Positions 1 through 64,000 of a stretch of 64,000 nucleotides of DNA are shown here, piece by piece. Below the pieces are notes generated by a model. The model saw only the letters and a program-made list of their open reading frames with translations, searched no databases and was not told where the DNA came from. Made by a program: the position numbers and the translations under genes. Source of the DNA: Actinomycetales bacterium (GTDB taxonomy: Bacteria; Actinomycetota; Actinomycetes; Actinomycetales; CAVURS01); assembly GCA_045807245.1 (NCBI GenBank), contig JBJMHS010000051.1, positions 6,044 to 70,043 on the forward strand, written 5' to 3'. How positions within the stretch are numbered: position 1 is the stretch's first letter; every line of letters starts with the position of its first letter.

Positions 1-558
1 GTCCTCAGCCTGGCCGGCGTACCACTCCTGCCGGAACCGGCGGCCCACCTGGGGATGGGCCTGCATGAAGACTCCCGGCTGGGCACCGTCGACACCGGCG
101 TGGAAGCTGCCCTCGGTGCTCACCACGTTGCCTCGTCGGTCGAGCTCCGCCGTGTCCTCGCCGAAGTACCAGACGTTCCCGCAGCGGTCCTGGGCGTAGT
201 AGTCGGACGTGCGCTCCTCCAGGACGCCGTTCTCATAGAGCCGGTCCTCGACGATCCTGGTGCGCACGCCGTCGACGACCCGCGTGCGCGGGCTGGCGAC
301 GACGATGTCGACCACGGACATGCGGTCCTTGACCCCGGTGTAGACGTAGGTACGCCCGACCGGGAACGGAGACCAGCGGTTCGTCACGTTCGCCGAGAAG
401 TCGCCCGGCTCGATGGCGGGACGGTACGTCCTGCCCGGCCCGAACATCGGGAGCGGGCAACGCGCGGTTCCGGGAGCGGCGGACGCGCTGGGGCCCCCGG
501 ACGTGCCGGCCAGCAGTCCGAGAGCGGTCACCACGGCCGCGTACACACGACGAGACAT
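1..558 (-). CDS. secreted hypothetical protein, partial (3' end runs off the window)
   Basis: Absent from the ORF track because there is no stop codon inside the window. ATG at 558-556 is preceded by GGAGG. Translation starts MSRRVYAAVVTALGLLAGTSGGPSASAAPG (signal-peptide-like) and stays open to position 1 with a strong GC3 bias. It replaces the Arg/Gly-rich plus-strand ORF 55..633. Confidence 0.6.
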   Translation of the reverse strand, partial: MSRRVYAAVVTALGLLAGTSGGPSASAAPGTARCPLPMFGPGRTYRPAIEPGDFSANVTNRWSPFPVGRTYVYTGVKDRMSVVDIVVASPRTRVVDGVRTRIVEDRLYENGVLEERTSDYYAQDRCGNVWYFGEDTAELDRRGNVVSTEGSFHAGVDGAQPGVFMQAHPQVGRRFRQEWYAGQAED

Positions 559-629
559 CGGAGTCCTCCGTCCGCCGGCGACGGGCGCGCCGGCCGACGC
601 CATCGGACTCTCACGGTGCTAAGAGCAGG

Positions 630-1112
630 ATGAGTGCGACGTGCCACAGTGGGCCGATGCGACCCAGCCTGTTCGAGTACGCCGGCGGCGCGCCCGCGCT
701 CACCCGGCTGGTCGAGGCCCACCATGCCCGGTGCCTCGCCGACCCCGAGCTGAACCACCCCTTCTCCCACGCAGACGGCAACCCACAGCACCTGCAGCGG
801 CTCGCCGCGTACTGGGGCGAGGTGCTCGGTGGCCCGTCGACGTACAGCGAGCAGTACGGCGACCAGGCCGTCGTGCTCTCCATGCACTCCGGCAACGGCG
901 ACATGAGCGATCTCGGTCGCCGGTTCGTGGACTGCTTCGTGGCGGCGGCCGACGATGCCGGGCTCCCGGACGACCCGGAGTTCCGGAGCGCTCTGCGGGC
1001 CTACATGGAGTGGGCCGTCGGGGTCGTCGTGGCGTTCTCGCCCGACGAGCCGACGACGGCCGACCCCACACCCATGCCGCGCTGGTCCTGGGACGGCCTG
1101 CAGCGCTCCTGA
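630..1112 (+). CDS. truncated-hemoglobin-like (group II globin-like) protein
   Basis: 160 aa. PSLFEYAGGAPALTRLVEAHHARCLADPELNHPF and AAYWGEVLGGP resemble trHb/YjbI-type globins. The start may instead be the second ATG at 657. Confidence 0.6.
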   Translation: MSATCHSGPMRPSLFEYAGGAPALTRLVEAHHARCLADPELNHPFSHADGNPQHLQRLAAYWGEVLGGPSTYSEQYGDQAVVLSMHSGNGDMSDLGRRFVDCFVAAADDAGLPDDPEFRSALRAYMEWAVGVVVAFSPDEPTTADPTPMPRWSWDGLQRS

Positions 1113-1583
1113 CTACACGCCGCTGACCGTCCCGCTCGCGGAGATGACGACAGAGACCACGTTGGACGGGTCACCCTCGGTGCAGCCGATGAAGTACCCC
1201 TGCACGTGGTAGGTGCCGCTGCCCGTCACGTTCCTGTAGGCCTTCGTGCCGTCGATGATCGTGAAGGTGCCGCTCTCGGTGAACCGGCCGAGGCAGGTGG
1301 TCGGGTCGAACGACTCCCGGTGCGTGGTGGCCGTGTGCCTGATCCGCAGCACGCCGTCGGGGAACACGAACCGGTCGCGACGGTCGTTGACCTGGACGTC
1401 CGTGCCCCGGGCGTGGATCGGGCCGGTCGCGACGACCGGCGGGTTGCCGGTCTCGCTGGTCTGCACGACGAGGAAGTGCTGGGTACCCGAGCTGGTCGTG
1501 GTGCCTATGGCGGAGGGAGCAACCCCGCCCACGACGAGAGCAACCGCGCTGGCAACGCTGAGTACGACATGACGACGTTTCAC
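1113..1583 (-). CDS. secreted hypothetical protein
   Basis: GTG start with GGAGG 5 nt upstream. N-terminus MKRRHVVLSVASAVALVVGGVAPSAIG looks like a signal peptide. No family recognised. Its stop directly abuts the stop of the convergent globin gene. Confidence 0.6.
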   Translation of the reverse strand: MKRRHVVLSVASAVALVVGGVAPSAIGTTTSSGTQHFLVVQTSETGNPPVVATGPIHARGTDVQVNDRRDRFVFPDGVLRIRHTATTHRESFDPTTCLGRFTESGTFTIIDGTKAYRNVTGSGTYHVQGYFIGCTEGDPSNVVSVVISASGTVSGV

Positions 1584-1658
1584 GACAACCTCCGAAGACC
1601 GGCCGACCCCCGAGGTGACGTCTCGACGGTCCTCCGCCTTGCCGGACCGGTCAAGGGG

Positions 1659-2360
1659 TCAGGTGAGCCGGCCGCCGTCGGCGCGGGCCAGGTCGACCAG
1701 TCGCTTGGCCAGCTCGCGCAGCTTCACGTTGGCCTCCTGCGACTGGCGCGACAGGACCTGGAAGGCGGCGGCCTCACCGATGCCGTAGCGCTGCATGAGC
1801 AGTCCCTGGGCCACGCCGATCGTGTGGCGGGACTGCATCGCCGTCTCCAGATGCTCCTGCTTGCGCGCCGCCGAGATGGCGGTCCCGGCGTGCGCGGCAT
1901 AGATCTGGGCGGTGATGATGGCGTCCTCGTCGTAGGCGTCGAGCGTCATCGAGTACAGGTTCATCGCGGCGTGCAACGGAGCCGGCCCGGTGAGCTGGAC
2001 GGACAGCACGGTCAGGATGCCCAGGTCAGCCGCTCGAGCGCACCAGCGCGGCCAGCGCTCGTCGGTCCGGGTGTCGCGGACCAGGTAGGTGTCGTCCGTC
2101 AGGGCGGCACTCAGGCAGGGTCCCTCGCCGAGCTCGTGCTGGGCCTGGTCCAGGTCGCCGATGAGCGGGTCCGTGGCGGCGGCCGTCTCCAGGCTGTCCT
2201 TGCGGGTCATCGTGAACCCGGCGTAGTCGCAGCCGGGGATGCGGTTCTGGGCCATCTCGACGACCCGCTGCACGGTCTGCTCGGTGTCCGGCTCACGGGC
2301 CAGCTCCTGGCTGATCCGGGCGAAGGCGGCCGCGTCGTCCGACGAGAGCTGCGAGGTCAC
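1659..2360 (-). CDS. GAF + ANTAR domain RNA-binding antiterminator-type regulator
   Basis: 233 aa. GAF-like N-terminal half. The C-terminal part HLETAMQSRHTIGVAQGLLMQRYGIGEAAAFQVLSRQSQEANVKLRELA is a typical ANTAR helix pattern. Confidence 0.8.
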   Translation of the reverse strand: MTSQLSSDDAAAFARISQELAREPDTEQTVQRVVEMAQNRIPGCDYAGFTMTRKDSLETAAATDPLIGDLDQAQHELGEGPCLSAALTDDTYLVRDTRTDERWPRWCARAADLGILTVLSVQLTGPAPLHAAMNLYSMTLDAYDEDAIITAQIYAAHAGTAISAARKQEHLETAMQSRHTIGVAQGLLMQRYGIGEAAAFQVLSRQSQEANVKLRELAKRLVDLARADGGRLT

Positions 2361-2477
2361 AAGACCGTCCGTTCGTCGAGCAGGGGTCGAAGTGGCTCGC
2401 CCGACCTTTAGCAGGCGCCACTCAGTATGCCCTTCGCGTTCACCGAACGTATTACGACGTGTGTTCTAATGACAGCC

Positions 2478-3404
2478 ATGCGGTGGCAGGTGGCCGACCA
2501 GGCCGAGGACCCACAGCCTGCGCTGTTCGGTGTCCGCGACGTGGTCGGTGTGGACGAGGGCAGTGCCCGCCTGTCCGGGCTCGAGCTCATACCCGTGACC
2601 GCCCGACGCATTCTCAACCAGGTGCCGCCCACGTCGGCGATGCCGTTCCGCTGGACCATCAACGCCTACCGGGGCTGCAGCCACGCCTGCACCTACTGCT
2701 TCGCGCGGCCGACCCACGAGTATCTCGGGCTGGACGCCGGAGCGGACTTCGACCGCAAGATCGTCGTCAAGATCAACGCCGTCGAGCGGCTCCGGGCCGA
2801 GCTGGCCGACCCGCACTGGCGGCACGAGCACGTCGCCATGGGAACCAACACGGACCCCTACCAGCGGGCGGAGGGACGGTTCCGGCTGACCCGGGGCATC
2901 ATCGGCGAGCTGGCCCGTTCCGGCACGCCGTTCTCGATCCTCACCAAGTCGGCCATGGTCACGCGTGACCTCGACGTGCTGCAGGCCGCCAGTCGGAGCG
3001 TTCCCGTCAAGGTCACCTTCTCGGTCGGCACGGTCGACGAGACCGTCTGGCGGGCAACCGAACCGGGCACTCCCCACCCCGCTCGCCGCCTCGACGCCAT
3101 GAAGGCTCTCGCGCGGGCCGGGATCCCCACCGGCGTCCTGCTCGCGCCGGTCCTGCCGGGGCTGTCCGGCGGCCGACCACAGCTGAGAGCGACCGTGGCC
3201 GCCGTACGCCAGGCCGGAGGGTACGTCGTGGGCTCGCGCACCCTGTATCTGCGCGGCGCGACGCGAGATCACTTCCTGACCTGGCTCCAGGGTTACGACC
3301 CGCAGCTGCACGCGCGCTACCTCAAGGCGTTCCGTGGGCGGACCGAGATGCCGAAGGAGTACGACGCGTGGGTCCGCTCGGTGATCGCCGAGGCCCAGGC
3401 GTGA
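2478..3404 (+). CDS. radical SAM protein, Rv2578c / SplB-like DNA-repair-photolyase family
   Basis: CSHACTYCFA is a CxxxCxxC radical SAM cluster motif inside RGCSHACTYCFARPTHEYLGL. Start chosen at MRWQV; alternative starts are at 2469 and 2427. Confidence 0.75.
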   Translation: MRWQVADQAEDPQPALFGVRDVVGVDEGSARLSGLELIPVTARRILNQVPPTSAMPFRWTINAYRGCSHACTYCFARPTHEYLGLDAGADFDRKIVVKINAVERLRAELADPHWRHEHVAMGTNTDPYQRAEGRFRLTRGIIGELARSGTPFSILTKSAMVTRDLDVLQAASRSVPVKVTFSVGTVDETVWRATEPGTPHPARRLDAMKALARAGIPTGVLLAPVLPGLSGGRPQLRATVAAVRQAGGYVVGSRTLYLRGATRDHFLTWLQGYDPQLHARYLKAFRGRTEMPKEYDAWVRSVIAEAQA

Positions 3405-3406
3405 AG

Positions 3407-5473
3407 CTAGCCGAACAGCTCACCGAGGGTCGGGATCGCGACCCGGGCCACGGTGGCGTCCGCGACCTCCGCGACCGGCGTACGGCGCGGTTGGCGTACG
3501 TCCATGACGGCCACTGCGGCATCGGTCAGGAACCGGCTCTGCTGGGCGAAGCTGTGCTTGTCGTCACGGGCCCGGCGGTGGTGCGGCATGCGCAGCGGCG
3601 TGTACACGTTGAGCGCCTCCCGGGCCCGGGTGACGGCGACGTAGAACAACCGGTGCTCCTCGGCCAGCCCCTCTTTGGAGGACAGCGCCATGTCCGACGG
3701 GAACGAGCCGTCGACGGCGTGGATCACGTGCACGACCTCCCACTCCAGACCCTTGGCCGAGTGCACGGTGGAGAGGGTCACGAAGTCCTCGTCCAGATGC
3801 GGCGGCTTGGCGTAGTCGCCGGTGCTCTGGGGCGGGTCCAGCGTGACCTCGGCCACGAACGACGCCAGGTCGCCGGCGCGCGCCGCCGCCTCGGCCAGCC
3901 GCTCCACGTCGCCCATCCGGGCGGCGGAGTCCCGGTAGCGCTCCCGCACCAGGGGGCGGATCAGGCCGGCGCAGGCGGACGCCTGGTCGGCGACCCCTCG
4001 ACCCGCTCCGGCCGCGACGAGCGCGTCCAAGGTCTGGGTCACCCGCGTCCGTGCGGCACTCGGGGCGGCCGCCGCGACGGCGTTGACGTCGGTCGGGTCG
4101 GCCAGCAGCAGCTCGAGCAGCACTCGCGCCGTGGCGGGCCCGACTCCCTTGTGCAGCCGCAGGATCCGGAACCACGCGAGCTCGTCGCTTGGGTTGTCCA
4201 GGAGGCGCAGGCTGGCCAGGTAGTCCTTGACGTGCGCCGCCTCGAGGAACTTCAGGCCGCCGTACTTGACGAACGGGATCCGCCGCGCGGTCAGCTCCAG
4301 CTCCAGCAGGTCGGAGTGGTGGGCCGCGCGCATGAGCACGGCGTGGTCGCGCAGCCGGCCACCCTCCTCGAGGCCGGCGAGCAACGACGCAGCGATCTGG
4401 CGGGCCTCGTCCGGCGCGTCGTAGCACCGCACCAGCCGCGGCCGCGACGCCGGTGACACTGACTCCGGTGCCGCCGTCCGGTCGGCGTGCAGCGTGAGCT
4501 GGCCCTCGCCGTCGCCCGGCCGCACCACGTTGGCCAGGTCGAGCAGGGCCTGCCGGGAGCGGAAGTTGCGCTCCAGCTTGACCGTCCGTGCGTCCGGGAG
4601 CGCCTGCGCGAGGTCGAGCAGGTGGCCGCTGGCCGCACCGCGGAAGGCGTAGACCGCCTGCGCGTCGTCACCGACCACGGTGAGCCCCTGCCCGCCGGGC
4701 CGGAGTCGTTGCACGATGTCGACCTGGATCTGGTTCACGTCCTGGAACTCGTCCACCAGCACGTGGTCCCAGCGGCCGCGCAACCGCTCCCCCGTCACCG
4801 GGTCGTCGAGGAGCGCCCGCCAGGTCAGCAGCAGGTCGTCGAAGTCGAGCAGACCGCGCTCGCGCTTGCGGGCCACGAAGGCGCGCAGCAGGCCCAGGAC
4901 CGCATCCGCATGCGGCTCGACCCACGGGTAGTCGTCGGCGATGACCTGGCGGGCAGCGCGCCCGGTGTTGACCGAACGGGAGTAGATGTCGGCGATGGTC
5001 GCCGGCCGGGGCAGCCGGTGGTTCGCCGATGGGCCGGACCCCACGCCCGCCGTCAGTCCGAAGTCCTCACGCATCAGGTCGACCAGGTCGGCGACATCGC
5101 CCGGGTCGACCACCGACACCGACGCCAGGCCCAGCGCCGAGCAGTGCTCCGCGATCAGTCGGTGCGCCACGGCGTGGAAGGTGCCGCCCCAGACGCGGCT
5201 CGCGGCGGCCGAGTCCCCGCAGAGTGCGGCGACGCGGCCGAGCATGTCCTCGGCCGCGCGCCGGGTGAAGGTCAGCAGCAGGACGCGCTCCGGTGGCGTG
5301 CCCGACTCGAGCAGCGCCGCGACCCGGCTGGTCAGGGTGCGGGTCTTGCCGGTGCCGGCGCCGGCGAGGACGACGAGGGGCTCGGTGCCGTGGATGACCG
5401 CGGCGAGCTGCTGGTCGTCCAGGCCGGCGTCCCAGGCAAGGTCTGCGACCGCGGTCGCCGAGGAGTCGTACAC
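3407..5473 (-). CDS. UvrD/PcrA/Rep-family ATP-dependent DNA helicase
   Basis: 688 aa. Walker A AGAGTGKTRTL, motif LLLTFTRRAA, Walker B-like VLVDEFQDVN, and C-terminal STVHSAKGLEWEVVHV / YVAVTRAREAL. Confidence 0.9.
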   Translation of the reverse strand: MYDSSATAVADLAWDAGLDDQQLAAVIHGTEPLVVLAGAGTGKTRTLTSRVAALLESGTPPERVLLLTFTRRAAEDMLGRVAALCGDSAAASRVWGGTFHAVAHRLIAEHCSALGLASVSVVDPGDVADLVDLMREDFGLTAGVGSGPSANHRLPRPATIADIYSRSVNTGRAARQVIADDYPWVEPHADAVLGLLRAFVARKRERGLLDFDDLLLTWRALLDDPVTGERLRGRWDHVLVDEFQDVNQIQVDIVQRLRPGGQGLTVVGDDAQAVYAFRGAASGHLLDLAQALPDARTVKLERNFRSRQALLDLANVVRPGDGEGQLTLHADRTAAPESVSPASRPRLVRCYDAPDEARQIAASLLAGLEEGGRLRDHAVLMRAAHHSDLLELELTARRIPFVKYGGLKFLEAAHVKDYLASLRLLDNPSDELAWFRILRLHKGVGPATARVLLELLLADPTDVNAVAAAAPSAARTRVTQTLDALVAAGAGRGVADQASACAGLIRPLVRERYRDSAARMGDVERLAEAAARAGDLASFVAEVTLDPPQSTGDYAKPPHLDEDFVTLSTVHSAKGLEWEVVHVIHAVDGSFPSDMALSSKEGLAEEHRLFYVAVTRAREALNVYTPLRMPHHRRARDDKHSFAQQSRFLTDAAVAVMDVRQPRRTPVAEVADATVARVAIPTLGELFG

Positions 5474-5499
5474 GTGTTCGACTGTACGAGAGCCGGGAG

Positions 5500-6714
5500 C
5501 TAGTGTCGAGCACCCCCGCCGCGGGCGCGCGGCAGCACCATCGTGAACCGAGCGCCCTCGCCAGGGACGGCATGGATGTCCAGGCGTCCGGCGTGCGCCC
5601 GCACGACCTCGTCGACGAGCGCAAGGCCGAGCCCGAAGCGGCGCGGGCTGCCGCCGGTCGTCCCGCCGCGGGAGAAGCGCTCGGTGAGCCTGGGATGCTC
5701 TGCGGGGTCGAACCCCTCGCCGTCGTCGGTCACGGTGACGTGCACCCAGCGCGCGTCACCGCCCACGCCGACCACGACTCGGCCGCCGTGCGTGTGCTCG
5801 ATGGCGTTGTCGACCAGTGCGCCGACGGCGCGGCGCAACGCGGCTGGGGCCCCGGCGACGACCCAGGCGCCGTCCTGCACCCGGGCGTCGAGCGCCGTAC
5901 CGGTCTGCTCGGCGTACGGGCGCAGGCTGCGGACGAGGGACTGGGCCAGAGCGCCCGTGTCGACCGGCTCGCCGGCGATGGCGTCGCCCTGCAGCTGGGC
6001 CGACAGCAGGAGGTCCCCGACCACGTCACCGAGCGAGGAGGTGTCCGTGATGAGCTGGTCGAGCTCGTGCCGCTGGGCGTCCGGGACCTGGCCGGCGAGC
6101 CGCCGGCGCAGCAGCTGAGCCCGGGTCTGGATGACGGTCAGCGGGGTCCGCAGCTCGTGGCTCGCGTCCGTGACGAAGCGTCGTTGCAGGGCGAGCGCCT
6201 CGGCGAGCGGCCGGACGGCCCGGCGCCCGATCAGCAGGCCGACTGCGGCAGCCAGCGCGATGCCGGCAACCCCGGCAGCGACGGCGCTCCAGACCAGCCG
6301 GCGTTGCAGCCGAGCGTGCCCGGCCAGGTCGTACGCCGCGACGAACTGCCGTCCGTCCCGCACCTCGGCCGCGTAGACGGTGAAGTGCCGGCGCCCGAGG
6401 TCGAACGGGGCGTAGCCGGCGGGCCGGCCGGCCAGAACGCCCAAGCCCGCTGGACTGCCCGGCGTCGTGGTGACCGTTCCGGCCCGAGCCTCGACCAGCA
6501 ACACGCCCGGCGGCGGGTCGTCGACGTCGTCGGCCGTCCGGGCCGCCTCCCGGACGGTGCGCTGGATCTCGCCGTGCTGCGCGCGGTCGAACGCAAAGGC
6601 CAGCCCGGCGACGGCGAGGGCGACGACGACGGCCAGTACGCCGGCCGACTGGAGGGCCACGCGCCGGGCCGCGGTCCGGAGCAGGCACTGCTCGGCCGCG
6701 TCCGCCCGGATCAC
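5500..6714 (-). CDS. sensor histidine kinase (two TM, HAMP, HisKA, HATPase_c)
   Basis: H-box DASHELRTPLTV, N-box DNAIEHT, plus DDGEGF and GLGLALV. The GTG start at 6714 overlaps the response-regulator stop (GTGA). The 173 aa upstream in the 577-aa track ORF are an out-of-frame overlap with the RR gene. Confidence 0.85.
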   Translation of the reverse strand: MIRADAAEQCLLRTAARRVALQSAGVLAVVVALAVAGLAFAFDRAQHGEIQRTVREAARTADDVDDPPPGVLLVEARAGTVTTTPGSPAGLGVLAGRPAGYAPFDLGRRHFTVYAAEVRDGRQFVAAYDLAGHARLQRRLVWSAVAAGVAGIALAAAVGLLIGRRAVRPLAEALALQRRFVTDASHELRTPLTVIQTRAQLLRRRLAGQVPDAQRHELDQLITDTSSLGDVVGDLLLSAQLQGDAIAGEPVDTGALAQSLVRSLRPYAEQTGTALDARVQDGAWVVAGAPAALRRAVGALVDNAIEHTHGGRVVVGVGGDARWVHVTVTDDGEGFDPAEHPRLTERFSRGGTTGGSPRRFGLGLALVDEVVRAHAGRLDIHAVPGEGARFTMVLPRARGGGARH

Positions 6715-7373
6715 GCCTCCCCCATGCGGTAGCCGAGACCGTGGACCGTCCGCACCGCGTCGCGGCCGAGCTTGCGCCGCAGGTAGTGCACGTAGGTGTC
6801 GACGGCACCCGGAGTGTCGGCACCCTCGAACACGAGTGCGAGAAGCTCCTCGCGGGTGAAGACGCGGGACGGACGTCGAGCCAGTGTGGCCAAGAGCTCG
6901 CTCTCGCGACGAGACAGCTGGACCTCCGAAAGTCCTTCTCCCACCACACGATCCGCGTCCACGATGAGCCGGCGGACACCGAGCGATAGCTGCTCCGCCT
7001 GCTCGGTCGGCCGCCGGAGCAGGGCACGCAGCCGCGCCAGGAGCTCGTCGATGTCGAACGGCTTGACCAGGTAGTCGTTGGCTCCGGCGTCGAGACCCTC
7101 GACGCGATCCGCGACGGTGCCGCGAGCAGTCAGCATCAGGATGGGTACGGTCACGCCGCGGGACCGTAGGCGCGCCAGCAGGTCGACGCCCTCGATCGCG
7201 GGGAGGCTGCGGTCGAGAACGATGACCTCCCACTCCCGGGACAGGCCCAGGTGCAGCCCCTGCTGGCCGTCGTGTGCGACGGTCACGGCGTACTCCTCCT
7301 CGTCCAACAGGCCGGCCAGCAGGCCGGACAGCTCCCGGTCGTCCTCGACGAGCAGCAGCCGCACGCCGGTCAT
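6711..7373 (-). CDS. OmpR/PhoB-family response regulator
   Basis: REC domain (LLLVEDD, VIVLDRSLP, LMLTARG) plus a winged-helix C-terminus (VDTYVHYLRRKLG...VHGLGYRM). Confidence 0.9.
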   Translation of the reverse strand: MTGVRLLLVEDDRELSGLLAGLLDEEEYAVTVAHDGQQGLHLGLSREWEVIVLDRSLPAIEGVDLLARLRSRGVTVPILMLTARGTVADRVEGLDAGANDYLVKPFDIDELLARLRALLRRPTEQAEQLSLGVRRLIVDADRVVGEGLSEVQLSRRESELLATLARRPSRVFTREELLALVFEGADTPGAVDTYVHYLRRKLGRDAVRTVHGLGYRMGEA

Positions 7374-7387
7374 CGTGACACGCGGGC

Positions 7388-7418
7388 TCTCAGAAGCTTC
7401 TGAGAACGGACGCAGAAC
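7388..7418. promoter_or_regulatory. candidate operator: 18-bp perfect palindrome plus three 11-bp-phased nAGAAn repeats
   Basis: TCTCAGAAGCTTCTGAGA at 7388-7405 is a perfect palindrome. CAGAAG (7391), GAGAAC (7402) and CAGAAC (7413) are spaced exactly 11 bp apart. All lie in the 53-bp divergent gap between the RR gene (start 7373) and the flavocytochrome gene (start 7427). Confidence 0.4.
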
Positions 7419-7426
7419 GTCGAAGC

Positions 7427-8837
7427 ATGACGTCGACCTGGATCCCGGCGTACGGCCTCTGGCATCGACGGTGGCGGGACCGGCGGGCTGACCTGCTCGA
7501 GGCCGGTGCCGTCGGGTCGGTCGTCGTCGTGGCGGCCGGCTTCCTGGCCCGGGGCGGGGCCGCCAGCCTGGACTCCGGTGCCGCGCTCTTCATCGCGACT
7601 GGGCAGCTGACCGGCCTGGTCGCGACCGACCTGCTCCTGATCCAGCTGCTGCTGGCCGCGCGGCTGCCCTGGGTCGACCGGGTCTACGGCATGGACCGAG
7701 GCCTCAAGGCGCACCGCGTGCTCGGGCGGGTCACCGTTCCGTTGCTGGTGGTGCATGCCGGTGCGCTCGTCGTCGGCTACGCGGCCCAGGAGCGGCTCTC
7801 GCCCGCGACGGCATGGCTGGTCGAGCCCTGGCACATGCTGCACGGCGTACCGGACATGCTGACCGCGTTCGCATCCCTGACCCTCTTGGTCGTCGTGGCA
7901 GTCACCAGCGTCCGGCTGGCGCGGGCCCGCCTCGGCTACGAGCGCTGGCACCTGGTCCATCTGACCGCCTACGTGGCCGTCGTCCTCTCGTTGCCACCAG
8001 CTCGCCGACGGCACCGACATCGCCGGCCATCCGCTGGCCCGCGCGTACTGGCTGGCCCTGTACCTGCTGACCGCGGGCAGCATCGCGTGGTGGCGGTTCG
8101 CCGTCCCGTTCGGGCGCACTCTGCGCCACCGACCGTACGTCGAGCGGGTCGTACCTGAGGCGCCCGGCGTGTGGTCGGTGTGGGTCCGCGGCCGGCACCT
8201 GGACCGCATGGGGGCACAGCCGGGCCAGTACTTCACCTGGCGCTTCCTGAGTCGCGGGCTGCTGCTGTCCGGCCACCCGTGGTCGCTGTCAGCGCCTCCT
8301 GGACCCACCCGGATGCGGATCACCGTGCGCGATCTCGGCGACCACTCGCGGCGGATGCGCGAGCTGCGTCCCGGCACCCGCGTGATCGTCGAGGGGCCGT
8401 ACGGTTCGTTCACCGCGCAGCGGCGGACCCGCCGGCGCGTGACGCTTGTCGCCGCCGGCATCGGCATCACCCCCGTGCGCGCCTTGGCCGAAGAGCTGAG
8501 CCAGGAGTGGCACAGCCGTCCGGGCGACATCACGGTGCTGTATCGCGCGGACACACCCGAGCAGCTCGCGTTGGCGGACGAGCTCGGCCAGCTCGCCCGC
8601 CGGCGCGGTCTCGTCCTGCACCTGCTCGTCGGGCCGCCGGTCGAGGGGTCCTGGCTGCCCGCCGACATCTCGCGTGGCCGCCCGGACCATGTCGCTCTGG
8701 CCGGGTTGCTGCCGGAGCCGGCCCGGCACGACGTCTTCATCTGCGGCCCGCAGCGATGGATGGACCTCGTGCACGACTCGCTGCGTGCCGCGGGGGTGCC
8801 GCGCCGGCGCATCCACGACGAACGGTTCGCCTGGTGA
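7427..8837 (+). pseudogene. ferric-reductase-like transmembrane domain + FAD/NAD(P)-binding oxidoreductase, split by a 1-nt frameshift near 7994
   Basis: Frame A (7427 onward) gives TM helices up to HLVHLTAYVAVVLSL and then Arg/Pro-rich nonsense. Frame B, open from 7965, continues HQLADGTDIAGHPLARAYWLALYLLTAGSIAWW and runs into the FAD/NAD module (RVIVEGPYGSF, TLVAAGIGITP). Removing one C of the CC at 7994-7995 yields one 469-aa ORF. Confidence 0.7.
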
Positions 8838-9316
8838 GGCGCGCGACGGGCGCAAGCGTCGCCCTGCTGAGCTGCGCGGCGATCGTGGCCTCCTGGCGGA
8901 TCGGCGAGTCACCGCGCGGCACGTCGACGGCGCAGGGCGTGCACGTCGTGGAACCCGCACCGGGCGGCTCGGGCAGCGCGACCGTGAGCCCACGACCGTC
9001 AGCGACGGCCGGCACGTCGCCCCACGCCGCCGGGCCGGCCACCTTCACGGGTGCGACCGTCCAGACGCCGTACGGAGACGTGCAGGTCCGGGCGGTGGTC
9101 CAAGGCCGCCGACTGCTCGACGTCGTCCCGTTGCGCCTGACCGACAGCTCCGGTCGTTCGGTGTCCATCAGCGCCCGGGCCGCTCCCATCCTGCGCCGCG
9201 AAGCCCTGTCCGCGGGCTCGGCCCACATCGACACGGTCAGCGGTGCGTCGTACACCAGCCAGGCCTATATCGAAAGCCTTCAGTCCGCCCTGGACACCGC
9301 GCGGGCCGCCGCATGA
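8834..9316 (+). CDS. FMN-binding domain protein (flavinylation substrate) with N-terminal membrane anchor
   Basis: GTG start overlaps the upstream stop (GTGA). Hydrophobic N-terminus ASVALLSCAAIVASW. C-terminal DTVSGASYTSQAY carries the [ST]GA[ST] flavinylation motif (nt 9238-9249). Confidence 0.8.
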   Translation: MRRATGASVALLSCAAIVASWRIGESPRGTSTAQGVHVVEPAPGGSGSATVSPRPSATAGTSPHAAGPATFTGATVQTPYGDVQVRAVVQGRRLLDVVPLRLTDSSGRSVSISARAAPILRREALSAGSAHIDTVSGASYTSQAYIESLQSALDTARAAA

Positions 9317-10095
9317 TGTTGCAAGGCAAAGCCTTTCGGGTGGAACACCACATGGGGATGCCCTTCGGGATCGACATCCGCGATGCCGTGGCGCATGAAG
9401 AGCCCGAGCCGGTCGAGCGGCTGCTCACCTCGTGCTTCGCCGAGCTGCGGAGAGCCGACGAGACGTTCAGCCTGTGGCGGACGGACACGCCGCTGAGCCG
9501 GCTGACGTCGGGCCAGGCTGCGCTGGCGGAGATGCCCGCGGACGTCCTGGAGGTGCTGCGGCTCTGCGCTCAGTGGGCTGCCGACACGCAGGGCTGGTTC
9601 AGTGCGCGGACACCGGACGGGTCGGTCGACCCGAGCGGTCTGGTCAAGTCCTGGGCGGTGCGGCGGGTCGCGCGCCGCCTGCTGGCGGCCGGACTGCGCC
9701 ACTGGTGCATCAACGCGGCAGGCGACGTGCTGGTGCACGGCCAAGCCCGCCCCGGAGAGCCGTGGGCGGTCGGCATCCAGCATCCGTTCCACGCTGGTCT
9801 GCTGCTGGACACCGTGACCCTCACCGTGGGCGCAGTCGCGACCTCCGGCACGGCCGCGCGCGGACGACATGTCTGGGATCCGGTCCGTGGAGGGCCCGCT
9901 CGAGGGGTCGCCTCGGCCAGCGTCCTGGCGCGCGACCTGGTCGAGGCCGACGTCCTCGCCACGGCCGCGGTCGCCCGTGGACCCGAAGCCGCCGGCTGGC
10001 TCGACCGGATGAGCGGGGTGGAGGCGCTCCTGGTCGGCGACGACGGCGCGGTGGTCTCGACCTCTGGGTGGCCACGACTCCGGCTGGTGCCATGA
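9313..10095 (+). CDS. apbE: FAD:protein FMN transferase (ApbE family)
   Basis: ATG overlaps the upstream stop (ATGA). 260 aa with ApbE-like strings GLVKSWAV, INAAGDV and GAVATSGTAARG. No N-terminal signal peptide or lipobox is visible. Confidence 0.8.
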   Translation: MMLQGKAFRVEHHMGMPFGIDIRDAVAHEEPEPVERLLTSCFAELRRADETFSLWRTDTPLSRLTSGQAALAEMPADVLEVLRLCAQWAADTQGWFSARTPDGSVDPSGLVKSWAVRRVARRLLAAGLRHWCINAAGDVLVHGQARPGEPWAVGIQHPFHAGLLLDTVTLTVGAVATSGTAARGRHVWDPVRGGPARGVASASVLARDLVEADVLATAAVARGPEAAGWLDRMSGVEALLVGDDGAVVSTSGWPRLRLVP

Positions 10096-10113
10096 CGAGC
10101 GGTTCGACCAGCG

Positions 10114-10476
10114 CTACGACCGCGGGGACGCCCGCCCGCAGCTCTGGCCGTCGTCGAAGGTGACCTGACCGCTCAACCGGGCGAGGTCCAGGATGTCCCG
10201 GAACACGCGGGTCGGCCGCCGGACGATGACCGGCATGCGGCTGGCCATGAGCGCGATGAAATGGAGCAGGGTCGAGTCGCAGAACGTGACCCGTGAGCCT
10301 TCGACGACCAGGTGCGACGCCACCTCAGGGGCTCGCTGGGCGATGACTCGCAGATCGGACGCGACGCGGTAGTCGACGTCGCCGAACAGCCACACGATGA
10401 CCCGGCCGTCGCGGACGACCGTGAGGACAGAGCTGGACAGGGCGGCACCGGAGACGATGCCTTGGTCGGTCGACAT
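10114..10476 (-). CDS. STAS-domain protein (anti-sigma-factor-antagonist-like)
   Basis: 120 aa. The pattern VIVWLFGDVDYRVASDLR...HLVVEGSRVTFCDSTLLHFIALMA is typical of the SpoIIAA/STAS fold. Confidence 0.65.
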   Translation of the reverse strand: MSTDQGIVSGAALSSSVLTVVRDGRVIVWLFGDVDYRVASDLRVIAQRAPEVASHLVVEGSRVTFCDSTLLHFIALMASRMPVIVRRPTRVFRDILDLARLSGQVTFDDGQSCGRASPRS

Positions 10477-10666
10477 TGGGATTCCCGCGGGTGATGTGGA
10501 GCATCAGCCGCGCGTTCGACTGACCAGAGGTCCGGGGTGCGCCGGGAACGGCGTACGCCCACCACATGGTCAACGACAAGGGCGAGCCGGCCGTTACACG
10601 ACGCGCAGCTCGTCTTCGGCATCAACCGAATGTCGTCGGTGGTGCCGGCGGCCAGCTAGGGCCGAG

Positions 10667-11233
10667 CTAGCCGGTGCGGCCAACCGCCAGCAGCAGCCGG
10701 GTCTGGGCGTCGGCGTCGGGCGGTATGTCGCCTGGTGCGGCGAACGCCCCGGCCTCACGGAACAGGTCGACCTGCGGCTCGAGTACCTCCCAGCAGGCTT
10801 GCGCCAGAACGGGATCGATCGCCGCATCCTGACCGGTCGCGGTGGCCAGGTCCCATCCGTGGACCAGCACGTCGATGAACCGGTGCCCGAGATACAAGGA
10901 CCCCGGCACGGGCCCGTACGACACCGCACACGGCGCGTCCAGGGCACCGGGAGCCGAGAAGGCCGCGTTGGCGGCGTCCGCCGACGCCCGGTACGCCGCC
11001 GCCGCATCGTCGCCGAGCACGTCACCGTCCAACCGGTGCCCGACCTCGCCGATAGTCCGGCCCGCCGCGAGCTCGGCCGCCCACCAGTTGCCGGAGACGA
11101 CGTGGTTCGCCACGAACCGCACGTCCCAGCCCTCGCACGGCGTCGGGGCGCTCCACTGGTCGTCGCGGATGCCGGCGACGATGCCATCGGTGGCATCAAG
11201 TGCCCTGCGGTGCAACGTGATCAGGTCGTCCAT
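10667..11233 (-). CDS. TIGR03086/DinB-superfamily (mycothiol-dependent maleylpyruvate-isomerase-N-like) protein
   Basis: 188 aa. WSAPTPCEGWDVRFVANHVV and the C-terminal GRTG are typical of this actinobacterial family. Confidence 0.7.
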   Translation of the reverse strand: MDDLITLHRRALDATDGIVAGIRDDQWSAPTPCEGWDVRFVANHVVSGNWWAAELAAGRTIGEVGHRLDGDVLGDDAAAAYRASADAANAAFSAPGALDAPCAVSYGPVPGSLYLGHRFIDVLVHGWDLATATGQDAAIDPVLAQACWEVLEPQVDLFREAGAFAAPGDIPPDADAQTRLLLAVGRTG

Positions 11234-11269
11234 GGCACGCTCCTCGGTCGGCCGCCCAGGAGAACCTTC

Positions 11270-12061
11270 CTACAACGTCGCCGACGGCACCAGGGCCGAC
11301 AGGAAGACGACGTGGGGACGGTACGGCTCCATGACCGGTCGCACCGCGTCGGCCAGGACGGCCTTGACCTCAGCCGTGCGGCGCTCGCCCAGCTCGCGAA
11401 CCCACGGTGCGAACTGGGCCTGGCCCAGCCGGTAGTCGACCAGCCGCTCGGCCGTGTCCACGCCGACGTCGACCGGACGCTCCTCCGACGTCACGGCCAC
11501 CAGGCCGACGGCCTGGGCGACCTCGGCGATGGCATCGGCCGTCCCGAGCAGTGGCAGCACCGTGGTTCTCAGGTCCAGGTACCACTGCGGCACCGGCCAG
11601 CCGGAGGCCAGGGCCGCCTGGTCGAGTACCTCACGCGCCGTACCGAAGCCCGCGTTGCCGAACACGCAAGCGCTCACGGCACCGCCCGCCCGGGTGACCC
11701 GGGCCAGCTCGGCCAGCCCCGCCACCGGCTCGGCCAGGTGGTTCAGAACGAACGCTGCGACCACGTCGTCGACCGAGCCGTCCCGCAGCGGGAGGTGGCA
11801 GACGTCGGCCACCGCCGCCGGCGGACGGGCCGCAGCCTGCCACCCGAGCATGTCACGCGAGAGATCCGTGGCCACAACACGCGCGCCGTACTCGAGCAGG
11901 ATCTCGCTCGCGACGCCGGTGCCCGCTCCCGCGTCCAACACGGTACGCCCGCGCAGGTCATGGGGCACCGTGGCGACCAGCTCTCGCGCGATGGGGCGAT
12001 AGACCAGGGTCGCACCGTCCGCCCAGCCGGACGCGGCACCGGCGTAGTGATCGACTGTCAA
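11270..12061 (-). CDS. class I SAM-dependent methyltransferase
   Basis: Motif I VLDAGAGTGVAS, then VVATDLS and a post-I acidic residue. TTG start at 12061 lies 4 nt after the upstream stop. The longer track ORF extends over the neighbouring gene. Confidence 0.75.
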   Translation of the reverse strand: MTVDHYAGAASGWADGATLVYRPIARELVATVPHDLRGRTVLDAGAGTGVASEILLEYGARVVATDLSRDMLGWQAAARPPAAVADVCHLPLRDGSVDDVVAAFVLNHLAEPVAGLAELARVTRAGGAVSACVFGNAGFGTAREVLDQAALASGWPVPQWYLDLRTTVLPLLGTADAIAEVAQAVGLVAVTSEERPVDVGVDTAERLVDYRLGQAQFAPWVRELGERRTAEVKAVLADAVRPVMEPYRPHVVFLSALVPSATL

Positions 12062-12065
12062 CTGG

Positions 12066-13130
12066 CTAGATTCCTTGTCGCGCAACGGCTTCCAGGACCG
12101 TGCGCTCCCACCAGCGCAGCTCGGCGTCGTCACCGAGCGCCTTCTCCCAGCCGACGGTGCACATGATGCCGACCAGGCACAGGTCCAGCTGCCTCTGGAA
12201 CCAGGGTTCGACCTCGATGCCGCGCCGCGACAGGCCGGCCCGGAACGAGGCGATGGCCGCCTCCTTGGACTCTGGCATGCGCGCACTGTTCAACGCGAGG
12301 TACCAGGCCAGGTCCCAACAGGCCGGACCGGAGCCCGGGTAGGCCCAGTCGAGCAGGATCGTGCGCCCGTCGGAGTGGCTGCCGAGATTGCCCATCTTCC
12401 AGTCACCGTGCAGAAAGGTGACCGGGGTCCGCGCCATCGGTTCGCTGAGGATCGCCGGGTCGTCGAGGATGACCCGGACGGTGTCCCACATGGCCGGAGC
12501 GCGTTCCGCCAAGGCGGCCCAGCCGGCGTCGGCGGCCGCGACCGGACCCGGCGGCTCCGCCACCTCGAGCTCCGGTGCGATGTTGTCCGGCGCGAAGAAC
12601 CGGATCCGCGACGACATCGGAGTGAGTCCTCCGATGGTGTCGCGGAAGCCCCAGAACGCATGCGACAGGCAGGCCAGGCGGTCGAGGAAGAGTCGGTGGA
12701 CCGCCGGCGAGACGTGCGTGTCGCCCTCGGGCACCAGCCATCTCGACACGTCGCGCATGAGGATGCTGAGCTCGGCGTCGTCGCCCTCGCCGGCCAGCTC
12801 CATGGCGACCACCGTGTGGTCGATGTCGCGCGGGACGGCGGCCATGATGCCTGCCTGCCACACCAGATACGGGCGGTGCACATGGTCACCGGTCAGCCGC
12901 ATGATCCAGTCCGTGTTCGGGCTCAGCCGCTTGAGGAAGTAGCGCTCGCCGTCGACCGTCACGCTCTCGAAGGTCGACGTGCTCTTGCCGTCGGACGGCC
13001 GCACAGCCTCCCGCCGCGAGGCGGTCGCGAGCACCTCGCCGACGGTGACCATCACGCCGGTCCGGTCCGTGGCATGTGCACATCGTGCCGCTCCCGGCAC
13101 ATGGCCGGTAGTAGTGAGCTTGAGCTCCAT
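12066..13130 (-). CDS. aminoglycoside-phosphotransferase/choline-kinase-family kinase
   Basis: Catalytic loop FLHGDWKMGNLG and LLDWAYPGSGPACWDLAWYL (APH fold). Start set at MELKL (13130); 13052 is an alternative. The upstream 172 aa of the 526-aa track ORF overlap the phosphatase gene out of frame. Confidence 0.7.
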   Translation of the reverse strand: MELKLTTTGHVPGAARCAHATDRTGVMVTVGEVLATASRREAVRPSDGKSTSTFESVTVDGERYFLKRLSPNTDWIMRLTGDHVHRPYLVWQAGIMAAVPRDIDHTVVAMELAGEGDDAELSILMRDVSRWLVPEGDTHVSPAVHRLFLDRLACLSHAFWGFRDTIGGLTPMSSRIRFFAPDNIAPELEVAEPPGPVAAADAGWAALAERAPAMWDTVRVILDDPAILSEPMARTPVTFLHGDWKMGNLGSHSDGRTILLDWAYPGSGPACWDLAWYLALNSARMPESKEAAIASFRAGLSRRGIEVEPWFQRQLDLCLVGIMCTVGWEKALGDDAELRWWERTVLEAVARQGI

Positions 13131-13177
13131 GGACCAGCTCGTCGGCTGTTCGGCATCGTGGTCGGCCTGATCGGCAC

Positions 13178-13846
13178 CTAGACGAGCCGGGGGACGTGGT
13201 TGAACAGGTCTGCGCTCCAGTGACCATCCGCCTGCCGCGTCAGGCGGGTGACCGATCCGTTGGCCAGGTCGGTCGCAGCCAGCGTGTCCAGCAGCGTGCG
13301 TTCGTCCCAGCATTCGAGGACGTACCGGACCAGCATCACGACGGCGTCGTGACACACCACCAGCACGTGCTCTTCGCCCGCGAGGATCTCCTGCAGCACG
13401 CTGCGCACGCGTAGCGCGACGTCGGCCCACGACTCGCCTCCCGGCGGCCGGTAGTACAGCTTGCCCAGCCGCAGGTACCGCTCGCGCTCGTCGGGCCAGC
13501 GAGCAGTGACGCCGCGCGAGGTGAGCCCGTCCAGGACGCCCGGCTCGCGGTCGCGCAGCCGTTCGTCGATCCGGTAGGACGGGTTGCGTCCGGCGGTGGA
13601 CAGCACGATGTCGGCAGTCAGCCGGGCCCGGACGTACGGCGAGCACCAGGTCGCGGCGACCCCGGGCTGGTCGGCCAGCCAGCCGCCCAGCGCCCTCGCC
13701 TGCTCCCGCCCGAGCTCGGTCAGCGCTGCGTCGGCGTCACGTTCCCGAACCTCGACCACCTCCGCACCGTTCGCGATGGCCGCGTCGTGCGCGGCGTTCC
13801 CGGTGCTCTGCCCATGACGCACGAGCGACAGCTGCGTCACGGGCAT
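13178..13846 (-). CDS. histidine phosphatase (phosphoglycerate-mutase) family protein
   Basis: N-terminal LVRHGQSTGN carries the RHG catalytic motif. A later VVCHDAVV matches the second His motif region. Confidence 0.85.
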   Translation of the reverse strand: MPVTQLSLVRHGQSTGNAAHDAAIANGAEVVEVRERDADAALTELGREQARALGGWLADQPGVAATWCSPYVRARLTADIVLSTAGRNPSYRIDERLRDREPGVLDGLTSRGVTARWPDERERYLRLGKLYYRPPGGESWADVALRVRSVLQEILAGEEHVLVVCHDAVVMLVRYVLECWDERTLLDTLAATDLANGSVTRLTRQADGHWSADLFNHVPRLV

Positions 13847-13969
13847 GCGAGGACCCTACGGCTGCCGTCGGCTGGACGTAGGTCCCCTGTGGGAGAGGCG
13901 ACCTGTGCCTCTAGGAGTCGCCTTCGTGGCTCGCGAGACTCGTCGTACCCCTGCTGCATCGGAGCCCTC

Positions 13970-14701
13970 GTGCCGTACGTCATCAGCAATCTCGCCGTCC
14001 AGGATCCCGACCCGTGCGCGCCAACGAGGGACGAAGGCCGGCGGCTTCCCGAACCGGCCCGTCGTTGGCTGGAACGCTCGATCCGCACCGGCACCGCCGG
14101 CTACACGCGCGTACACCTCGAGCTGGAGGGGCAGATCAAACTCGGTTCCTGGCACCGGTTCACCGCCAGGCAGACGATCCGCCCTCGTCACGGCTACACC
14201 TGGCGCGGGCGGACCACCGTCGCGGGCGTGCCGATGGACGGGTTGGAGACGATGACCCCGTCGGTGGCTCGCCGGCTCTGGCGGGCTGCGCGCCTGGTGT
14301 CGGTGCTGCGTTCGGACGGTCCCGACGAGCTGAACTCCGCCGCCGGGCGACTCGCCGCCGAGAGCGTGTTCGTGCCGACGACGTTCGGGCTGGTCACCTG
14401 GGAGGCCGCCGCCGACCCGGACTCGGTGTTCGCGACCTGGCGGATCGGGTCACGCGTGGACCGCATCCGTCTCGAGGTGGCTCCAAGCGGCCGGCTGCGG
14501 TCCGTGTCGCTGCGCCGCTGGGGCACGCCGCCTGGCGGCCGCTACGGCCGCCATCCGTTCGGGCTGCACTTCGAAGAGGAGATAACGGTCGACGGCGTGA
14601 CGCTCCCGCGCACCATGACGGCTTCCTGGCTGTGGGGGTCTGACCGCCAGCGAGACGGAGCGGTCATGCGCGGCCAGGTCGTCGGCGCCCGGTTCGCCTG
14701 A
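13970..14701 (+). CDS. hypothetical protein
   Basis: GC3-biased ORF. GTG at 13970 chosen as the start because the upstream part overlaps the divergent phosphatase gene. No motif recognised with confidence. Confidence 0.5.
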   Translation: MPYVISNLAVQDPDPCAPTRDEGRRLPEPARRWLERSIRTGTAGYTRVHLELEGQIKLGSWHRFTARQTIRPRHGYTWRGRTTVAGVPMDGLETMTPSVARRLWRAARLVSVLRSDGPDELNSAAGRLAAESVFVPTTFGLVTWEAAADPDSVFATWRIGSRVDRIRLEVAPSGRLRSVSLRRWGTPPGGRYGRHPFGLHFEEEITVDGVTLPRTMTASWLWGSDRQRDGAVMRGQVVGARFA

Positions 14702-14740
14702 GGGCGACAGAGCTCCGGACCAATCCGGACGCCGCCTTGT

Positions 14741-14780
14741 TGCGAAGATGTTGCAACAAGGCCGGGGCCCGACTAGCGTG
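14741..14780 (+). promoter_or_regulatory. sigma70-like promoter overlapped by a Nur-box-like operator
   Basis: TTGCGA-AGATG-TTGCAA at 14741-14757 sits inside the inverted repeat CCTTGTTGC/GCAACAAGG (14736-14762). TTGCAA can serve as the -35 element, followed by a 17-nt spacer and TAGCGT as the -10 (14775-14780). GGAGGAG RBS lies 6 nt before ATG 14812. Confidence 0.55.
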
Positions 14781-14811
14781 AACCCGGCCGCCACCGGCCG
14801 GAGGAGCGCAG

Positions 14812-16101
14812 ATGACCAGCACCACGACCGCCGGAGGCCAGCGGCGCCAGCGGCGCCAGCGGCTCAGCGGGTCGGTCCGCGGGTCGGTCCGCGGGTCGCT
14901 CGGCCGCTCGGAGTGGATGTCGCTCGGCGGCATGGCCGGGTTCGTGGTGCTGCTCCACGTCGTCGGCTGGGGCGCGCTGATCGCGGTCGTCGCACCACAC
15001 CACTACGAGGTCGGCTCACACCAGGTCTTCGGCATCGGGCTCGGCGTCACGGCGTACACGCTCGGCATGCGGCACGCCTTCGACGCCGACCACATCGCGG
15101 CCATCGACAACACGACGCGCAAGCTGATGACCGACGGCAAGCGACCGCTGTCCGTGGGCTTCTGGTTCAGCCTCGGCCACTCCTCGGTCGTGTTCGGCCT
15201 CTGCCTGTTGCTCGCCGCCGGTGTGCGCGCGCTCGCGGGACAGGTCGAGTCGGACGGCTCACGGCTGCACGACATCACCGGTCTCATCGGCACCGGGGTG
15301 TCGGGGGTCTTCCTCTACGTCATCGGCATCCTGAACCTCCTTGTCCTGGTCGGCATCGTGCGCGTCTTCCGGCAGATGCGGCAGGGCGCGTACGACGAGG
15401 ACGAGCTGGAGGCGCACCTCAACAACCGTGGCTTCATGAACCGGATCCTCGGCGGCGCGACCAAGGCGGTGACGAAGCCCTGGCAGATGTACCCCGTCGG
15501 CCTGCTGTTCGGGCTCGGCTTCGACACGGCCACCGAGGTGAGCCTGCTCGTGCTGGCCGGCGGCGCAGCGGCGTTCTCGCTGCCCTGGTACGCGATCCTC
15601 ACGCTGCCCGTGCTCTTCGCCGCGGGGATGAGCTTGCTCGACAGCATCGACGGCTGCTTCATGAACTTCGCCTACGGCTGGGCGTTCTCCAAGCCCGTGC
15701 GCAAGGTCTACTACAACATCACGATCACGGCGCTGTCCGTTGCGGTGGCGCTGATCATCGGCACTATCGAGCTCGTCTCGATCCTCGCTGACCGGCTCGA
15801 CATCTCCAGCGGCCCGCTCGCGGCCGTCGCGGGCCTCGACCTGAACTACGTCGGCTACGCGATCGTCGCGCTGTTCGTCCTGACCTGGGTGGTGGCCCTG
15901 ACCGTATGGCGGCTGGCTCGCATCGAGGACAAGTGGACGGCCAGCCTCGCCACCGCCGGCCTGACCCTGCATCAGCACGAGCACGCCCACGACGGGCGCA
16001 CGCACGTGCACCGCCACAGCACCGGCCACCATCACGACGTCGAGGTCAACGAGATCGCTAGAACGGCGGGTCAGGCCCAGCAAACGCCGTCGGGTAGCTG
16101 A
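14812..16101 (+). CDS. NiCoT (HoxN/HupN/NixA) family nickel/cobalt permease
   Basis: Signature RHAFDADHIAAIDN, FWFSLGHSSVV and LFGLGFDTATEV, with multiple TM helices. His-rich C-terminal tail HQHEHAHDGRTHVHRHSTGHHHD. Confidence 0.9.
   Translation: MTSTTTAGGQRRQRRQRLSGSVRGSVRGSLGRSEWMSLGGMAGFVVLLHVVGWGALIAVVAPHHYEVGSHQVFGIGLGVTAYTLGMRHAFDADHIAAIDNTTRKLMTDGKRPLSVGFWFSLGHSSVVFGLCLLLAAGVRALAGQVESDGSRLHDITGLIGTGVSGVFLYVIGILNLLVLVGIVRVFRQMRQGAYDEDELEAHLNNRGFMNRILGGATKAVTKPWQMYPVGLLFGLGFDTATEVSLLVLAGGAAAFSLPWYAILTLPVLFAAGMSLLDSIDGCFMNFAYGWAFSKPVRKVYYNITITALSVAVALIIGTIELVSILADRLDISSGPLAAVAGLDLNYVGYAIVALFVLTWVVALTVWRLARIEDKWTASLATAGLTLHQHEHAHDGRTHVHRHSTGHHHDVEVNEIARTAGQAQQTPSGS
14839..14900 (+). repeat. 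in-frame tandem repeats (9 bp x3, 12 bp x2.8) in the permease N-terminus
   Basis: CAGCGGCGC x3 at 14839-14865 and GCGGGTCGGTCC x2 plus a partial copy at 14867-14900. They encode QRRQRRQR and SGSVRGSVRGSL. Confidence 0.8.
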
Positions 16102-17527
16102 CGTACTGCCGCCCGGATGGGGTGATGTAGGTCAGGCGGTGGTTGGCGTCGCCGGAGACGCGGATGAGCTGGTCGGTCTTGAGCTGGTGGTCGCGCTTGC
16201 CGGCCGCGGCCAGGTTGGCCGGGCAGGTCGGTCCGCCGGCGGCGGGCTGGTCGGGTCGGTACTCGCGGACGTGGTCGAGCTCGAGGTGAGTGGCGGCGCT
16301 GGTGGGGAACCGGGTGTGGTGTCCGTCGCGGGCGCGCACGAACTGGCCCATGCGAGGTGGTGGCCGGTACGCCGGGGACAGGTCGGTCGCGACGCCGCTG
16401 GCCGGGTCGAACAGCAGGCGGCGCCAGCGGGCGCCGCGTTGGTGGGCGAGGTCGCGGGCCAGGTCGGCCGGCAGGGGCAGGGGCCCGCGCGGGCCGTGCA
16501 GGGTGGCCGGCTCTTCGTCCAGGCCGAGCATCGTCGTCGCCGCGACGGTCAAGTGGACCAGCGGCCCGTCGGGGCTGGTGGCCTGGGTGCCGTGGCGACC
16601 ATGCGTGAGCCAGCCGATGGTGATGTCGGCTCGTAGCTGGTCCAGGGTGCGGCTATCGCCGCGGCGGCGGGCGGTGCGTGCCGCGGCGTCGATGCTCGTG
16701 TAGGCCGCGGCGACGCCCTCGGCCCCGGCGTGCAGGTGCAGGCTGGAGGTGGCATCGGGGTGGTCCTCGACGTCGACCCGTCGCTCGGCTCGGGCAGTCG
16801 CGGCCCGCTGGGCGTGGTACGTCGGATCCAGGCGGGCCGCCTCACGGGCCAGGATGGTCCGCAGCCGGGCCGGTGGCAGCGACCACACGGTGACGTCGTG
16901 GTGGTCCAGCTCACGGAACAGCGGGTACGGGCGACCGTCCGGGCCGGCGTCGGTCACCGGCTCCTCCGGGTCGAACTCGTCGCCCTCCGGTGAGTCGTCC
17001 GGGCCCAGCAGCCCGCTCAACAGGGCGCCACAATGTGCGAAGCGTGTCGCCCGGTCCAGGTCGCCGGCCCGGTCGAAGTCGCGGAGCCCGGCCAGGATCA
17101 CCCGGACCTGGGTCAAGTCCAGCACGCCAGCGGCCAGGGCCCGCCCGAGCCGGGGGAACTCGGCCAGATCCAGGGCCAGGTCCAGCTCCCGGTCGGCGGC
17201 CGGCAACGAGACCCCCAGCACCAGGGAGACCTCCACCGCCACCCGGCGCTCGGCGAACTCGCGCCGTTGGATCGCCGTGCCTCCGCCCTCGGCTCTCACC
17301 TGGTCCAGCACCGAGGCGTGGACCGCGCCGACCGTACGCGCCCTCATCGCCGCCATCCAGGCGTCGGCCCGGACGGTCGCCTTCACCACTTCCAAACGCT
17401 CGGCGTCCGACAGGTCCCACAGCACCTCCGGACGCGTCAACTGACCGACCAGCGCGGCTAGCTCGGCACCCTCCACCTGCGGCAGCCGGGCCAGAGCCGC
17501 CCTGACCGATCTGACCGCCGTACGCAT
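16058..17527 (-). CDS. DUF222 + HNH endonuclease domain protein (13E12-repeat-like)
   Basis: 489 aa. The N-terminal two thirds are typical DUF222 (AERLEVVKATVRADAWMAAM). The C-terminus has HNH-like HLELDHV...CPANLAAAGKRDHQLK. The 3' end overlaps the permease 3' end by 44 bp. Confidence 0.8.
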   Translation of the reverse strand: MRTAVRSVRAALARLPQVEGAELAALVGQLTRPEVLWDLSDAERLEVVKATVRADAWMAAMRARTVGAVHASVLDQVRAEGGGTAIQRREFAERRVAVEVSLVLGVSLPAADRELDLALDLAEFPRLGRALAAGVLDLTQVRVILAGLRDFDRAGDLDRATRFAHCGALLSGLLGPDDSPEGDEFDPEEPVTDAGPDGRPYPLFRELDHHDVTVWSLPPARLRTILAREAARLDPTYHAQRAATARAERRVDVEDHPDATSSLHLHAGAEGVAAAYTSIDAAARTARRRGDSRTLDQLRADITIGWLTHGRHGTQATSPDGPLVHLTVAATTMLGLDEEPATLHGPRGPLPLPADLARDLAHQRGARWRRLLFDPASGVATDLSPAYRPPPRMGQFVRARDGHHTRFPTSAATHLELDHVREYRPDQPAAGGPTCPANLAAAGKRDHQLKTDQLIRVSGDANHRLTYITPSGRQYVSYPTAFAGPDPPF

Positions 17528-17583
17528 CTTGCCATGTTATCGAACGTATGTACGAAAAGTCAACCGTCAATCCACAGCAGTGA

Positions 17584-18015
17584 CTAGGTGCCGTTCTCGA
17601 GGAACTTCTTCAGCCCGGCGAGCATCATCGACCAGTTGTCCCGCGAATGCCGGGCCTCCTCCTCGCTGCCGTTGTTGTCTTGGCTCAACGCGATGTGCGT
17701 CCCGCCATCACCGGCGGTCAGCTCGTAGGAGACGGTGTGGTAGTTCTGCGGCACGTCTTCCTGGCCGGTCATGGGGCTGAAGTGGGTCACCACCAGCTCA
17801 CGCTGCGGGTCCACCCGGACAACGGATCCCTTGTCCTCGTACGGCTTGCCCTCCCACTCGCCCTTCCAGCGGATCGGACTGCCCGGCTGCCAGTCGGTCT
17901 CGAGCTCGGTGCCGAACATGTACTGCTTCACCTGCTCCGGGTCGGTCAAGGCGGCCCACACGGCCTCCGGTGGGGCAGCGACATCGACCTCGGCCGTGGC
18001 GACGATGCCGGCCAT
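17584..18015 (-). CDS. SRPBCC / AHSA1-domain protein
   Basis: 143 aa. VDVAAPPEAVWAALTDPEQVKQYMFG is a typical polyketide_cyc2/AHSA1 start. AAGGAG RBS. Confidence 0.75.
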   Translation of the reverse strand: MAGIVATAEVDVAAPPEAVWAALTDPEQVKQYMFGTELETDWQPGSPIRWKGEWEGKPYEDKGSVVRVDPQRELVVTHFSPMTGQEDVPQNYHTVSYELTAGDGGTHIALSQDNNGSEEEARHSRDNWSMMLAGLKKFLENGT

Positions 18016-18056
18016 GTCGAACTCCTTCGTTGGGGTACGACTTCCTTTCTACTGGC

Positions 18057-19337
18057 TCAGCCGATGCCGAGCCACCCGTCGACCAGCTCGTTGCCGAACC
18101 GGCCAGAGGGATCATGCCTCTCGACGAGCGCGCGGAACTCAGCCATGTGCGGGTATCGAGGTCTCAGCCACTCCCCCGACACCGTGAAGACCTTGCCCCA
18201 GTGCGGACGCGCGTCGTACTGCTCCAGCCGTCGTTCGATCTCAGCCACGACCGGTACGACATGCGTCGGGTCCGGGCGCCAAGTGAAGTGGAAGGCCACG
18301 CAGTCCCTGCCCGCCGTCGAGCTCAACCACATGGGATCAGCTGCGACACAACGGATCTCGCTTACGAGCAGCTGCCGGCGCACGATGTCTCGAATCCCGA
18401 GCAGCGAGCGCCACGCCCGTGTCGCCAGCTCGAACGGCACCAGCCACTCAGACTGCAGCTCGTCGCCGGCACTCGGCCGGAAGTCGAGCCGGAAGTGCGG
18501 CATCCGCTCGTTCCAGGGCCCGACGACACCGAGCTGCTCGGTCGCGGACTCCGCGTCGATGCCGTCGATCGGATGCTGCGGCGTCTCGGCCAGCCGCCCG
18601 CCCCACAGGTCGGCTGGCCCAGGCGGTTGATCGAGGAGCGCCGCATCGACCTTTTGCTTCAGCCAGACCCGGTTCCGGTCCGGTTCCAACGCCGTGAAGA
18701 CGCTCACGCTGTACGCCGAGCCGAGGATCTCCCCGAGTCGCTCGGCCACCGTCGCGTCCGGCACGTCCCTGACCACCGACTGCGCCACGTCGTACGTGGG
18801 CACCACGTCCAGGGTGAGCTCCGTGACCAGACCGAGCCGGCCCAGCGCCAGCACCGACCCGTCGAACGTCTCCGCGTCCCCGGGGTCGTCGCGCGCGAGC
18901 GACACCAACCGGCCGTCGCCCTGGACCATCGTCAGCGCGCGCACGCTTCGGCTCAGGACCGGGTTGGCCCGGCCCGAGCCGTGTGTCCCGGTCGCGCACG
19001 CCCCGGCGATCGAGATGTGCGGCAGCGACCCGGTGTTCGGCAGGGCGAGGCCCACTGTCTGCAAGGCGGCGCCGACCTCGCCGTACCGGCTCGCACCGCT
19101 CACCCGGGCCGTGCGCGCCTGCCGGTCGATCTCGAGGACCTGGGGCAGGAGCCGCAAGGATACGAGCTCACCGACGGTGTCGGCGATGCGGTTGAACGAA
19201 TGGCCAGTGCCGAGCGCCCGGACCCGAGCGCTGCCGGCGACCAGCTCCTGGACGGCCTCCACGGTCGCCGGCTCGTGGAAGCGTGCCGCGCGGAAGGCGA
19301 CGTTGCCCGCCCAGTTCGTCACCCGCGCGTCGGTCAC
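18057..19337 (-). CDS. FAD-binding oxidase, alditol oxidase / D-arabinono-1,4-lactone oxidase family
   Basis: VTNWAGNVAF, RALGTGHSFN and GACATGTHGSG (FAD_binding_4), plus C-terminal ARPHWGK (ALO domain). GTG start at 19337; the longer track ORF has a Cys/Arg-rich, non-coding-looking N-terminus. Confidence 0.85.
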   Translation of the reverse strand: MTDARVTNWAGNVAFRAARFHEPATVEAVQELVAGSARVRALGTGHSFNRIADTVGELVSLRLLPQVLEIDRQARTARVSGASRYGEVGAALQTVGLALPNTGSLPHISIAGACATGTHGSGRANPVLSRSVRALTMVQGDGRLVSLARDDPGDAETFDGSVLALGRLGLVTELTLDVVPTYDVAQSVVRDVPDATVAERLGEILGSAYSVSVFTALEPDRNRVWLKQKVDAALLDQPPGPADLWGGRLAETPQHPIDGIDAESATEQLGVVGPWNERMPHFRLDFRPSAGDELQSEWLVPFELATRAWRSLLGIRDIVRRQLLVSEIRCVAADPMWLSSTAGRDCVAFHFTWRPDPTHVVPVVAEIERRLEQYDARPHWGKVFTVSGEWLRPRYPHMAEFRALVERHDPSGRFGNELVDGWLGIG

Positions 19338-19450
19338 GGGTCCACAGTGACGTACGCCGCGAAGGCAGTGACAGCGGCACCCCCACGCATCTCGACGCGC
19401 GATGTCTCGCGATCCGGGCGAGCATGGACGGACAGACCCTAGGAGGGGAC

Positions 19451-19627
19451 ATGGGAACCGAAGACAAGGCCCACAACAAGATGGACGAGCTCGAAGGCAA
19501 GGCCAAGGAGTTCGAGGGCAAGGCAACAGGCGACGAGACACGGGAAGCCCAGGGCGAAGGCGAGCAGTCGGTGGCCAACATCAAGCAGGCCGGCGAGAAG
19601 GTCAAGGACGCCCTCCGCAAGGACTGA
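19451..19627 (+). CDS. CsbD-family general stress protein
   Basis: 58 aa: MGTEDKAHNKMDELEGKAKEFEGKATGDETREAQGEGEQSVANIKQAGEKVKDALRKD. AGGAGG RBS at 19441. Confidence 0.85.
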   Translation: MGTEDKAHNKMDELEGKAKEFEGKATGDETREAQGEGEQSVANIKQAGEKVKDALRKD

Positions 19628-19682
19628 CCTTCTCCCCTACTCGGGAGTAGATGCGCTGGGCGGCAGACCGTAGGTTTGCCGC

Positions 19683-21386
19683 ATGTCCTCGGCAGCGTCG
19701 GCGGCACGGACGGTGCTCGACGCCATGCGCCAGGCGTGGGATGTCTCCCCGGCACTTGTCGTGCTCACCGAGGGCCCGGACCATCTGGTCGTCTATCAGA
19801 ACCCGGCGTCGGCCCGGTTGTTCGGGACGCGCCCCCTTGACCGGCCGATCGAGGCGTCGTTCCCCGAGCTGAGCGGGCGGGCCCGCGACACCTTGGACGT
19901 GGTCCTGTCCACCGGGCGGCCCGTCGAGCAACGGACGCCGGTGCCGGGTGTGCTCGGCGCCTCCGGCGAGGAGGTTCTGCTCACTTATGTGTTCGCGCCC
20001 ATCGGCCCTTCTGAGCAGGCACCTGCCGGCGTGTTGCTCACCGCCGTCGACATCACGGGGGAGGTTCTGACAGCGCGGGCCGCTGAGCAGTCCGCGTTGC
20101 TGGCCGTTCTGTCGGAGCAGATGAACGCGGCATCGGACCCGGCAGAGGCGCTGCACGAGATGACCCGGGCCCTGGTGCCCGCCCTCGCGGACCTGGCAGC
20201 GGTGTTCGTGTTCCCCGGCCGCGACGTGGAGTGGGGACTCGCCATGGGCGCGGCCCCCCGCCGCGGCGGACGACCGCACGCGATGACGATCAGCCCCGAG
20301 CTGCTCGAAGCCGTCGGGATGCCACCCGAGACCGAGCCGAACACCGAGCCCTCGCCGTGGGACGCGACGCTGGCGCAGGGGCACGCGGTGCTCATCGACG
20401 TCGAGGGCGGCCAGCTGGCCGCGGCAAGCAACGACGCCGGGCGGGCCTGGCTCCATAAGGCCGACTCGCACAACCTCGTCGTGCTGCCTCTGGCCCTGGC
20501 CGGCCAGCTGGCCGGCGTGGTGCTGCTGCTGGCGGCGGGCGCGCGGCCGCCGTACCGGCGCGAGGACCTGCCGTTCCTCGAGCTGGTGGCCGCTCGCGCG
20601 GGCGCAGCCGTCAGCCACCTGCGGGCCTTCCGCCATCAAGGACAGGTCGCGCTCGACCTGCAGCACGCGCTGCTGCCCCAAACCCCGACCGGGCTCAGCG
20701 GGCTCGACGTGGCTGCCCGGTACATCGCCGGGAGCGCCGACGTCGAGATCGGTGGGGACTGGTGGGACGTGCACCAGATCACGCCCGGCGTCACGGGTGT
20801 CGGCCTCGGCGACGTGTCGGGACGCGGCATCCAGGCCGCCATCGTCATGGGCCAGGCCCGCGCGGCGATGCGCGCCGCCGCGCTGGCCGGGCTGTCTCCC
20901 GGGGCTGTGCTCGCACTGCTGGACCGGCAGCTGGCCGAGGTCTTCGACGTCCCGATGGGCGGGACCGGACCGGTGCAGCCGCGGTTCGCGACGGCCGTCT
21001 ACGCCACCGTCGACACCACTGCTGAGACCCTGACCGTGGCCAACGCCGGGCACCCACCCCTGGTCGTGCGCTACCCCGACGGTGAGGTGGCGCGGGTCAG
21101 CGCGCCTCCCGGGCCGCCGATCGGGCTCGGCCTGCCTCAGTACGACGAGCTCGTCGTTCCGTTCCCGGCCGGAACCATAGTGCTCGGCTGCACCGACGGG
21201 CTGATCGAGACGCGATCGGCCTCATTGGGCGAGGGGCTCGACCGGCTGGAGCGGTTCGTGACCACGCTCGAGCCGTCCGGCGACATCGAGGGCGTCGCCG
21301 ACCAGGCGCTGGCCTGGATGTCGAACGACGGTGCGGCCGACGACGACATCGCCCTGGTCGTCCTGCGCAGCCACCCGACGGCCTGA
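19683..21386 (+). CDS. PAS-GAF-PP2C (SpoIIE-type) serine phosphatase
   Basis: 567 aa. PAS-like N-terminus, GAF-like middle, and a C-terminal SpoIIE domain with GGDWWDV, GDVSGRGIQAAIVMGQ and TDGLIE. Confidence 0.85.
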   Translation: MSSAASAARTVLDAMRQAWDVSPALVVLTEGPDHLVVYQNPASARLFGTRPLDRPIEASFPELSGRARDTLDVVLSTGRPVEQRTPVPGVLGASGEEVLLTYVFAPIGPSEQAPAGVLLTAVDITGEVLTARAAEQSALLAVLSEQMNAASDPAEALHEMTRALVPALADLAAVFVFPGRDVEWGLAMGAAPRRGGRPHAMTISPELLEAVGMPPETEPNTEPSPWDATLAQGHAVLIDVEGGQLAAASNDAGRAWLHKADSHNLVVLPLALAGQLAGVVLLLAAGARPPYRREDLPFLELVAARAGAAVSHLRAFRHQGQVALDLQHALLPQTPTGLSGLDVAARYIAGSADVEIGGDWWDVHQITPGVTGVGLGDVSGRGIQAAIVMGQARAAMRAAALAGLSPGAVLALLDRQLAEVFDVPMGGTGPVQPRFATAVYATVDTTAETLTVANAGHPPLVVRYPDGEVARVSAPPGPPIGLGLPQYDELVVPFPAGTIVLGCTDGLIETRSASLGEGLDRLERFVTTLEPSGDIEGVADQALAWMSNDGAADDDIALVVLRSHPTA

Positions 21387-21398
21387 ACCGGCCTCGGT

Positions 21399-21436
21399 TC
21401 GTCGCTGCGCGTCGTACCCCTCTGACGCAGCGTCGA
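21399..21436 (+). terminator. possible intrinsic terminator hairpin after the PP2C gene
   Basis: TCGTCGCTGCG (21399-21409) pairs with CGCAGCGTCGA (21426-21436): 11 bp with one mismatch and a 16-nt loop. No U-tract follows. Confidence 0.25.
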
Positions 21437-21557
21437 ACATCGCCCGGCAACGAGCGCGACTTCGGCCGAACTGCCTCCGCCGGCCACCGCCGCGGCCCTA
21501 CCTTCGCCACAGGCGCGGGTGTCGCGCGGTGTCGGGGACTTCAGCTCGGAGTGGTCG

Positions 21558-23636
21558 ATGAACAGTCGTCGTCGTGGTGTCGCCGTGCTCTGCGCATGCG
21601 CAAGCGCAGCCTTGATCGCGGCCGGGCTGTCGGGCGGCTCGGCCGTCGCGGCCAGCGGACCGAGCAGCGCACACACCCAGCTGGTCTCTTCCGTGCCCTC
21701 AGCGGTGACACCGCAGTTCACGGACGGCGTGGTGCTCGCCTTGGCTCAGGTCGGCAACACGGTGGTGGCCGGCGGCAGCTTCACCTCGATGACCGCGGCC
21801 AGCGGTGGCGCGACGTTGACCCGCAACCGGATTGCAGCGTTCGACGCGACGACCGGGGCGATCAGTACGACGTTCGCGCCGAACCTGAACGGCAACGTCG
21901 AGGCCCTGCTGCCCGGGCCTGTCGCCGGAACGGTCTATGTCGCAGGCGACTTCACGACCATCGGTGGTACGACCGTGCCGCAGCTCGCGCTGTTGCGAGT
22001 CAGCGACGGGAGCCGGGTCACGACCTTCGCGCCGGCCGCGATCAAGGGCGGCGTCCTCACGATGGCCCTGAGCCGGGGCCAGCTGTTCATCGGTGGCGGC
22101 TTCACGAAGATCGGCACGGCTACCCGGGGCGGACTGGCCTCGCTCGACCCGACGACGGGCGCGGTGACGGCGTTCGTCACCACCGGTGTCAGCGGCCACC
22201 ACAACTACGGCAACGTGTCGGACGCCGAGCTCCAGGCGCTGCCGCCCTTCCCAGGCTGGACGCCGACGGTCGCTAAGGGCCGGACGAGCGTGCAGCGCCT
22301 CGCGGTCAACCCGCAGGGCACCCGGATGATCGTGATCGGCAACTTCGACAAGGTCGGAGGCGTCCCGCACGACCAGGCCGCGATGTTCAACGTCTCCCCC
22401 TCGGCGGCGACGCTGGACCCGAACTGGGCCACGATGGCCTTCCACGAGGCCTGCTTCTGGTTCGTCTTCGACGGCTACATGCGGGACGTGGACTTCTCGC
22501 CGGACGGGAACTTCTTCGACATCGCCACGGCCGGCGGCCACGACCTCCTGCTGCCTGAGGCAGCCGTTCGCTGCGACACGGTGACCCGCTGGGCCGCGAA
22601 CGGTTCCGGCTCGGACGTTCAACCCCTCTGGGTGGCGAGCTCCGGCAGCGACAGCTTCTTCGGTGTCGCCGACACGGGTGTCGCGGTGTACGGCGTGGGC
22701 CACCCGCGCTGGATGAACAACCCGCTGGCGAGCGACATGGCCGGACCCGGCGCCGTCGCCCGCCCCAGCCTGGTGGCGCTCGACCCGGTCAACGGCATGC
22801 CGCTGGCCTGGAACCCGGGGCGCGAACCACGCGGTGATGGCGTGATGGCCGTCCTGGCGACCAACACGGGGCTCTGGCTGGGCTACGACACCAAGTTCAT
22901 GGGCAACCGCGAGTACACCCGGCAGCGCCTGGCCTTCCTGCCTCTGGCCGGCGGCTACACGCCGGCGTCGGTGACCACGGCGACCCTGCCGGCGACGCTC
23001 TACCTCGGCTCCGGGCCATCGCTGCAGTCCCGTGGGTTCGACGGTACGACGGCCGGTTCGGCCACCTCACGCACGTCACCGATGGACTGGACGACTGTCC
23101 GCGGGGCGGTCCTGATCGGCAGTCAGTTGTTCTATGGCAAGTCTGACCAGATGCTCTACGCACGCACGTTCGACGGCACGTCGTTCGGCGCCGAGCGGAC
23201 CGTCAACCCGTACAGCGACCCCAAGTGGGACAACGTCGTCGATGCCGGTCGCGGAACCAACGGGACCATCACGCTCAAGGGTGTGCAGCCGGACTTCTAC
23301 GCCCAGCTGCCGAACGTGACCTCGATGGCCTTCAGCTCCTCGACCGAGCGGCTGTACTACACGTTGGCCGGTGACCCGACGCTGTACTGGCGCGCGTTCA
23401 GCCCGGACAGCGGCGTGCTCTACCCGATCGCGCAGACGGTCGCGGGCGTCTCGATGGCGGACACCACCGGCATGTTCATCAGCGGTTCGACGCTGTGGTT
23501 CGCCAGCGGCTCCACGGGAGCGCTGAGCTCGGTCGGCCTGACCGCCGGCGGGTTCAACGGCTCACCGGCTGCGGTCAGCGGCCCGAGCATCGACGGGGTG
23601 AACTGGTCCGGCGCGACGCTGTTCGCCGGGCCATAG
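21558..23636 (+). CDS. large secreted beta-propeller-repeat protein
   Basis: Signal peptide MNSRRRGVAVLCACASAALIAAGLSGGSAVAA. Repeated motifs of the type VYVAGDFTTIGG / LFIGGGFTKIGT...LASLDPTTGAV are typical of propeller blades. 692 aa from ATG 21558. Confidence 0.7.
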   Translation: MNSRRRGVAVLCACASAALIAAGLSGGSAVAASGPSSAHTQLVSSVPSAVTPQFTDGVVLALAQVGNTVVAGGSFTSMTAASGGATLTRNRIAAFDATTGAISTTFAPNLNGNVEALLPGPVAGTVYVAGDFTTIGGTTVPQLALLRVSDGSRVTTFAPAAIKGGVLTMALSRGQLFIGGGFTKIGTATRGGLASLDPTTGAVTAFVTTGVSGHHNYGNVSDAELQALPPFPGWTPTVAKGRTSVQRLAVNPQGTRMIVIGNFDKVGGVPHDQAAMFNVSPSAATLDPNWATMAFHEACFWFVFDGYMRDVDFSPDGNFFDIATAGGHDLLLPEAAVRCDTVTRWAANGSGSDVQPLWVASSGSDSFFGVADTGVAVYGVGHPRWMNNPLASDMAGPGAVARPSLVALDPVNGMPLAWNPGREPRGDGVMAVLATNTGLWLGYDTKFMGNREYTRQRLAFLPLAGGYTPASVTTATLPATLYLGSGPSLQSRGFDGTTAGSATSRTSPMDWTTVRGAVLIGSQLFYGKSDQMLYARTFDGTSFGAERTVNPYSDPKWDNVVDAGRGTNGTITLKGVQPDFYAQLPNVTSMAFSSSTERLYYTLAGDPTLYWRAFSPDSGVLYPIAQTVAGVSMADTTGMFISGSTLWFASGSTGALSSVGLTAGGFNGSPAAVSGPSIDGVNWSGATLFAGP

Positions 23637-23755
23637 CGCTCAATCTCTTAACGTCCGCACAGGTTGGCGCTATCTGGGTCATACCTGCGCTGTCCAGGCT
23701 GCTGCCCTGATGGATGCCGGCTCCCGGTGTCCGCTGGACGAAGGGACGCAGCCCG

Positions 23756-24316
23756 ATGGACACCAACGAAGCACCCGCCACGCCCGCCGAGCACCAGCCC
23801 CCGCAGCGCAAGCGTCGGGTGGCCGCCGGTGCCGGCCTGGTCGCCGCCGGGCTCGTCGCGGGCGGGATCCTCGCCAACACGCTCGGGGCGTCAGCCGACA
23901 CGACCTCACCGACCAGCTCCACCAGCTCCAGCAGCTCCAGCAGCTCCAGCAGCGGCGCGCGACCCAGCGGGTCAGGAAACCCCGGCGGCTCCGCGCCGGC
24001 ACGCAGCGACGAGAAGGCCGTGACGGCCGCGCAGGCGAAGACGTTGACCGCCGCCGCGCTCAAAGCCGTGCCGGGCGGCACGGTCATCCGGGTCGAGACG
24101 GATGCCGGAGATGCGGCGTACGAGGCGCACATGCGCAAGGCCGACGGCACGTTGGTGACGGTCAAGTTCGACAAGAGCCTCGCGGTCGTCAAGGTGGAGA
24201 CCGGCATGGGCCAAGGCGACCCGGCGGGTGCCGGTGGTCCGGGTGGTCCGGGTGGTCCGGGTGGTCCGGGTGGTCATGGCGCCGCTAACGCCCCCGCCGG
24301 TGAGTCGGGCGCCTGA
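23756..24316 (+). CDS. membrane-anchored PepSY-domain protein with Ser-rich and (GGP)n low-complexity segments
   Basis: TM anchor AAGAGLVAAGLVAGGIL. PepSY-like core AAALKAVPGGTVIRVETDAGDAAYEAHMRKADGTLVTVKFD. The start could also be 23714. Confidence 0.7.
   Translation: MDTNEAPATPAEHQPPQRKRRVAAGAGLVAAGLVAGGILANTLGASADTTSPTSSTSSSSSSSSSSGARPSGSGNPGGSAPARSDEKAVTAAQAKTLTAAALKAVPGGTVIRVETDAGDAAYEAHMRKADGTLVTVKFDKSLAVVKVETGMGQGDPAGAGGPGGPGGPGGPGGHGAANAPAGESGA
23913..23953 (+). repeat. 9-bp tandem repeat block encoding poly-Ser
   Basis: ACCAGCTCC x2, then AGCAGCTCC x2, then AGCAGC. It encodes TSSTSSSSSSSSSS. Confidence 0.8.
24233..24277 (+). repeat. perfect 9-bp tandem repeat x4 (+1 degenerate copy) encoding (GGP)n
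   Basis: GGTGGTCCG at 24233, 24242, 24251 and 24260, then GGTGGTCAT. Confidence 0.9.
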
Positions 24317-24353
24317 CCGGACAGCCGCCGTACCGCTGAACTACGGTGCACCG

Positions 24354-25526
24354 ATGGCCGGGTCGACCCCAGAGACGCTGGATGTGCGATCTGCTCGACG
24401 GCTGTTCCCGGCCACGGGACGGCTGGCCTACCTCAACACGGCCGCAGTGGGGCTGGCCAGCGAGCGGTTGGCGCAGACCTACCACGACGTCGTGGACCGG
24501 TGGACGGGCGACGGCTTCGACTTCGTCACCGGCGAGGCGGCGGCGAACGCCGCGCGCGGCTCGGTCGCACGACTGATGGGCGCTGACAGCGACGACGTGG
24601 CGTTGATCCCGTCGGTATCGGCCGTGGCCGGACTCGTCGCCGCGCAGCTCGGCCCGGCCACGGCCGGACAGAACGTGGTCATCGGCGAGCGCGAGTACAG
24701 CTCCAACCACTTCCCCTGGCGGCTGCTGGCGACCAAGGGATACGACGTCCGGCAGGTGCCGTTCCGCGGCGGCGGCCTCGATCCGGACGACGTGGCGGAG
24801 CGCATCGACGACGGCACGCAGGTCGTCGCCTTCAGCGCCGTGCAGACGGCGACCGGTCACCGGTCGGACATCGCCGCCATCAGCAGGCGGGCGCGCGCCG
24901 TCGACGCGCTCGTCTTCGTTGACGGCTCGCAGATCGTGGGCGCGATGCCTGTGGCCGACGTGCTCGAACACCTCGACGTCCTCGCTGCGCCCGACCACAA
25001 GTTCCTGCTCAACGCCGGACGCGGCATGGGCTACTGCTACCTGTCGAGAACGGCACAGGACCGACTGACGCCGGTGGCCGCCGGGTGGCGGGCCGGCCGC
25101 GAGCCGCTCGCCAGCTTCTTCGGCCCCGAGATGGACCTGTCACCGACGGCGTCGCGTTTCGACAGCTCGATCAGCTGGCTGGCCGCGCTCGGCGAGCAGG
25201 CAGCGCTTTCGCTGTTCGACGAGCTCGGGGCATCGGCCATCTACGCGCGGAATGCGGAGCTGAGCGACCTGGCCCGGGCCGAGCTCACCCGGGCCGGTCG
25301 CCCGCCGGTCGACCTCGCCGCACCCAATCGCAGCACGATCGTCAGTGTCCCGTTGGGCGATACCGAGCCGGCGCCACTGCTGGCCATGCTCAGTGAGCGG
25401 TTCGGCGTCGTCTGCGCCGCCCGGGACGGCAACCTGCGCGTCGCGATCCACTTCTACAACGACGAGGACGACATCGAGCGCCTGGTCAGCGCCCTCGCAG
25501 CACCACGACCGTCCCCGACAACGTGA
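24354..25526 (+). CDS. class V aminotransferase-fold PLP enzyme (cysteine-desulfurase/SufS-like superfamily)
   Basis: 390 aa. AYLNTAAVGL start motif, and the segment LVFVDGSQIVGAMPVDV...LDVLAAPDHKFLL containing the PLP Lys region. Confidence 0.75.
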   Translation: MAGSTPETLDVRSARRLFPATGRLAYLNTAAVGLASERLAQTYHDVVDRWTGDGFDFVTGEAAANAARGSVARLMGADSDDVALIPSVSAVAGLVAAQLGPATAGQNVVIGEREYSSNHFPWRLLATKGYDVRQVPFRGGGLDPDDVAERIDDGTQVVAFSAVQTATGHRSDIAAISRRARAVDALVFVDGSQIVGAMPVADVLEHLDVLAAPDHKFLLNAGRGMGYCYLSRTAQDRLTPVAAGWRAGREPLASFFGPEMDLSPTASRFDSSISWLAALGEQAALSLFDELGASAIYARNAELSDLARAELTRAGRPPVDLAAPNRSTIVSVPLGDTEPAPLLAMLSERFGVVCAARDGNLRVAIHFYNDEDDIERLVSALAAPRPSPTT

Positions 25527-26451
25527 CGACGTAGGCCTTGTCGCCGACCAGCTCCACCGAGGTGGGTTGGTCCAGGCCGGTCGCGACCGGTGTCATCGTG
25601 CCGTCCGGCAGCACCTGCTCGAGCGCACCGGTGCCGGGGTCCGCGGGCGAGCCCTCGGGGTGGCCGGGTGTGAAGGTGCCTTGGGACAGTGCGAACAGCT
25701 TGCCGTGCCGGCCGGCCTCGACGTCCACCAGCAGCGGGGCACCCGACGCGACTGTGCGGCCGCTGCCGAACAGGCGCAGGATGCGGCCGTTCTCGGGCAG
25801 GTGCGGCACCGGACCGGCCTGCGCGACGTACACGTTCCCACCGCGCATGGCCAGACCGGTCGGAACCACGTCACCATAGGTCGCCACCTCGGTGATGCCG
25901 CCGTCCAACGTGACGTGAAGCACGCGGTTGTGATGTCCGTCGGTCACCAGGAACCCCCGCCCGTACGGCTGCATCGCGAACTGCACGCCGGTCGGGATGA
26001 AGAACGACGTCGTGGGCGGATGCGCGAGCGAGAAGGCACCGATGTCGGCCATCACCGTGACGTGGTGCGGCCCGTCGACGCGGTAGATGCCGTCGACAGA
26101 AGTGCCGCCGACGTCGGGGCTGACGAGCGACACCAGGACGTACGCCGTCTGGTCCAGGAAGGCGACGTCCATGGCGCCGCCGATCGGGGCGACCCGCTTG
26201 GGCAGCGCGTCCGTCACCGTGTCGCGCCGGCCGGTACGCCGGTCGACCCGGGTGACTCGTCCCGTGATCCCCTCGACGACGTAGAGCGCGCCGTCCGGGC
26301 CGATGGTGCTGCCCAGGGCACCCTCCAGACCGCTCACCAGGACATGCCGGTGCGGCTGCAGCGTGGTCGCGTCCGATGCGGGGGCGACGACGGCGGCTGA
26401 CCCGCCGGCCAGCGCGGCCGCGAACACTGCGCTCAGATATGTACGACGCAC
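25486..26451 (-). CDS. secreted beta-propeller protein (ScyD/ScyE- or NHL-like)
   Basis: Signal peptide MRRTYLSAVFAAALAGGSAAVVAPA. Blade-like repeats GPDGALYVVEG, GFLVTDGHHNRVLHV and GNVYVAQAG. The 3' end overlaps the convergent gene by 41 bp. Confidence 0.65.
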   Translation of the reverse strand: MRRTYLSAVFAAALAGGSAAVVAPASDATTLQPHRHVLVSGLEGALGSTIGPDGALYVVEGITGRVTRVDRRTGRRDTVTDALPKRVAPIGGAMDVAFLDQTAYVLVSLVSPDVGGTSVDGIYRVDGPHHVTVMADIGAFSLAHPPTTSFFIPTGVQFAMQPYGRGFLVTDGHHNRVLHVTLDGGITEVATYGDVVPTGLAMRGGNVYVAQAGPVPHLPENGRILRLFGSGRTVASGAPLLVDVEAGRHGKLFALSQGTFTPGHPEGSPADPGTGALEQVLPDGTMTPVATGLDQPTSVELVGDKAYVVTLSGTVVVLRGR

Positions 26452-26463
26452 GGCTCCTCCTCC

Positions 26464-26841
26464 TCAGCCGACCGGCTCGGCGCGCTCGACCGACGTGCCA
26501 TCACCGGCCACGATGTAGCCGAACCGCTTGCTCTGGCCGGACGACAGGGCGATGGTGCAGTTCGAGACCGAGGTGCCGGTCGACGGGATGCACCGGACCT
26601 TGGTGACCGTGACGCCCTGGGCGTAGTTGGCTCCCGTGGAGTCGGCGAGCATCTTGTTCCAGTCGTCGGTCACGTACTTCTCCAGCTCGCTGTTGATCCG
26701 TAGGTCGTGCGCCGGCTTGGTCTTCGAGGGTGTCGACGCGGCGGCGGCGGACGGCTTGTCCGAGCCTCCGCAGCCGACGGCGAGCGCCAGCGCGCCGACG
26801 GCAACCGGGGCGAGCAGGAGTCTGCGGGCGTTCATGGACAT
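26464..26841 (-). CDS. lipoprotein, unknown function
   Basis: Lipobox LALAVGCGG follows MSMNARRLLLAPVAVGA. GGAGG lies upstream. The start is 26841 or 26835. Confidence 0.7.
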   Translation of the reverse strand: MSMNARRLLLAPVAVGALALAVGCGGSDKPSAAAASTPSKTKPAHDLRINSELEKYVTDDWNKMLADSTGANYAQGVTVTKVRCIPSTGTSVSNCTIALSSGQSKRFGYIVAGDGTSVERAEPVG

Positions 26842-26919
26842 CAACCTCCATGGCGTGAGTGCTGGCCAGAGCAGGGTCTTGGGCGTCCCCATGGCTACGC
26901 GCCCAGCCTCGAAACGGCC

Positions 26920-26964
26920 TTGCAAACGACTTGCACGCGCTCGGCCCGGGCTGGGCTAGCGTGG
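26920..26964 (+). promoter_or_regulatory. second Nur-box-like element plus shared CTAGCGTG -10-like motif
   Basis: TTGCAA-ACGAC-TTGCAC at 26920-26936, and CTAGCGTG at 26956-26963 (TAGCGT at 26957-26962). GGGAGG RBS at 26979-26985 precedes TTG 26991. The same motif pair occurs at 14741-14781. Confidence 0.45.
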
Positions 26965-26990
26965 GGCCAGCCCGGCGGCGGGAGGTCCCC

Positions 26991-29900
26991 TTGGCGCTGG
27001 AGACCGGTCAACGGCAGCCCCTGGAGCTCTGCGTCCTCGGCGCACTCGAGGTGCGGCGCGGCGGCACGCCCCTAGCGCTCGGCGGAGCGCAGCAGCGCGC
27101 CGTTCTCGCCGTGCTCCTGGCCGAGGCCGGCACGACGGTCTCCCTCGACCGCGTCGCCGACACCCTCTGGGGCGAGCACCCCCCCGCCGGCTTCGTCACG
27201 AGCATCCAGACCTACGTGTTCCGGCTCCGCGAGCTGCTCGAACCGGGCCGAGCTCGTGGCGCTCCCGCCCGGCTCCTCGTCACCGAACCCGGTGGCTACC
27301 GGCTCCACCTGGACGGGCAGCTGCTGGACGCCGCCCAGTTCCGGCTGCTCGCAGCCGCCGGAGCAACCGCGCTGGACAGCGGCGACCCGGCGGAGGCTCG
27401 GCGCCTGCTCGACCGCGCGCTCGCCCTCTGGCGCGGCGACGTGCTGGCCGACCTCGAGAAGTTCGAGTTCGTCGAGCCGTACGCCGCGCAGCTGGACGAG
27501 CTCCGGCTGGCGGCTCTGGAGCACCGGATCGAGGCCGAGCTGGCTCTCGGTCATCACGCTGCCGTCCTGCCCGAGCTGCGCCATCTGGTGTCCCAGCACC
27601 CACTGCGCGAGGGTCTGCGGGCCGAGCTCATGCTGGCGCTGTACCGCGCGGGACGGCAGTCCGAGGCGCTCAGCGCCTACCAGAAGCTGCGCCACCTGCT
27701 GCGAGAGGAGCTCGGTGTGGACCCGGGCTCCCGGGTGGCGAACCTCCACCTGGCGATGCTCTCCCATGACCCGGCCCTCGACATCACTCCGACCCCCAGG
27801 CCCGCACAGCCACCCGCGCGGCCCCGCATGTCGCCGGGGCCGCCCACCGCGGACATCGTCACCGGCGGACGCCCCGCTCCGCCGCGCCGGCGGCGGCCAC
27901 GGCTTCTCATCACCGTCGTCGCCCTTGCCGCCGTGACGCTCGCAGGCACCACGGTTGCGGTACGGCTGCACGCGAAAACCGCTGCGGCAGTGGCGTTGCC
28001 GGCCAACAGCGTGGGCGAGATCTCCACCGACGGCATGGTGACCGCGGCCGTTCCGGTGGGAGCGAACCCGCTCGGCCTGAAGTACGGCGCGGGTTCGCTC
28101 TGGGTCGCGAACCGCAGCGACAACAGCGTCTGGCGGCTCGACCCCAAGGCCCGGACAGTCATCCAGCGGATCGGAGTTGGTCTGTCACCCGAGGCACTCG
28201 CCGTCACTCCGACCGATGTCTGGGTGGCCAACTCCGGCGGCGGCACGGTGAGCCGGATCAACGTCGAGTCGATGACGGTAACTCGGACCATCACGGTGGG
28301 AACGCAGCCCAAGGCCATCGCCGCCGGGCCGCACGACGTGTGGGTCGCGTTGAGCGGGGACGACACGGTCCGCCGGATCGACCCGGCCACCAACCTTGTC
28401 GATGACCCCATCCCGGTCGGGGGCGGCCCGGACGGCCTCGCGATGGACGGCACCACGCTCTGGGTCGCCAATGCGCGCGAAGCCACGGTGCTGCACATCG
28501 ACGGGCGGACCCGCGAAGAGGTGTCCAGCCCGGTCCACGTCGGCGCCGGCCCTCGCGAGCTGGTCGTGTCCGGCAACGACGTGTGGGTGGCAAACCAGCT
28601 GTCCACCAACGTGTCCCGGATCGACCGGACCACGTGGAGCAGCCACACGATCGAGGTGGGGGATGGCCCCGGTTTCCTCACGGCGACGCGGGACGGCATC
28701 TGGGTGAGCGCGGTCTACTCCGGCCGGATGACACGGATCGACCCGCGGACGGAACGCGTCACGGCATACCAGCTGCCGGAGTCGCCCCGCGGCGTGGCGA
28801 GCGACGGCCGGCGGGTGTGGGTCGCCGCGGGAGCGCTCGCGGACCGGTCGCACGTCGGCGGGACGTTGACGGTCGCGGCCGAGCGGCCCGCGGCCACCGA
28901 CGCCGGTATCGACCCGGCGACGGCGTACAACATGCCCGTCACCAACGCGGAGCGGCTCGTCTACAACGCCCTGGTCACCCTGGCGTACGGCAGTTTCGAC
29001 TCCCAGGTCCTCGTGCCGAACCTCGCGACCACGCTCCCCGAGCCCAGCGACGGCGGCCTGACCTACACGTTCACGTTGCGCCCAGACATCCGCTACTCCA
29101 ACGGCACCGCTCTGCGCGCTTCCGACTTCGTACTCGGGCTGCGCCGGGCGCTGACGTTGACCGGTGGCAACCCGGCCCTTTTCGCGCGGATCAAGGGCGC
29201 CCAGAACTGCATCGACCATCCGGGCGCCTGTGACCTGTCCCGAGGGGTCAGCACCGACGAGCGACAACGGCGCGTGACGTTCCACCTGGAGGTGCCGGAC
29301 CCGGAGTTCCTCTACAAGATCAGCAACTTCGTCTTCCCGTCACCGCCGGGCACGCCCTTGACCAAGGTGACGGCCGTGCCCATCCCGGGCACGGGGCCGT
29401 ACGTCCTGGCCAACGTGACCAAGGACCAGGTCTTCGAGCTCAGGCGCAACCCGTTCTTCCACCGGTGGTCGTCCGCCGCGCAGCCGGAGGGCTACCCCGA
29501 CGTCATCCGCTGGCTGGCGGTACCGAACACCCAAGCAGCGGTCGCTGCCGTGGACAGTGGTCGCGCCGACCTGGCCTGGCTCACCCCGCTGGGCGACCGT
29601 CGACACTCCGCCGAACTGATCGAGCGGCTGAGCGACGAGCACCCGACGCAGCTGCACAAGGACCTGCTGGCCGCCACCGGGTTCCTGTCGCTCAACGCAG
29701 CGACGGCCCCCTTCAACAACGTGCTGGCCCGGCGGGCCGTCAACTACGCGGTCGACCGCCGCATCCTGGTGAACCTCAACGGCGGCCCGCTTGTGGCGCA
29801 GCCGAACTGCCAGACGCTGCCTCCGGAGTTCCCCGGCCAGACGCCGTACTGTCCCTACACCTCAGGACCACAGGACGGCACGTACCACGGTCCGGACCTG

Positions 29901-30428
29901 GCCCAGGCGCGGCGTCTGGTGACGGCCTCGGGAACGAGGGGCGCGCACGTCACCATCTATTCGCTCGCCAACGACCTGGCGGCCTCGGACGAGGAGTACG
30001 TCGGTCAGGCGCTGCGCCGCCTGGGCTACCGGGTGACCGTCACGGAGCTGGCGAACACCGAGGCGAACGGCGACTGGATCTTCGACCCCACCCACCACGT
30101 CCAGGTGCTCTCCGGCGGGTGGATCGCCGACTATCCGTCACCGGCGAACTTCTACGGCGCGATCTACGCGTGCGGCGCCCCGGCGTACCCCAGTGAGTAC
30201 TGCAACCGAGCTCTCGACGCCAAGGCGGCGGCCGCTCTGTCGCTGGAGACCAGCCGCCCGGCAGAGGCGCTCGCTCGCTGGGGAGAGATCGACCACGCGC
30301 TCACCCGCGACGCGGTGGGCCTGTTCACCACGACGACGTTGGACTGGTACTACACGTCTCGCCGGGCGCTGAACTTCCAGGGCAGCCAGATCTTCGGTCC
30401 CGCACTGAGCCAGATCTGGGTGCGCTAG
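26991..30428 (+). CDS. membrane-tethered SARP/BTAD transcriptional regulator fused to a 7-bladed beta-propeller and a family-5 solute-binding-protein domain
   Basis: wHTH + BTAD region (LELCVLGALEVRRGG, LWRGDVLADL, ALYRAGRQSEALSAYQKLRHLLREELGVDPG). Then RRRRPR followed by TM helix LLITVVALAAVTLAGTTVAV. Then seven repeats ending in xWVAN-like strings. Then an SBP_bac_5-like region (GGTLTVAAE, LVYNALVTL, TYTFTLRPDIRYSNG). TTG start with GGAGG 5 nt upstream. Confidence 0.8.
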   Translation: MALETGQRQPLELCVLGALEVRRGGTPLALGGAQQRAVLAVLLAEAGTTVSLDRVADTLWGEHPPAGFVTSIQTYVFRLRELLEPGRARGAPARLLVTEPGGYRLHLDGQLLDAAQFRLLAAAGATALDSGDPAEARRLLDRALALWRGDVLADLEKFEFVEPYAAQLDELRLAALEHRIEAELALGHHAAVLPELRHLVSQHPLREGLRAELMLALYRAGRQSEALSAYQKLRHLLREELGVDPGSRVANLHLAMLSHDPALDITPTPRPAQPPARPRMSPGPPTADIVTGGRPAPPRRRRPRLLITVVALAAVTLAGTTVAVRLHAKTAAAVALPANSVGEISTDGMVTAAVPVGANPLGLKYGAGSLWVANRSDNSVWRLDPKARTVIQRIGVGLSPEALAVTPTDVWVANSGGGTVSRINVESMTVTRTITVGTQPKAIAAGPHDVWVALSGDDTVRRIDPATNLVDDPIPVGGGPDGLAMDGTTLWVANAREATVLHIDGRTREEVSSPVHVGAGPRELVVSGNDVWVANQLSTNVSRIDRTTWSSHTIEVGDGPGFLTATRDGIWVSAVYSGRMTRIDPRTERVTAYQLPESPRGVASDGRRVWVAAGALADRSHVGGTLTVAAERPAATDAGIDPATAYNMPVTNAERLVYNALVTLAYGSFDSQVLVPNLATTLPEPSDGGLTYTFTLRPDIRYSNGTALRASDFVLGLRRALTLTGGNPALFARIKGAQNCIDHPGACDLSRGVSTDERQRRVTFHLEVPDPEFLYKISNFVFPSPPGTPLTKVTAVPIPGTGPYVLANVTKDQVFELRRNPFFHRWSSAAQPEGYPDVIRWLAVPNTQAAVAAVDSGRADLAWLTPLGDRRHSAELIERLSDEHPTQLHKDLLAATGFLSLNAATAPFNNVLARRAVNYAVDRRILVNLNGGPLVAQPNCQTLPPEFPGQTPYCPYTSGPQDGTYHGPDLAQARRLVTASGTRGAHVTIYSLANDLAASDEEYVGQALRRLGYRVTVTELANTEANGDWIFDPTHHVQVLSGGWIADYPSPANFYGAIYACGAPAYPSEYCNRALDAKAAAALSLETSRPAEALARWGEIDHALTRDAVGLFTTTTLDWYYTSRRALNFQGSQIFGPALSQIWVR

Positions 30429-30482
30429 CGCGGAACCGCTCAATCCGCTACGCGGACGGGTCAGGCACGTCGTCATCCTCGG

Positions 30483-30520
30483 TGGTGCGGCACTGAGTGG
30501 TGAGGCCGGGTGCCGCGCCG
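30483..30520. terminator. possible bidirectional terminator hairpin between convergent genes
   Basis: GCGGCAC (30487-30493) pairs with GTGCCGC (30510-30516). The stem extends to about 11 bp with two G-U pairs and has a 16-nt loop. Confidence 0.3.
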
Positions 30521-30523
30521 ACG

Positions 30524-31174
30524 TCAGCTCTTCTGGTGCGTGGGGCCCGCCAGGACCACCTGGCCTGAGGAGGCCTGCTGGCCGTTCGCTACCTGTCGGG
30601 TCACGGTCAACGTCGGGTAGTTGGCTGGGGAGACACCCGACCACAGCGTGACGTCGTCGCCTTGGTTGAACGTCCCGATCGGCACCAGCTGGCCCTGCGC
30701 GTTCTTGAGCCAGGCCTCGTAGTACTCGCCGCCGTCACGTCGCGGCAGTCCCTTGGCGTGCAACGTGATCCGCCATCCGCTCGTGGTCTTGGTGAGTGTC
30801 ACCTCGCCCGACGCGCTCGGCGCGAGCCGCGTCCCGTTGAGCGACGCGGCGAACTGGACGGGCTGTCCACCGCGGTTGAGCGAGATGGCGAGCGCGACGG
30901 CGACCACGGCAGCCGCGGCGACGGCCGACACGGCGTACCGGACCCAGCGCGGACGCAACAGAACGACCGGCGCGGCTGGCGCGACCGGCGCTTCCTCGCG
31001 GGCCGCCGCGGTGATCGCCGCGACGATCCGGTCCTCCAGGTCGGGGGCGGGCTCGGCCCACACGGCGGGGTCGTTCAGCGCGCTGCGCACGCGGTCGAGC
31101 TGCGCACGCTCGCTCTCCTCGATCCGTGCGTCCGGCTCCCCGGCCAGGTACGAGATGCGGTCGTCGTTGGTCAT
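30524..31174 (-). CDS. anti-sigma factor (RskA-like C-terminal domain), single TM
   Basis: TM VRYAVSAVAAAAVVAVALAISL. Extracytoplasmic part has YYEAWLKNAQGQLVPIGTF, typical of the anti-sigma-K C-terminus. ATGA overlap with the sigma gene. Confidence 0.75.
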   Translation of the reverse strand: MTNDDRISYLAGEPDARIEESERAQLDRVRSALNDPAVWAEPAPDLEDRIVAAITAAAREEAPVAPAAPVVLLRPRWVRYAVSAVAAAAVVAVALAISLNRGGQPVQFAASLNGTRLAPSASGEVTLTKTTSGWRITLHAKGLPRRDGGEYYEAWLKNAQGQLVPIGTFNQGDDVTLWSGVSPANYPTLTVTRQVANGQQASSGQVVLAGPTHQKS

Positions 31175-31755
31175 CGCGACCGCTCCTCGCCAGCCGATGT
31201 CGGCGAGCCCGTCAGGTCGATGTGCGGGGCCAGGTGGCCGAGCAGCCCGGCTAACCGGCGATGGGCCCGAAAACTGCGCGACTTGACGGTGCCGACGGGA
31301 ATCTCCAGCCGTTGGGCGATCTCGTTGTGGGTGAGCTCGTCGAAATGCTGCATGCGGATCAGCTTGCGATCCTCGTCCGGCAGCGCGTCGACCGCATGCC
31401 GGACCTCGGACACGTCGTAGATCTGCTCGACCGACGGCGGCATGGTAGTCAGCTCAGACTCCACGTCGTCGATATCCCGGGCGCCGAGGTGGCGCCGTTC
31501 GCGACGGTAGACGTCGATGGCCGTCCGGCGCGCGATGCTCGCCAGCCAGGCCGCCAGGGCGCGGGTGGGGTCGAAGGTCCCGGCCGCCCGCCAGGCCTGA
31601 AGGAACGCCTGCTGTGACGCGTCCTCGGCCAAGCCGCTGTTGCCGAGCACCTTGTAGGCCACGGAGTAGACCAGCGAGCCGTAGGCGCGGTAGACCGCAC
31701 GGGTCGCCTCTGGGTCGCCCGTGGCGAACCAGGCGGCCAGCTCGCCATCGTCCAT
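31171..31755 (-). CDS. ECF (sigma-70 family group IV) sigma factor
   Basis: Region 2 AEDASQQAFLQAWRAAGTFD and ARRTAIDVYRRERR. Region 4 LIRMQHFDELTHNEIAQRLEIPVGTVKSRSFRAHRRL. Start at MDDGELAAW (31755). Confidence 0.85.
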   Translation of the reverse strand: MDDGELAAWFATGDPEATRAVYRAYGSLVYSVAYKVLGNSGLAEDASQQAFLQAWRAAGTFDPTRALAAWLASIARRTAIDVYRRERRHLGARDIDDVESELTTMPPSVEQIYDVSEVRHAVDALPDEDRKLIRMQHFDELTHNEIAQRLEIPVGTVKSRSFRAHRRLAGLLGHLAPHIDLTGSPTSAGEERSR

Positions 31756-31917
31756 CGCGGCGATGCTAGACCCGCCGGGGCGCGCGGGTGCCTGGCTACC
31801 GATCGGTGCCCTCCTCGCGATGCCCTGGTCGCGTTCACTCCAGAGATACGGATGGACGGTCTCGTTCGGTTCGCCGCGGAGCACTAGCGTTGCTCGAGCG
31901 CCGCTCAGGGAGGTTCG

Positions 31918-32937
31918 TTGCCCGCACCAGCCCGCCTGATGGCGGCCGTCGCCTGTGCTGGGCTGCTCGCCGGCTGCACCAGCCATGCGTCCAGCCGGCC
32001 CAACCCGGCCGCGACCCCCCGTGCCGTCGGCGTCATCGCGTTCGTCCGGCACGAGCCGGCGAGCGACCCGCGCGGGCAGATCTTCCTCGAGCGCGCGGAC
32101 GGCCGCGACGCCCGCCCGGTCGTGCGGTCGGATGCCGACGATGAGAGCCCGGCCCTCTCGCCGGACTCGCGGCACGTCGCCTTCACGCGCCGGACGGCGT
32201 CACAGCCGGACCAGATCTTCCTGGTCGGCGTCGACGGGTCGGGCCTGCGCCAAGTCACGCCGTCCGGCTGCCCGGACCGTTGCGGTGCGGCCGTCGACTC
32301 CGCTGCGTGGTCACCCGACGGAGCGTCGCTGGCGTTCACGCGCACCGTCTTCCACGGCAACGACCCGATGCCGGTCCGGGCCGAGATCTGGGTCGTAGAC
32401 ATCGCGACCGCCTCCGCACATCGCGTGACCCGCGGATCGGCCGCTCGGGTCGGGGACCGCTTGCGCTCGCAGGACGGGTACGCCGGATGGTCACCGGACG
32501 GCCGGCGGATCCTGTTCGTGCACGAGGAGCACGCGACCCCGGCCGGTCTGAGCCAGTACGCAGTCATGACGATCGCCCTCGACGGCACGGACCTTCGGCC
32601 GGTCACGCCGAACGACGTCAACGCCGGCCAACCGGTGTGGGCCCCGGACGGTTCGCTCATCGCGTTCCAGTCGCCGCCGGACGACGAGGGCGTGACGAAG
32701 GCGCTCTACACGATCCGGCCGGACGGCACCGGCATGACGTCGCTGACCAGCACGCTCGACTCCAACGACTCGGCGTACCCGAGCTGGTCCCCGGACAGCC
32801 GGCTGATCGCCTTCTCGCACGTCCGCGAGGGCTCGTCCGGCGGGGCGGACCTGTACGTCGTCAGCCGCGACGGGGGCGACCCGCACCCGATCCTCCGCAC
32901 CGGACCGGCTGAGACAACGCCCTCCTGGGGTCGCTAG
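31918..32937 (+). CDS. TolB-like PD40/WD40 beta-propeller lipoprotein
   Basis: Lipobox LLAGCTS. Repeated SPDxxxxAF strings (ALSPDSRHVAFTR, WSPDGASLAFTR, WSPDGRRILFV, WAPDGSLIAFQS, WSPDSRLIAFSH). TTG start with GGGAGG upstream. Confidence 0.8.
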   Translation: MPAPARLMAAVACAGLLAGCTSHASSRPNPAATPRAVGVIAFVRHEPASDPRGQIFLERADGRDARPVVRSDADDESPALSPDSRHVAFTRRTASQPDQIFLVGVDGSGLRQVTPSGCPDRCGAAVDSAAWSPDGASLAFTRTVFHGNDPMPVRAEIWVVDIATASAHRVTRGSAARVGDRLRSQDGYAGWSPDGRRILFVHEEHATPAGLSQYAVMTIALDGTDLRPVTPNDVNAGQPVWAPDGSLIAFQSPPDDEGVTKALYTIRPDGTGMTSLTSTLDSNDSAYPSWSPDSRLIAFSHVREGSSGGADLYVVSRDGGDPHPILRTGPAETTPSWGR

Positions 32938-33020
32938 CGTTGAAGCCACGGGTGATGAACGCCTCACGGGTTCGGCCCGAACCCCTCGGGGGGACGTGAC
33001 TGCCGTCGACGCGGAAGGAC

Positions 33021-33992
33021 ATGACCATGACCGGACGGACCAGCCGCTCGTTGTCGGCCGCACTCACGGTTGCGGGGGTGGTGGCCGCCACCGTCGTGGC
33101 CGGGTCGGGCCCGGCCTCAGCCGACTCGGGCCACGTGACCCACTCAGCACGGCAGGCCCACCACACGGTCACGTACACCCTGGACGACTCGAGCCACGGC
33201 AACCCCGAAGGTGTCGCCTGGGACGGCCGCCACTTCTTCGTCGGTGCGACAGGAGACGGGACGATCTACCGCGGCACCCTGGGCGACCGGACCGTCCACA
33301 CCTTCATCCCCGGAGCGGCCGGGCGAGCGTCCGTCGGCATGAAGACCTTCCACGGCAGGCTGTACGTCGCGGGCGGCCCGACCGGCAACATCTACGTGTA
33401 CGACGTCGCGCACCCGAGGCGCGCGCCGATCACCTTGGCGACCGGGGCGGGTGGGTTCCTGAACGACCTCGTCGTGACCGCCCGCGGAGATGTCTACGTG
33501 ACGGACTCGTTCCGCCCGACGTTGTGGCATGTCCCAGCGGGCCAGGTCAAGCCCGGCGGGACCGTCGACGGAATCGACGTCTCGGCCGAGATCCCTTACA
33601 CCGCAGGCGCGTTCAACCTCAACGGCATCGTGAAGTTCCGCGGCGGACGCGAGCTGGTCGTGGTCAACACGGCCGACGGCAAGCTCTACCGGATCCAGTT
33701 CCATGTCGTCGGCGGGCCGACGATCTCCGTGGTGGACGCACCTGCCCTGGTCGGCGGCGACGGCATGATCGTCGACCGGGGCCAGCTGGTCGTCGTACGC
33801 GGCGACCCGGCCAGCCTGACCTTCCTCGACCTCAACGACGGACGGTCCCAGGCGAGCATCGACCGGGTCGTGACGGACCCGGCACTGCGGGGACCCTCGA
33901 CCGTCGCGGCGGCGTTCAGCCGCTACCTGGTCGTCAACGCGGACTTCGCGACGAGTACGCAGCCCTTCACGGTGGCCGGGCTGGTGCGGTGA
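33021..33992 (+). CDS. secreted beta-propeller protein (SMP-30/gluconolactonase/strictosidine-synthase-like)
   Basis: Signal peptide ends in GPASA. Strings PEGVAWDGRHFFVG, GDVYVTDS and LNGIV are typical of 6-bladed SGL-like propellers. The family assignment is tentative. Confidence 0.6.
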   Translation: MTMTGRTSRSLSAALTVAGVVAATVVAGSGPASADSGHVTHSARQAHHTVTYTLDDSSHGNPEGVAWDGRHFFVGATGDGTIYRGTLGDRTVHTFIPGAAGRASVGMKTFHGRLYVAGGPTGNIYVYDVAHPRRAPITLATGAGGFLNDLVVTARGDVYVTDSFRPTLWHVPAGQVKPGGTVDGIDVSAEIPYTAGAFNLNGIVKFRGGRELVVVNTADGKLYRIQFHVVGGPTISVVDAPALVGGDGMIVDRGQLVVVRGDPASLTFLDLNDGRSQASIDRVVTDPALRGPSTVAAAFSRYLVVNADFATSTQPFTVAGLVR

Positions 33993-33993
33993 G

Positions 33994-35664
33994 TCAGCTG
34001 ATCGTGAGCTGACGGATCGGTTCCAGCGACCCGCCGCCGGCGGCCGTGGCACGGAACAGCTGCACGGTCGCCGACGAACCGTCGAGCCGAAGCTCGCCGA
34101 TCGCGTTGTCAAAGGTTCGCTGTTCGATGTACCGCCACGACGCGGTCGGCGGTGCCACGCCGGCCCAGCGCGCGAGCCGGCCGAAGACTGCGCCCGCGAG
34201 GCGAGAGCCGGCGGCCCGGACCACGCGGCGTTGGTGTGGCGGCATCTGGTTGCGGAACGGCGAACAGGCCACTTGGACGACGCGGCCGCTGACGTCCGGT
34301 GCGTCCAGGTCGACCTCGACGGCGTACGTCGTGTGTACGTCACCGCTGAGCAGGACGACGCTGGCCGGTGCGGCCCCACCCCGGCCGGCGGCGACATCCC
34401 GAAGCAGGTCGAGCATCTGCTCGAACGAGTGGTTGAACGCGGCCCAGTGCTCCAGATCGCCGGCGCGGCGGATCTTCTCGCCGAGCCGGGCGGCCAGACG
34501 GCCCCATCGCCCTTCGCACACTGCCTCGTTCCACGCCTCCAGGTGATGGATGCCCCACGGCAGGAACATGGGCAGCGTGCTGACGATCACGAGATGGTCG
34601 AAGTCGCCGCGGGCATGGTCGGTGATCCAGGCCCACTCCCCCTCGTCGACCATGGCTCGTCGGCCGTCGGTGAGCACCCGCGCCGCTCGCGAGTCGACGA
34701 CGAGGACCCGCGAACGCCCGAAGTCGCGGTAGTAGGCCCAACGGCTCTGCGCCGACTCGCGGTCCCACTGCCGCGCGCGCTCACGCAGCATCGACCCGGC
34801 GTCCTCGTGCTCGAACACCCGGCGGAACATGACCTCCTCCGCCAGTTCCGGCGGCGCGAGGTTGCCGATGTGCTGGTAGATCCAGTAGGCGGAGAACGCG
34901 GCGGTGACGCGGTCGTCCCACCACGTGAGCCGGCGGACGTCCTCGACCCAGGCCGACGAGATGTTCCAGTCGTCCTGCACCTCGTGGTCGTCGAAGATCA
35001 TGGTCGAGGGCACGGTCGAGAGCAGCCAGCGGATCTCGGGGTCGGACCACGACTCCGCGTACAGCTGGGTGTACTCCTCGAAGTCCGCGACCGCCTCGCC
35101 CGGGGGCTGGCGCACGTCGCGCCGGGACCTGATGAACTCGAGCGTCCCCGGCGAGACTTCGTCGACGTACATCTGGTCACCGAGCAGGACCAGAGCGTCC
35201 GGCCAGTCGGCCTGGCCGCCCTGGAGCCGTCGCGCGTACGCCCACAGCGCATCGACGCCCATGCCCTCCTTGTGCTGGTCCGGCGGCAATGTGTACGGCG
35301 GGACGCTCGGCGCCATGACCCGGCACGAGCCGAAGACCAGGCGCGCCCGACGTTCGTGGTGACGTGTGTGGATCGCGCACTGGGGACGCGCACCGTCGAC
35401 CGGCCAGACGCGTCGGTCACCCAGCCGGACGTCGTACGGCGTGACCGTCCCAGGCGTCAGATCCTCGATAACGACGAGTGCGTAGTGATGCCCGTGCACC
35501 GTGAAGGTCTGGGCGCGGTGACCGAGCACCTCGACGGTCGCGGGCGCGCTCGTCTTCACCCACACGGTCGCCGTCGTGGTTCCGACGTACCGGAGCAGTG
35601 GCCCGAGCACGAGCGTTGCCGGCTCCGGCCGCTGGTTCGACACGCAGGGAAGCCTGCCACGCAA
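33994..35664 (-). CDS. PhoD-like metallophosphatase (alkaline phosphatase D family)
   Basis: LLGDQMYVDE, IFDDHEVQDDW and LLSGDVHTTY are calcineurin-like/PhoD motifs. N-terminal PhoD_N-like beta region. TTG start at 35664 with AGGAAGGG upstream. Confidence 0.75.
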   Translation of the reverse strand: MRGRLPCVSNQRPEPATLVLGPLLRYVGTTTATVWVKTSAPATVEVLGHRAQTFTVHGHHYALVVIEDLTPGTVTPYDVRLGDRRVWPVDGARPQCAIHTRHHERRARLVFGSCRVMAPSVPPYTLPPDQHKEGMGVDALWAYARRLQGGQADWPDALVLLGDQMYVDEVSPGTLEFIRSRRDVRQPPGEAVADFEEYTQLYAESWSDPEIRWLLSTVPSTMIFDDHEVQDDWNISSAWVEDVRRLTWWDDRVTAAFSAYWIYQHIGNLAPPELAEEVMFRRVFEHEDAGSMLRERARQWDRESAQSRWAYYRDFGRSRVLVVDSRAARVLTDGRRAMVDEGEWAWITDHARGDFDHLVIVSTLPMFLPWGIHHLEAWNEAVCEGRWGRLAARLGEKIRRAGDLEHWAAFNHSFEQMLDLLRDVAAGRGGAAPASVVLLSGDVHTTYAVEVDLDAPDVSGRVVQVACSPFRNQMPPHQRRVVRAAGSRLAGAVFGRLARWAGVAPPTASWRYIEQRTFDNAIGELRLDGSSATVQLFRATAAGGGSLEPIRQLTIS

Positions 35665-35774
35665 GCAGCCGCCCTTCCTGTCGACGAACCTCGTGACCGT
35701 TTACAGGAGTGACCCGCTAGGCCAGGGTGGGGCCAGCCGCGCACGCATCGCAGGACTCACCGAGGGGTGCCACG

Positions 35775-38700
35775 ATGCCTGACCCACCGTCCCAGCTGAA
35801 GGCCACGCTGCTGCGCCCGGACGACCTGCTGAGCCTGGAGGTCACCGGAGTCAACGTCCGGCTCGACACGGCCGACCCGAAGGCCCCGGCCCTGGTCGTC
35901 GCCGACCAGCAGCAGGATGCCTTCCTGGTCGTGGGCCTTTCGCCCCAGACGACCTTCGAGCAGGCGTTCTTCGAGGGTTCCCCCACATCGCCCGAGCAGG
36001 TCCTCGGTCCGGGCGACCGGCCGCGGCCGGCGACGACCGACCTCACTCCGCCCACCGACCCGGGCCACCTGGCGTTCAAGCTCGGCGGCCCCAGCCGGCT
36101 GTCCTTCCGGATCCCTCCGGACGCCCGCATCCCCTACACGACCGAAGGCTTGCTGGACTGGTCGGCGTACACGCTCGTCGTCCCCCCGGTCGCCGACGTC
36201 CCGGCCGGAGCCGAGCCGCAGGGTCCGGCGCCGATCCGCGAGCCCTCGGCCACCGAAACCACGCTGCAGCTGCCGTTCCGGCTGCACCTCGCACCGACTC
36301 ACCAGGCGGCCTGGCAGCACTCACCCACCGCCGTGACGCACCGCGGGCGCACCGAGCTGTGGCACACCCGGCTGGCCGGCCTCGATGCGAACGGGACGCC
36401 GTACGACGTGGACGACCAGCACACGGTCGGGCTGCGCGTGGTCTGGTCGCCGGACTACGTCCCCGGGGCGCCGGTGCCGTCCCCCGCGGAGACCGGGCTT
36501 CCGGGCGCGCTCGCACCGATGTCCGTGGCCGACCGGCACCAGCTGGTCATCCTCACGTCGGCCTTCGACGGCTACGCGATCGACGAGTTCACCGGGTTCG
36601 TCCCCCAGCCGGTGCAGGCCAGCCTGGTCATGCTGTCCGCGCTCGGTGGGTGGCTCCGCTCGTACGGCGCCTGGACCCCGCCCGCGCAGGTCATCCCGCC
36701 GCGCTGGGGGCCCCTCGTCGACATCGGCGACATCCTGGAGGGCCGGTTGGACGACGCCGTCCAGGCTGTCCAGAAGGACGCCGTCCAGGTCGAGCCCGCG
36801 GCCCGGGTGGTCGCGCGCTCCCCGAACGCCCTCCGCGGCTCGCTCGACCCCCGGATCTTCGGCCTGCCGCTGTACGACGTGAACGAGGACGCGCGGCTCG
36901 ACCTGTCCCAGTGGGCGCACGTCGCTGCGCAGGGCCGGGACCACTACGTACGGCTGGTCTACGAAGGCAGGCTGGCCGACACCGGACACCGGGCCTCTTT
37001 GGTCAAGGTGACCGAGCGGCGGTTCGAGACCTCGCCCTCCGGCGACCCGACGGCGTACTTGCGGCAGTACTTCTACGTCGTCGTGAAGGAGCGCGAGCGG
37101 GTCTACGCGCCGGACGGGTCGACGCCGCGGGGGCGGGCCATGCCACTGCGCCACATCACCTTGACCACCATGGTGACGCCGCACATCGACTACCCGTACG
37201 ACCCGCCGTGCGCCATCACCGACCGCTCGTTCTGGGTCATGGTCGGCGGCGAGGACATGCTCTTCCACGGCACGACCGTGGGCGCCGACGGTCAGGTCCG
37301 CGACTTCGCCAAGCCGATGATCTTCGTACCCAACAGCGAGACCGAGTTCGGTGTCCTGCAGGGCTATGTCGGCACGGTCGAGAACAAGGCACGCCTCTCC
37401 GCCGCCGTTCCGGGGCAGGCCGTGGCCTTCGCCGACGCCGGCGGTGGCGACAACACGTCGTTCGTCACCCAGTCCTTCTCGCTGGCCAACCTCGGCGCGA
37501 CCCGCGACACGTTCTTCGAGCCGGTCCTGTTCTCGGCCGACGTGCGGATACCTGCAGCCGAGGCACTCACCGGCGCATCGTCGCCGACGAAGATCCGCAT
37601 GCTGCAACAGTTCGTGGACCAGGGGTTCGGTGACGCCGGCAACGCGACCGGTGCCTTCGCCGAGGTCGTCAAGCTGGTGAGTACGGCGGACAGCGCGCCG
37701 GCCGCTCTCACCGGCGCCGGCTCGGACGCGAAGTTCAACGCCGCCCAGTCCGGTGGCTTCGCGACCCCGCGGCTCGACCTCACGGTGCTGACCCGCGCCC
37801 ATGGCCCCCTGGGCGGACAGGTCGGCGACGCCCTCGGCGACGTCTTCCATCCGGCCGATGTGTTCCCCAAGGGAGTGGCGACGCTGTTCGGGGTCTTCGA
37901 CCTGGCCGACCTGCTGCCCACCGGGACGGTCGACGGCCAGGCGCCGAAGATGACGGTCGAGCGAGACGGCACCGCGATCGTGACCAAGCTCGACTGGGCC
38001 AGCCCGGTGGGGGACCTGCCGGCCGTCCTGGTGACGTTCCGCTCCCTCGGCACGACCCTGGACGTGCACGTCGAGCTGCGCAAGGAGCTCACCGGCGCCG
38101 GCTCGACCAGCGTCAACGGCACCCTGACCGCGTTCGACGTCGAGTTCCTCAGCTCGCTGATCGTGCACTTCACCTCGTTCGCGTTCGCCGCGCGCAGCGG
38201 GTCGAAGACCGACGTGAAGGTCGACCTCGACGCGGCCAGGCCGGTGGAGTTCGTCGGCGACCTGGCCTTCGTCGAAGGCCTGCGCAAGGTCATCCCGCCG
38301 GGCGTGTTCGGCGACGGCGTCAGCATCGACATCATCTCCAACCCGATCGGCATCAGGGCCGGGCTCGAGATCGGCCTTCCGCCCGCGACCGTGGGCATCT
38401 TCGCGCTCAAGAACATCTCCTTCTCCGCCGGGCTGACCGTGCCGTTCGTCGACGGCAAGCCGGTCGTGGAGTTCGGGTTCGCGCGGCGCGACGCGCAGTT
38501 CCTGCTCGCGGTCCTGATCTTCGGCGGCGGCGGCTTCTTCCACGTCGAGCTGGACACGGACGGCATCCGCAAGCTCGAGGCGGCGTTCGAGTTCGGGGCC
38601 ACGGCCGCGCTGGACATCGGCATCGCCAGCGGCGAGGTCCACGTCATGGCCGGCATCTACTTCGCGATGGAGAGGAAGGTGCTGCCCGACGTCGGCGAGC

Positions 38701-38990
38701 AGATGTGCGCCTCGCTGACCGGCTACCTGCGCTGCGGCGGGTCGCTGTGCGTCCTCGGCATCGTGAAGATCTCCGTGGAGTTCTACCTGTCCTTCACCTA
38801 CTACGCCGCGCCGATCGACAAGGCCAAGGGCCGCGCGACCCTCACGGTCGAGGTCGAGATCGCCTGCTTCAGCAAGTCGGTCGAGCTCACGGTCGAACGC
38901 GCCTTCGGCGGCAAGGGCGGGGACCCGACGTTCGCCGACCAGATGACGACGCCCGCCCTGTGGGCCGAGTACGCCCAGGCGTACGCCTAG
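35775..38990 (+). CDS. giant hypothetical protein A (1071 aa), no family recognised
   Basis: Uninterrupted GC3-biased ORF. ATG at 35775 with GAGGGG 8 nt upstream; GTG 35727 is an alternative start. No signal peptide, TM helix or catalytic motif found by eye. Confidence 0.8.
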   Translation: MPDPPSQLKATLLRPDDLLSLEVTGVNVRLDTADPKAPALVVADQQQDAFLVVGLSPQTTFEQAFFEGSPTSPEQVLGPGDRPRPATTDLTPPTDPGHLAFKLGGPSRLSFRIPPDARIPYTTEGLLDWSAYTLVVPPVADVPAGAEPQGPAPIREPSATETTLQLPFRLHLAPTHQAAWQHSPTAVTHRGRTELWHTRLAGLDANGTPYDVDDQHTVGLRVVWSPDYVPGAPVPSPAETGLPGALAPMSVADRHQLVILTSAFDGYAIDEFTGFVPQPVQASLVMLSALGGWLRSYGAWTPPAQVIPPRWGPLVDIGDILEGRLDDAVQAVQKDAVQVEPAARVVARSPNALRGSLDPRIFGLPLYDVNEDARLDLSQWAHVAAQGRDHYVRLVYEGRLADTGHRASLVKVTERRFETSPSGDPTAYLRQYFYVVVKERERVYAPDGSTPRGRAMPLRHITLTTMVTPHIDYPYDPPCAITDRSFWVMVGGEDMLFHGTTVGADGQVRDFAKPMIFVPNSETEFGVLQGYVGTVENKARLSAAVPGQAVAFADAGGGDNTSFVTQSFSLANLGATRDTFFEPVLFSADVRIPAAEALTGASSPTKIRMLQQFVDQGFGDAGNATGAFAEVVKLVSTADSAPAALTGAGSDAKFNAAQSGGFATPRLDLTVLTRAHGPLGGQVGDALGDVFHPADVFPKGVATLFGVFDLADLLPTGTVDGQAPKMTVERDGTAIVTKLDWASPVGDLPAVLVTFRSLGTTLDVHVELRKELTGAGSTSVNGTLTAFDVEFLSSLIVHFTSFAFAARSGSKTDVKVDLDAARPVEFVGDLAFVEGLRKVIPPGVFGDGVSIDIISNPIGIRAGLEIGLPPATVGIFALKNISFSAGLTVPFVDGKPVVEFGFARRDAQFLLAVLIFGGGGFFHVELDTDGIRKLEAAFEFGATAALDIGIASGEVHVMAGIYFAMERKVLPDVGEQMCASLTGYLRCGGSLCVLGIVKISVEFYLSFTYYAAPIDKAKGRATLTVEVEIACFSKSVELTVERAFGGKGGDPTFADQMTTPALWAEYAQAYA

Positions 38991-39001
38991 GAGCGACCAC
39001 C

Positions 39002-42000
39002 ATGGCCACCAGTCAGCGGATCATCGTCACCCCTGTTCCGGCCGGGTTGCAGCTCAACCCCGAGACCATCCGGGTGAGCATCGTCATCTCGCCGCGACTG
39101 TCCGGTGAGGACCGGCTCGGCCCGTACGACGAGTGGCTGCACTGGACCGCGCGGCGCCAAGGGCTCGGGCTCTCGGTCACCTTCGAGTGCGCCGGACACA
39201 CGCTGACCGTCGCCCCCGACACCAGCCAGCTCCGGCCGACCCGGTGGGACGCGTTGTTCGACGAAGACACCTACGTGCGGCCGTACCAGTTCGACGACTA
39301 CTCAGAGTCCTTCGTGCCGAGCTACAGCACGCGCACCGCCGTCGGGTTGCTCAAGTCGACCTACCAGGAAGCCGGCATCCAGTTCGCGTTGCCTCCGCTC
39401 GACGGAGACCCACGTGAACGGACATCAGTGCAGCGCAACCGGTTCCGCGACCTGATCGGCTCGTACGGCGTTGCGTGGGACGCCGAACGCGGTGCCCGGC
39501 TGCGTGAGCAGCTCCGCGGCCTGCAGCAACAGCAGCGGGGTGCGCCCGGCACCAACCGGCTCTCGGCGCAGCTCGCGGCCGGCCTCGACCCGGACGGATC
39601 CATCTCGACCGGGCAGCTGCAGCCGGGTACGGCGTCGTACCAGCAGGCCCAGAGCCTGGTGGCCAGCGAGTACCAGGTGTTCAACCACCAGCCGCAGGGC
39701 GCCGACGTCACCGCCGACAGCCTCGACCGTGAACACGTCCTGGACTTCCACCAGGCGATCAGCTCCCTCGGCAGCTATCCCACGTTGCAGCGGGACCTCG
39801 GACTGGTCTTCGACCTCGAGCTGCCCCTGGACTTCGTGGCGCAGACCGGCACCGATACGCCCGGGGAGCTCGCCATCGTCGAGGTCCAGTCGGAGTGGGA
39901 AGAGCCCGCGACGACATCCATCCCGCCGACCAGGACCGCGTACGTGCACGCGCAGGTGGGCGACGTCCGGCTGTTCGCTGTCGCGCCCCTTGCGATGACG
40001 CGCCCGGGTCAGCCCAGCCTGCTCGGCCTGCTCGACCTCGACAAGCGTTCGTTCGGCGTGGCCCAGCTGGACGTCGACGGCGCGCTGCACCGCACGATCC
40101 GGCATGCGACGGACCTCAGCCTGCCTGGGGGCGAGTCCGTGCCACCCACGGCGGACCTGTTCGACCCCGCCACTGCCCTGGCGTCGCTGCGGTCGGGCGG
40201 CCTGTCCCTGTTCGCCGACTCGCGCGCCCTGCGGATGCTGGACACGTTCGACCGTTCGGCCAGGCACAACGCCGACCTCGAGCAGGGTCAGCCGCAGCGG
40301 GAGGCGTTCTTCGCCGAGGACCTGACCCGCGGCTACCGCCTGGACATCTGGGACTCGGTCACGCGCGACTGGCACTCGCTGCACCGGCGCGACACCACGA
40401 TCCACCTGGGGCAGCAGGACGTCCGGATCGACGTCGAGGACGAGGAAGGCTGGTTCCAGGCCGCCGCGACCCAGGCCGCGCCTGAGGCGGACGGCAGCCG
40501 CGCCAACACCGACCTGCACCTGCACGAGGCGATGGCCCGCTGGTCGGGCTGGAGCCTCGCTGCGCCGGCCATCGGCACGCACCTCACGCGGGACGGCGAC
40601 CCCGACCACGCCCTGCCCGACCCCGACGACCCCGACCCGGAGAACGAGGCGGTCACGCCGTTCACCCTGACCTCGGAGTCGGTGCACGTGAAGGGCAGCC
40701 TTCCTCGGCTGCGCTTCGGGGTCGGCTACCGGCTGCGGCTGCGGCGGGTGGACCTGGCCGGCAACGGTCTCGAGCCGGAGGACCGCGAGTGCGGGTTCAT
40801 CACGCCGGTCTTCTCGATGCCGCGCGGTGAAGGTGTCATCCCCTACCTGCGCTACGAGCCGGTCGTCCCGCCGGTCCTCGTGGTGCGGGACCCTGCCGCG
40901 ATCAGTGGTCGCGGGTCCAGCGGCGACCGCTTGGTCATCCGCACGTTCAACACGGACGAGTCGCTGGACGGCCTCGACGCCGACCTGGCTGCCTCCGACC
41001 GCCACATCGCGCCGCCCGGCGTGCACGTCGAGACCGCCGAACGGCACGGCATGCTGGACGACGCCAGCGGTCACCTCGACTCCTCGCCGGCCATGTGGGA
41101 GCTCGTCAAGGACCGGGACGCGGGTTCCTTCGCCGCACAAGACGTTCCGGGTCTCGTGATCGACGGCCAGGTCCAGCAGGTGCCTGTCGACGAGTCCGAC
41201 TCGGTGACGGCGCTGCCCTATCTGCCCGACCCGCTGGCCCGCGCGGCTGCCTTCCGTGACCTGCCCGGGACGGCGGGTACGACGGTCGGCCGCGTGACGC
41301 CGTCCGACCCGGCGGCCGGTGCCGTGGCCTACGCTGCCGTCTCCGACGCTCAGCCGCGTCCGGGGACAGCCACTCTGGTGGAGTACGGCGGCCGCTCGGA
41401 CTGGCAGGAGGTCCGGCCCTTCCGGCTGGCGCTCGCGGACGGGACGGCCGCGCCGTACTGGGACCCGGACACCCGGCTCCTCACCGTGTCGCTGCCGAAG
41501 GGGAGCACCCACGTCGTACGGATGAGCTCGTGCTGCGACGCGGACGACCTGAAGTACCTCGGCGTCTGGTCCTGGCTGCGGGAGTATGTCGAACACCTCA
41601 GCCGCGCGGGCGAACCCATGTCGTCGGCCTTCTACGAGTCGCCGGCGGCGCGAGACCGGCTGGCGCACGTGTTGCAGCTCGCGGGCGAGGGCGCGCACCC
41701 GATGATCACGCCGCCGCATCTCTTGACCCTGGTCAGTGCGGTGCAGCAGCCGATCGGCCGGCCGGCGTTCGACCGGCTCACCGCTCGGGTCCCGGTCGAG
41801 CCGGTCGAGGGCGGCCCGACGCCGACGTCCCTGCGAATCCAGCCGGAGTCCTCTCCCACGGACTCCACCGAGCTCGCGGTGCTGAGCGGATGGCGACAGC
41901 TGGGCAGCACCGACGCCTTCCTGGTCGGCACACTCAAGGTGCACGGGCACAGCACGGCCAAGGTGGACCTGGTCGCAACCTGGACCGACCCGGTCGACGA

Positions 42001-43429
42001 CCTGGTCGCCGACCCGACGGAACAGTCCTTCTCGGCGGCGGTCGACGAGATCCCGTTGCCGGACCTGCGCCCCAAGGTCGCGGGCTGGACCGACAACGTG
42101 CTCCGGACCAACGGTGACCACCGCCCCGTGGGCTTCTACGTGCGGGACGAGGACCTGGTCGCCATGGCGCCGCAGGGCACCGACCTGGGCCTGCTGCCCG
42201 AGGGCGCGCACCTCTACGAGGACACCGCGCCGCGGCACCGCATCGGCGACACCAAGCACCACGTCGTCTCCTACACGCCGGTGGCGACGTCGCGCTACCG
42301 CGAGTACTTCGATGTCCTTGACGGAGACGGGAACCCGCGGGACTTCACCCGCACCGGCGATGCCGTCACCGTGCACGTGCCCGCGAGCGCGCGGCCGGTT
42401 GCGCCCCAGGTGCGGTACGTCGTGCCGACCTTCGGGTGGGAACGCGTGGGGACGGCGAACCAGCTCCGCAGCGTCCGCACCGGCGGAGGCCTGCGGGTCT
42501 ACCTGGAGCGGCCCTGGAACTCGTCCGGCGCCGACGAGCTACTCGGTGTCTCGTTGACCTCGTCCTGGTCGGTGGACCGCGAGAAGTGGAAGGGGCTCAT
42601 CACGCAGTGGGGCCAGGACCCGATCTGGGAGTCGGCGTCGCTATCCGCCTTCCCTTCCACGTCGAGCTTCCCGGACGCGGTCGCCAGCGAGTACGGCCTG
42701 CCCCTGGACGGGACCGACCCGGACACCGGCGCCGCTCAGCCGGTCGACGTGGTCGGGCACGAGGTGCACTGGGACGACGTCCGCAAGCTGTACTACTGCG
42801 ACCTCACGGTGCAGACGGACAGCCCGACGTACATGCCGTTCGTCCGTCTCGCCTTGGTGCGGTACCAGCCCTATGCGCTGCTGGACGCGAAGCTCTCTCG
42901 CGTCGTCCTTTCGGACTTTGCCCAGCTCACGCCCGAACGGGCCCTGACGGTGACCGCGGACGCGTTCACGCCCGGTGCCGTGCGGCTGGCCGTGTCCGGG
43001 CCGTCACCGCGGGGTCCGGTGCCGGAGTGGCTCGGTGAGCCGGTCGCTGACCGGCCGACGCGGGTATCCGTCACGGTGCAGCGCAAGGACGCCGGGTACG
43101 AGAGCGACCTGGCCTGGGTGGCTGCGGACGGCTTCACCGTCCGGACGGATGATGGCGACCCGTACGACCCAGCACCCCCGGACTTCATCCTCTGGAGCGG
43201 CTCCGTGCTGTTCACCCCGGGCGCGGTCGAGCAGGGCGGCCACTACCGGCTGCTGGTCGAGGAGCACGAGATCTACCCCGCCGACCGGCCCGGCGGCGTC
43301 AGCCGACCGGTCGACGTACCGTTGCGGCGCCCGCCGATCGGCACCCGGCTCGTCTACGCCGAAACCCTGCCGTTGGACCAGGCCCTCCTGGGCGCACCCG
43401 CACCCGGCGCTGCCTCAACGACGGTCTGA
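39002..43429 (+). CDS. giant hypothetical protein B (1475 aa), no family recognised
   Basis: ATG 39002 lies 11 nt after the stop of protein A, with an AGGAG spanning that stop codon. Uninterrupted GC3-biased ORF. The 99 codons upstream in the track ORF overlap gene A out of frame. Confidence 0.8.
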   Translation: MATSQRIIVTPVPAGLQLNPETIRVSIVISPRLSGEDRLGPYDEWLHWTARRQGLGLSVTFECAGHTLTVAPDTSQLRPTRWDALFDEDTYVRPYQFDDYSESFVPSYSTRTAVGLLKSTYQEAGIQFALPPLDGDPRERTSVQRNRFRDLIGSYGVAWDAERGARLREQLRGLQQQQRGAPGTNRLSAQLAAGLDPDGSISTGQLQPGTASYQQAQSLVASEYQVFNHQPQGADVTADSLDREHVLDFHQAISSLGSYPTLQRDLGLVFDLELPLDFVAQTGTDTPGELAIVEVQSEWEEPATTSIPPTRTAYVHAQVGDVRLFAVAPLAMTRPGQPSLLGLLDLDKRSFGVAQLDVDGALHRTIRHATDLSLPGGESVPPTADLFDPATALASLRSGGLSLFADSRALRMLDTFDRSARHNADLEQGQPQREAFFAEDLTRGYRLDIWDSVTRDWHSLHRRDTTIHLGQQDVRIDVEDEEGWFQAAATQAAPEADGSRANTDLHLHEAMARWSGWSLAAPAIGTHLTRDGDPDHALPDPDDPDPENEAVTPFTLTSESVHVKGSLPRLRFGVGYRLRLRRVDLAGNGLEPEDRECGFITPVFSMPRGEGVIPYLRYEPVVPPVLVVRDPAAISGRGSSGDRLVIRTFNTDESLDGLDADLAASDRHIAPPGVHVETAERHGMLDDASGHLDSSPAMWELVKDRDAGSFAAQDVPGLVIDGQVQQVPVDESDSVTALPYLPDPLARAAAFRDLPGTAGTTVGRVTPSDPAAGAVAYAAVSDAQPRPGTATLVEYGGRSDWQEVRPFRLALADGTAAPYWDPDTRLLTVSLPKGSTHVVRMSSCCDADDLKYLGVWSWLREYVEHLSRAGEPMSSAFYESPAARDRLAHVLQLAGEGAHPMITPPHLLTLVSAVQQPIGRPAFDRLTARVPVEPVEGGPTPTSLRIQPESSPTDSTELAVLSGWRQLGSTDAFLVGTLKVHGHSTAKVDLVATWTDPVDDLVADPTEQSFSAAVDEIPLPDLRPKVAGWTDNVLRTNGDHRPVGFYVRDEDLVAMAPQGTDLGLLPEGAHLYEDTAPRHRIGDTKHHVVSYTPVATSRYREYFDVLDGDGNPRDFTRTGDAVTVHVPASARPVAPQVRYVVPTFGWERVGTANQLRSVRTGGGLRVYLERPWNSSGADELLGVSLTSSWSVDREKWKGLITQWGQDPIWESASLSAFPSTSSFPDAVASEYGLPLDGTDPDTGAAQPVDVVGHEVHWDDVRKLYYCDLTVQTDSPTYMPFVRLALVRYQPYALLDAKLSRVVLSDFAQLTPERALTVTADAFTPGAVRLAVSGPSPRGPVPEWLGEPVADRPTRVSVTVQRKDAGYESDLAWVAADGFTVRTDDGDPYDPAPPDFILWSGSVLFTPGAVEQGGHYRLLVEEHEIYPADRPGGVSRPVDVPLRRPPIGTRLVYAETLPLDQALLGAPAPGAASTTV

Positions 43430-43441
43430 GCCCAGCCGCTC

Positions 43442-43711
43442 CTACTTCTCGCCGAGCACCCGGGCCAGCTCGGCGCGGCCCATCTTCGACCGCCCGGGCA
43501 CGTCCTTGCGCTTGGCCATCTCGTAGAGCTCGGCGCGCGTCTTCGGGCTCGACGCTCCGGTGCGCTTGCGCTGTGCGACCGCAGCGCCCTGCTTGCCCAG
43601 CGCCGTACGCGTCGCCTTGGGCATGTGGGCGATCGTGCGCTGCTCGCGCGCTCCCGCCTGCGCCTTCTTGACGTTCTTGCGCGCAGCCGTCACCTGCTTC
43701 CTGGTTGCCAT
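43442..43711 (-). CDS. small basic protein with Rho_N/SAP-like C-terminal helix-hairpin
   Basis: 89 aa, Lys/Arg-rich. C-terminus TRAELYEMAKRKDVPGRSKMGRAELARVLG resembles the Rho N-terminal-domain motif. GAGGAG RBS. Confidence 0.65.
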   Translation of the reverse strand: MATRKQVTAARKNVKKAQAGAREQRTIAHMPKATRTALGKQGAAVAQRKRTGASSPKTRAELYEMAKRKDVPGRSKMGRAELARVLGEK

Positions 43712-43728
43712 CGCCGGCTCCTCGTGGG

Positions 43729-43977
43729 TCAGCCGGTCGCGCGCTGCGGAGCGGTGTTGTCCACCCCGCCGAGCTCGCGAAGGAAGTCGTGGCATCGATG
43801 GGCGCGGTCCGAGTCCTGCTTCATGACGTCCTCGAAGAACGCGGCGATCTCGTCCTGGCCCGCGTTCTTCGCATCTCGCACGTACTGGCCGTAGTCGTGG
43901 CCGGCCTTGAGCGAGTGGTACTGCACGGAGATCAGGTCGAACGTGACGTCGTCGAATCCGGTTTCTCCAGTGGCCAT
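43729..43977 (-). CDS. small hypothetical protein (82 aa)
   Basis: GGAG RBS 7 nt upstream of the ATG, GC3 bias, and a sensible composition (MATGETGFDDVTFDLISVQYHSLKAGHDYGQYVRDAKNAGQDEIAAFFEDV). Confidence 0.55.
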   Translation of the reverse strand: MATGETGFDDVTFDLISVQYHSLKAGHDYGQYVRDAKNAGQDEIAAFFEDVMKQDSDRAHRCHDFLRELGGVDNTAPQRATG

Positions 43978-44095
43978 TGGCTGCTCCGATCGAGAAGGGC
44001 GCGACCGGACAGGCCCAGTCGCGGTAGGTGGTGACGCTGGTGACCCCCTGGGCTGGAGCCACTCTCGACGCTAGCGACCGGTGCCGCCGCTCGCA

Positions 44096-46558
44096 CTACG
44101 AGATGGTGAAGGCGGCGGACACCTCGACGTCGTACGGCGTGGTCGTGTTCTTGTCCACCTGGGCGATGTACGACCCTGGCTCGACCCGAGGCGGTCCGGA
44201 TGCGTCGATGTCGCCCGAGGACACGGCCAGCGCCGACGCGCTGAACGTGATCGTGACGTCCTTCGACTGACCCGGGTCCAGCGTGACGCGGGCGAAGCCG
44301 ACCAGCCGCTGCGGCGGCGTCACCGTCCGGCTGACCGGCTGCGCGACGTACAGCGGCACGATGTCGGTGCCGGCCCTCGACCCGGTGTTGGTCACCGTCA
44401 GGTGCGCCGTCGCCTTCCCGTGCCGAGCGACATTCTGGGTGATGCTGAGACCGGTCCGGGCGAACGTCGTGTAGCTCAGGCCGAACCCGAACGGGTACGT
44501 CGGGTTGTAGGCGTGCCCTTGACCCGAGCCGGTGCCGGGCAGCTGGTCGAAGAACTTCGGCTGGTCCCCCAACGGCGACGGAGCCGTGCCGTCGAAGTCG
44601 CCACCGACCGTGGGGGCGTCGCTGGGCCAGCTGATGGGCAGCTTGCCGCTCGGGTTCACCGTGCCGAAGATGGCGTCGGCCACGGCCTGGCCGGCTTCCG
44701 TGCTGCCCTGATAGGCCATCAGGACGGCGTTGGACGTCTTGGCCGGGCCGAGCCCCACCGGTCGCCCGGCGAGCACGACGACGATCACCGGCGTGCCGGT
44801 GGCGTTCAGCTGGCTGATCAGCGCCTGCTGGTGGGCCGAGAGCTGTGGCGCCGGGTTGTCGCCCAGCCCCTCGGCGTAGGCCTTCTCGCCCACGACGACC
44901 ACGACGGCGTCCGCGCCGGCCGCAGCCGCGACGGCCGTGGCCGGGTCGGGTGCGGACACGACGTTCGAGTCCGCCGCTCGCAGACCCTCGAGCACCGTCG
45001 TGCCCGGCGGGATCTGGTCGGCCGGTCCCATGCAGCAGACGTGACCGGCGCCGAAGACGCCCTGCCAGCTGACGCTCCATCCACCCAGCTGGTTGGTCAT
45101 CGAGTTCGCGCTCGGTCCGGTCACGACCACCTTGGCGTTGGACGCCAACGGAAGGACGTCGGCCTGGTTGCGCAGCAACGTGATCGACTCGCGGGCCGCC
45201 TGCAGGGTCGCGTCACGGCCGGCGGTCACCGCGGCGTTCGCCGCGGAGGCGTCGACGCATGGCTGGGACGTGTCCTGGACGCATGCCTGGTCGAAGAGTC
45301 CCAGCTGGAACTTCAACGTGAGAATGCGACGCACCGCCTGGTCGATCCGGGCCCGCGAGATCGCGCCGGTCGCGACGTCATGCAGGATCGCGGTCTGCCA
45401 CGCGTCGGGGTCGAACACCTCCATGCTCATGTCCACACCGGCGTTGACGGCCTTGGCGATCGCTCCGGCCAGGTCGGGTGCGATGTGGTACGCGGACTGC
45501 AGAGCCGGCACGTCCTGGTAGTCGCTGATGACGACGCCCTGGAAGCCCAGCTGGTCACGCAGGATGTCCGTGAGCAGGTAGTGCGAGGCCGTCGCCGGCA
45601 CTGCGTTGATCGACCCCGAGTCGACCATGACCGTCTTCGCGCCGGCGTCGACGGCGGCCTTGTACGACGGCAGGATCACGCTCTGCAGGTAGTTGAGCGG
45701 CAGCAGCGCCTCGTTGCGGTCGTGGCCGTTGATCGACTGGGAGTAGCCGGCGAAGTGCTTGACCGTCGCGGCCGTGCCCAGCGTGCCCGAGCCGGTGGGC
45801 AGCTCGAGCCCCTTGACGTTGGCGGCCCCCATGGCAGCCGCCAGGGCCGGCTCCTCGGCCCAGGTCTCGTACGTGCGGCCCCAGCGGTTGTCCCGGGCCA
45901 GGTCCTGCACCGGAGCGAAGTCCCAGACCCAGCCGGTCGCCTGCAGGGCCTTGGCGGTCACGTCGCCACCATGCTGGGCGAGGGCCGGATCCCACGTCGC
46001 GCCCATGCCGAGCGACTGCGGGAAGAGAGGCGCCTGCCAGGGGTGTCCGAACCCGTGCACTGCGTCCACGCCGAAGATCAGCGGGATGTGGAGGCGCGAG
46101 TTGTCGATCGCGTACTTCTGGATCATGTTGTACTCGTTGGCCCAGTCGTAGCCCGTGTTCCCCGGGCCGCCACCACCGGTCGTGTCGACCGGGTTGTTCG
46201 TGCCGCCGGCCAAGACCGAGCCCACCTTGGCTCCGACCAGCACCTTGTGCATGCAGTCGGCGTTGGGGAGGTTGAACCCGTTGTCACCGCATCTCGTGCC
46301 GTCAGGGTCGGTCAAGGTGGTCACGAGCTGCTGGTCCATCTGGCCCACCTTCTCGGCCAGGGTCATCTGCTTCATCAGCGAGCTGACCCGTTGCGCGGTG
46401 GACTTGCTGCTGTCCAGCCAAGGCGGACTGTCAGCTCCGCTGCCGAACGCCGCCGGGATCGTCACCCCCACCAGGCTCACGGCGGTGATGCCCGCAATCA
46501 GGAGGAGGGCGGCCTTCCGAGTGGGGCGGAGACGCTGACGCGCGGGCTGAGTGGACAT
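44096..46558 (-). CDS. glycoside hydrolase family 3 beta-glucosidase-like, membrane-anchored or secreted
   Basis: 820 aa. N-terminal anchor ALLLIAGITAVSLVGV. GH3 strings GVDAVHG, KHFAGY and GFQGVVISDY. C-terminal Fn3-like domain. Confidence 0.9.
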   Translation of the reverse strand: MSTQPARQRLRPTRKAALLLIAGITAVSLVGVTIPAAFGSGADSPPWLDSSKSTAQRVSSLMKQMTLAEKVGQMDQQLVTTLTDPDGTRCGDNGFNLPNADCMHKVLVGAKVGSVLAGGTNNPVDTTGGGGPGNTGYDWANEYNMIQKYAIDNSRLHIPLIFGVDAVHGFGHPWQAPLFPQSLGMGATWDPALAQHGGDVTAKALQATGWVWDFAPVQDLARDNRWGRTYETWAEEPALAAAMGAANVKGLELPTGSGTLGTAATVKHFAGYSQSINGHDRNEALLPLNYLQSVILPSYKAAVDAGAKTVMVDSGSINAVPATASHYLLTDILRDQLGFQGVVISDYQDVPALQSAYHIAPDLAGAIAKAVNAGVDMSMEVFDPDAWQTAILHDVATGAISRARIDQAVRRILTLKFQLGLFDQACVQDTSQPCVDASAANAAVTAGRDATLQAARESITLLRNQADVLPLASNAKVVVTGPSANSMTNQLGGWSVSWQGVFGAGHVCCMGPADQIPPGTTVLEGLRAADSNVVSAPDPATAVAAAAGADAVVVVVGEKAYAEGLGDNPAPQLSAHQQALISQLNATGTPVIVVVLAGRPVGLGPAKTSNAVLMAYQGSTEAGQAVADAIFGTVNPSGKLPISWPSDAPTVGGDFDGTAPSPLGDQPKFFDQLPGTGSGQGHAYNPTYPFGFGLSYTTFARTGLSITQNVARHGKATAHLTVTNTGSRAGTDIVPLYVAQPVSRTVTPPQRLVGFARVTLDPGQSKDVTITFSASALAVSSGDIDASGPPRVEPGSYIAQVDKNTTTPYDVEVSAAFTIS

Positions 46559-46641
46559 GGCGGGCTCCCTGAGGCATGCGGCATCTCAGAGCGCACTCCT
46601 GCTTCGCCCGGCTGTCAAATCGAAACGGATGGCCGTGAGGC

Positions 46642-47139
46642 TCAAGGGATCTCGGCGTTGGAGAAGTACGGCGTCGTGAACGGCCAGTCCGCAGCCAGCC
46701 AGGTGCGCGCCGCGTCGTACAGCTTCGCGTAGTAGCCGCCGTCGTAGAACTCGGAGGTGACCCACCAGCTGACGTCCACGTCGTGCTGGAGCCGCTCCTC
46801 GGTCAGGGCGGTCCGTCGCCCCATCGGGTACAGGTACAGGCATCCCATGTAGGGCCCGTCCTGGTGGTACACGGCGTAAGAGAAGGAGAACTCCTCGCGA
46901 AACTCGCACTCGTGCCAGACGAGGTCGATGTAGTCGAACTCCGCTGTCACCGGCCCACTCGGCCACTCGCCGCCGCGCGTTCGCCGGATGAGGTCGAGGT
47001 TGCCGTTGATGGCTCGCACATCGTCCTCGAGGTCGCCGCGGCCGAGGACGTGGACGCGGATGTCCTGGTAGGCCAGCCTGGCCGGCATTGCGAACCCCTG
47101 CGGCACGGTCAGGTTGCGGGTCAGGCTCGTCAGCTCCAT
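46642..47139 (-). CDS. hypothetical protein (possibly GNAT-fold)
   Basis: 165 aa from MELTSLT with GC3 bias. The family assignment is uncertain. Confidence 0.5.
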   Translation of the reverse strand: MELTSLTRNLTVPQGFAMPARLAYQDIRVHVLGRGDLEDDVRAINGNLDLIRRTRGGEWPSGPVTAEFDYIDLVWHECEFREEFSFSYAVYHQDGPYMGCLYLYPMGRRTALTEERLQHDVDVSWWVTSEFYDGGYYAKLYDAARTWLAADWPFTTPYFSNAEIP

Positions 47140-47233
47140 GACGTCATCCTTGCGGGCTCCGGCGACCGGTGTGCCGCCTGCCCGGGGTTGAACGGCCGGT
47201 GAGCGGGTACAAGGGAAGCCGAGGAGGACCCCG

Positions 47234-48862
47234 ATGCAGCCCCTGTGGTACCGCAACGCCGTCATCTACGAGATCGACATCCCCCTGTTCCGTGACTCCA
47301 ATGGCGACGGTTGCGGCGATCTCATAGGGGCCGCCGACCGTCTGGAGCACGTGCGCGAGCTCGGAGTCGACACCGTGTGGCTACTGCCGTTCTACCGCTC
47401 GCCATTCCGCGATGGCGGCTACGACGTGATCGACCACCTCGTCGTGGACCCCCGCTTCGGCGACAACGCCGATGCCGCGCACCTGTTCGACCGGGCCGAC
47501 GAGCTCGGCATCCGTGTGATCCTCGACATCGTCCCGCAGCACACGTCGATCGACCACCGGTGGTTCCAGGAGGCGCGACGCGACCGCTCCTCCCGCTACC
47601 GCGACTACTACGTGTGGTCCGACGAGCCCGTCGACACCGACATCGAGCCGGTCTTTCCCACGGAGGAGGACAGCGTCTGGGAGTGGGACGAGGAGGCCCA
47701 GCAGTTCTACCGGCACGCCTTCTACCGCCACGAGCCCGACCTCGAGCTCGGCAACCCCCGGGTGCGCGAGGAGATGTACCGGATCATGGCCTACTGGCTC
47801 CGCATGGGCGTCGGCGGCTTCCGGGTCGATGCCGTGCCGTACATGGTCGAGCGCGCCCGCGCTGCCGACTCGCGGAGCGAGGGCCTGTGGTTGCTGGAGG
47901 ACATGCGGAAGTTCGTCGCCATGCGGCAGCCGGAGGCCATCTTGATGGGCGAGGTCGACGTGCCGGTCGACCAGTACGACGACTATCTGGGTCACGACGA
48001 CCGGTTCACGATGCTGCTCGACTTCTGGAAGAACAACCACACCTTTCTGGCGCTGGCCCGAGGTGAGGCGGGACCCCTGGAAGACGCCATCCGCGAGCAG
48101 CCTGACCCCTCGGGACAGGGCAGCTTCGCAAACTTCCTGCGCAACCACGACGAGCTCGACCTCGAGCAGCTGGAGCAGAACGAACGTGAGGAGGTGCTGC
48201 AGGTCTTCGCACCCGAGGAGCAGATGCGCGCGTACGGGCGTGGCATCAGGCGGCGTCTCGCTCCGATGCTGGGCGGCGACGTGCGCCGGACAGCCATGGC
48301 GCACGCGCTTCTGATGGGGTTCCCGGGCACACCGGTGATGCTCTACGGCGACGAGATCGGGATGGGCGACGACCTCTCCCTGCCGGAACGGCGAGCCGTC
48401 CGAGTGCCTATGCAGTGGTCGGACGCCGAAGGTGCCGGTTTCTCCGACGCGCCTGCGGAGTCCCTCGTGGCACCGATCGTCACGGGAGGCGCTTTCGGCC
48501 ATGACAAGGTCAACGTGGATGCCCAGGCGGCCCAGGCCGACAGCCTCATGACCAGGGTCTCGCGGCTGGTCCGGGGGCGGATCGGAGCACTGGAGATCGG
48601 TGGCCGCGACCACCGCGTGCTCGACACCGGCAGCCCCGCGGTCTTCTGCCAGCGACACGACCTCGACGGCCGGGTGATGGTGACGGCCGTCAACCTCTCC
48701 GACGAACGCGTGGAGTGTCGCCTCGAGGACGAGGACCTCGTAGGGCTGGTGGACGTACTCACGGACCGGGACTACCCCCGCCCGGAGGGGACCCCGACGA
48801 CCTTCATCCTCGACGGTTACGGCTACCGCTGGCTGCGCCGTCGCGACCAGCCTGGGCGCTGA
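47234..48862 (+). CDS. GH13 alpha-amylase-family enzyme (trehalose-synthase / alpha-glucosidase-like)
   Basis: WYRNAVIYEI, GGFRVDAVPYM (region II), GEVD (region III) and FLRNHDELD (region IV). GAGGAGG RBS. Confidence 0.85.
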   Translation: MQPLWYRNAVIYEIDIPLFRDSNGDGCGDLIGAADRLEHVRELGVDTVWLLPFYRSPFRDGGYDVIDHLVVDPRFGDNADAAHLFDRADELGIRVILDIVPQHTSIDHRWFQEARRDRSSRYRDYYVWSDEPVDTDIEPVFPTEEDSVWEWDEEAQQFYRHAFYRHEPDLELGNPRVREEMYRIMAYWLRMGVGGFRVDAVPYMVERARAADSRSEGLWLLEDMRKFVAMRQPEAILMGEVDVPVDQYDDYLGHDDRFTMLLDFWKNNHTFLALARGEAGPLEDAIREQPDPSGQGSFANFLRNHDELDLEQLEQNEREEVLQVFAPEEQMRAYGRGIRRRLAPMLGGDVRRTAMAHALLMGFPGTPVMLYGDEIGMGDDLSLPERRAVRVPMQWSDAEGAGFSDAPAESLVAPIVTGGAFGHDKVNVDAQAAQADSLMTRVSRLVRGRIGALEIGGRDHRVLDTGSPAVFCQRHDLDGRVMVTAVNLSDERVECRLEDEDLVGLVDVLTDRDYPRPEGTPTTFILDGYGYRWLRRRDQPGR

Positions 48863-48914
48863 GGCGTCCACAACGGCACGTTTCCAAGGACAACCCACGA
48901 AGGAGGGGCAGACC

Positions 48915-49286
48915 ATGCCGGAGCTCGGCAGGAAGACCTGGGTCATCGCCGAGGGACACATCCCTTCGGACAGCCACGGCGAGGGGCCTGCGCTCACGAG
49001 CCACGAAACGGCCTGTGTCCTGAACGCCTCTGAGTCCGACGCCCACGTCGAGGTGATGCTCTACTTCGCCGACCGCGACCCCGTCGGGCCGTACCGGTTC
49101 ACCGTGCCCGCGCGGCGTACCCGCCACCAGCGGTTCAACGACCTCGACGACCCCGAGCCGGTGCCGCGCGACACCGACTACGCCTCGGTGCTCACCAGCG
49201 ACGTGCCGGTCGTCGTGCAGCACAGCAGGCTGGACTCACGTCAAGCCGAGCTCGCGTTGCTCAGCACCGTGGCGTGGCCCGGCTGA
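48915..49286 (+). CDS. ASRT-family protein (Anabaena sensory rhodopsin transducer homolog)
   Basis: 123 aa. WVIAEGHIP, SHETACVLNASESDAHVEVMLYF, PVGPYRFTVPARRTRHQRFNDL and VVVQHSRLDSRQAELALLSTVAW match the ASRT sequence as I remember it almost block for block. GAAGGAGG RBS. Confidence 0.8.
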   Translation: MPELGRKTWVIAEGHIPSDSHGEGPALTSHETACVLNASESDAHVEVMLYFADRDPVGPYRFTVPARRTRHQRFNDLDDPEPVPRDTDYASVLTSDVPVVVQHSRLDSRQAELALLSTVAWPG

Positions 49287-49312
49287 CGCAGCTGGAGGTG
49301 GGCTACCACGCC

Positions 49313-50272
49313 TCAAGGAGTCGGAGTCGGTATCTGCACGACGACCCCGGGCCAGTTCAGCTTGATGCCGCGGACGATACCCGTCAGCTCGTCGTCCTCG
49401 TCCACGGATGCGGCGCCGCTCGGGCCCCACATCCAGACCAGGACCGGCAGGCTGCCGTGCGCGAACGAGAGCACGCGGCTCGGCCGGCCCTGGACGACGC
49501 CGAACAGACCCAGGTCCGGGGGCGGGTCCGACCACACGCGGTAGACCGCGTGACAGCCATTGCCGACCAGGCAGCTGTCAGCCGGCCGCGCACCGGCCGG
49601 CAGCCTGACGTCGTACCCGTACGTCGGGTAGCCGTCCATGGTCTGGGCAAGGAGGCGGGTCGTCACGAGGGACGGGTCGTGGCCGACGCGGTCGGCGATC
49701 TGCTGCGGGCTGAGCGCAGCGACGAGCCGGTCTGTGGGGTCGTCGGCCGGGAGCGGGTAGACGGTGATGGCGACCGCGCTGCCGGTCCGTTCCGACCTGA
49801 GCAGGAGCCCGCCGTTCGGCCGGACCTCGTGGCCGGAACGGGCCTGGATGCCCTCGACGATCCAGCCGTCGGGCAGGGTGAACACGAGCGGGTTGAACAC
49901 GATGTGCCGGCCGTCCAGCGAGAGGTACCGACCCGGCCCTGTGCCGCAGGTGGCGGAGTCCACGTACTTGTCGAGGCCGTACGCCGCCGCGATGTTGTCG
50001 GGCCCGCACAGCGGCGGGGCGGCCTTGAACGGCTTGACCGGTGTGATCGGTCGGGGCGTTGCCGGCGCGGCGCGGTGGAACGGCAGCCCCGACGAACCGA
50101 ACCAGATGCCTACGGCGAGGACGACGCCGGTGGCCACGGCACCGACGGAGAAGTTGCTGCGCCGCCGGCGCAGCCGGTCGAGGTCCCGCAGCGCGACGAT
50201 CGCGTCGGTGGTCGCCGCCACCGACTGCGTCGTACGCCGTCCGGTCGAGCGACCCAGCTCGTCGAGGCTCAC
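49313..50272 (-). CDS. single-pass membrane protein, probable anti-sigma/partner of the upstream ECF sigma
   Basis: GTGA overlap with the sigma gene stop. TM helix FSVGAVATGVVLAVGIWF follows a short cytoplasmic segment. The extracytoplasmic ~250 aa are unassigned. Confidence 0.6.
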   Translation of the reverse strand: MSLDELGRSTGRRTTQSVAATTDAIVALRDLDRLRRRRSNFSVGAVATGVVLAVGIWFGSSGLPFHRAAPATPRPITPVKPFKAAPPLCGPDNIAAAYGLDKYVDSATCGTGPGRYLSLDGRHIVFNPLVFTLPDGWIVEGIQARSGHEVRPNGGLLLRSERTGSAVAITVYPLPADDPTDRLVAALSPQQIADRVGHDPSLVTTRLLAQTMDGYPTYGYDVRLPAGARPADSCLVGNGCHAVYRVWSDPPPDLGLFGVVQGRPSRVLSFAHGSLPVLVWMWGPSGAASVDEDDELTGIVRGIKLNWPGVVVQIPTPTP

Positions 50273-50856
50273 AGCGACTCACCTCCGGGGAGCGACAGGC
50301 GATGCGCGAGCGCGGCCCGGCCGCGCGCCAGATGGCTCTTCACGCTGCCCTCGCGGACCTCGAGCGTCGCCGCGACCTCGGCGACCGACAGGTCGAACAA
50401 GTAGTACAAGGTGATGGCCTGCGCTTGCCGGCGCGGCAGACCCCGCACCAGGCCCCAGAAGCCGTCGTCGGCGCTGTCGACCAGGGCCGGCCGGATGCGG
50501 GAGCCGAGACGGAGCACGGCGCGAGCCTCGGCGCCGCGCCGGCGCAGCTGCGAGGTCGCCATGTTGGCGCACACCCGGCGGACCCACATCGCTGGGTCGG
50601 ACAGCTGAGACACCTGACGCCACCGGCGGTAGGCGACCAGCATCGCCTCCTGGGCGACGTCGTCCGCCCCCGCCGGTCCGGCGAGGGCCCGCGCCAGCGC
50701 CCGTACCCGGGCGAACTCGCGGACGTAGAAGTCCTCGAACGACGCGAGCCGGTCGTCGTCGTCGAGGAGCTCGACGTCGGCTCCGACGTCGGCTCCGACG
50801 TCGGCTGCGGCGTGCGGTGCGGCGCCCGGAGCCGGACCCGGCCCGTTCACAGTCAC
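50269..50856 (-). CDS. ECF sigma factor with acidic repeat N-terminal extension
   Basis: Region 2 DDVAQEAMLVAYRRW. Region 4 QAITLYYLFDLSVAEVAATLEVREGSVKSHLARGRAAL. The start is uncertain (GTG 50856 chosen, because ATG 50904 would overlap the divergent gene). Confidence 0.75.
   Translation of the reverse strand: MTVNGPGPAPGAAPHAAADVGADVGADVELLDDDDRLASFEDFYVREFARVRALARALAGPAGADDVAQEAMLVAYRRWRQVSQLSDPAMWVRRVCANMATSQLRRRGAEARAVLRLGSRIRPALVDSADDGFWGLVRGLPRRQAQAITLYYLFDLSVAEVAATLEVREGSVKSHLARGRAALAHRLSLPGGESL
50773..50808 (-). repeat. 12-bp tandem repeat x3 inside the sigma factor N-terminus
   Basis: GACGTCGGCTCC x2 then GACGTCGGCTGC (plus-strand reading). It encodes ADVGADVGADV on the minus strand. 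Confidence 0.85.
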
Positions 50857-50893
50857 ACTCTGCTCTCGTTCGAGGGCACCCGGGAGGTTTACC

Positions 50894-52321
50894 TTGTCAC
50901 CCATGACTGACCTCGCCACGCCGACCACCTGGCCCGCGCACGACCCCGGAACGCACCGGTGGCTGCCTGAGAAGTCGACTCCCGTCGTTGCAGGCCGGGC
51001 CGAGCAGCTGCTCGCGGCGGAGTGGGACCGCTTCACCGGGTCCACGGCGGCCTCCGGGACGCAGAACAAGCGGGCCAGCGAGACGCTGCCGCTCGGAGTG
51101 ACGTCGTCGTTCCAGTACTGGGAGCCGTACCCGATCTCCATCCAGTCGGCCAAGGGCGCCTGGCTCACCGACGTCGACGGCCGCCAGCTGCTCGACCTCT
51201 CGATGGGCTTCGGGGCGATGCTCGTCGGCCATCTCAACCCGGTCGTCGTCGAGCATGTCGAGCGGGCGCTGCATGAGACCGGCACGCTGTTCGTGACGCC
51301 GTCGCCCCAAGCGACGGAGATGAGCGAGCTGTTCTGCACGCGCTTCGGTCTCGGCATGTTGCGGTTCACGAACTCCGGCACCGAGTCCCTGATGTACGCG
51401 ATCCGCGCCGCGCGCGCGTACACCCACCGCAAGGCGATCGTGAAGATCGAGGGCGGCTACCACGGCGGGTACGACGCGCTGCAGGTCTCGGTGAAGCCAG
51501 CCCTCGCGGACATCGGCCCGGCGGACGCTCCGATCGGTGACGTGCCGTTCGACGTCGAGGCGGGCACCGTCCACGTCGTCGCCTACAACGACCTGGCGAT
51601 GCTCGAGCGGATCCTGGCGGAGCACGGCTCCGAGGTCGCGGCGATGGTGGTCGAGCCGGTGATCGAGAACCTGGCGATCGTGGTTCCGGACGAGGGCTAC
51701 CTGGCCGGCGTGCGCGCCCTGTGCGACGAGTACGGCGTGGTGCTCATCTTCGACGAGGTCAAGACCGGTCTCACGGCCGGACCGGCGGGCGCCGCACAGC
51801 GGCTGGGGGTGCAGCCGGACCTGATCACGCTGGCCAAGAGCATCGGCGGCGGCCTCCCGCTGGCAGCGTTCGGCGGCAAACGAGAGGTGATGGAGGTCGT
51901 GGTCGACGGCCGGATGGCGCACTTCGGCACCTACAACGGCAACCCGCTCGTGATGGCGGCCGCCCGGGCCGTCGACGAGATCTGCACCCAGGAGGCGCTC
52001 GACGGTGCCGAGGCGATCAACGTGCGCGCGATGACGGCCATCGACGAGGTCATCGCGGAGTACGAGCTGCCCGCACACACCGTCGGTCTCGGCGTGAAGG
52101 GGTGCATCACCTGGTCCACCACGCCGGTGCGGAACTACCGCGACTACAAGGCGACCGACTTCGCCGTCGCCGAGCTCTCGTGGCTGTGGGGAGTGAACCG
52201 GAACGTTCTGACCCCGCCCGGGCTGGACGAGCAGTGGCTCGTCTCGTTGGCACACACCAACGACGACATGGCCAAACTGGTCGACGACTTCACCCAGCTG
52301 GCGAAGGCGCTGCGCGGCTGA
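50894..52321 (+). CDS. class III aminotransferase (glutamate-1-semialdehyde aminomutase-like)
   Basis: NSGTESLMYAIRAARAYT and VLIFDEVKTGL (PLP lysine). TTG 50894 sits 6 nt after GGGAGG; ATG 50903 is an alternative start. Confidence 0.85.
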   Translation: MSPMTDLATPTTWPAHDPGTHRWLPEKSTPVVAGRAEQLLAAEWDRFTGSTAASGTQNKRASETLPLGVTSSFQYWEPYPISIQSAKGAWLTDVDGRQLLDLSMGFGAMLVGHLNPVVVEHVERALHETGTLFVTPSPQATEMSELFCTRFGLGMLRFTNSGTESLMYAIRAARAYTHRKAIVKIEGGYHGGYDALQVSVKPALADIGPADAPIGDVPFDVEAGTVHVVAYNDLAMLERILAEHGSEVAAMVVEPVIENLAIVVPDEGYLAGVRALCDEYGVVLIFDEVKTGLTAGPAGAAQRLGVQPDLITLAKSIGGGLPLAAFGGKREVMEVVVDGRMAHFGTYNGNPLVMAAARAVDEICTQEALDGAEAINVRAMTAIDEVIAEYELPAHTVGLGVKGCITWSTTPVRNYRDYKATDFAVAELSWLWGVNRNVLTPPGLDEQWLVSLAHTNDDMAKLVDDFTQLAKALRG

Positions 52322-53996
52322 CCTGCGCAGGTGCCCACTGGTGCAGCACCTGCGTGAGCCGGTCCATCATGATCGGCTTGGTCAGGTAGTCGTCCATCCC
52401 CACGGCGAGGCAACGCTCCTTGTCCTCCGTCGTCGCAGTCGCCGTGACCGCAATGATGGGAACCCGGCCGTTCTCCCCCACCGGTGTGGCCCGGATCCGC
52501 TCGGTCGTCGTGTAGCCGTCCATCCCCGCCATCTGGCAGTCCATGAGGATCGCGGCGTACCGGGCGGCCGTCGCCTGCCGGATGGCGTCGGATCCGGTGC
52601 GGACCGTGTCACAGCGATAGCCGAGTGCTTTCAGCATCCGTTGCATGACGACAATGTTCGTCTCGTCGTCCTCGACCACGAGCACCAGCGGCGCCTCGGC
52701 GGCCGAGCGTCGGGACGGCGGTCCCGGGCGGTCGGCTGCTCGGGCCTGAGTGGCGACGTGCGCCGTCGGAGGCGCAGCGGGCACCGCGAAGGGGACCGTG
52801 AACCAGAAGATCGAGCCGCCGTCGGGGTTCGGTTCACAGCCGATCTCGCCGCCCATGAGCCGGACCAGCCGGTCGGAGATGGCCAGCCCGAGCCCGGTGC
52901 CCCCGAAACGTCGGGTGTCGGAGGAGTCGACCTGGCTGAAGACCTGGAACAGCAGGGGGACGTCCTTCTCGGCGATGCCGATGCCGCTGTCCGTGACGGA
53001 GCACCTGATCGTGACCTGGTCCTCGCTCCGGGAGTCGACGCTGACCCTGATGCTGACTTCACCGGCATCGGTGAACTTCACGGCGTTCCCGGCCAGGTTG
53101 GTCACGACCTGACGCAGCCGTACGGCGTCACCCACCACGGCGTCGGGCAGTCCGGGCCGGACGTCGACGGTCAGGCGCAGACCCTTCGCGGACGCCTGCG
53201 CCGAGAGGACAGTCACGACCTCCGCGAACAGGCCGGTCAGGTCGAAAGGCGCCGCGTGGAGGTCGAGCCGGTCGGCCTCGATCTTGGAGAAGTCCAGGAC
53301 GTCGTTGATGACCGCGAGCAGCGAGCGCCCGGAGCTGGTCAGGATCTCGACGTATGCACTCTGCTCGTCGGACAGGGGCGTCCTCGCCATCAGCTCGGTC
53401 GCGCCGATCACGCCGTTCATCGGGGTCCGCAGCTCGTGGCTCATGTTGGCCAGGAACTGCGACTTCAGCCGAGAGGCCTCCATCGCCTCGTCGCGGGCCG
53501 CCAAGAGCTCGCGGGTGCGCTCGTGGACGGTCAGCTCGAGCCGGTTGTTCGCCTCCTGCAGCTGCGCGAGCAGCGCCTGGTTGGCCACCCGCAGGCGATG
53601 CTGCTCGAGGCGGGTCTGGACGACCTTGAGGAGCTCGTGCGGTGGGACCGGCTTGGTCAAGTACTCGTCGACGAGCCCGACGGCCTCCACCGCGGAGTCG
53701 GTTGACGCGTAGCCGGTCAGGAGTACGACGGGCAGCAACGGGTCGCGCTCCTTCAGCTGCGCCGCGAGGCGTAGCCCCGAGGAGTCGGGCAGCCGTTGGT
53801 CCAGCACGACCAGATCGGGCGAGTGCAGGTTGCACCACGTCGTCGCCTCGCCGGCCGAGCCGACTCCGGCGGCGTCGACGCCGGCCAGGCTCAGGATCGC
53901 GCACAGAGTCTCGACGAGACTCGCGTCGTCGTCGACCACGAGCACGCGCCCCTGGAGCGTGGTGGCGGCCGAGGGCGGCTGGGTCGCGATGGTCAC
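52290..53996 (-). CDS. hybrid histidine kinase with N-terminal and C-terminal receiver domains
   Basis: REC1 (VLVVDDDASL, VVLDQRLPDSSG, YLTKP), then a coiled coil. H-box MSHELRTPMNGVIG, then NLAGNAVKFT, DSGIGI and GGTGLGLAIS. REC2 (VLVVEDDETN, ILMDCQMAGMDG, DYLTKP). GTGA overlap with the upstream gene. Confidence 0.9.
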   Translation of the reverse strand: MTIATQPPSAATTLQGRVLVVDDDASLVETLCAILSLAGVDAAGVGSAGEATTWCNLHSPDLVVLDQRLPDSSGLRLAAQLKERDPLLPVVLLTGYASTDSAVEAVGLVDEYLTKPVPPHELLKVVQTRLEQHRLRVANQALLAQLQEANNRLELTVHERTRELLAARDEAMEASRLKSQFLANMSHELRTPMNGVIGATELMARTPLSDEQSAYVEILTSSGRSLLAVINDVLDFSKIEADRLDLHAAPFDLTGLFAEVVTVLSAQASAKGLRLTVDVRPGLPDAVVGDAVRLRQVVTNLAGNAVKFTDAGEVSIRVSVDSRSEDQVTIRCSVTDSGIGIAEKDVPLLFQVFSQVDSSDTRRFGGTGLGLAISDRLVRLMGGEIGCEPNPDGGSIFWFTVPFAVPAAPPTAHVATQARAADRPGPPSRRSAAEAPLVLVVEDDETNIVVMQRMLKALGYRCDTVRTGSDAIRQATAARYAAILMDCQMAGMDGYTTTERIRATPVGENGRVPIIAVTATATTEDKERCLAVGMDDYLTKPIMMDRLTQVLHQWAPAQVSRAAPSPAG

Positions 53997-54367
53997 GCCG
54001 CGCTCGCGGACGCCGACGCGACCAGCGAGAGCAGTCGCGTCACCGGGAAGGGCTTGTGCAAGATGGCGAACGCGTTGGCGTCGACCGCAGCGCGCAGCCG
54101 CTCCTCGAGGGCGTATGCCGTCATCATGATCACCGCCGGCGGCGGTGGCTGCATCTCTTGGAGGACCGAGACCCCATCCCGTTTGGGCATCTGTACGTCC
54201 ATGAGCACAACGTCGACCTCGCGCGCCCCGAAGACTTCGAGGGCGGCCTCACCGTCCATGGCGGCAACGACGTCGTACCCCACCGCTTGCAGGATGTCGA
54301 CGAGCGTCTCGCGCATACCCGGCTCGTCGTCGACGACCAGGATCCGCGAAGGGCGCGCCTCACTCAT
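53993..54367 (-). CDS. stand-alone receiver (REC-only) response regulator
   Basis: 124 aa from MSEARPSRILVVDDEPGMRE, with VLMDVQMPKRDG and ILHKPF. No output domain. Confidence 0.85.
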   Translation of the reverse strand: MSEARPSRILVVDDEPGMRETLVDILQAVGYDVVAAMDGEAALEVFGAREVDVVLMDVQMPKRDGVSVLQEMQPPPPAVIMMTAYALEERLRAAVDANAFAILHKPFPVTRLLSLVASASASAA

Positions 54368-54369
54368 GG

Positions 54370-55986
54370 TTAGGCCTCTACCGGGACAGGCGAGAGAGGG
54401 AGCGACATCACGGCGATGCACCCGGCTCCCTTGCGCGGGCGCAAGGACAGTGTGCCGGCGTGCGCCTCGATGATGCGTTTGCTCACTGCCAGGCCTAGGC
54501 CGGTCCCCTTGGTCTTGAGGCTGAAGAACGGCTCGAACACCCGGGCCTGGGTCTGCTCGTCCATCCCGATTCCCGAGTCCGCGACGCTGACGGCGATCGT
54601 GCCCCCGACGACGCCGGCGCCGATCTCGACGACACCTCCGGCGGGCATGGCCTCGTACGCGTTGGACAAGAGGTTGAGGATGACCTGCCTGATCTGTGCG
54701 CGGTCGGCCACAACCGGCGGTACGTCGTCGTCCACCCTGCTCGTCACGGAGACTCCGGTGGGCGGCGGAGCAACCGAGACGGCTTCGTCGATCAGCTCGG
54801 CGATGTCCGTCGGAGTCGGCTCGGCGGCCCGCGGACGGGCGAACTCGAGGAGGTCGGAGATGATCAGGGTCGCCGCTGAGATCTCCCGGTCCGCCGTGTC
54901 CAGGTGTCGGCGCAGCGAGTCATCGGAGCGCGGCGACACGGCGTTCCTGATGAGGAACAACGCGTTGGTCAGCACGCCGAGTGGGTTGCGCAGCTCGTGC
55001 CCGACGGTGGCCGCCATCTGCCCCAACGCGGCCAGCCGTTCACTGGTCACAAGGGCCTGTTGGGTCTCCTCGAGCTTGCGCAGCGAGTCCTCGAGCTCGC
55101 TCGTCCGCTCGGCCACCAGGCCGACGGCGTAGTCGCGGCGCCGGGTCACGCTCTCGACCACCCCGGCCATGGCCAGGCCGATCAGCAGAGCGGCCAGAGC
55201 CAGGATCGTCGGGACGTTGCTCGCCAGGCTGCCGGACAGCGGCTGTCGGGCACTCGCCACCACGAGCCAGCTGGTGCTTCCGACCGGCACCTGCGTGCGC
55301 GCCGTCCGGCCTTGGATCGGCAGGTGGGACGTCGTGCTGAGCAGCAGCTTGGAGGTCGTCGCCTGCGGCGCGACGTACAGGGCGACGTTCAGCTCGTGGA
55401 ACGGCTGGGCTTGGGTGACTCGGGCCGGTCTCGACGGGTCGACGAAGAACTCCTCGTACACCGCAGTTCCCGCCCGGCTGACCGGCGCCCCGAGCACCAC
55501 GCCGAGCCTGGACTGGCCCGCGGACACCACGAACACGTCGGACCGAAGCTGGCCGTCCGCCGCCTGCGCCAACGCGAGCCGAGGTCCGCTGAGCGCGTCG
55601 CCGACGTGGAGCGAGCTCCCGGCCGATGCCTGGACGACCCAGGCGGTCCCGACCTTCTTCACGAAGGCCACGGAGGCCGCGTTGCCGGTCGCGGCGGTGC
55701 TGGTGGCGGCCCGCTGGAAGGCCGCGGTGGTCGGCTGCTGGGCGAGCGTGGCCAGGGAGGTGAGGGAGCCGGTGAGGCCCGTACCGATAGCGCTGGACAG
55801 CAGCGTGCCGACCTCGCCGGTCCGCTCCTCGAGCAAGCGTTGTTCCTGGTCGTTCGCCAGGTGGCGGGAGCCGACGTACAGCCCGGCCGCGATCGCCACG
55901 AACGTCGCCAGGACGACGATCGAGAGGCCTCGCACCCCCGTCTTCCCCCACGTCCGACGGCGACGGTTCCGGAGAGCACCGTTCAC
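54370..55986 (-). CDS. membrane sensor histidine kinase with ~230-aa extracytoplasmic domain
   Basis: Two TM helices (LSIVVLATFVAIAAGLYV and ILALAALLIGLAMAGVV). H-box VGHELRNPLGV, then NLLSNAYEAM, DSGIGM and GTGLGLAVS. The stop is 2 nt before the REC-only start. Confidence 0.9.
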   Translation of the reverse strand: MNGALRNRRRRTWGKTGVRGLSIVVLATFVAIAAGLYVGSRHLANDQEQRLLEERTGEVGTLLSSAIGTGLTGSLTSLATLAQQPTTAAFQRAATSTAATGNAASVAFVKKVGTAWVVQASAGSSLHVGDALSGPRLALAQAADGQLRSDVFVVSAGQSRLGVVLGAPVSRAGTAVYEEFFVDPSRPARVTQAQPFHELNVALYVAPQATTSKLLLSTTSHLPIQGRTARTQVPVGSTSWLVVASARQPLSGSLASNVPTILALAALLIGLAMAGVVESVTRRRDYAVGLVAERTSELEDSLRKLEETQQALVTSERLAALGQMAATVGHELRNPLGVLTNALFLIRNAVSPRSDDSLRRHLDTADREISAATLIISDLLEFARPRAAEPTPTDIAELIDEAVSVAPPPTGVSVTSRVDDDVPPVVADRAQIRQVILNLLSNAYEAMPAGGVVEIGAGVVGGTIAVSVADSGIGMDEQTQARVFEPFFSLKTKGTGLGLAVSKRIIEAHAGTLSLRPRKGAGCIAVMSLPLSPVPVEA

Positions 55987-56120
55987 GTCACGGAACGTAA
56001 CACGTCTCCACCGCGATGGACGGCGGTTTGGCCCATTCGGGTCCTGCGTCGGCTTGGCACCGGCCGGCGCAGGCGCCTCATTACGGCTGTTGCTGGGGAC
56101 TCTCCTGCTCGGCGGTCTGG

Positions 56121-56324
56121 CTACGACTCGTCGGCCTGGTGGTCGGACGACGAGGTGCCGTCCGGCAGCTCTTCGCCGTCCTGCTCGCCTTCGACCTCTT
56201 CGCCGGCGATGCTCTGCTCGGCACCCTCTCCGAGCAGACGACCTGCTCCCTGGCCACGTTCCTCCAGCCCGTCGCTGTTCCCGCTAGGGATGTTGGCAAC
56301 GTCTGGTGGGTGGATGTCGCTCAT
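56121..56324 (-). CDS. small highly acidic hypothetical protein (67 aa)
   Basis: ATG 56324 preceded by AGGAGGAAGCC. The sequence is MSDIHPPDVANIPSGNSDGLEERGQ...EEVEGEQDGEELPDGTSSSDHQADES. Low complexity, so coding is uncertain. Confidence 0.4.
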   Translation of the reverse strand: MSDIHPPDVANIPSGNSDGLEERGQGAGRLLGEGAEQSIAGEEVEGEQDGEELPDGTSSSDHQADES

Positions 56325-56450
56325 GGCTTCCTCCTGGGCCTGCTGGTCGCTTCCCGGCGTTTCAGAAGCATTCCGACTCTCCTCGCCCGAGCACGAGGCG
56401 GCCACTCGAAGCTTGGGACAACGCGTTGTGACCACATCGACCGGCGGCCC

Positions 56451-57752
56451 TCAGGCGGTGGCCCAGGGCGACAAGAGGGCCCAGGCCCGGACGTCGGCGG
56501 CACCGACGACCCGCAGAGTGACGTCGGCCTCCGGGACACCCAGGCGATGAACAGCCAGGCGATGGACCGCGAGGGAGTCGCTGCCACAGATCTCGACGAT
56601 GTCCCGGTCGAGGACGACCCGGCTGGAGACGGTGATCGGCACCTCTAGCAGGTGTCGATCGCAGACCGAGATGACCAGACCGACCGGACCTGGACCGACC
56701 CGGACCTCCATGTCGACGGCCCGGTCGGCGACCAGCACGTGCGCCTCGTCCCTGCGCGCCGCAGGCAGCCGATCATCGCGGAGCAGCTCGGCGTCCGGAT
56801 GCAGGCTCAGCTGCACGCGGCCCGACGGATCGACGGTCAGGAGGTAGCTGAGCGAGTGCGCCCCCGCTCGGACCGCCCTACCGGGCTCGAAGTCAGGCGC
56901 CTCCCGCAGCCAGCTCATCACGCATCGCCGTCCGTCGCGGTCCACGAACGACGTCATCGCGTACGCCGAGGAGCCGAACGTCAGCTGTTGCCACCGCGCG
57001 GGGACGAACGTCCGCCCGTCGTACGAACCCGTCGCTGCCGCAACGTGATACAGAGTGTCGTCCTCCCAGACCGAGACGAGCAGCACCCATATCCCGTCCA
57101 CCTCGAACAGCTGCGGGCACTCCCACATGGCGCCCGTCCACGCGGGCTCGGTCTCCGTCGAGGCGCGGGAGGCGGCGACACCGGTATAGGTCCAGGTCTC
57201 GAGATCGGGGGACACGAACTGCACCAGCCCGCCGCGGCCGTCGCGGAACCCGGCGCCGACCACCATGACCCAGTGGTCCTCGAACCGGAAGATGCACGGG
57301 TCGCGGAAGCTATGCGCACCGAGATCGGCTGGCGCCGTCACGATCGGCTCACCCGGGTCGGAGGCCCAGCGCCGGCCGTCGGGGTCGGGACGGGCCCGCA
57401 CCACTGTCCCCTGACCCAGGTCGTCCTCCTGCACGCGCGTGTAGAAGACGTCGATCTCGCCGTCATCCGTGACGACCGCGGCTCCCGACCAACAGCCACG
57501 CTCGTCGGGCCCGGGGGTCAGCGCCGGCGGCAGGGCCCGCCAGTGCACGAGGTCGGGCGAGACGGCGTGGCCCCAAAGACAGGCCGAGGACCAGGTGACC
57601 GAGTCCGGAACGCATTGGTAGAACACGTGATAGGACCCTTCGTGCCACACGACGCCGTGCGGGTCGTTCATCCACCCGCGGTCCGCCGTGTAGTGCACCC
57701 ACGGTCTGGCCGGTGCCGCGACGACGCTCGCCTCGGCCGCGATGCCCGTCAT
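56451..57752 (-). CDS. GH32 beta-fructofuranosidase (invertase / sucrose-6-phosphate hydrolase-like)
   Basis: WMNDPHG (nucleophile motif), FRDPCIF (RDP) and MWECPQLF (EC). Start at MTGIAAE with GGAGGG RBS. Confidence 0.9.
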   Translation of the reverse strand: MTGIAAEASVVAAPARPWVHYTADRGWMNDPHGVVWHEGSYHVFYQCVPDSVTWSSACLWGHAVSPDLVHWRALPPALTPGPDERGCWSGAAVVTDDGEIDVFYTRVQEDDLGQGTVVRARPDPDGRRWASDPGEPIVTAPADLGAHSFRDPCIFRFEDHWVMVVGAGFRDGRGGLVQFVSPDLETWTYTGVAASRASTETEPAWTGAMWECPQLFEVDGIWVLLVSVWEDDTLYHVAAATGSYDGRTFVPARWQQLTFGSSAYAMTSFVDRDGRRCVMSWLREAPDFEPGRAVRAGAHSLSYLLTVDPSGRVQLSLHPDAELLRDDRLPAARRDEAHVLVADRAVDMEVRVGPGPVGLVISVCDRHLLEVPITVSSRVVLDRDIVEICGSDSLAVHRLAVHRLGVPEADVTLRVVGAADVRAWALLSPWATA

Positions 57753-57765
57753 GTCGTCGCCCTCC

Positions 57766-57787
57766 CCACCGGCTCCCCTGCCGGTGG
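57766..57787 (-). promoter_or_regulatory. perfect 8-bp stem / 6-nt loop hairpin abutting the GH32 Shine-Dalgarno
   Basis: CCACCGGC-TCCCCT-GCCGGTGG. The SD GGAGGG (57760-57765, minus strand) begins immediately 3' of the hairpin in the mRNA. Confidence 0.25.
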
Positions 57788-57883
57788 AACACCGACAGGT
57801 CGCAGCCGACGTAGTGTCCCGAGCCGCCACGTCCGTGCGCAACGATTGGGGCACCACGCGCCTGCGTCCCCTAGGAGCCCGTC

Positions 57884-58651
57884 ATGACCGTCCTGGACAC
57901 GTTCGACCTCTCCGGCCGCACGGCGCTCGTCACCGGAGCCACCCGCGGCCTCGGACGCGCGTTCGCCCGCGCGCTCGGTGAGGCCGGTGCCGACGTCGTC
58001 ATCGTGGGCCGCGATCCCGAGGCCGCCCGCGAGACGGAGTCGGACCTGGCCGTCCTGGGCCGGCAGTCCCTGACCGTCCTGGCCGACATCACCCGCCGTG
58101 AGGAGATCGAACGGGTGCGGGATGCGTCGCTCGAGCGGTTCGGAGCCATCGACATCCTGGTGAACAACGCGGGGAGCTGCGTGCACCGACCCGCGCTGGA
58201 GGTGACGGACGACGAATGGCGTCAGGTCATGGACGTCAACCTGGACGCGGTATGGATGTGCAGCCAGGTGATCGGACGCCACATGGTGGAGCGAGGTGCC
58301 GGCAGCATCGTCAACATCGGCTCCATGTCGGGCCTGATCGTCAACCGTCCACAGTGGCAGCCGGGCTACAACGCCTCGAAGGCTGCCGTGCACCATCTGA
58401 CCCGGAGCCTGGCAGCGGAGTGGGCGCCGTTCGGAGTCCGCGTCAACGCACTGGCCCCCGGCTACGTCAAGACCGACATGTCACCAGTGGACGATCCCCA
58501 GTACAGGCGGCAATGGCTCGAGGATGCGCCTCAGCAGCGCTACGCCATGCCGGACGAGCTCGGGCCCGCCGTCGTCTACCTGGCCAGCGACGCCTCCTCC
58601 TTCGTCACCGGATCGGTCCTGTTCATCGACGGGGGCTACTCGGTCTTCTGA
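57884..58651 (+). CDS. short-chain dehydrogenase/reductase (SDR)
   Basis: TGATRGLG, NNAG and YNASKAAV (YxxxK), in 255 aa. Confidence 0.9.
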   Translation: MTVLDTFDLSGRTALVTGATRGLGRAFARALGEAGADVVIVGRDPEAARETESDLAVLGRQSLTVLADITRREEIERVRDASLERFGAIDILVNNAGSCVHRPALEVTDDEWRQVMDVNLDAVWMCSQVIGRHMVERGAGSIVNIGSMSGLIVNRPQWQPGYNASKAAVHHLTRSLAAEWAPFGVRVNALAPGYVKTDMSPVDDPQYRRQWLEDAPQQRYAMPDELGPAVVYLASDASSFVTGSVLFIDGGYSVF

Positions 58652-58658
58652 GCCGCCG

Positions 58659-59570
58659 TCAGGTGATGTCGCGACGGCGCAGCAGCGCCGCCGTGACGGC
58701 CACGAACAGCACGACGTACGTCGCGAGCAGAGCCAGCGCCGACGGGCCACTCAGCGTGTTCAGCACCCCGGGCGTGCCGCCCGGGTCGCTGACCGGCACC
58801 GCACCCATGGCACCGGCCAGGGAGCCGGCCGCCGTACCGGGCAGCAGGTCGGTCACGTTGCTCAGCGGCGACCAGATCTCGGCGACGCCACGCAGCAGGT
58901 TCTCGACGGCGAGGACCCACACCAGGCCGAGGCCGACCGACAGCGCCGAGCTCCGGGCCACGGTTCCGAGGAGCACGCCGGCCAGCGTCCACGCACCCAG
59001 GATCAGCACCCCGCCACCGAACGACGTCAGGAGGTCCGGGGCGTACGGCCAGACGACCGCCTGCGACTCCGCCGTGGCGACCAGCAGTGACGCCGCGACG
59101 TCGATCGCGAACATCGCCACGACCAGGCCGACGACCGCGCTGAGCAGCGCGACGAGCGACCCGGCCAGGCTGGTCAGCCGGCCCGGGCCCTGCAGCGCGA
59201 CGGTCTTGACGGTGCCCCAGCCGTAGCCGTTGCCCGCCGCAAGCGCGCCGAGGATCAACACGAGCGCGCCGCCGAACATCGGCATGCCCGCCACCCCCGA
59301 GTGCGGGATGGCCGCGGGCAGCATGCGCTCCAGCAACACCTGCTTGGGCACGTCCTCGGAGATGCCGCTGTCACCGCTGCTGCGGTAGGACACGTAGTTG
59401 AAGACATAGATGAACAGCACGTTGAGCAGCAGCTCGACTCCGATGGTGAGCCAGAGCGCCGGCCACTTGCGCAGCCGGAGCAGCTCGGCCCGGGTGCTGC
59501 GCGCGACCGCACGCAGTACGTCGTTCGAGCGGGGTAGGTCGACGCGCGCGCGCGACGTCATGGTCGTCAT
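58659..59570 (-). CDS. ABC-2-type transporter permease
   Basis: 303 aa with six hydrophobic segments. ATGA overlap with the upstream ATPase gene. Confidence 0.75.
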   Translation of the reverse strand: MTTMTSRARVDLPRSNDVLRAVARSTRAELLRLRKWPALWLTIGVELLLNVLFIYVFNYVSYRSSGDSGISEDVPKQVLLERMLPAAIPHSGVAGMPMFGGALVLILGALAAGNGYGWGTVKTVALQGPGRLTSLAGSLVALLSAVVGLVVAMFAIDVAASLLVATAESQAVVWPYAPDLLTSFGGGVLILGAWTLAGVLLGTVARSSALSVGLGLVWVLAVENLLRGVAEIWSPLSNVTDLLPGTAAGSLAGAMGAVPVSDPGGTPGVLNTLSGPSALALLATYVVLFVAVTAALLRRRDIT

Positions 59571-60520
59571 CGCAGTGCCTCCTCGTTCGTCGCTGAGACC
59601 AGGTCGGTCGACGGGTCGTCATCGGTCAGGTTGAAGAAGACCTCCTCGAGGGAACGCTCACGGGGTCGGATCTCGCTGACCTGCACGCCGGCCGCGACCA
59701 GCGCCCGGGTGAGCTCGGGGGCGCGAGCGGTGTCGACGTCGAGCCGCACTCCGTCGTCGACCAGCTCGACGCCGTCCTCGCCGGCCAGGTCCATGGCGAC
59801 CGCCAGCGTCACCTCGGCCGGCTGAGCCCGCACGAACAGCGAGCTCGAGCCGCGCAGGTCAGCGACCGTGGACTCGGTCAGCAACCGCCCCCGCGACATC
59901 ACGGCCACCCGGTCGCAGAGGTCCTGTACCTCGTCGAGCAGGTGGCTGGAGAACAGCACGGTCTGGCCCTGGTCGGCGAGCCGGCTCACCAGGTGGCGCA
60001 TGTCGTTTCGACCGGCCGGGTCGAGGCCGTTCGTCGGCTCGTCGAGCACCAGCAGGTCGGGCGAACCAAGCAGAGCGGCGGCGACGCCGAGACGTTGTTT
60101 CATGCCGAGCGAGTAGGACTTGAAGCGGTCGTCGCCGCGGCCGGCGAGGTCCACCCGGTCCAGCGCGCGCTCGACCTCGTCCGCCGCGACGCCGCGGTAC
60201 TTCGCCATCACCCGCAGGTTGTCCCGGCCGGAGAGGTAGGGGTAGAAACCGGGTCCCTCGATCAGGGCGCCGATCCGTCGAGTCGCGGCAGGGTCACCCG
60301 GCCGGTGGCCGAGGATCGTGGCCGACCCGCGGGTGGGTCGGACCAACCCGAGCAGCATCCGCAACGTGGTCGTCTTCCCAGCGCCGTTGGGGCCGAGGAA
60401 GCCATAGACCTCGCCGCGCCGCACGGTCAGGTTCACGCCGTCGACAGCCGGCCGGTCGCCGTACTTCTTGCTCAGGTTCGTCGTGGTGACGATCGCTTCA
60501 CTGACCACCCTCGAGCTCAT
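59567..60520 (-). CDS. ABC transporter ATP-binding protein
   Basis: Walker A GPNGAGKTTT, signature YSLGMKQRLG, Walker B LLVLDEPTNGLD. Confidence 0.9.
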   Translation of the reverse strand: MSSRVVSEAIVTTTNLSKKYGDRPAVDGVNLTVRRGEVYGFLGPNGAGKTTTLRMLLGLVRPTRGSATILGHRPGDPAATRRIGALIEGPGFYPYLSGRDNLRVMAKYRGVAADEVERALDRVDLAGRGDDRFKSYSLGMKQRLGVAAALLGSPDLLVLDEPTNGLDPAGRNDMRHLVSRLADQGQTVLFSSHLLDEVQDLCDRVAVMSRGRLLTESTVADLRGSSSLFVRAQPAEVTLAVAMDLAGEDGVELVDDGVRLDVDTARAPELTRALVAAGVQVSEIRPRERSLEEVFFNLTDDDPSTDLVSATNEEALR

Positions 60521-60688
60521 CGCTCTGTGCCTCTTCCTCGGTCGGACCTGCTTGGTGCCTCCCATGGAATCCGCGCCGACCCGTCAGGTCGTCAGCGCTG
60601 CACGGGCTCTCGGCGTACGCCGATCTGCGTACCGGACCTACGCCACTCGGTGACGCGCCCGCGTGGGCGTTCGACCTATCGTCGAGTC

Positions 60689-61861
60689 GTGCCCCCGACT
60701 CGCCGCGCCCCGAGCTGGCTGCTCGACGCCGGGCTCGCGGTGCCGCTGCTGGTGATCGGGCTGGGTGGCACGGGCCCGGCCGCACACGCACATCCCGGCG
60801 CACCGCGGGCCATCGACCACGTGGCGTACCTGCTGGTGGTGATCGCAGCCGGGTCCCTGCTGCTGCGCGGGACCGCGCCCTGGGTCGCGCTCGGCCTCGA
60901 CACGGCGGCCGTCGCGACCTTCGTCGGCGCCGGTTATGCCTACGGGCCGATCCTGCTGACGGTGCCGGCCATGGCGTTCGGGCTGGGCCTGGCCTGGCCG
61001 CGGCTGCGCGCTGGCTTGGCCGTCGGCGGCGGCCTGCTCGTGATCGCGGGCGCGACCGTAGTCCGTGGGGTGTACCAGGAGGACAGCGTCGCGTGGACGG
61101 ACCTGCTCAGCGGCTGGCTGGTGTGGCTGTTGGTCGTCGCGGCGCTCTGCGCGATCGGCGCCTCGGCGCGGGTACGTCGCGAGTCGACGGCGGGCGTGCG
61201 CGCCGAGCAGGCTCGACGCGCGGCGTCGGAGGAGCAGCTGCGGATGGCCCAAGAGCTGCACGATGTCGTCGGGCATGGCCTCGCGGTCATCGCGATGCAG
61301 GCCGGCGTCGCGCTGCACGTCCTCGACCGCGAGCCGGAGAAGGTCCGCGAGTCGCTGGAGGCGATCCAGTCGATGAGCCGGGAGTCGCTCGAGGGGCTGC
61401 GCACCGAGCTGGCTCAGCTGCGGGCGGGGTCGGGCGACGCACCGCAGCGCCGGCCGGTCCCGGGCCTGGCCGATGTCGAGGTCCTCGTCCAGCGGATCCG
61501 GAACGGCGGCGTCGACGTGCGCCTCGACGCACCGCCGATCGGCGACATACCCACGGAGGTAGCGGCCGCTGCCTACCGCATCGTGCAGGAGTCGCTCACC
61601 AACGTGCTGCGCCATGCCGGTGCGGACCGAGCGACCGTCACGCTGCGGGCTGAGGGCGAGGCACTGGTGGTCGAGGTCGAGGACACCGGTCGCGGCAGCC
61701 TGGTGAGTGCGTCGGACCCGCACGGGAACGGCATCAGCGGCATGCGGGAGCGGGCCGAGGCGCTGGGCGGCCACCTGGAGGCTGGACCCCGTACGACGGG
61801 TGGCTTCCGGGTGCATGCGGTGCTGCCCTTCACTGCGCAGGTCCCGGAGCGGATCGGATGA
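60689..61861 (+). CDS. NarL-type (HisKA_3) sensor histidine kinase
   Basis: Multi-TM N-terminus. H-box AQELHDVVGHGLAV, then ESLTNVLRHAG and GNGISGMRERA. GTG start at 60689; the upstream part of the track ORF is antisense to the ABC gene. Confidence 0.85.
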   Translation: MPPTRRAPSWLLDAGLAVPLLVIGLGGTGPAAHAHPGAPRAIDHVAYLLVVIAAGSLLLRGTAPWVALGLDTAAVATFVGAGYAYGPILLTVPAMAFGLGLAWPRLRAGLAVGGGLLVIAGATVVRGVYQEDSVAWTDLLSGWLVWLLVVAALCAIGASARVRRESTAGVRAEQARRAASEEQLRMAQELHDVVGHGLAVIAMQAGVALHVLDREPEKVRESLEAIQSMSRESLEGLRTELAQLRAGSGDAPQRRPVPGLADVEVLVQRIRNGGVDVRLDAPPIGDIPTEVAAAAYRIVQESLTNVLRHAGADRATVTLRAEGEALVVEVEDTGRGSLVSASDPHGNGISGMRERAEALGGHLEAGPRTTGGFRVHAVLPFTAQVPERIG

Positions 61862-62529
61862 GGCCGATCAGAGTCGTCGTCGTCGATGACCAGCCGCTGG
61901 TCCGGATGGGCCTGCGCACCCTGCTCGACTCCGAGCCGGACACCGAGCTGGTGGGTGAGGCAGCCGACGGGCGGGGCGGTCTCGACCTGGTGCGCGCGAC
62001 GCTGCCCGACGTCGTACTGATGGACATCCGGATGCCGGTGCTCGACGGCCTGTCCGCGCTGCGCGAGATCGCCGCCGATCCCACGCTCGGGTCCGTGAAG
62101 GTCGTCGTGCTCACGACGTTCGAGCTCGACGAGTACGTCTTCGAGGCCTTGCGCCATGGCGCAAGCGGGTTCGTCCTCAAGGACTCGCCGCCCACGGAGC
62201 TGTTGCATGCGGTCCGCGTCGTCGCCGACGGTGGTTCGCTGCTGTCTCCGACCGTGACCAGACGGGTCATCGCGCAGTTCTCCGGCGCGAGCGCCGTTGC
62301 CGCTGCACCGCACCCCGAGCTCGGCCGGCTGACCGAACGCGAGCGAGAGATCGTCGGCTGGGTGGCGACCGGCCGGTCCAACGACGAGATCGCCGCCGAG
62401 CTCATGGTCAGCCCGGACACCGTGCGCACGCACGTCAGCCGGGCCATGGTCAAGCTGCACGCCCGCGACCGGGCCCAGCTCGTGGTCTTCGCGATCCAGT
62501 CCGGGCTGACCGCCGGCGACCCGGCCTGA
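61858..62529 (+). CDS. LuxR/NarL-family response regulator
   Basis: REC (VVVVDDQPLVR, VLMDIRMPVLDG) plus HTH_LuxR (LTEREREIVGWVATGRSNDEIAAELMVSPDTVRTHVSRAM). The start overlaps the kinase stop. Confidence 0.9.
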   Translation: MRPIRVVVVDDQPLVRMGLRTLLDSEPDTELVGEAADGRGGLDLVRATLPDVVLMDIRMPVLDGLSALREIAADPTLGSVKVVVLTTFELDEYVFEALRHGASGFVLKDSPPTELLHAVRVVADGGSLLSPTVTRRVIAQFSGASAVAAAPHPELGRLTEREREIVGWVATGRSNDEIAAELMVSPDTVRTHVSRAMVKLHARDRAQLVVFAIQSGLTAGDPA

Positions 62530-62552
62530 CCGCTCCCCGGGCATGGGTGGCG

Positions 62553-63047
62553 TCAGAGCTTGACGCCGTACGCGGCCTCGAGCTCCTCGATCCAGGAGTC
62601 CACGATCGTGAGGCCGTAGCGGTCGGCGAGTGCGTCGTACTCGGCCCGCGGCGCATGCTCGGTGAGGATCGGATCGAGCTCCTCGAAGTAGTCCTCGAGC
62701 CCGCCGGGAGACAGGATCTCCAGCACCCGCGCCGGTTCATCGCCGGCGTTCCACATCGCATGCGGCACACCGCGAGGCTTCACCATGGACGCCCCTGCTT
62801 CGGCGTGCACGACGTCGTCACCTACCCGTGCGCCGACAACACCCGACAGCACAAGGGTGAACTCGTCCTCGCGTGAGTGGCTGTGTGGCTTCACCAGCGT
62901 CTTGGGTGGGATGGTGATCTCCATCGCGGCCAACGCGCCAGCCGTGTCCACGCTGGTCAGCTTGTAGTCGAAGCGAACGGCGAACAGTGTCACCGTTCTG
63001 CCCTCGCCGGGCTGGATCAGCTTCGGCCCCAAGGCACCTGACGACAT
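62553..63047 (-). CDS. cupin-domain protein
   Basis: 164 aa. KPHSHSREDEFTLVLSG...GVPHAMWN is a cupin two-motif pattern. Confidence 0.7.
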   Translation of the reverse strand: MSSGALGPKLIQPGEGRTVTLFAVRFDYKLTSVDTAGALAAMEITIPPKTLVKPHSHSREDEFTLVLSGVVGARVGDDVVHAEAGASMVKPRGVPHAMWNAGDEPARVLEILSPGGLEDYFEELDPILTEHAPRAEYDALADRYGLTIVDSWIEELEAAYGVKL

Positions 63048-63098
63048 CGACGACCTCCCTGCTCTCTTCAGTGACGACCTGGCTACCGGCGGGGTGAG

Positions 63099-64000
63099 CT
63101 AGGGCTCCAGAGGCTCGACCCCGGCCAGAGGAAGCCAGACTCGCATGGTCGATGGTCCGCGGTTGGCCCAGTCGTGGTAGGCGACCAGGGGAACGTCCAT
63201 CCATCGAGTGTCCGGCGCGGGCACGTCGCTTGCTTCGCCGTAGGGCCAAGAGGACGGGGGCCGCTCAGACTCGACTCGTGTCCGGACAAAGACCCGTCCG
63301 TCCTGCTCTCGGGGAGCGACGTTCCCGTCCACGGCGATGAGAGAGAGGTCGGCCGGCGTGCTGTGGCGAGCGGACGCGTCGAGGTCGGTCGACTCCAGGC
63401 ACATCACCACGGGGCCCCGCTCCACCGCGGTGCAACCCCGTACGGCGTCTACTCGCGAGTCCGCTCTGGTGAACCGCGGCTGGACGGGGAGGTGGAGCTC
63501 GACGACGTCGCCGGGCTGGAAGGAGCGCGCGAGCTCCACGGCGCCGGGCGAGACGGTGCGCGTCGTCGATGAGCTGCCGACCAGACGTTCCACGAGCACC
63601 GCGTCCTCCGCCCAGGAGGGGACGCGCAGGGTGAGCGTCCAGGGGCCGTCGGCGGGCTCTCGCACGATGACCCGCACGACCCCGTCCCGCGGATACTCGG
63701 TCTCAACATCGAGCGCTATCGGGCGACCGTCCGGCAGGGCGGTTCTGATCCTCGCCGAGGCGTACTGGTGCAGCTGGAGCCCGGTGTCGTCAACCGTCGC
63801 GATGTACGCCGCGAGGCTGGCCAGCGTCCGCGCGACGTTCGGCGGGCAGCACGAGACGGCGAACCAGGGCGCGCGCATCGACGACGTGGCCCGCGGGCAG
63901 ACTTCGTCCTCCACCGGCACCTCACCGGGCCGGCGTTGATGCAAGGTGTTCGCGTAGTAGAACGCGGTGCCCTCGCGTGAGGGGGACGTCGCCACGACGT
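63099..64000 (-). CDS. GH127 (DUF1680, beta-L-arabinofuranosidase-like) protein, partial (5' end beyond window)
   Basis: FYYANTL and SCCPPNVARTLASL are typical of GH127. The frame is open to the window edge, so the M at 63995 in the track is only an internal GTG. Confidence 0.75.
   Translation of the reverse strand, partial: VVATSPSREGTAFYYANTLHQRRPGEVPVEDEVCPRATSSMRAPWFAVSCCPPNVARTLASLAAYIATVDDTGLQLHQYASARIRTALPDGRPIALDVETEYPRDGVVRVIVREPADGPWTLTLRVPSWAEDAVLVERLVGSSSTTRTVSPGAVELARSFQPGDVVELHLPVQPRFTRADSRVDAVRGCTAVERGPVVMCLESTDLDASARHSTPADLSLIAVDGNVAPREQDGRVFVRTRVESERPPSSWPYGEASDVPAPDTRWMDVPLVAYHDWANRGPSTMRVWLPLAGVEPLEP

Follow-up and report, generated by a model that had tools for sequence, protein, structure and literature searches.

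The 64-kb stretch of DNA analyzed here (hereafter the window) contains a gene coding for a protein of 1145 residues, which lies within a stop-to-stop ORF at positions 26859-30428 of the plus strand and has a GGGAGG ribosome-binding site at 26980-26985 ahead of its TTG start at 26991. The product matches the public protein MFL6100296.1 residue for residue over its full length, and the frame is unbroken with a uniform, coding-like GC3 of 0.89. Pfam and NCBIfam searches recovered hits above the curated thresholds and upheld the original prediction that a single ORF unites four parts. These are a DNA-binding domain of SARP type, a linker that is disordered and leads to one transmembrane (TM) helix, a seven-bladed propeller of YVTN repeats and a family-5 solute-binding (SBP) fold that is complete (Table 1). 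A divergent intergenic region of 155 bp separates the gene from a small lipoprotein gene and, beyond it, a gene for a ScyD/ScyE-family propeller protein (105 bits for NCBIfam NF033206, cut-off 80). Domain matches in the other neighbors, a Rax2/DUF5122 propeller, a PD40 propeller, an SGL-like protein and an ECF sigma factor with an RskA anti-sigma factor, likewise agree with the proposed setting among secreted propellers and an ECF sigma pair.

Table 1. Predicted features of the locus, ordered by position in the window
Feature	Position	Strand	Basis or remarks
Divergent gene 2, secreted ScyD/ScyE-family propeller protein, 321 aa	25486..26451	-	Downstream of the lipoprotein gene, same strand
Divergent gene 1, small lipoprotein, ~123 aa, predicted direct target	26464..26835	-	MNARRLLL...AVGC lipobox; GGAGG 9 nt upstream
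Conserved -10-like hexamer TAGCCA, toward the divergent lipoprotein gene	26892..26897	-	8-9 bp downstream of the last repeat; same block at the second site in locus L088
Predicted operator, three direct repeats, 11-bp period	26908..26940	.	Plus strand CTCGAA / CTTGCA / CTTGCA; minus strand TGCAAGT-N4-TGCAAGG-N4-TTCGAGG
Conserved TAGCGT, -10-like (TANNNT), for the regulator's own transcript	26957..26962	+	20-21 nt after the last repeat; followed by the GGGAGG RBS
Whole gene, predicted membrane-anchored SARP regulator, 1145 aa	26991..30428	+	TTG start; stop included
OmpR-type winged-helix DNA-binding domain, residues ~11-105	27021..27305	+	Pfam, NCBIfam, AfsR alignment, AF2
BTAD, all-helical bacterial transcriptional activation domain, residues 112-262	27324..27776	+	Pfam, AfsR/EmbR match, AF2 helices
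Pro/Arg-rich disordered tether ending in RRRRPR, residues 263-305	27777..27905	+	pLDDT, alignment, K+R enrichment
Single TM helix, residues 306-328	27906..27974	+	Kyte-Doolittle, AF2
Seven-bladed YVTN-type beta-propeller, residues 340-614	28008..28832	+	Pfam, NCBIfam, conserved Trp, 1l0q, AF2
Family-5 (cluster C) solute-binding fold, residues 621-1145, ~525 aa	28851..30425	+	Pfam, conservation, structure comparison

The winged helix is recognized by the Pfam Trans_reg_C profile at residues 33-105 (28.4 bits, cut-off 26.2) and modeled by AF2 with a pLDDT of ~90, and the Pfam BTAD profile matches residues 112-256 with 157.9 bits. The NCBIfam profile for the AfsR N-terminal region extends over residues 5-282 (188 bits), and across the winged helix and BTAD both AfsR and EmbR are matched with E ~1e-46. 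By sequence, residues 1-262 constitute a genuine SARP domain with both of the modules that define the family. In the recognition helix T74 and R78 (nt 27210-27224) align with T88 and R92 of AfsR, which are its base-contact residues (PMC10936776). The link with antibiotic biosynthesis is a functional habit of SARPs and not a structural criterion; neither the Pfam-scanned ORFs of the window nor the related loci revealed a recognizable biosynthetic cluster of the PKS, NRPS or any other type.

The tether that follows is poorly conserved in the alignment of homologs, and its pLDDT falls below 50 over residues 267-305. It leads into the only strongly hydrophobic segment of the protein, at residues 306-324 (~nt 27906-27962, against the 27901-27960 first given for the helix after the RRRRPR string), which has a Kyte-Doolittle 19-mer score of 2.25 and keeps its position in all 40 homologs compared; AF2 places the helix at residues 309-328. 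Each of the 40 homologs has a single TM helix, within 15 residues of which they carry ~4.7 K+R on the N-terminal side versus ~1.4 on the C-terminal side, a bias seen in all 40, and the six invariant cysteines in this set all fall in the SBP part, as the pairs 740/747, 940/954 and 1061/1071. Both features fit an N-in/C-out topology, in which, as the positive-inside rule had suggested from the outset, the DNA-binding end is predicted to be cytoplasmic and the propeller and SBP to lie outside.

The propeller region recovered the Pfam YNCE propeller (34.8 bits), the NCBIfam YVTN repeats (TIGR02276, 93 bits) and the structure 1l0q (E 3e-22). All seven of the WVAN-like strings originally noted are present, and their tryptophans (371, 411, 451, 491, 532, 571 and 610, ~40 aa apart) are invariant or nearly so in 40 homologs, while AF2 models 28 strands over this region, i.e. 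seven four-stranded blades of ~40 residues as in YVTN/YncE-type propellers. Membership of the virginiamycin B lyase family was considered but not supported, there being no match to PF24684 at E<=0.1 and a score of 21 bits for NF000022 against a cut-off of 600; a few homologs did exceed 50 bits in this comparison.

The C-terminal part gave 160 bits with Pfam SBP_bac_5 at residues 674-1062, and Foldseek aligned ~510-550 positions with the structures 8upi, 4toz, 1b52 and 2wop (E ~1e-29 to 1e-32, TM-score 0.73-0.84 normalized to the target). The domain, first described as ~520 aa and SBP_bac_5-like, is thus a bilobed SBP_bac_5 fold alignable over its full length with solved cluster-C SBPs. The residue D1047, in a GWIADYP motif, is invariant and aligns with the Asp of the GWCADYNEP motif of OppA. 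In OppA this Asp binds the N-terminus of the peptide. Its invariance suggests that the ligand is probably peptide-like with a free amino group. On the other hand, Arg413 of OppA is not conserved, being a Ser in the 1145-residue protein, and the ligands known for family-5 SBPs include sugars, metals, opines and AI-2 as well, so that the ligand class could go beyond peptides; accordingly, a peptide-like ligand is best regarded as a possible one.

The collinear SARP-TM-propeller-SBP5 architecture was found in at least 120 full-length homologs with 43-76% identity. When proteins are clustered at 50% identity, it is shared by more than 100 clusters from across Actinomycetota; among the best 150 representatives at this level, ~105-110 are full length, and all score above 850 bits. 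These proteins form a large, unstudied actinobacterial family, for which a literature search recovered no relevant paper and no experimental data on any member. The SARP classes described so far are all cytoplasmic, but this exact architecture, earlier judged unusual, is itself common. The source of the window is a metagenome-assembled genome (MAG), and frameshifts do occur in some related long-read MAG loci (L005, L007, L056), which could raise the suspicion that an assembly or frameshift artifact fused a SARP gene to an SBP gene. Given the uninterrupted frame, the uniform GC3 and more than 100 independent collinear homologs, including those from isolate genomes of Nocardioides and Streptomyces, the probability of such an artifact is negligible, and the comparative data rule out a joining of two genes of this kind. 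In public databases members of the family are automatically annotated as 'ABC transporter substrate-binding protein'.

Orthologs of the divergent lipoprotein, 56-68% identical, occupy the same position in the related loci L087, L088 and L089, and a ScyD/ScyE-family protein with 60% identity to that of the window is encoded divergently from the homolog in Nocardioides sp. URHA0032. Across the clade the family of the divergent gene varies (ScyE-like, BNR/sortilin-like, small lipoproteins and others), and a signal-peptide-like start is present in 14 of 18 loci as against 25% of control ORFs. An exact CTTGCA-N5-CTTGCA occurs just once in the 64 kb, in the intergenic region, and the repeats of which it is part are kept in L087, L088 and L089 while their flanks diverge. 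In L088 the repeats recur, together with the same downstream TAGCCATGG block, before a second secreted-protein gene, at a site without a regulator gene on the other side. Among full-length loci, period-11 triple repeats reach an empirical tail of <=0.11 in 14 of 18, the same tail being reached in 4 of 72 locus-period tests for the control periods 9, 10, 12 and 13; the trend is the same, if weaker, in 34 metagenome loci, and clear repeats were not seen in about a quarter of the full-length loci (L001, L007, L086).

SARP promoters typically display direct repeats 11 or 22 bp apart, with the 3' repeat ~8 bp from the -10 element (PMC10936776), and the layout of the candidate operator on the divergent strand appears canonical by this rule. 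The predicted operator further resembles SARP promoters in its tandem arrangement, 11-bp period and weak -10 element, the minus-strand hexamer variants TAGCCA, TAGGCA and TAACAA all lacking the usual final T. The sequence of the predicted repeats covaries with residue 78 of the recognition helix: phased TTGCA pairs are found only in loci with R or K at this position (9 loci, 6 lineages) and phased TTGGA pairs only in those with H (8 of 15), R thus going with TTGCA and H with TTGGA. It could be argued that the repeats serve autoregulation alone, possibly repression, with the real regulon elsewhere in the genome and not in the divergent secreted-protein genes, because their orientation relative to the regulator gene is constant in nearly all loci, the regulator's strand has a well-formed TAGCGT downstream of them and the divergent gene families differ between clades. 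However, on this strand the distance between the repeats and TAGCGT exceeds that of the canonical 8-bp rule by one turn of the helix, whereas the divergent strand conforms to the rule; moreover, the second block in L088 faces another secreted-protein gene with no regulator opposite, and the divergent neighbors are strongly enriched for exported proteins, all of which renders a purely autoregulatory role very unlikely.

The distribution of the ectodomain offers further clues. The same TM-propeller-SBP5 unit is fused to class III cyclases (Guanylate_cyc; P0238, P0245 and ~15 others), to a Ser/Thr kinase (Pkinase; P0252) and, in P0149, to a SARP-cyclase combination, while SARP-TM proteins are also found with Peripla_BP_6, Peripla_BP_4 or Bmp ectodomains. 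This swapping among SARP, cyclase and kinase outputs lends independent support to a sensor role of the unit, and the fusion to class III cyclases and a Hanks kinase, which are other dimerization-dependent outputs, points to a reversible, dimerization-type signal rather than to release of the output domain.

Two further interpretations need to be weighed against ligand sensing by the fused ectodomain. The SBP might still feed an Opp/Dpp-type importer encoded elsewhere, as a dual-use or purely transport receptor, in which case the TM helix would replace the lipid anchor usual in Gram-positive SBPs and the SARP domain would report transporter traffic or be secondary. The complete fold, most similar to the genuine transport receptors 8upi, MppA, OppA and OppA2, would suit such a role, the free family-5 SBPs DppA and CBP are known in both transport and signaling (PMC8050422), and our view of the genome covers 64 kb. 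The SBP is not exported by an N-terminal signal peptide or lipobox, as it begins after the TM helix and propeller. Yet transport receptors do not have a rigid propeller that separates the SBP from the membrane. No Opp/Dpp-type permease (BPD_transp_1) was detected in any scanned ORF of the window or beside six homologs, nor is the gene coupled to those of an ABC permease and ATPase of the Opp/Dpp/Nik type in these loci (0 of 7 independent loci). This extends the earlier observation that such genes are not adjacent, and the orphan status together with the swapping of the ectodomain onto signaling outputs supports the proposal that the SBP was recruited as a sensor; a transport function is correspondingly improbable.

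Alternatively, the ectodomain might bind a protein or cell-wall partner, or report its folding or disulfide status, in place of sensing a small ligand, and cleavage in the tether or TM helix would then free the SARP domain as in CadC, for which proteolytic activation is described (PMC11484849). The long, disordered and poorly conserved Pro-rich tether could accommodate cleavage, the three conserved Cys pairs could report redox state, and the ECF sigma/anti-sigma pair next door has a counterpart near the homolog in L083. However, no conserved protease gene lies near the regulator in the loci examined, the cyclase and kinase fusions favor a reversible signal of the dimerization type, and the ligand-contacting Asp of OppA is invariant. 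Consequently, we consider control by proteolysis or envelope state to be rather unlikely.

Ligand sensing without release is thus the preferred interpretation: with a probability of about 0.6, the 1145-residue protein is a single-pass, N-in/C-out, ToxR-like one-component transcription activator with a ligand-sensing ectodomain. The cytoplasmic SARP domain, hanging on its ~45-residue disordered tether, would bind side by side with its like to the three 11-bp-spaced TGCAAG-type repeats and, activating rather than repressing, would recruit RNA polymerase to the promoter of the divergent lipoprotein/ScyE-like propeller operon; the regulator probably also influences its own promoter. On the outer face the rigid propeller would carry the OppA/MppA-like Venus-flytrap domain, uncoupled from any transporter, and ligand binding might alter how the ectodomains are arranged or self-associate, and thereby the readiness of the cytoplasmic domains to assemble on the repeats.

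This organization is reminiscent of several known systems without coinciding with any of them. The SARP domain is shared with AfsR, ActII-ORF4, RedD and EmbR of M. tuberculosis, the AfsR residues T88/R92 being kept as T74/R78, but the described SARPs are soluble proteins of small, medium (NTPase) or large (NTPase and TPR) classes (PMC10936776, PMC12692060), whereas here there is a TM helix with a predicted extracytoplasmic sensor and the predicted targets are exported proteins. With the transmembrane transcription regulators (TTRs) ToxR, TcpP and CadC it has in common an OmpR-type winged helix, predicted to be cytoplasmic, one TM helix, a predicted C-terminal outer sensor and one-component logic, but it possesses an additional BTAD, its ectodomain is unrelated to those of ToxR and CadC, and no ToxS/TcpH-like partner is known. 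As it combines a DNA-binding domain with at least one TM region in one protein (PMC10269533), it is a TTR by definition only and not by sensor homology. The TTR census in the supplement of that paper counts 213 entries with a BTAD, which are not discussed there, and this tempers the idea that a membrane-spanning SARP is unusual; the SBP_bac_5 ectodomain is absent from the part of the census domain table that was covered. Another parallel is ChiS of Vibrio cholerae, a membrane-embedded DNA-binding regulator set by the periplasmic family-5 SBP CBP (PMC8050422). There, however, a hybrid histidine kinase is the regulator, and the SBP is a separate protein with an additional role in transport, whereas here the SBP is fused and the output is a SARP. 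Similarly, OppA, MppA and DppA share the cluster-C fold and the GW.ADYP motif with its ligand-amine-binding Asp, but not the propeller, TM helix and transcription factor fused N-terminally, nor the lack of a signal peptide or lipobox and of a cognate permease, nor the replacement of Arg413. Among actinobacteria, PknD is a receptor Ser/Thr kinase with an extracytoplasmic NHL beta-propeller. The solute-binding protein GlnH serves as sensor in the GlnH-GlnX-PknG pathway (PMC9769921). These pathways likewise signal via an extracytoplasmic propeller or SBP, and the kinase P0252 has the very ectodomain described here; in contrast to them, the predicted output is direct DNA binding rather than phosphorylation, and a single chain unites the propeller with the SBP.

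In broader terms, TM-propeller-SBP5 may constitute an unrecognized, widely used actinobacterial receptor module with interchangeable SARP, class III cyclase and Hanks kinase outputs, all acting via ligand-controlled self-association. The SARP version would then represent a fourth, membrane-bound SARP class that couples an external peptide-like cue (e.g. a cell-wall peptide or secreted signal peptide) to the expression of exported proteins without a kinase, its DNA specificity being readable from one recognition-helix residue (R78 for TTGCA, H78 for TTGGA). We offer this wider proposal tentatively, its chances being somewhat short of even.

SARPs are among the best-studied actinobacterial activators, but the signals controlling them are largely unknown; in this family, a SARP would be connected directly to the cell exterior. 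The proposed circuit is concrete, with a defined candidate operator, a possible specificity code of one residue and a target operon that is predicted. The current automatic annotation misdirects metabolic and transporter inventories, affecting more than 100 clusters (50% identity) across soil Actinomycetota. The ectodomain shared with cyclases and kinases provides natural chimeras for the study of Venus-flytrap signaling across a single TM helix, and could supply parts for ligand-responsive gene switches in Streptomyces.

The window is ~70% G+C and actinobacterial in character. Its regulator gene lies within a stop-to-stop ORF (26859-30428, plus strand) whose codon-position G+C of 0.72/0.53/0.89 is of the coding type. 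Its TTG start at 26991 stands 5 nt beyond the end of a GGGAGG element (26980-26985), and the single 1145-aa translation is identical to the public protein MFL6100296.1, named 'MAG: ABC transporter substrate-binding protein [Actinomycetales bacterium]'. Pfam mapping recovered the four-part layout of the original prediction, namely Trans_reg_C (residues 33-105), BTAD (112-256), a YNCE-type propeller and SBP_bac_5 (674-1062), and NCBIfam models matched the N-terminal region of AfsR at 188 bits and YVTN repeats at 93 bits. Sequence searches of the PDB returned AfsR and EmbR (E ~1e-46 each), the YVTN S-layer propeller 1l0q (3e-22) and the peptide-binding proteins 8upi and OppA2. An AlphaFold2 model derived from 40 homologues (pLDDT 86.8, pTM 0.69) is divided as listed in the table below, and Foldseek aligned its bilobed domain over ~510-550 positions with 8upi, MppA, OppA, OppA2 and DppA. 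All seven 'WVAN' strings are present in the translation, and the architecture as first observed is confirmed in every particular.

Features of the regulator, its surroundings and related loci (L-numbers denote related DNA loci; other nucleotide coordinates refer to the window)
Feature	Position	Strand	Remarks
SARP domain	residues 11-262		confident in AlphaFold2 model
Disordered stretch	residues 267-305		AlphaFold2 model
Helix	residues 309-328		AlphaFold2 model
Propeller, 28 strands	residues 340-614		AlphaFold2 model
Bilobed alpha/beta domain	residues 625-1145		AlphaFold2 model
PAS-GAF-SpoIIE (PP2C) phosphatase	19683-21383	+	
Rax2/DUF5122-type propeller	21519-23633		
Class-V aminotransferase			among the regulator's neighbours
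Secreted ScyD/ScyE-family propeller gene	25486-26451		downstream of lipoprotein gene; NF033206, 105 bits
Small lipoprotein gene	26464-26835	-	divergent from regulator
Hexamers CTCGAA/CTCGCA, CTTGCA, CTTGCA	26908-26940		11-bp period; conserved in alignment
TAGCGT	20-21 nt past repeats	regulator's strand	conserved in alignment
TGGCTA (minus strand: TAGCCA)	8-9 bp past third repeat, other side		conserved in alignment
RskA-type anti-sigma	30527-31174	-	downstream of regulator, convergent
ECF sigma (SigK-like)	31174-31800	-	downstream of regulator, convergent
Secreted PD40/TolB-like propeller protein, 339 aa	31918-32934	+	
SGL-like protein; PhoD phosphatase			regulator's neighbourhood
SARP-TM, propeller + Peripla_BP_6	L009 4670-7738		
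SARP-TM with Bmp/PnrA	L054 4499-6349		
SARP-TM with Peripla_BP_4	L064 5442-7304		

The architecture, described as unusual in the original prediction, proved to be common in a survey of its relatives. A word-indexed protein search returned at least 120 matches. Those listed are all 1000-1194 aa long with an identical Pfam set, share 43-76% identity with the query and in nearly every case cover 99-100% of it; their source organisms are Nocardioides, Streptomyces, Dermatophilaceae, Jatrophihabitantaceae and Pseudonocardiales. In an exhaustive profile search of 1.84 billion representatives clustered at 50% identity, every one of the best 150 matches scored >850 bits and ~105-110 of these were full-length in a single stretch. 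Together these counts define a large conserved family and not a rarity. The artificial joining of two genes by mis-assembly or a frameshift is ruled out by the intact ORF, its coding-type G+C and the many collinear homologues. The public labels ('ABC transporter substrate-binding protein', 'YVTN family beta-propeller protein', 'BTAD domain-containing putative transcriptional regulator') each cover one piece of the protein, and full-text literature searches found no paper on the SARP-TM-propeller-SBP5 architecture. The family is real, intact, widespread, uncharacterised and mis-annotated. When genome contigs were scanned with the full-length alignment, SARP-domain patterns were selected, ~70 of 80 loci being ordinary SARPs; metagenomes were then scanned using an alignment of the ectodomain alone. 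In three long-read MAG contigs (L005, L007 and L056) a full-length tblastn match coincides with an in-frame ORF ending after 174, 708 and 70 aa, respectively, and these broken ORFs probably reflect frameshift errors or pseudogenes. The Gammaproteobacteria label of L007 seems to stem from an actinobacterial contig having been binned wrongly.

Across the 40 aligned homologues the sole strongly hydrophobic 19-mer occupies a constant place (residues ~273-336), its sequence not being conserved. The 15 residues before this segment contain 2-8 Lys/Arg (mean ~4.7) and the 15 after it 0-4 (mean ~1.4). The SBP part possesses six invariant cysteines in three close pairs (740/747, 940/954 and 1061/1071), as would be expected of an exported domain. 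Both the charge bias and the cysteines agree with the predicted topology, in which the SARP domain would lie inside and the propeller and SBP outside.

The solute-binding domain is an orphan, as had been noted from the gene order: no ORF scanned in the 64-kb window encodes a binding-protein-dependent permease, and its single ABC ATPase is 29 kb off, beside a protein without a Pfam match. Nor does any Opp/Dpp-type importer adjoin the gene in six further loci whose genes had been called, namely those of Nocardioides sp. URHA0032 (homologue WP_028637252.1) and Streptomyces sp. NPDC057253 (homologue WP_383543346.1) and those on four metagenome contigs; two of the six have unrelated exporter-type ABC genes downstream in convergent orientation. 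The closest relatives of the SBP part are the peptide binders 8upi, MppA, OppA and OppA2, and its invariant D1047 (GWIADYP) aligns with the Asp of the OppA motif GWCADYNEP. In OppA structures this Asp forms a salt bridge with the alpha-amino group of the peptide. The position of OppA Arg413 is a Ser in the regulator. Since the ligands known for the family-5 proteins extend to oligosaccharides, nickel, haem, opines and AI-2 (PMC8050422), a peptide-like amine is only the best guess for the ligand.

Several other functional links were weighed. As the family-5 proteins include NikA, we considered a NicO-type high-affinity nickel/cobalt permease (14782-16098, plus strand, 335 bits) encoded 11 kb upstream, to which no link was found; NikA-like matches cover part of the SBP domain at 35-52 bits, and nickel sensing is unsupported. 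Catalysis by the propeller in the manner of virginiamycin B lyase was set aside, the likeness being at the fold level only. The setting among secreted propellers and an ECF sigma pair holds on the ORF scan. In L083 (2035-4166) a similar ECF sigma/RskA pair occurs at a distance of 6-8 kb from the homologue, and in L081 (21930-22934) a PD40 protein of 30% identity is encoded 8.5 kb beyond the Nocardioides homologue, on its downstream side. Each recurs in one other locus only and, in the window, lacks operator-like repeats upstream; neither is accepted as a conserved partner, and their proximity may be coincidental. Downstream of the PhoD gene are two huge consecutive plus-strand ORFs, one of 1087 aa (35727-38987, GC3 0.95) and the other of at least 1475 aa (~39002-43426, GC3 0.81); Pfam and NCBIfam gave no match at all for either. 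The window is also rich in other signalling genes (e.g. 52293-56283, minus strand). Two histidine kinases are among them, one of the hybrid type bearing two receiver domains, and others encode an ANTAR-GAF protein (1662-2465) and response regulators of the OmpR and LuxR types (6714-7589 and 61654-62526).

The four closest loci retain the divergent lipoprotein gene (122-129 aa) and, L088 excepted, a secreted propeller (ScyE-like or BNR/sortilin-like) after it. Alignment of their intergenic regions revealed islands of identity within otherwise diverged DNA, among them the three phased hexamers of the predicted operator. On the minus strand the window reads TGCAAGT-CGTT-TGCAAGG-CCGT-TTCGAGG-CTGGGCGCG-TAGCCA-TGG, and L088 contains a second copy of the whole block, TGCAAGC-CAGT-TGCAAGG-GAAC-TGCGAGC-CGAGCCGAG-TAGCCA-TGG. 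This second block (repeats and TAGCCATGG at L088 4961-4977, minus-strand reading 5000->4930) lies upstream of a gene for a 107-aa secreted protein (L088 4425-4748, minus strand) with no regulator gene opposite, which suggests a small regulon of exported proteins. As summarised in the structural study of AfsR, SARP promoters contain direct repeats 11 or 22 bp apart, and 8 bp separate the 3' repeat from the -10 element (PMC10936776). This spacing rule fits the strand of the divergent exported-protein genes but fails on the regulator's own strand, where the gap to TAGCGT is 20-21 nt (31 nt in L088) against the canonical 8 bp; canonical auto-activation is therefore not claimed. A scan of the flanks for consensus sigma-70 promoters and terminators found nothing.

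The exact motif with 12 specified bases occurs once in the window, and allowing up to two mismatches gave 4 occurrences against 1.7 expected, by itself not above chance, so that the significance of the operator lies in the exact match, conservation and covariation. At period 11 a simple three-copy score placed 14 of 18 full-length loci within the top 11% of same-size windows, and 11 of them within the top 3.5%, an equal tail being reached in 4 of 72 locus-period tests at control periods of 9, 10, 12 and 13. Enrichment persisted, in weaker form, in 34 more divergent metagenome loci, with 8 at <=0.1 for period 11 versus 0-3 at other periods. Across the family, the divergent neighbour within 500 nt begins with a signal-peptide-like stretch in 14 of 18 loci, compared with 25% of 334 control ORFs scored by an equally liberal criterion.

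In AfsR the base contacts are made by T88 and R92 (PMC10936776), which align with T74 and R78 in the recognition helix of the regulator. At position 78 the family has either R (or K) or H. Upstream TTGCA pairs in phase, one or two helical turns apart, are confined to R/K78 loci (9 loci of ~6 lineages: the window clade, L081, L083, L079, L046 and L108), and phased TTGGA pairs to H78 loci (8 of 15: L084, L085, L002, L005, L092, L096, L100 and L161). No locus crosses over between residue class and repeat type (Fisher's exact test ~3e-4 with the window clade collapsed to one lineage, otherwise not corrected for phylogeny). Loci with D/E73 tend toward CTCG(C/A)A repeats (L098, L104, L153); in L104, at ~-38 from the start of a SARP-TM-propeller-SBP5 gene, there is a perfect triple TGCTCGA of exact 11-bp period (score 14/14), and the recognition helix of its product has E73/R78. 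This hints at a second specificity position, pairing residue 73 with the third repeat base. The covariation is the strongest in-silico evidence that the SARP domain would be a working DNA-binding domain and the repeats its site.

Some 25 of the 150 top-scoring representatives match the TM-propeller-SBP part only and carry other N-termini. Pfam and motif inspection identified class III nucleotidyl-cyclase domains (FLFTDIEGST / FLIADVRGYT) in the representatives P0238, P0245 and ~15 more, each preceding an Arg-rich stretch and one TM helix; P0252 joins a Ser/Thr kinase domain to TM-propeller-SBP5, and P0149 a SARP-cyclase double fusion. On the outer side, SARP-TM proteins also bear other SBP classes (see table), and L007 encodes SARP-TM with a propeller alone, possibly through frameshift truncation. 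Membrane-anchored SARPs with SBP sensors are thus broader than the regulator family, and this two-way exchange of modules across one TM helix points to a receptor. Class III cyclases are active as dimers only, and receptor Hanks kinases are activated through dimerisation. SARP domains have to assemble side by side on DNA (PMC10936776). Given that self-association is common to all three outputs, we propose that the signalling step might be ligand-controlled self-association.

The regulator would work like the ToxR/CadC-type transmembrane transcription regulators (TTRs), an operationally defined class of which it is a member. By sequence and fold its DNA-binding half belongs to the SARP family, and its sensor half has the family-5 fold but lacks two usual traits of that family, a signal peptide and, in the loci scanned, a cognate permease. 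Functionally, its closest parallel is ChiS of V. cholerae, a DNA-binding regulator in the membrane under the control of the family-5 protein CBP, although there the SBP acts in trans (PMC8050422). Only small, medium and large classes, all of them cytoplasmic, are distinguished in the SARP literature (PMC10936776, PMC12692060). The TTR census counts 213 BTAD-containing TTRs in its supplement without discussing them, and the part of its domain table covered here has no SBP_bac_5 entry (PMC10269533). The original prediction is supported in its interpretation; the analysis adds to it a predicted operator with a candidate target operon, a specificity correlation that involves one residue, and evidence for the ectodomain as a shared receptor module. 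The regulator is built from known kinds, namely SARPs, ToxR-like one-component systems and SBP-based sensing, and is not a new category; to the general mechanism proposed for it we assign a probability of about 0.6.
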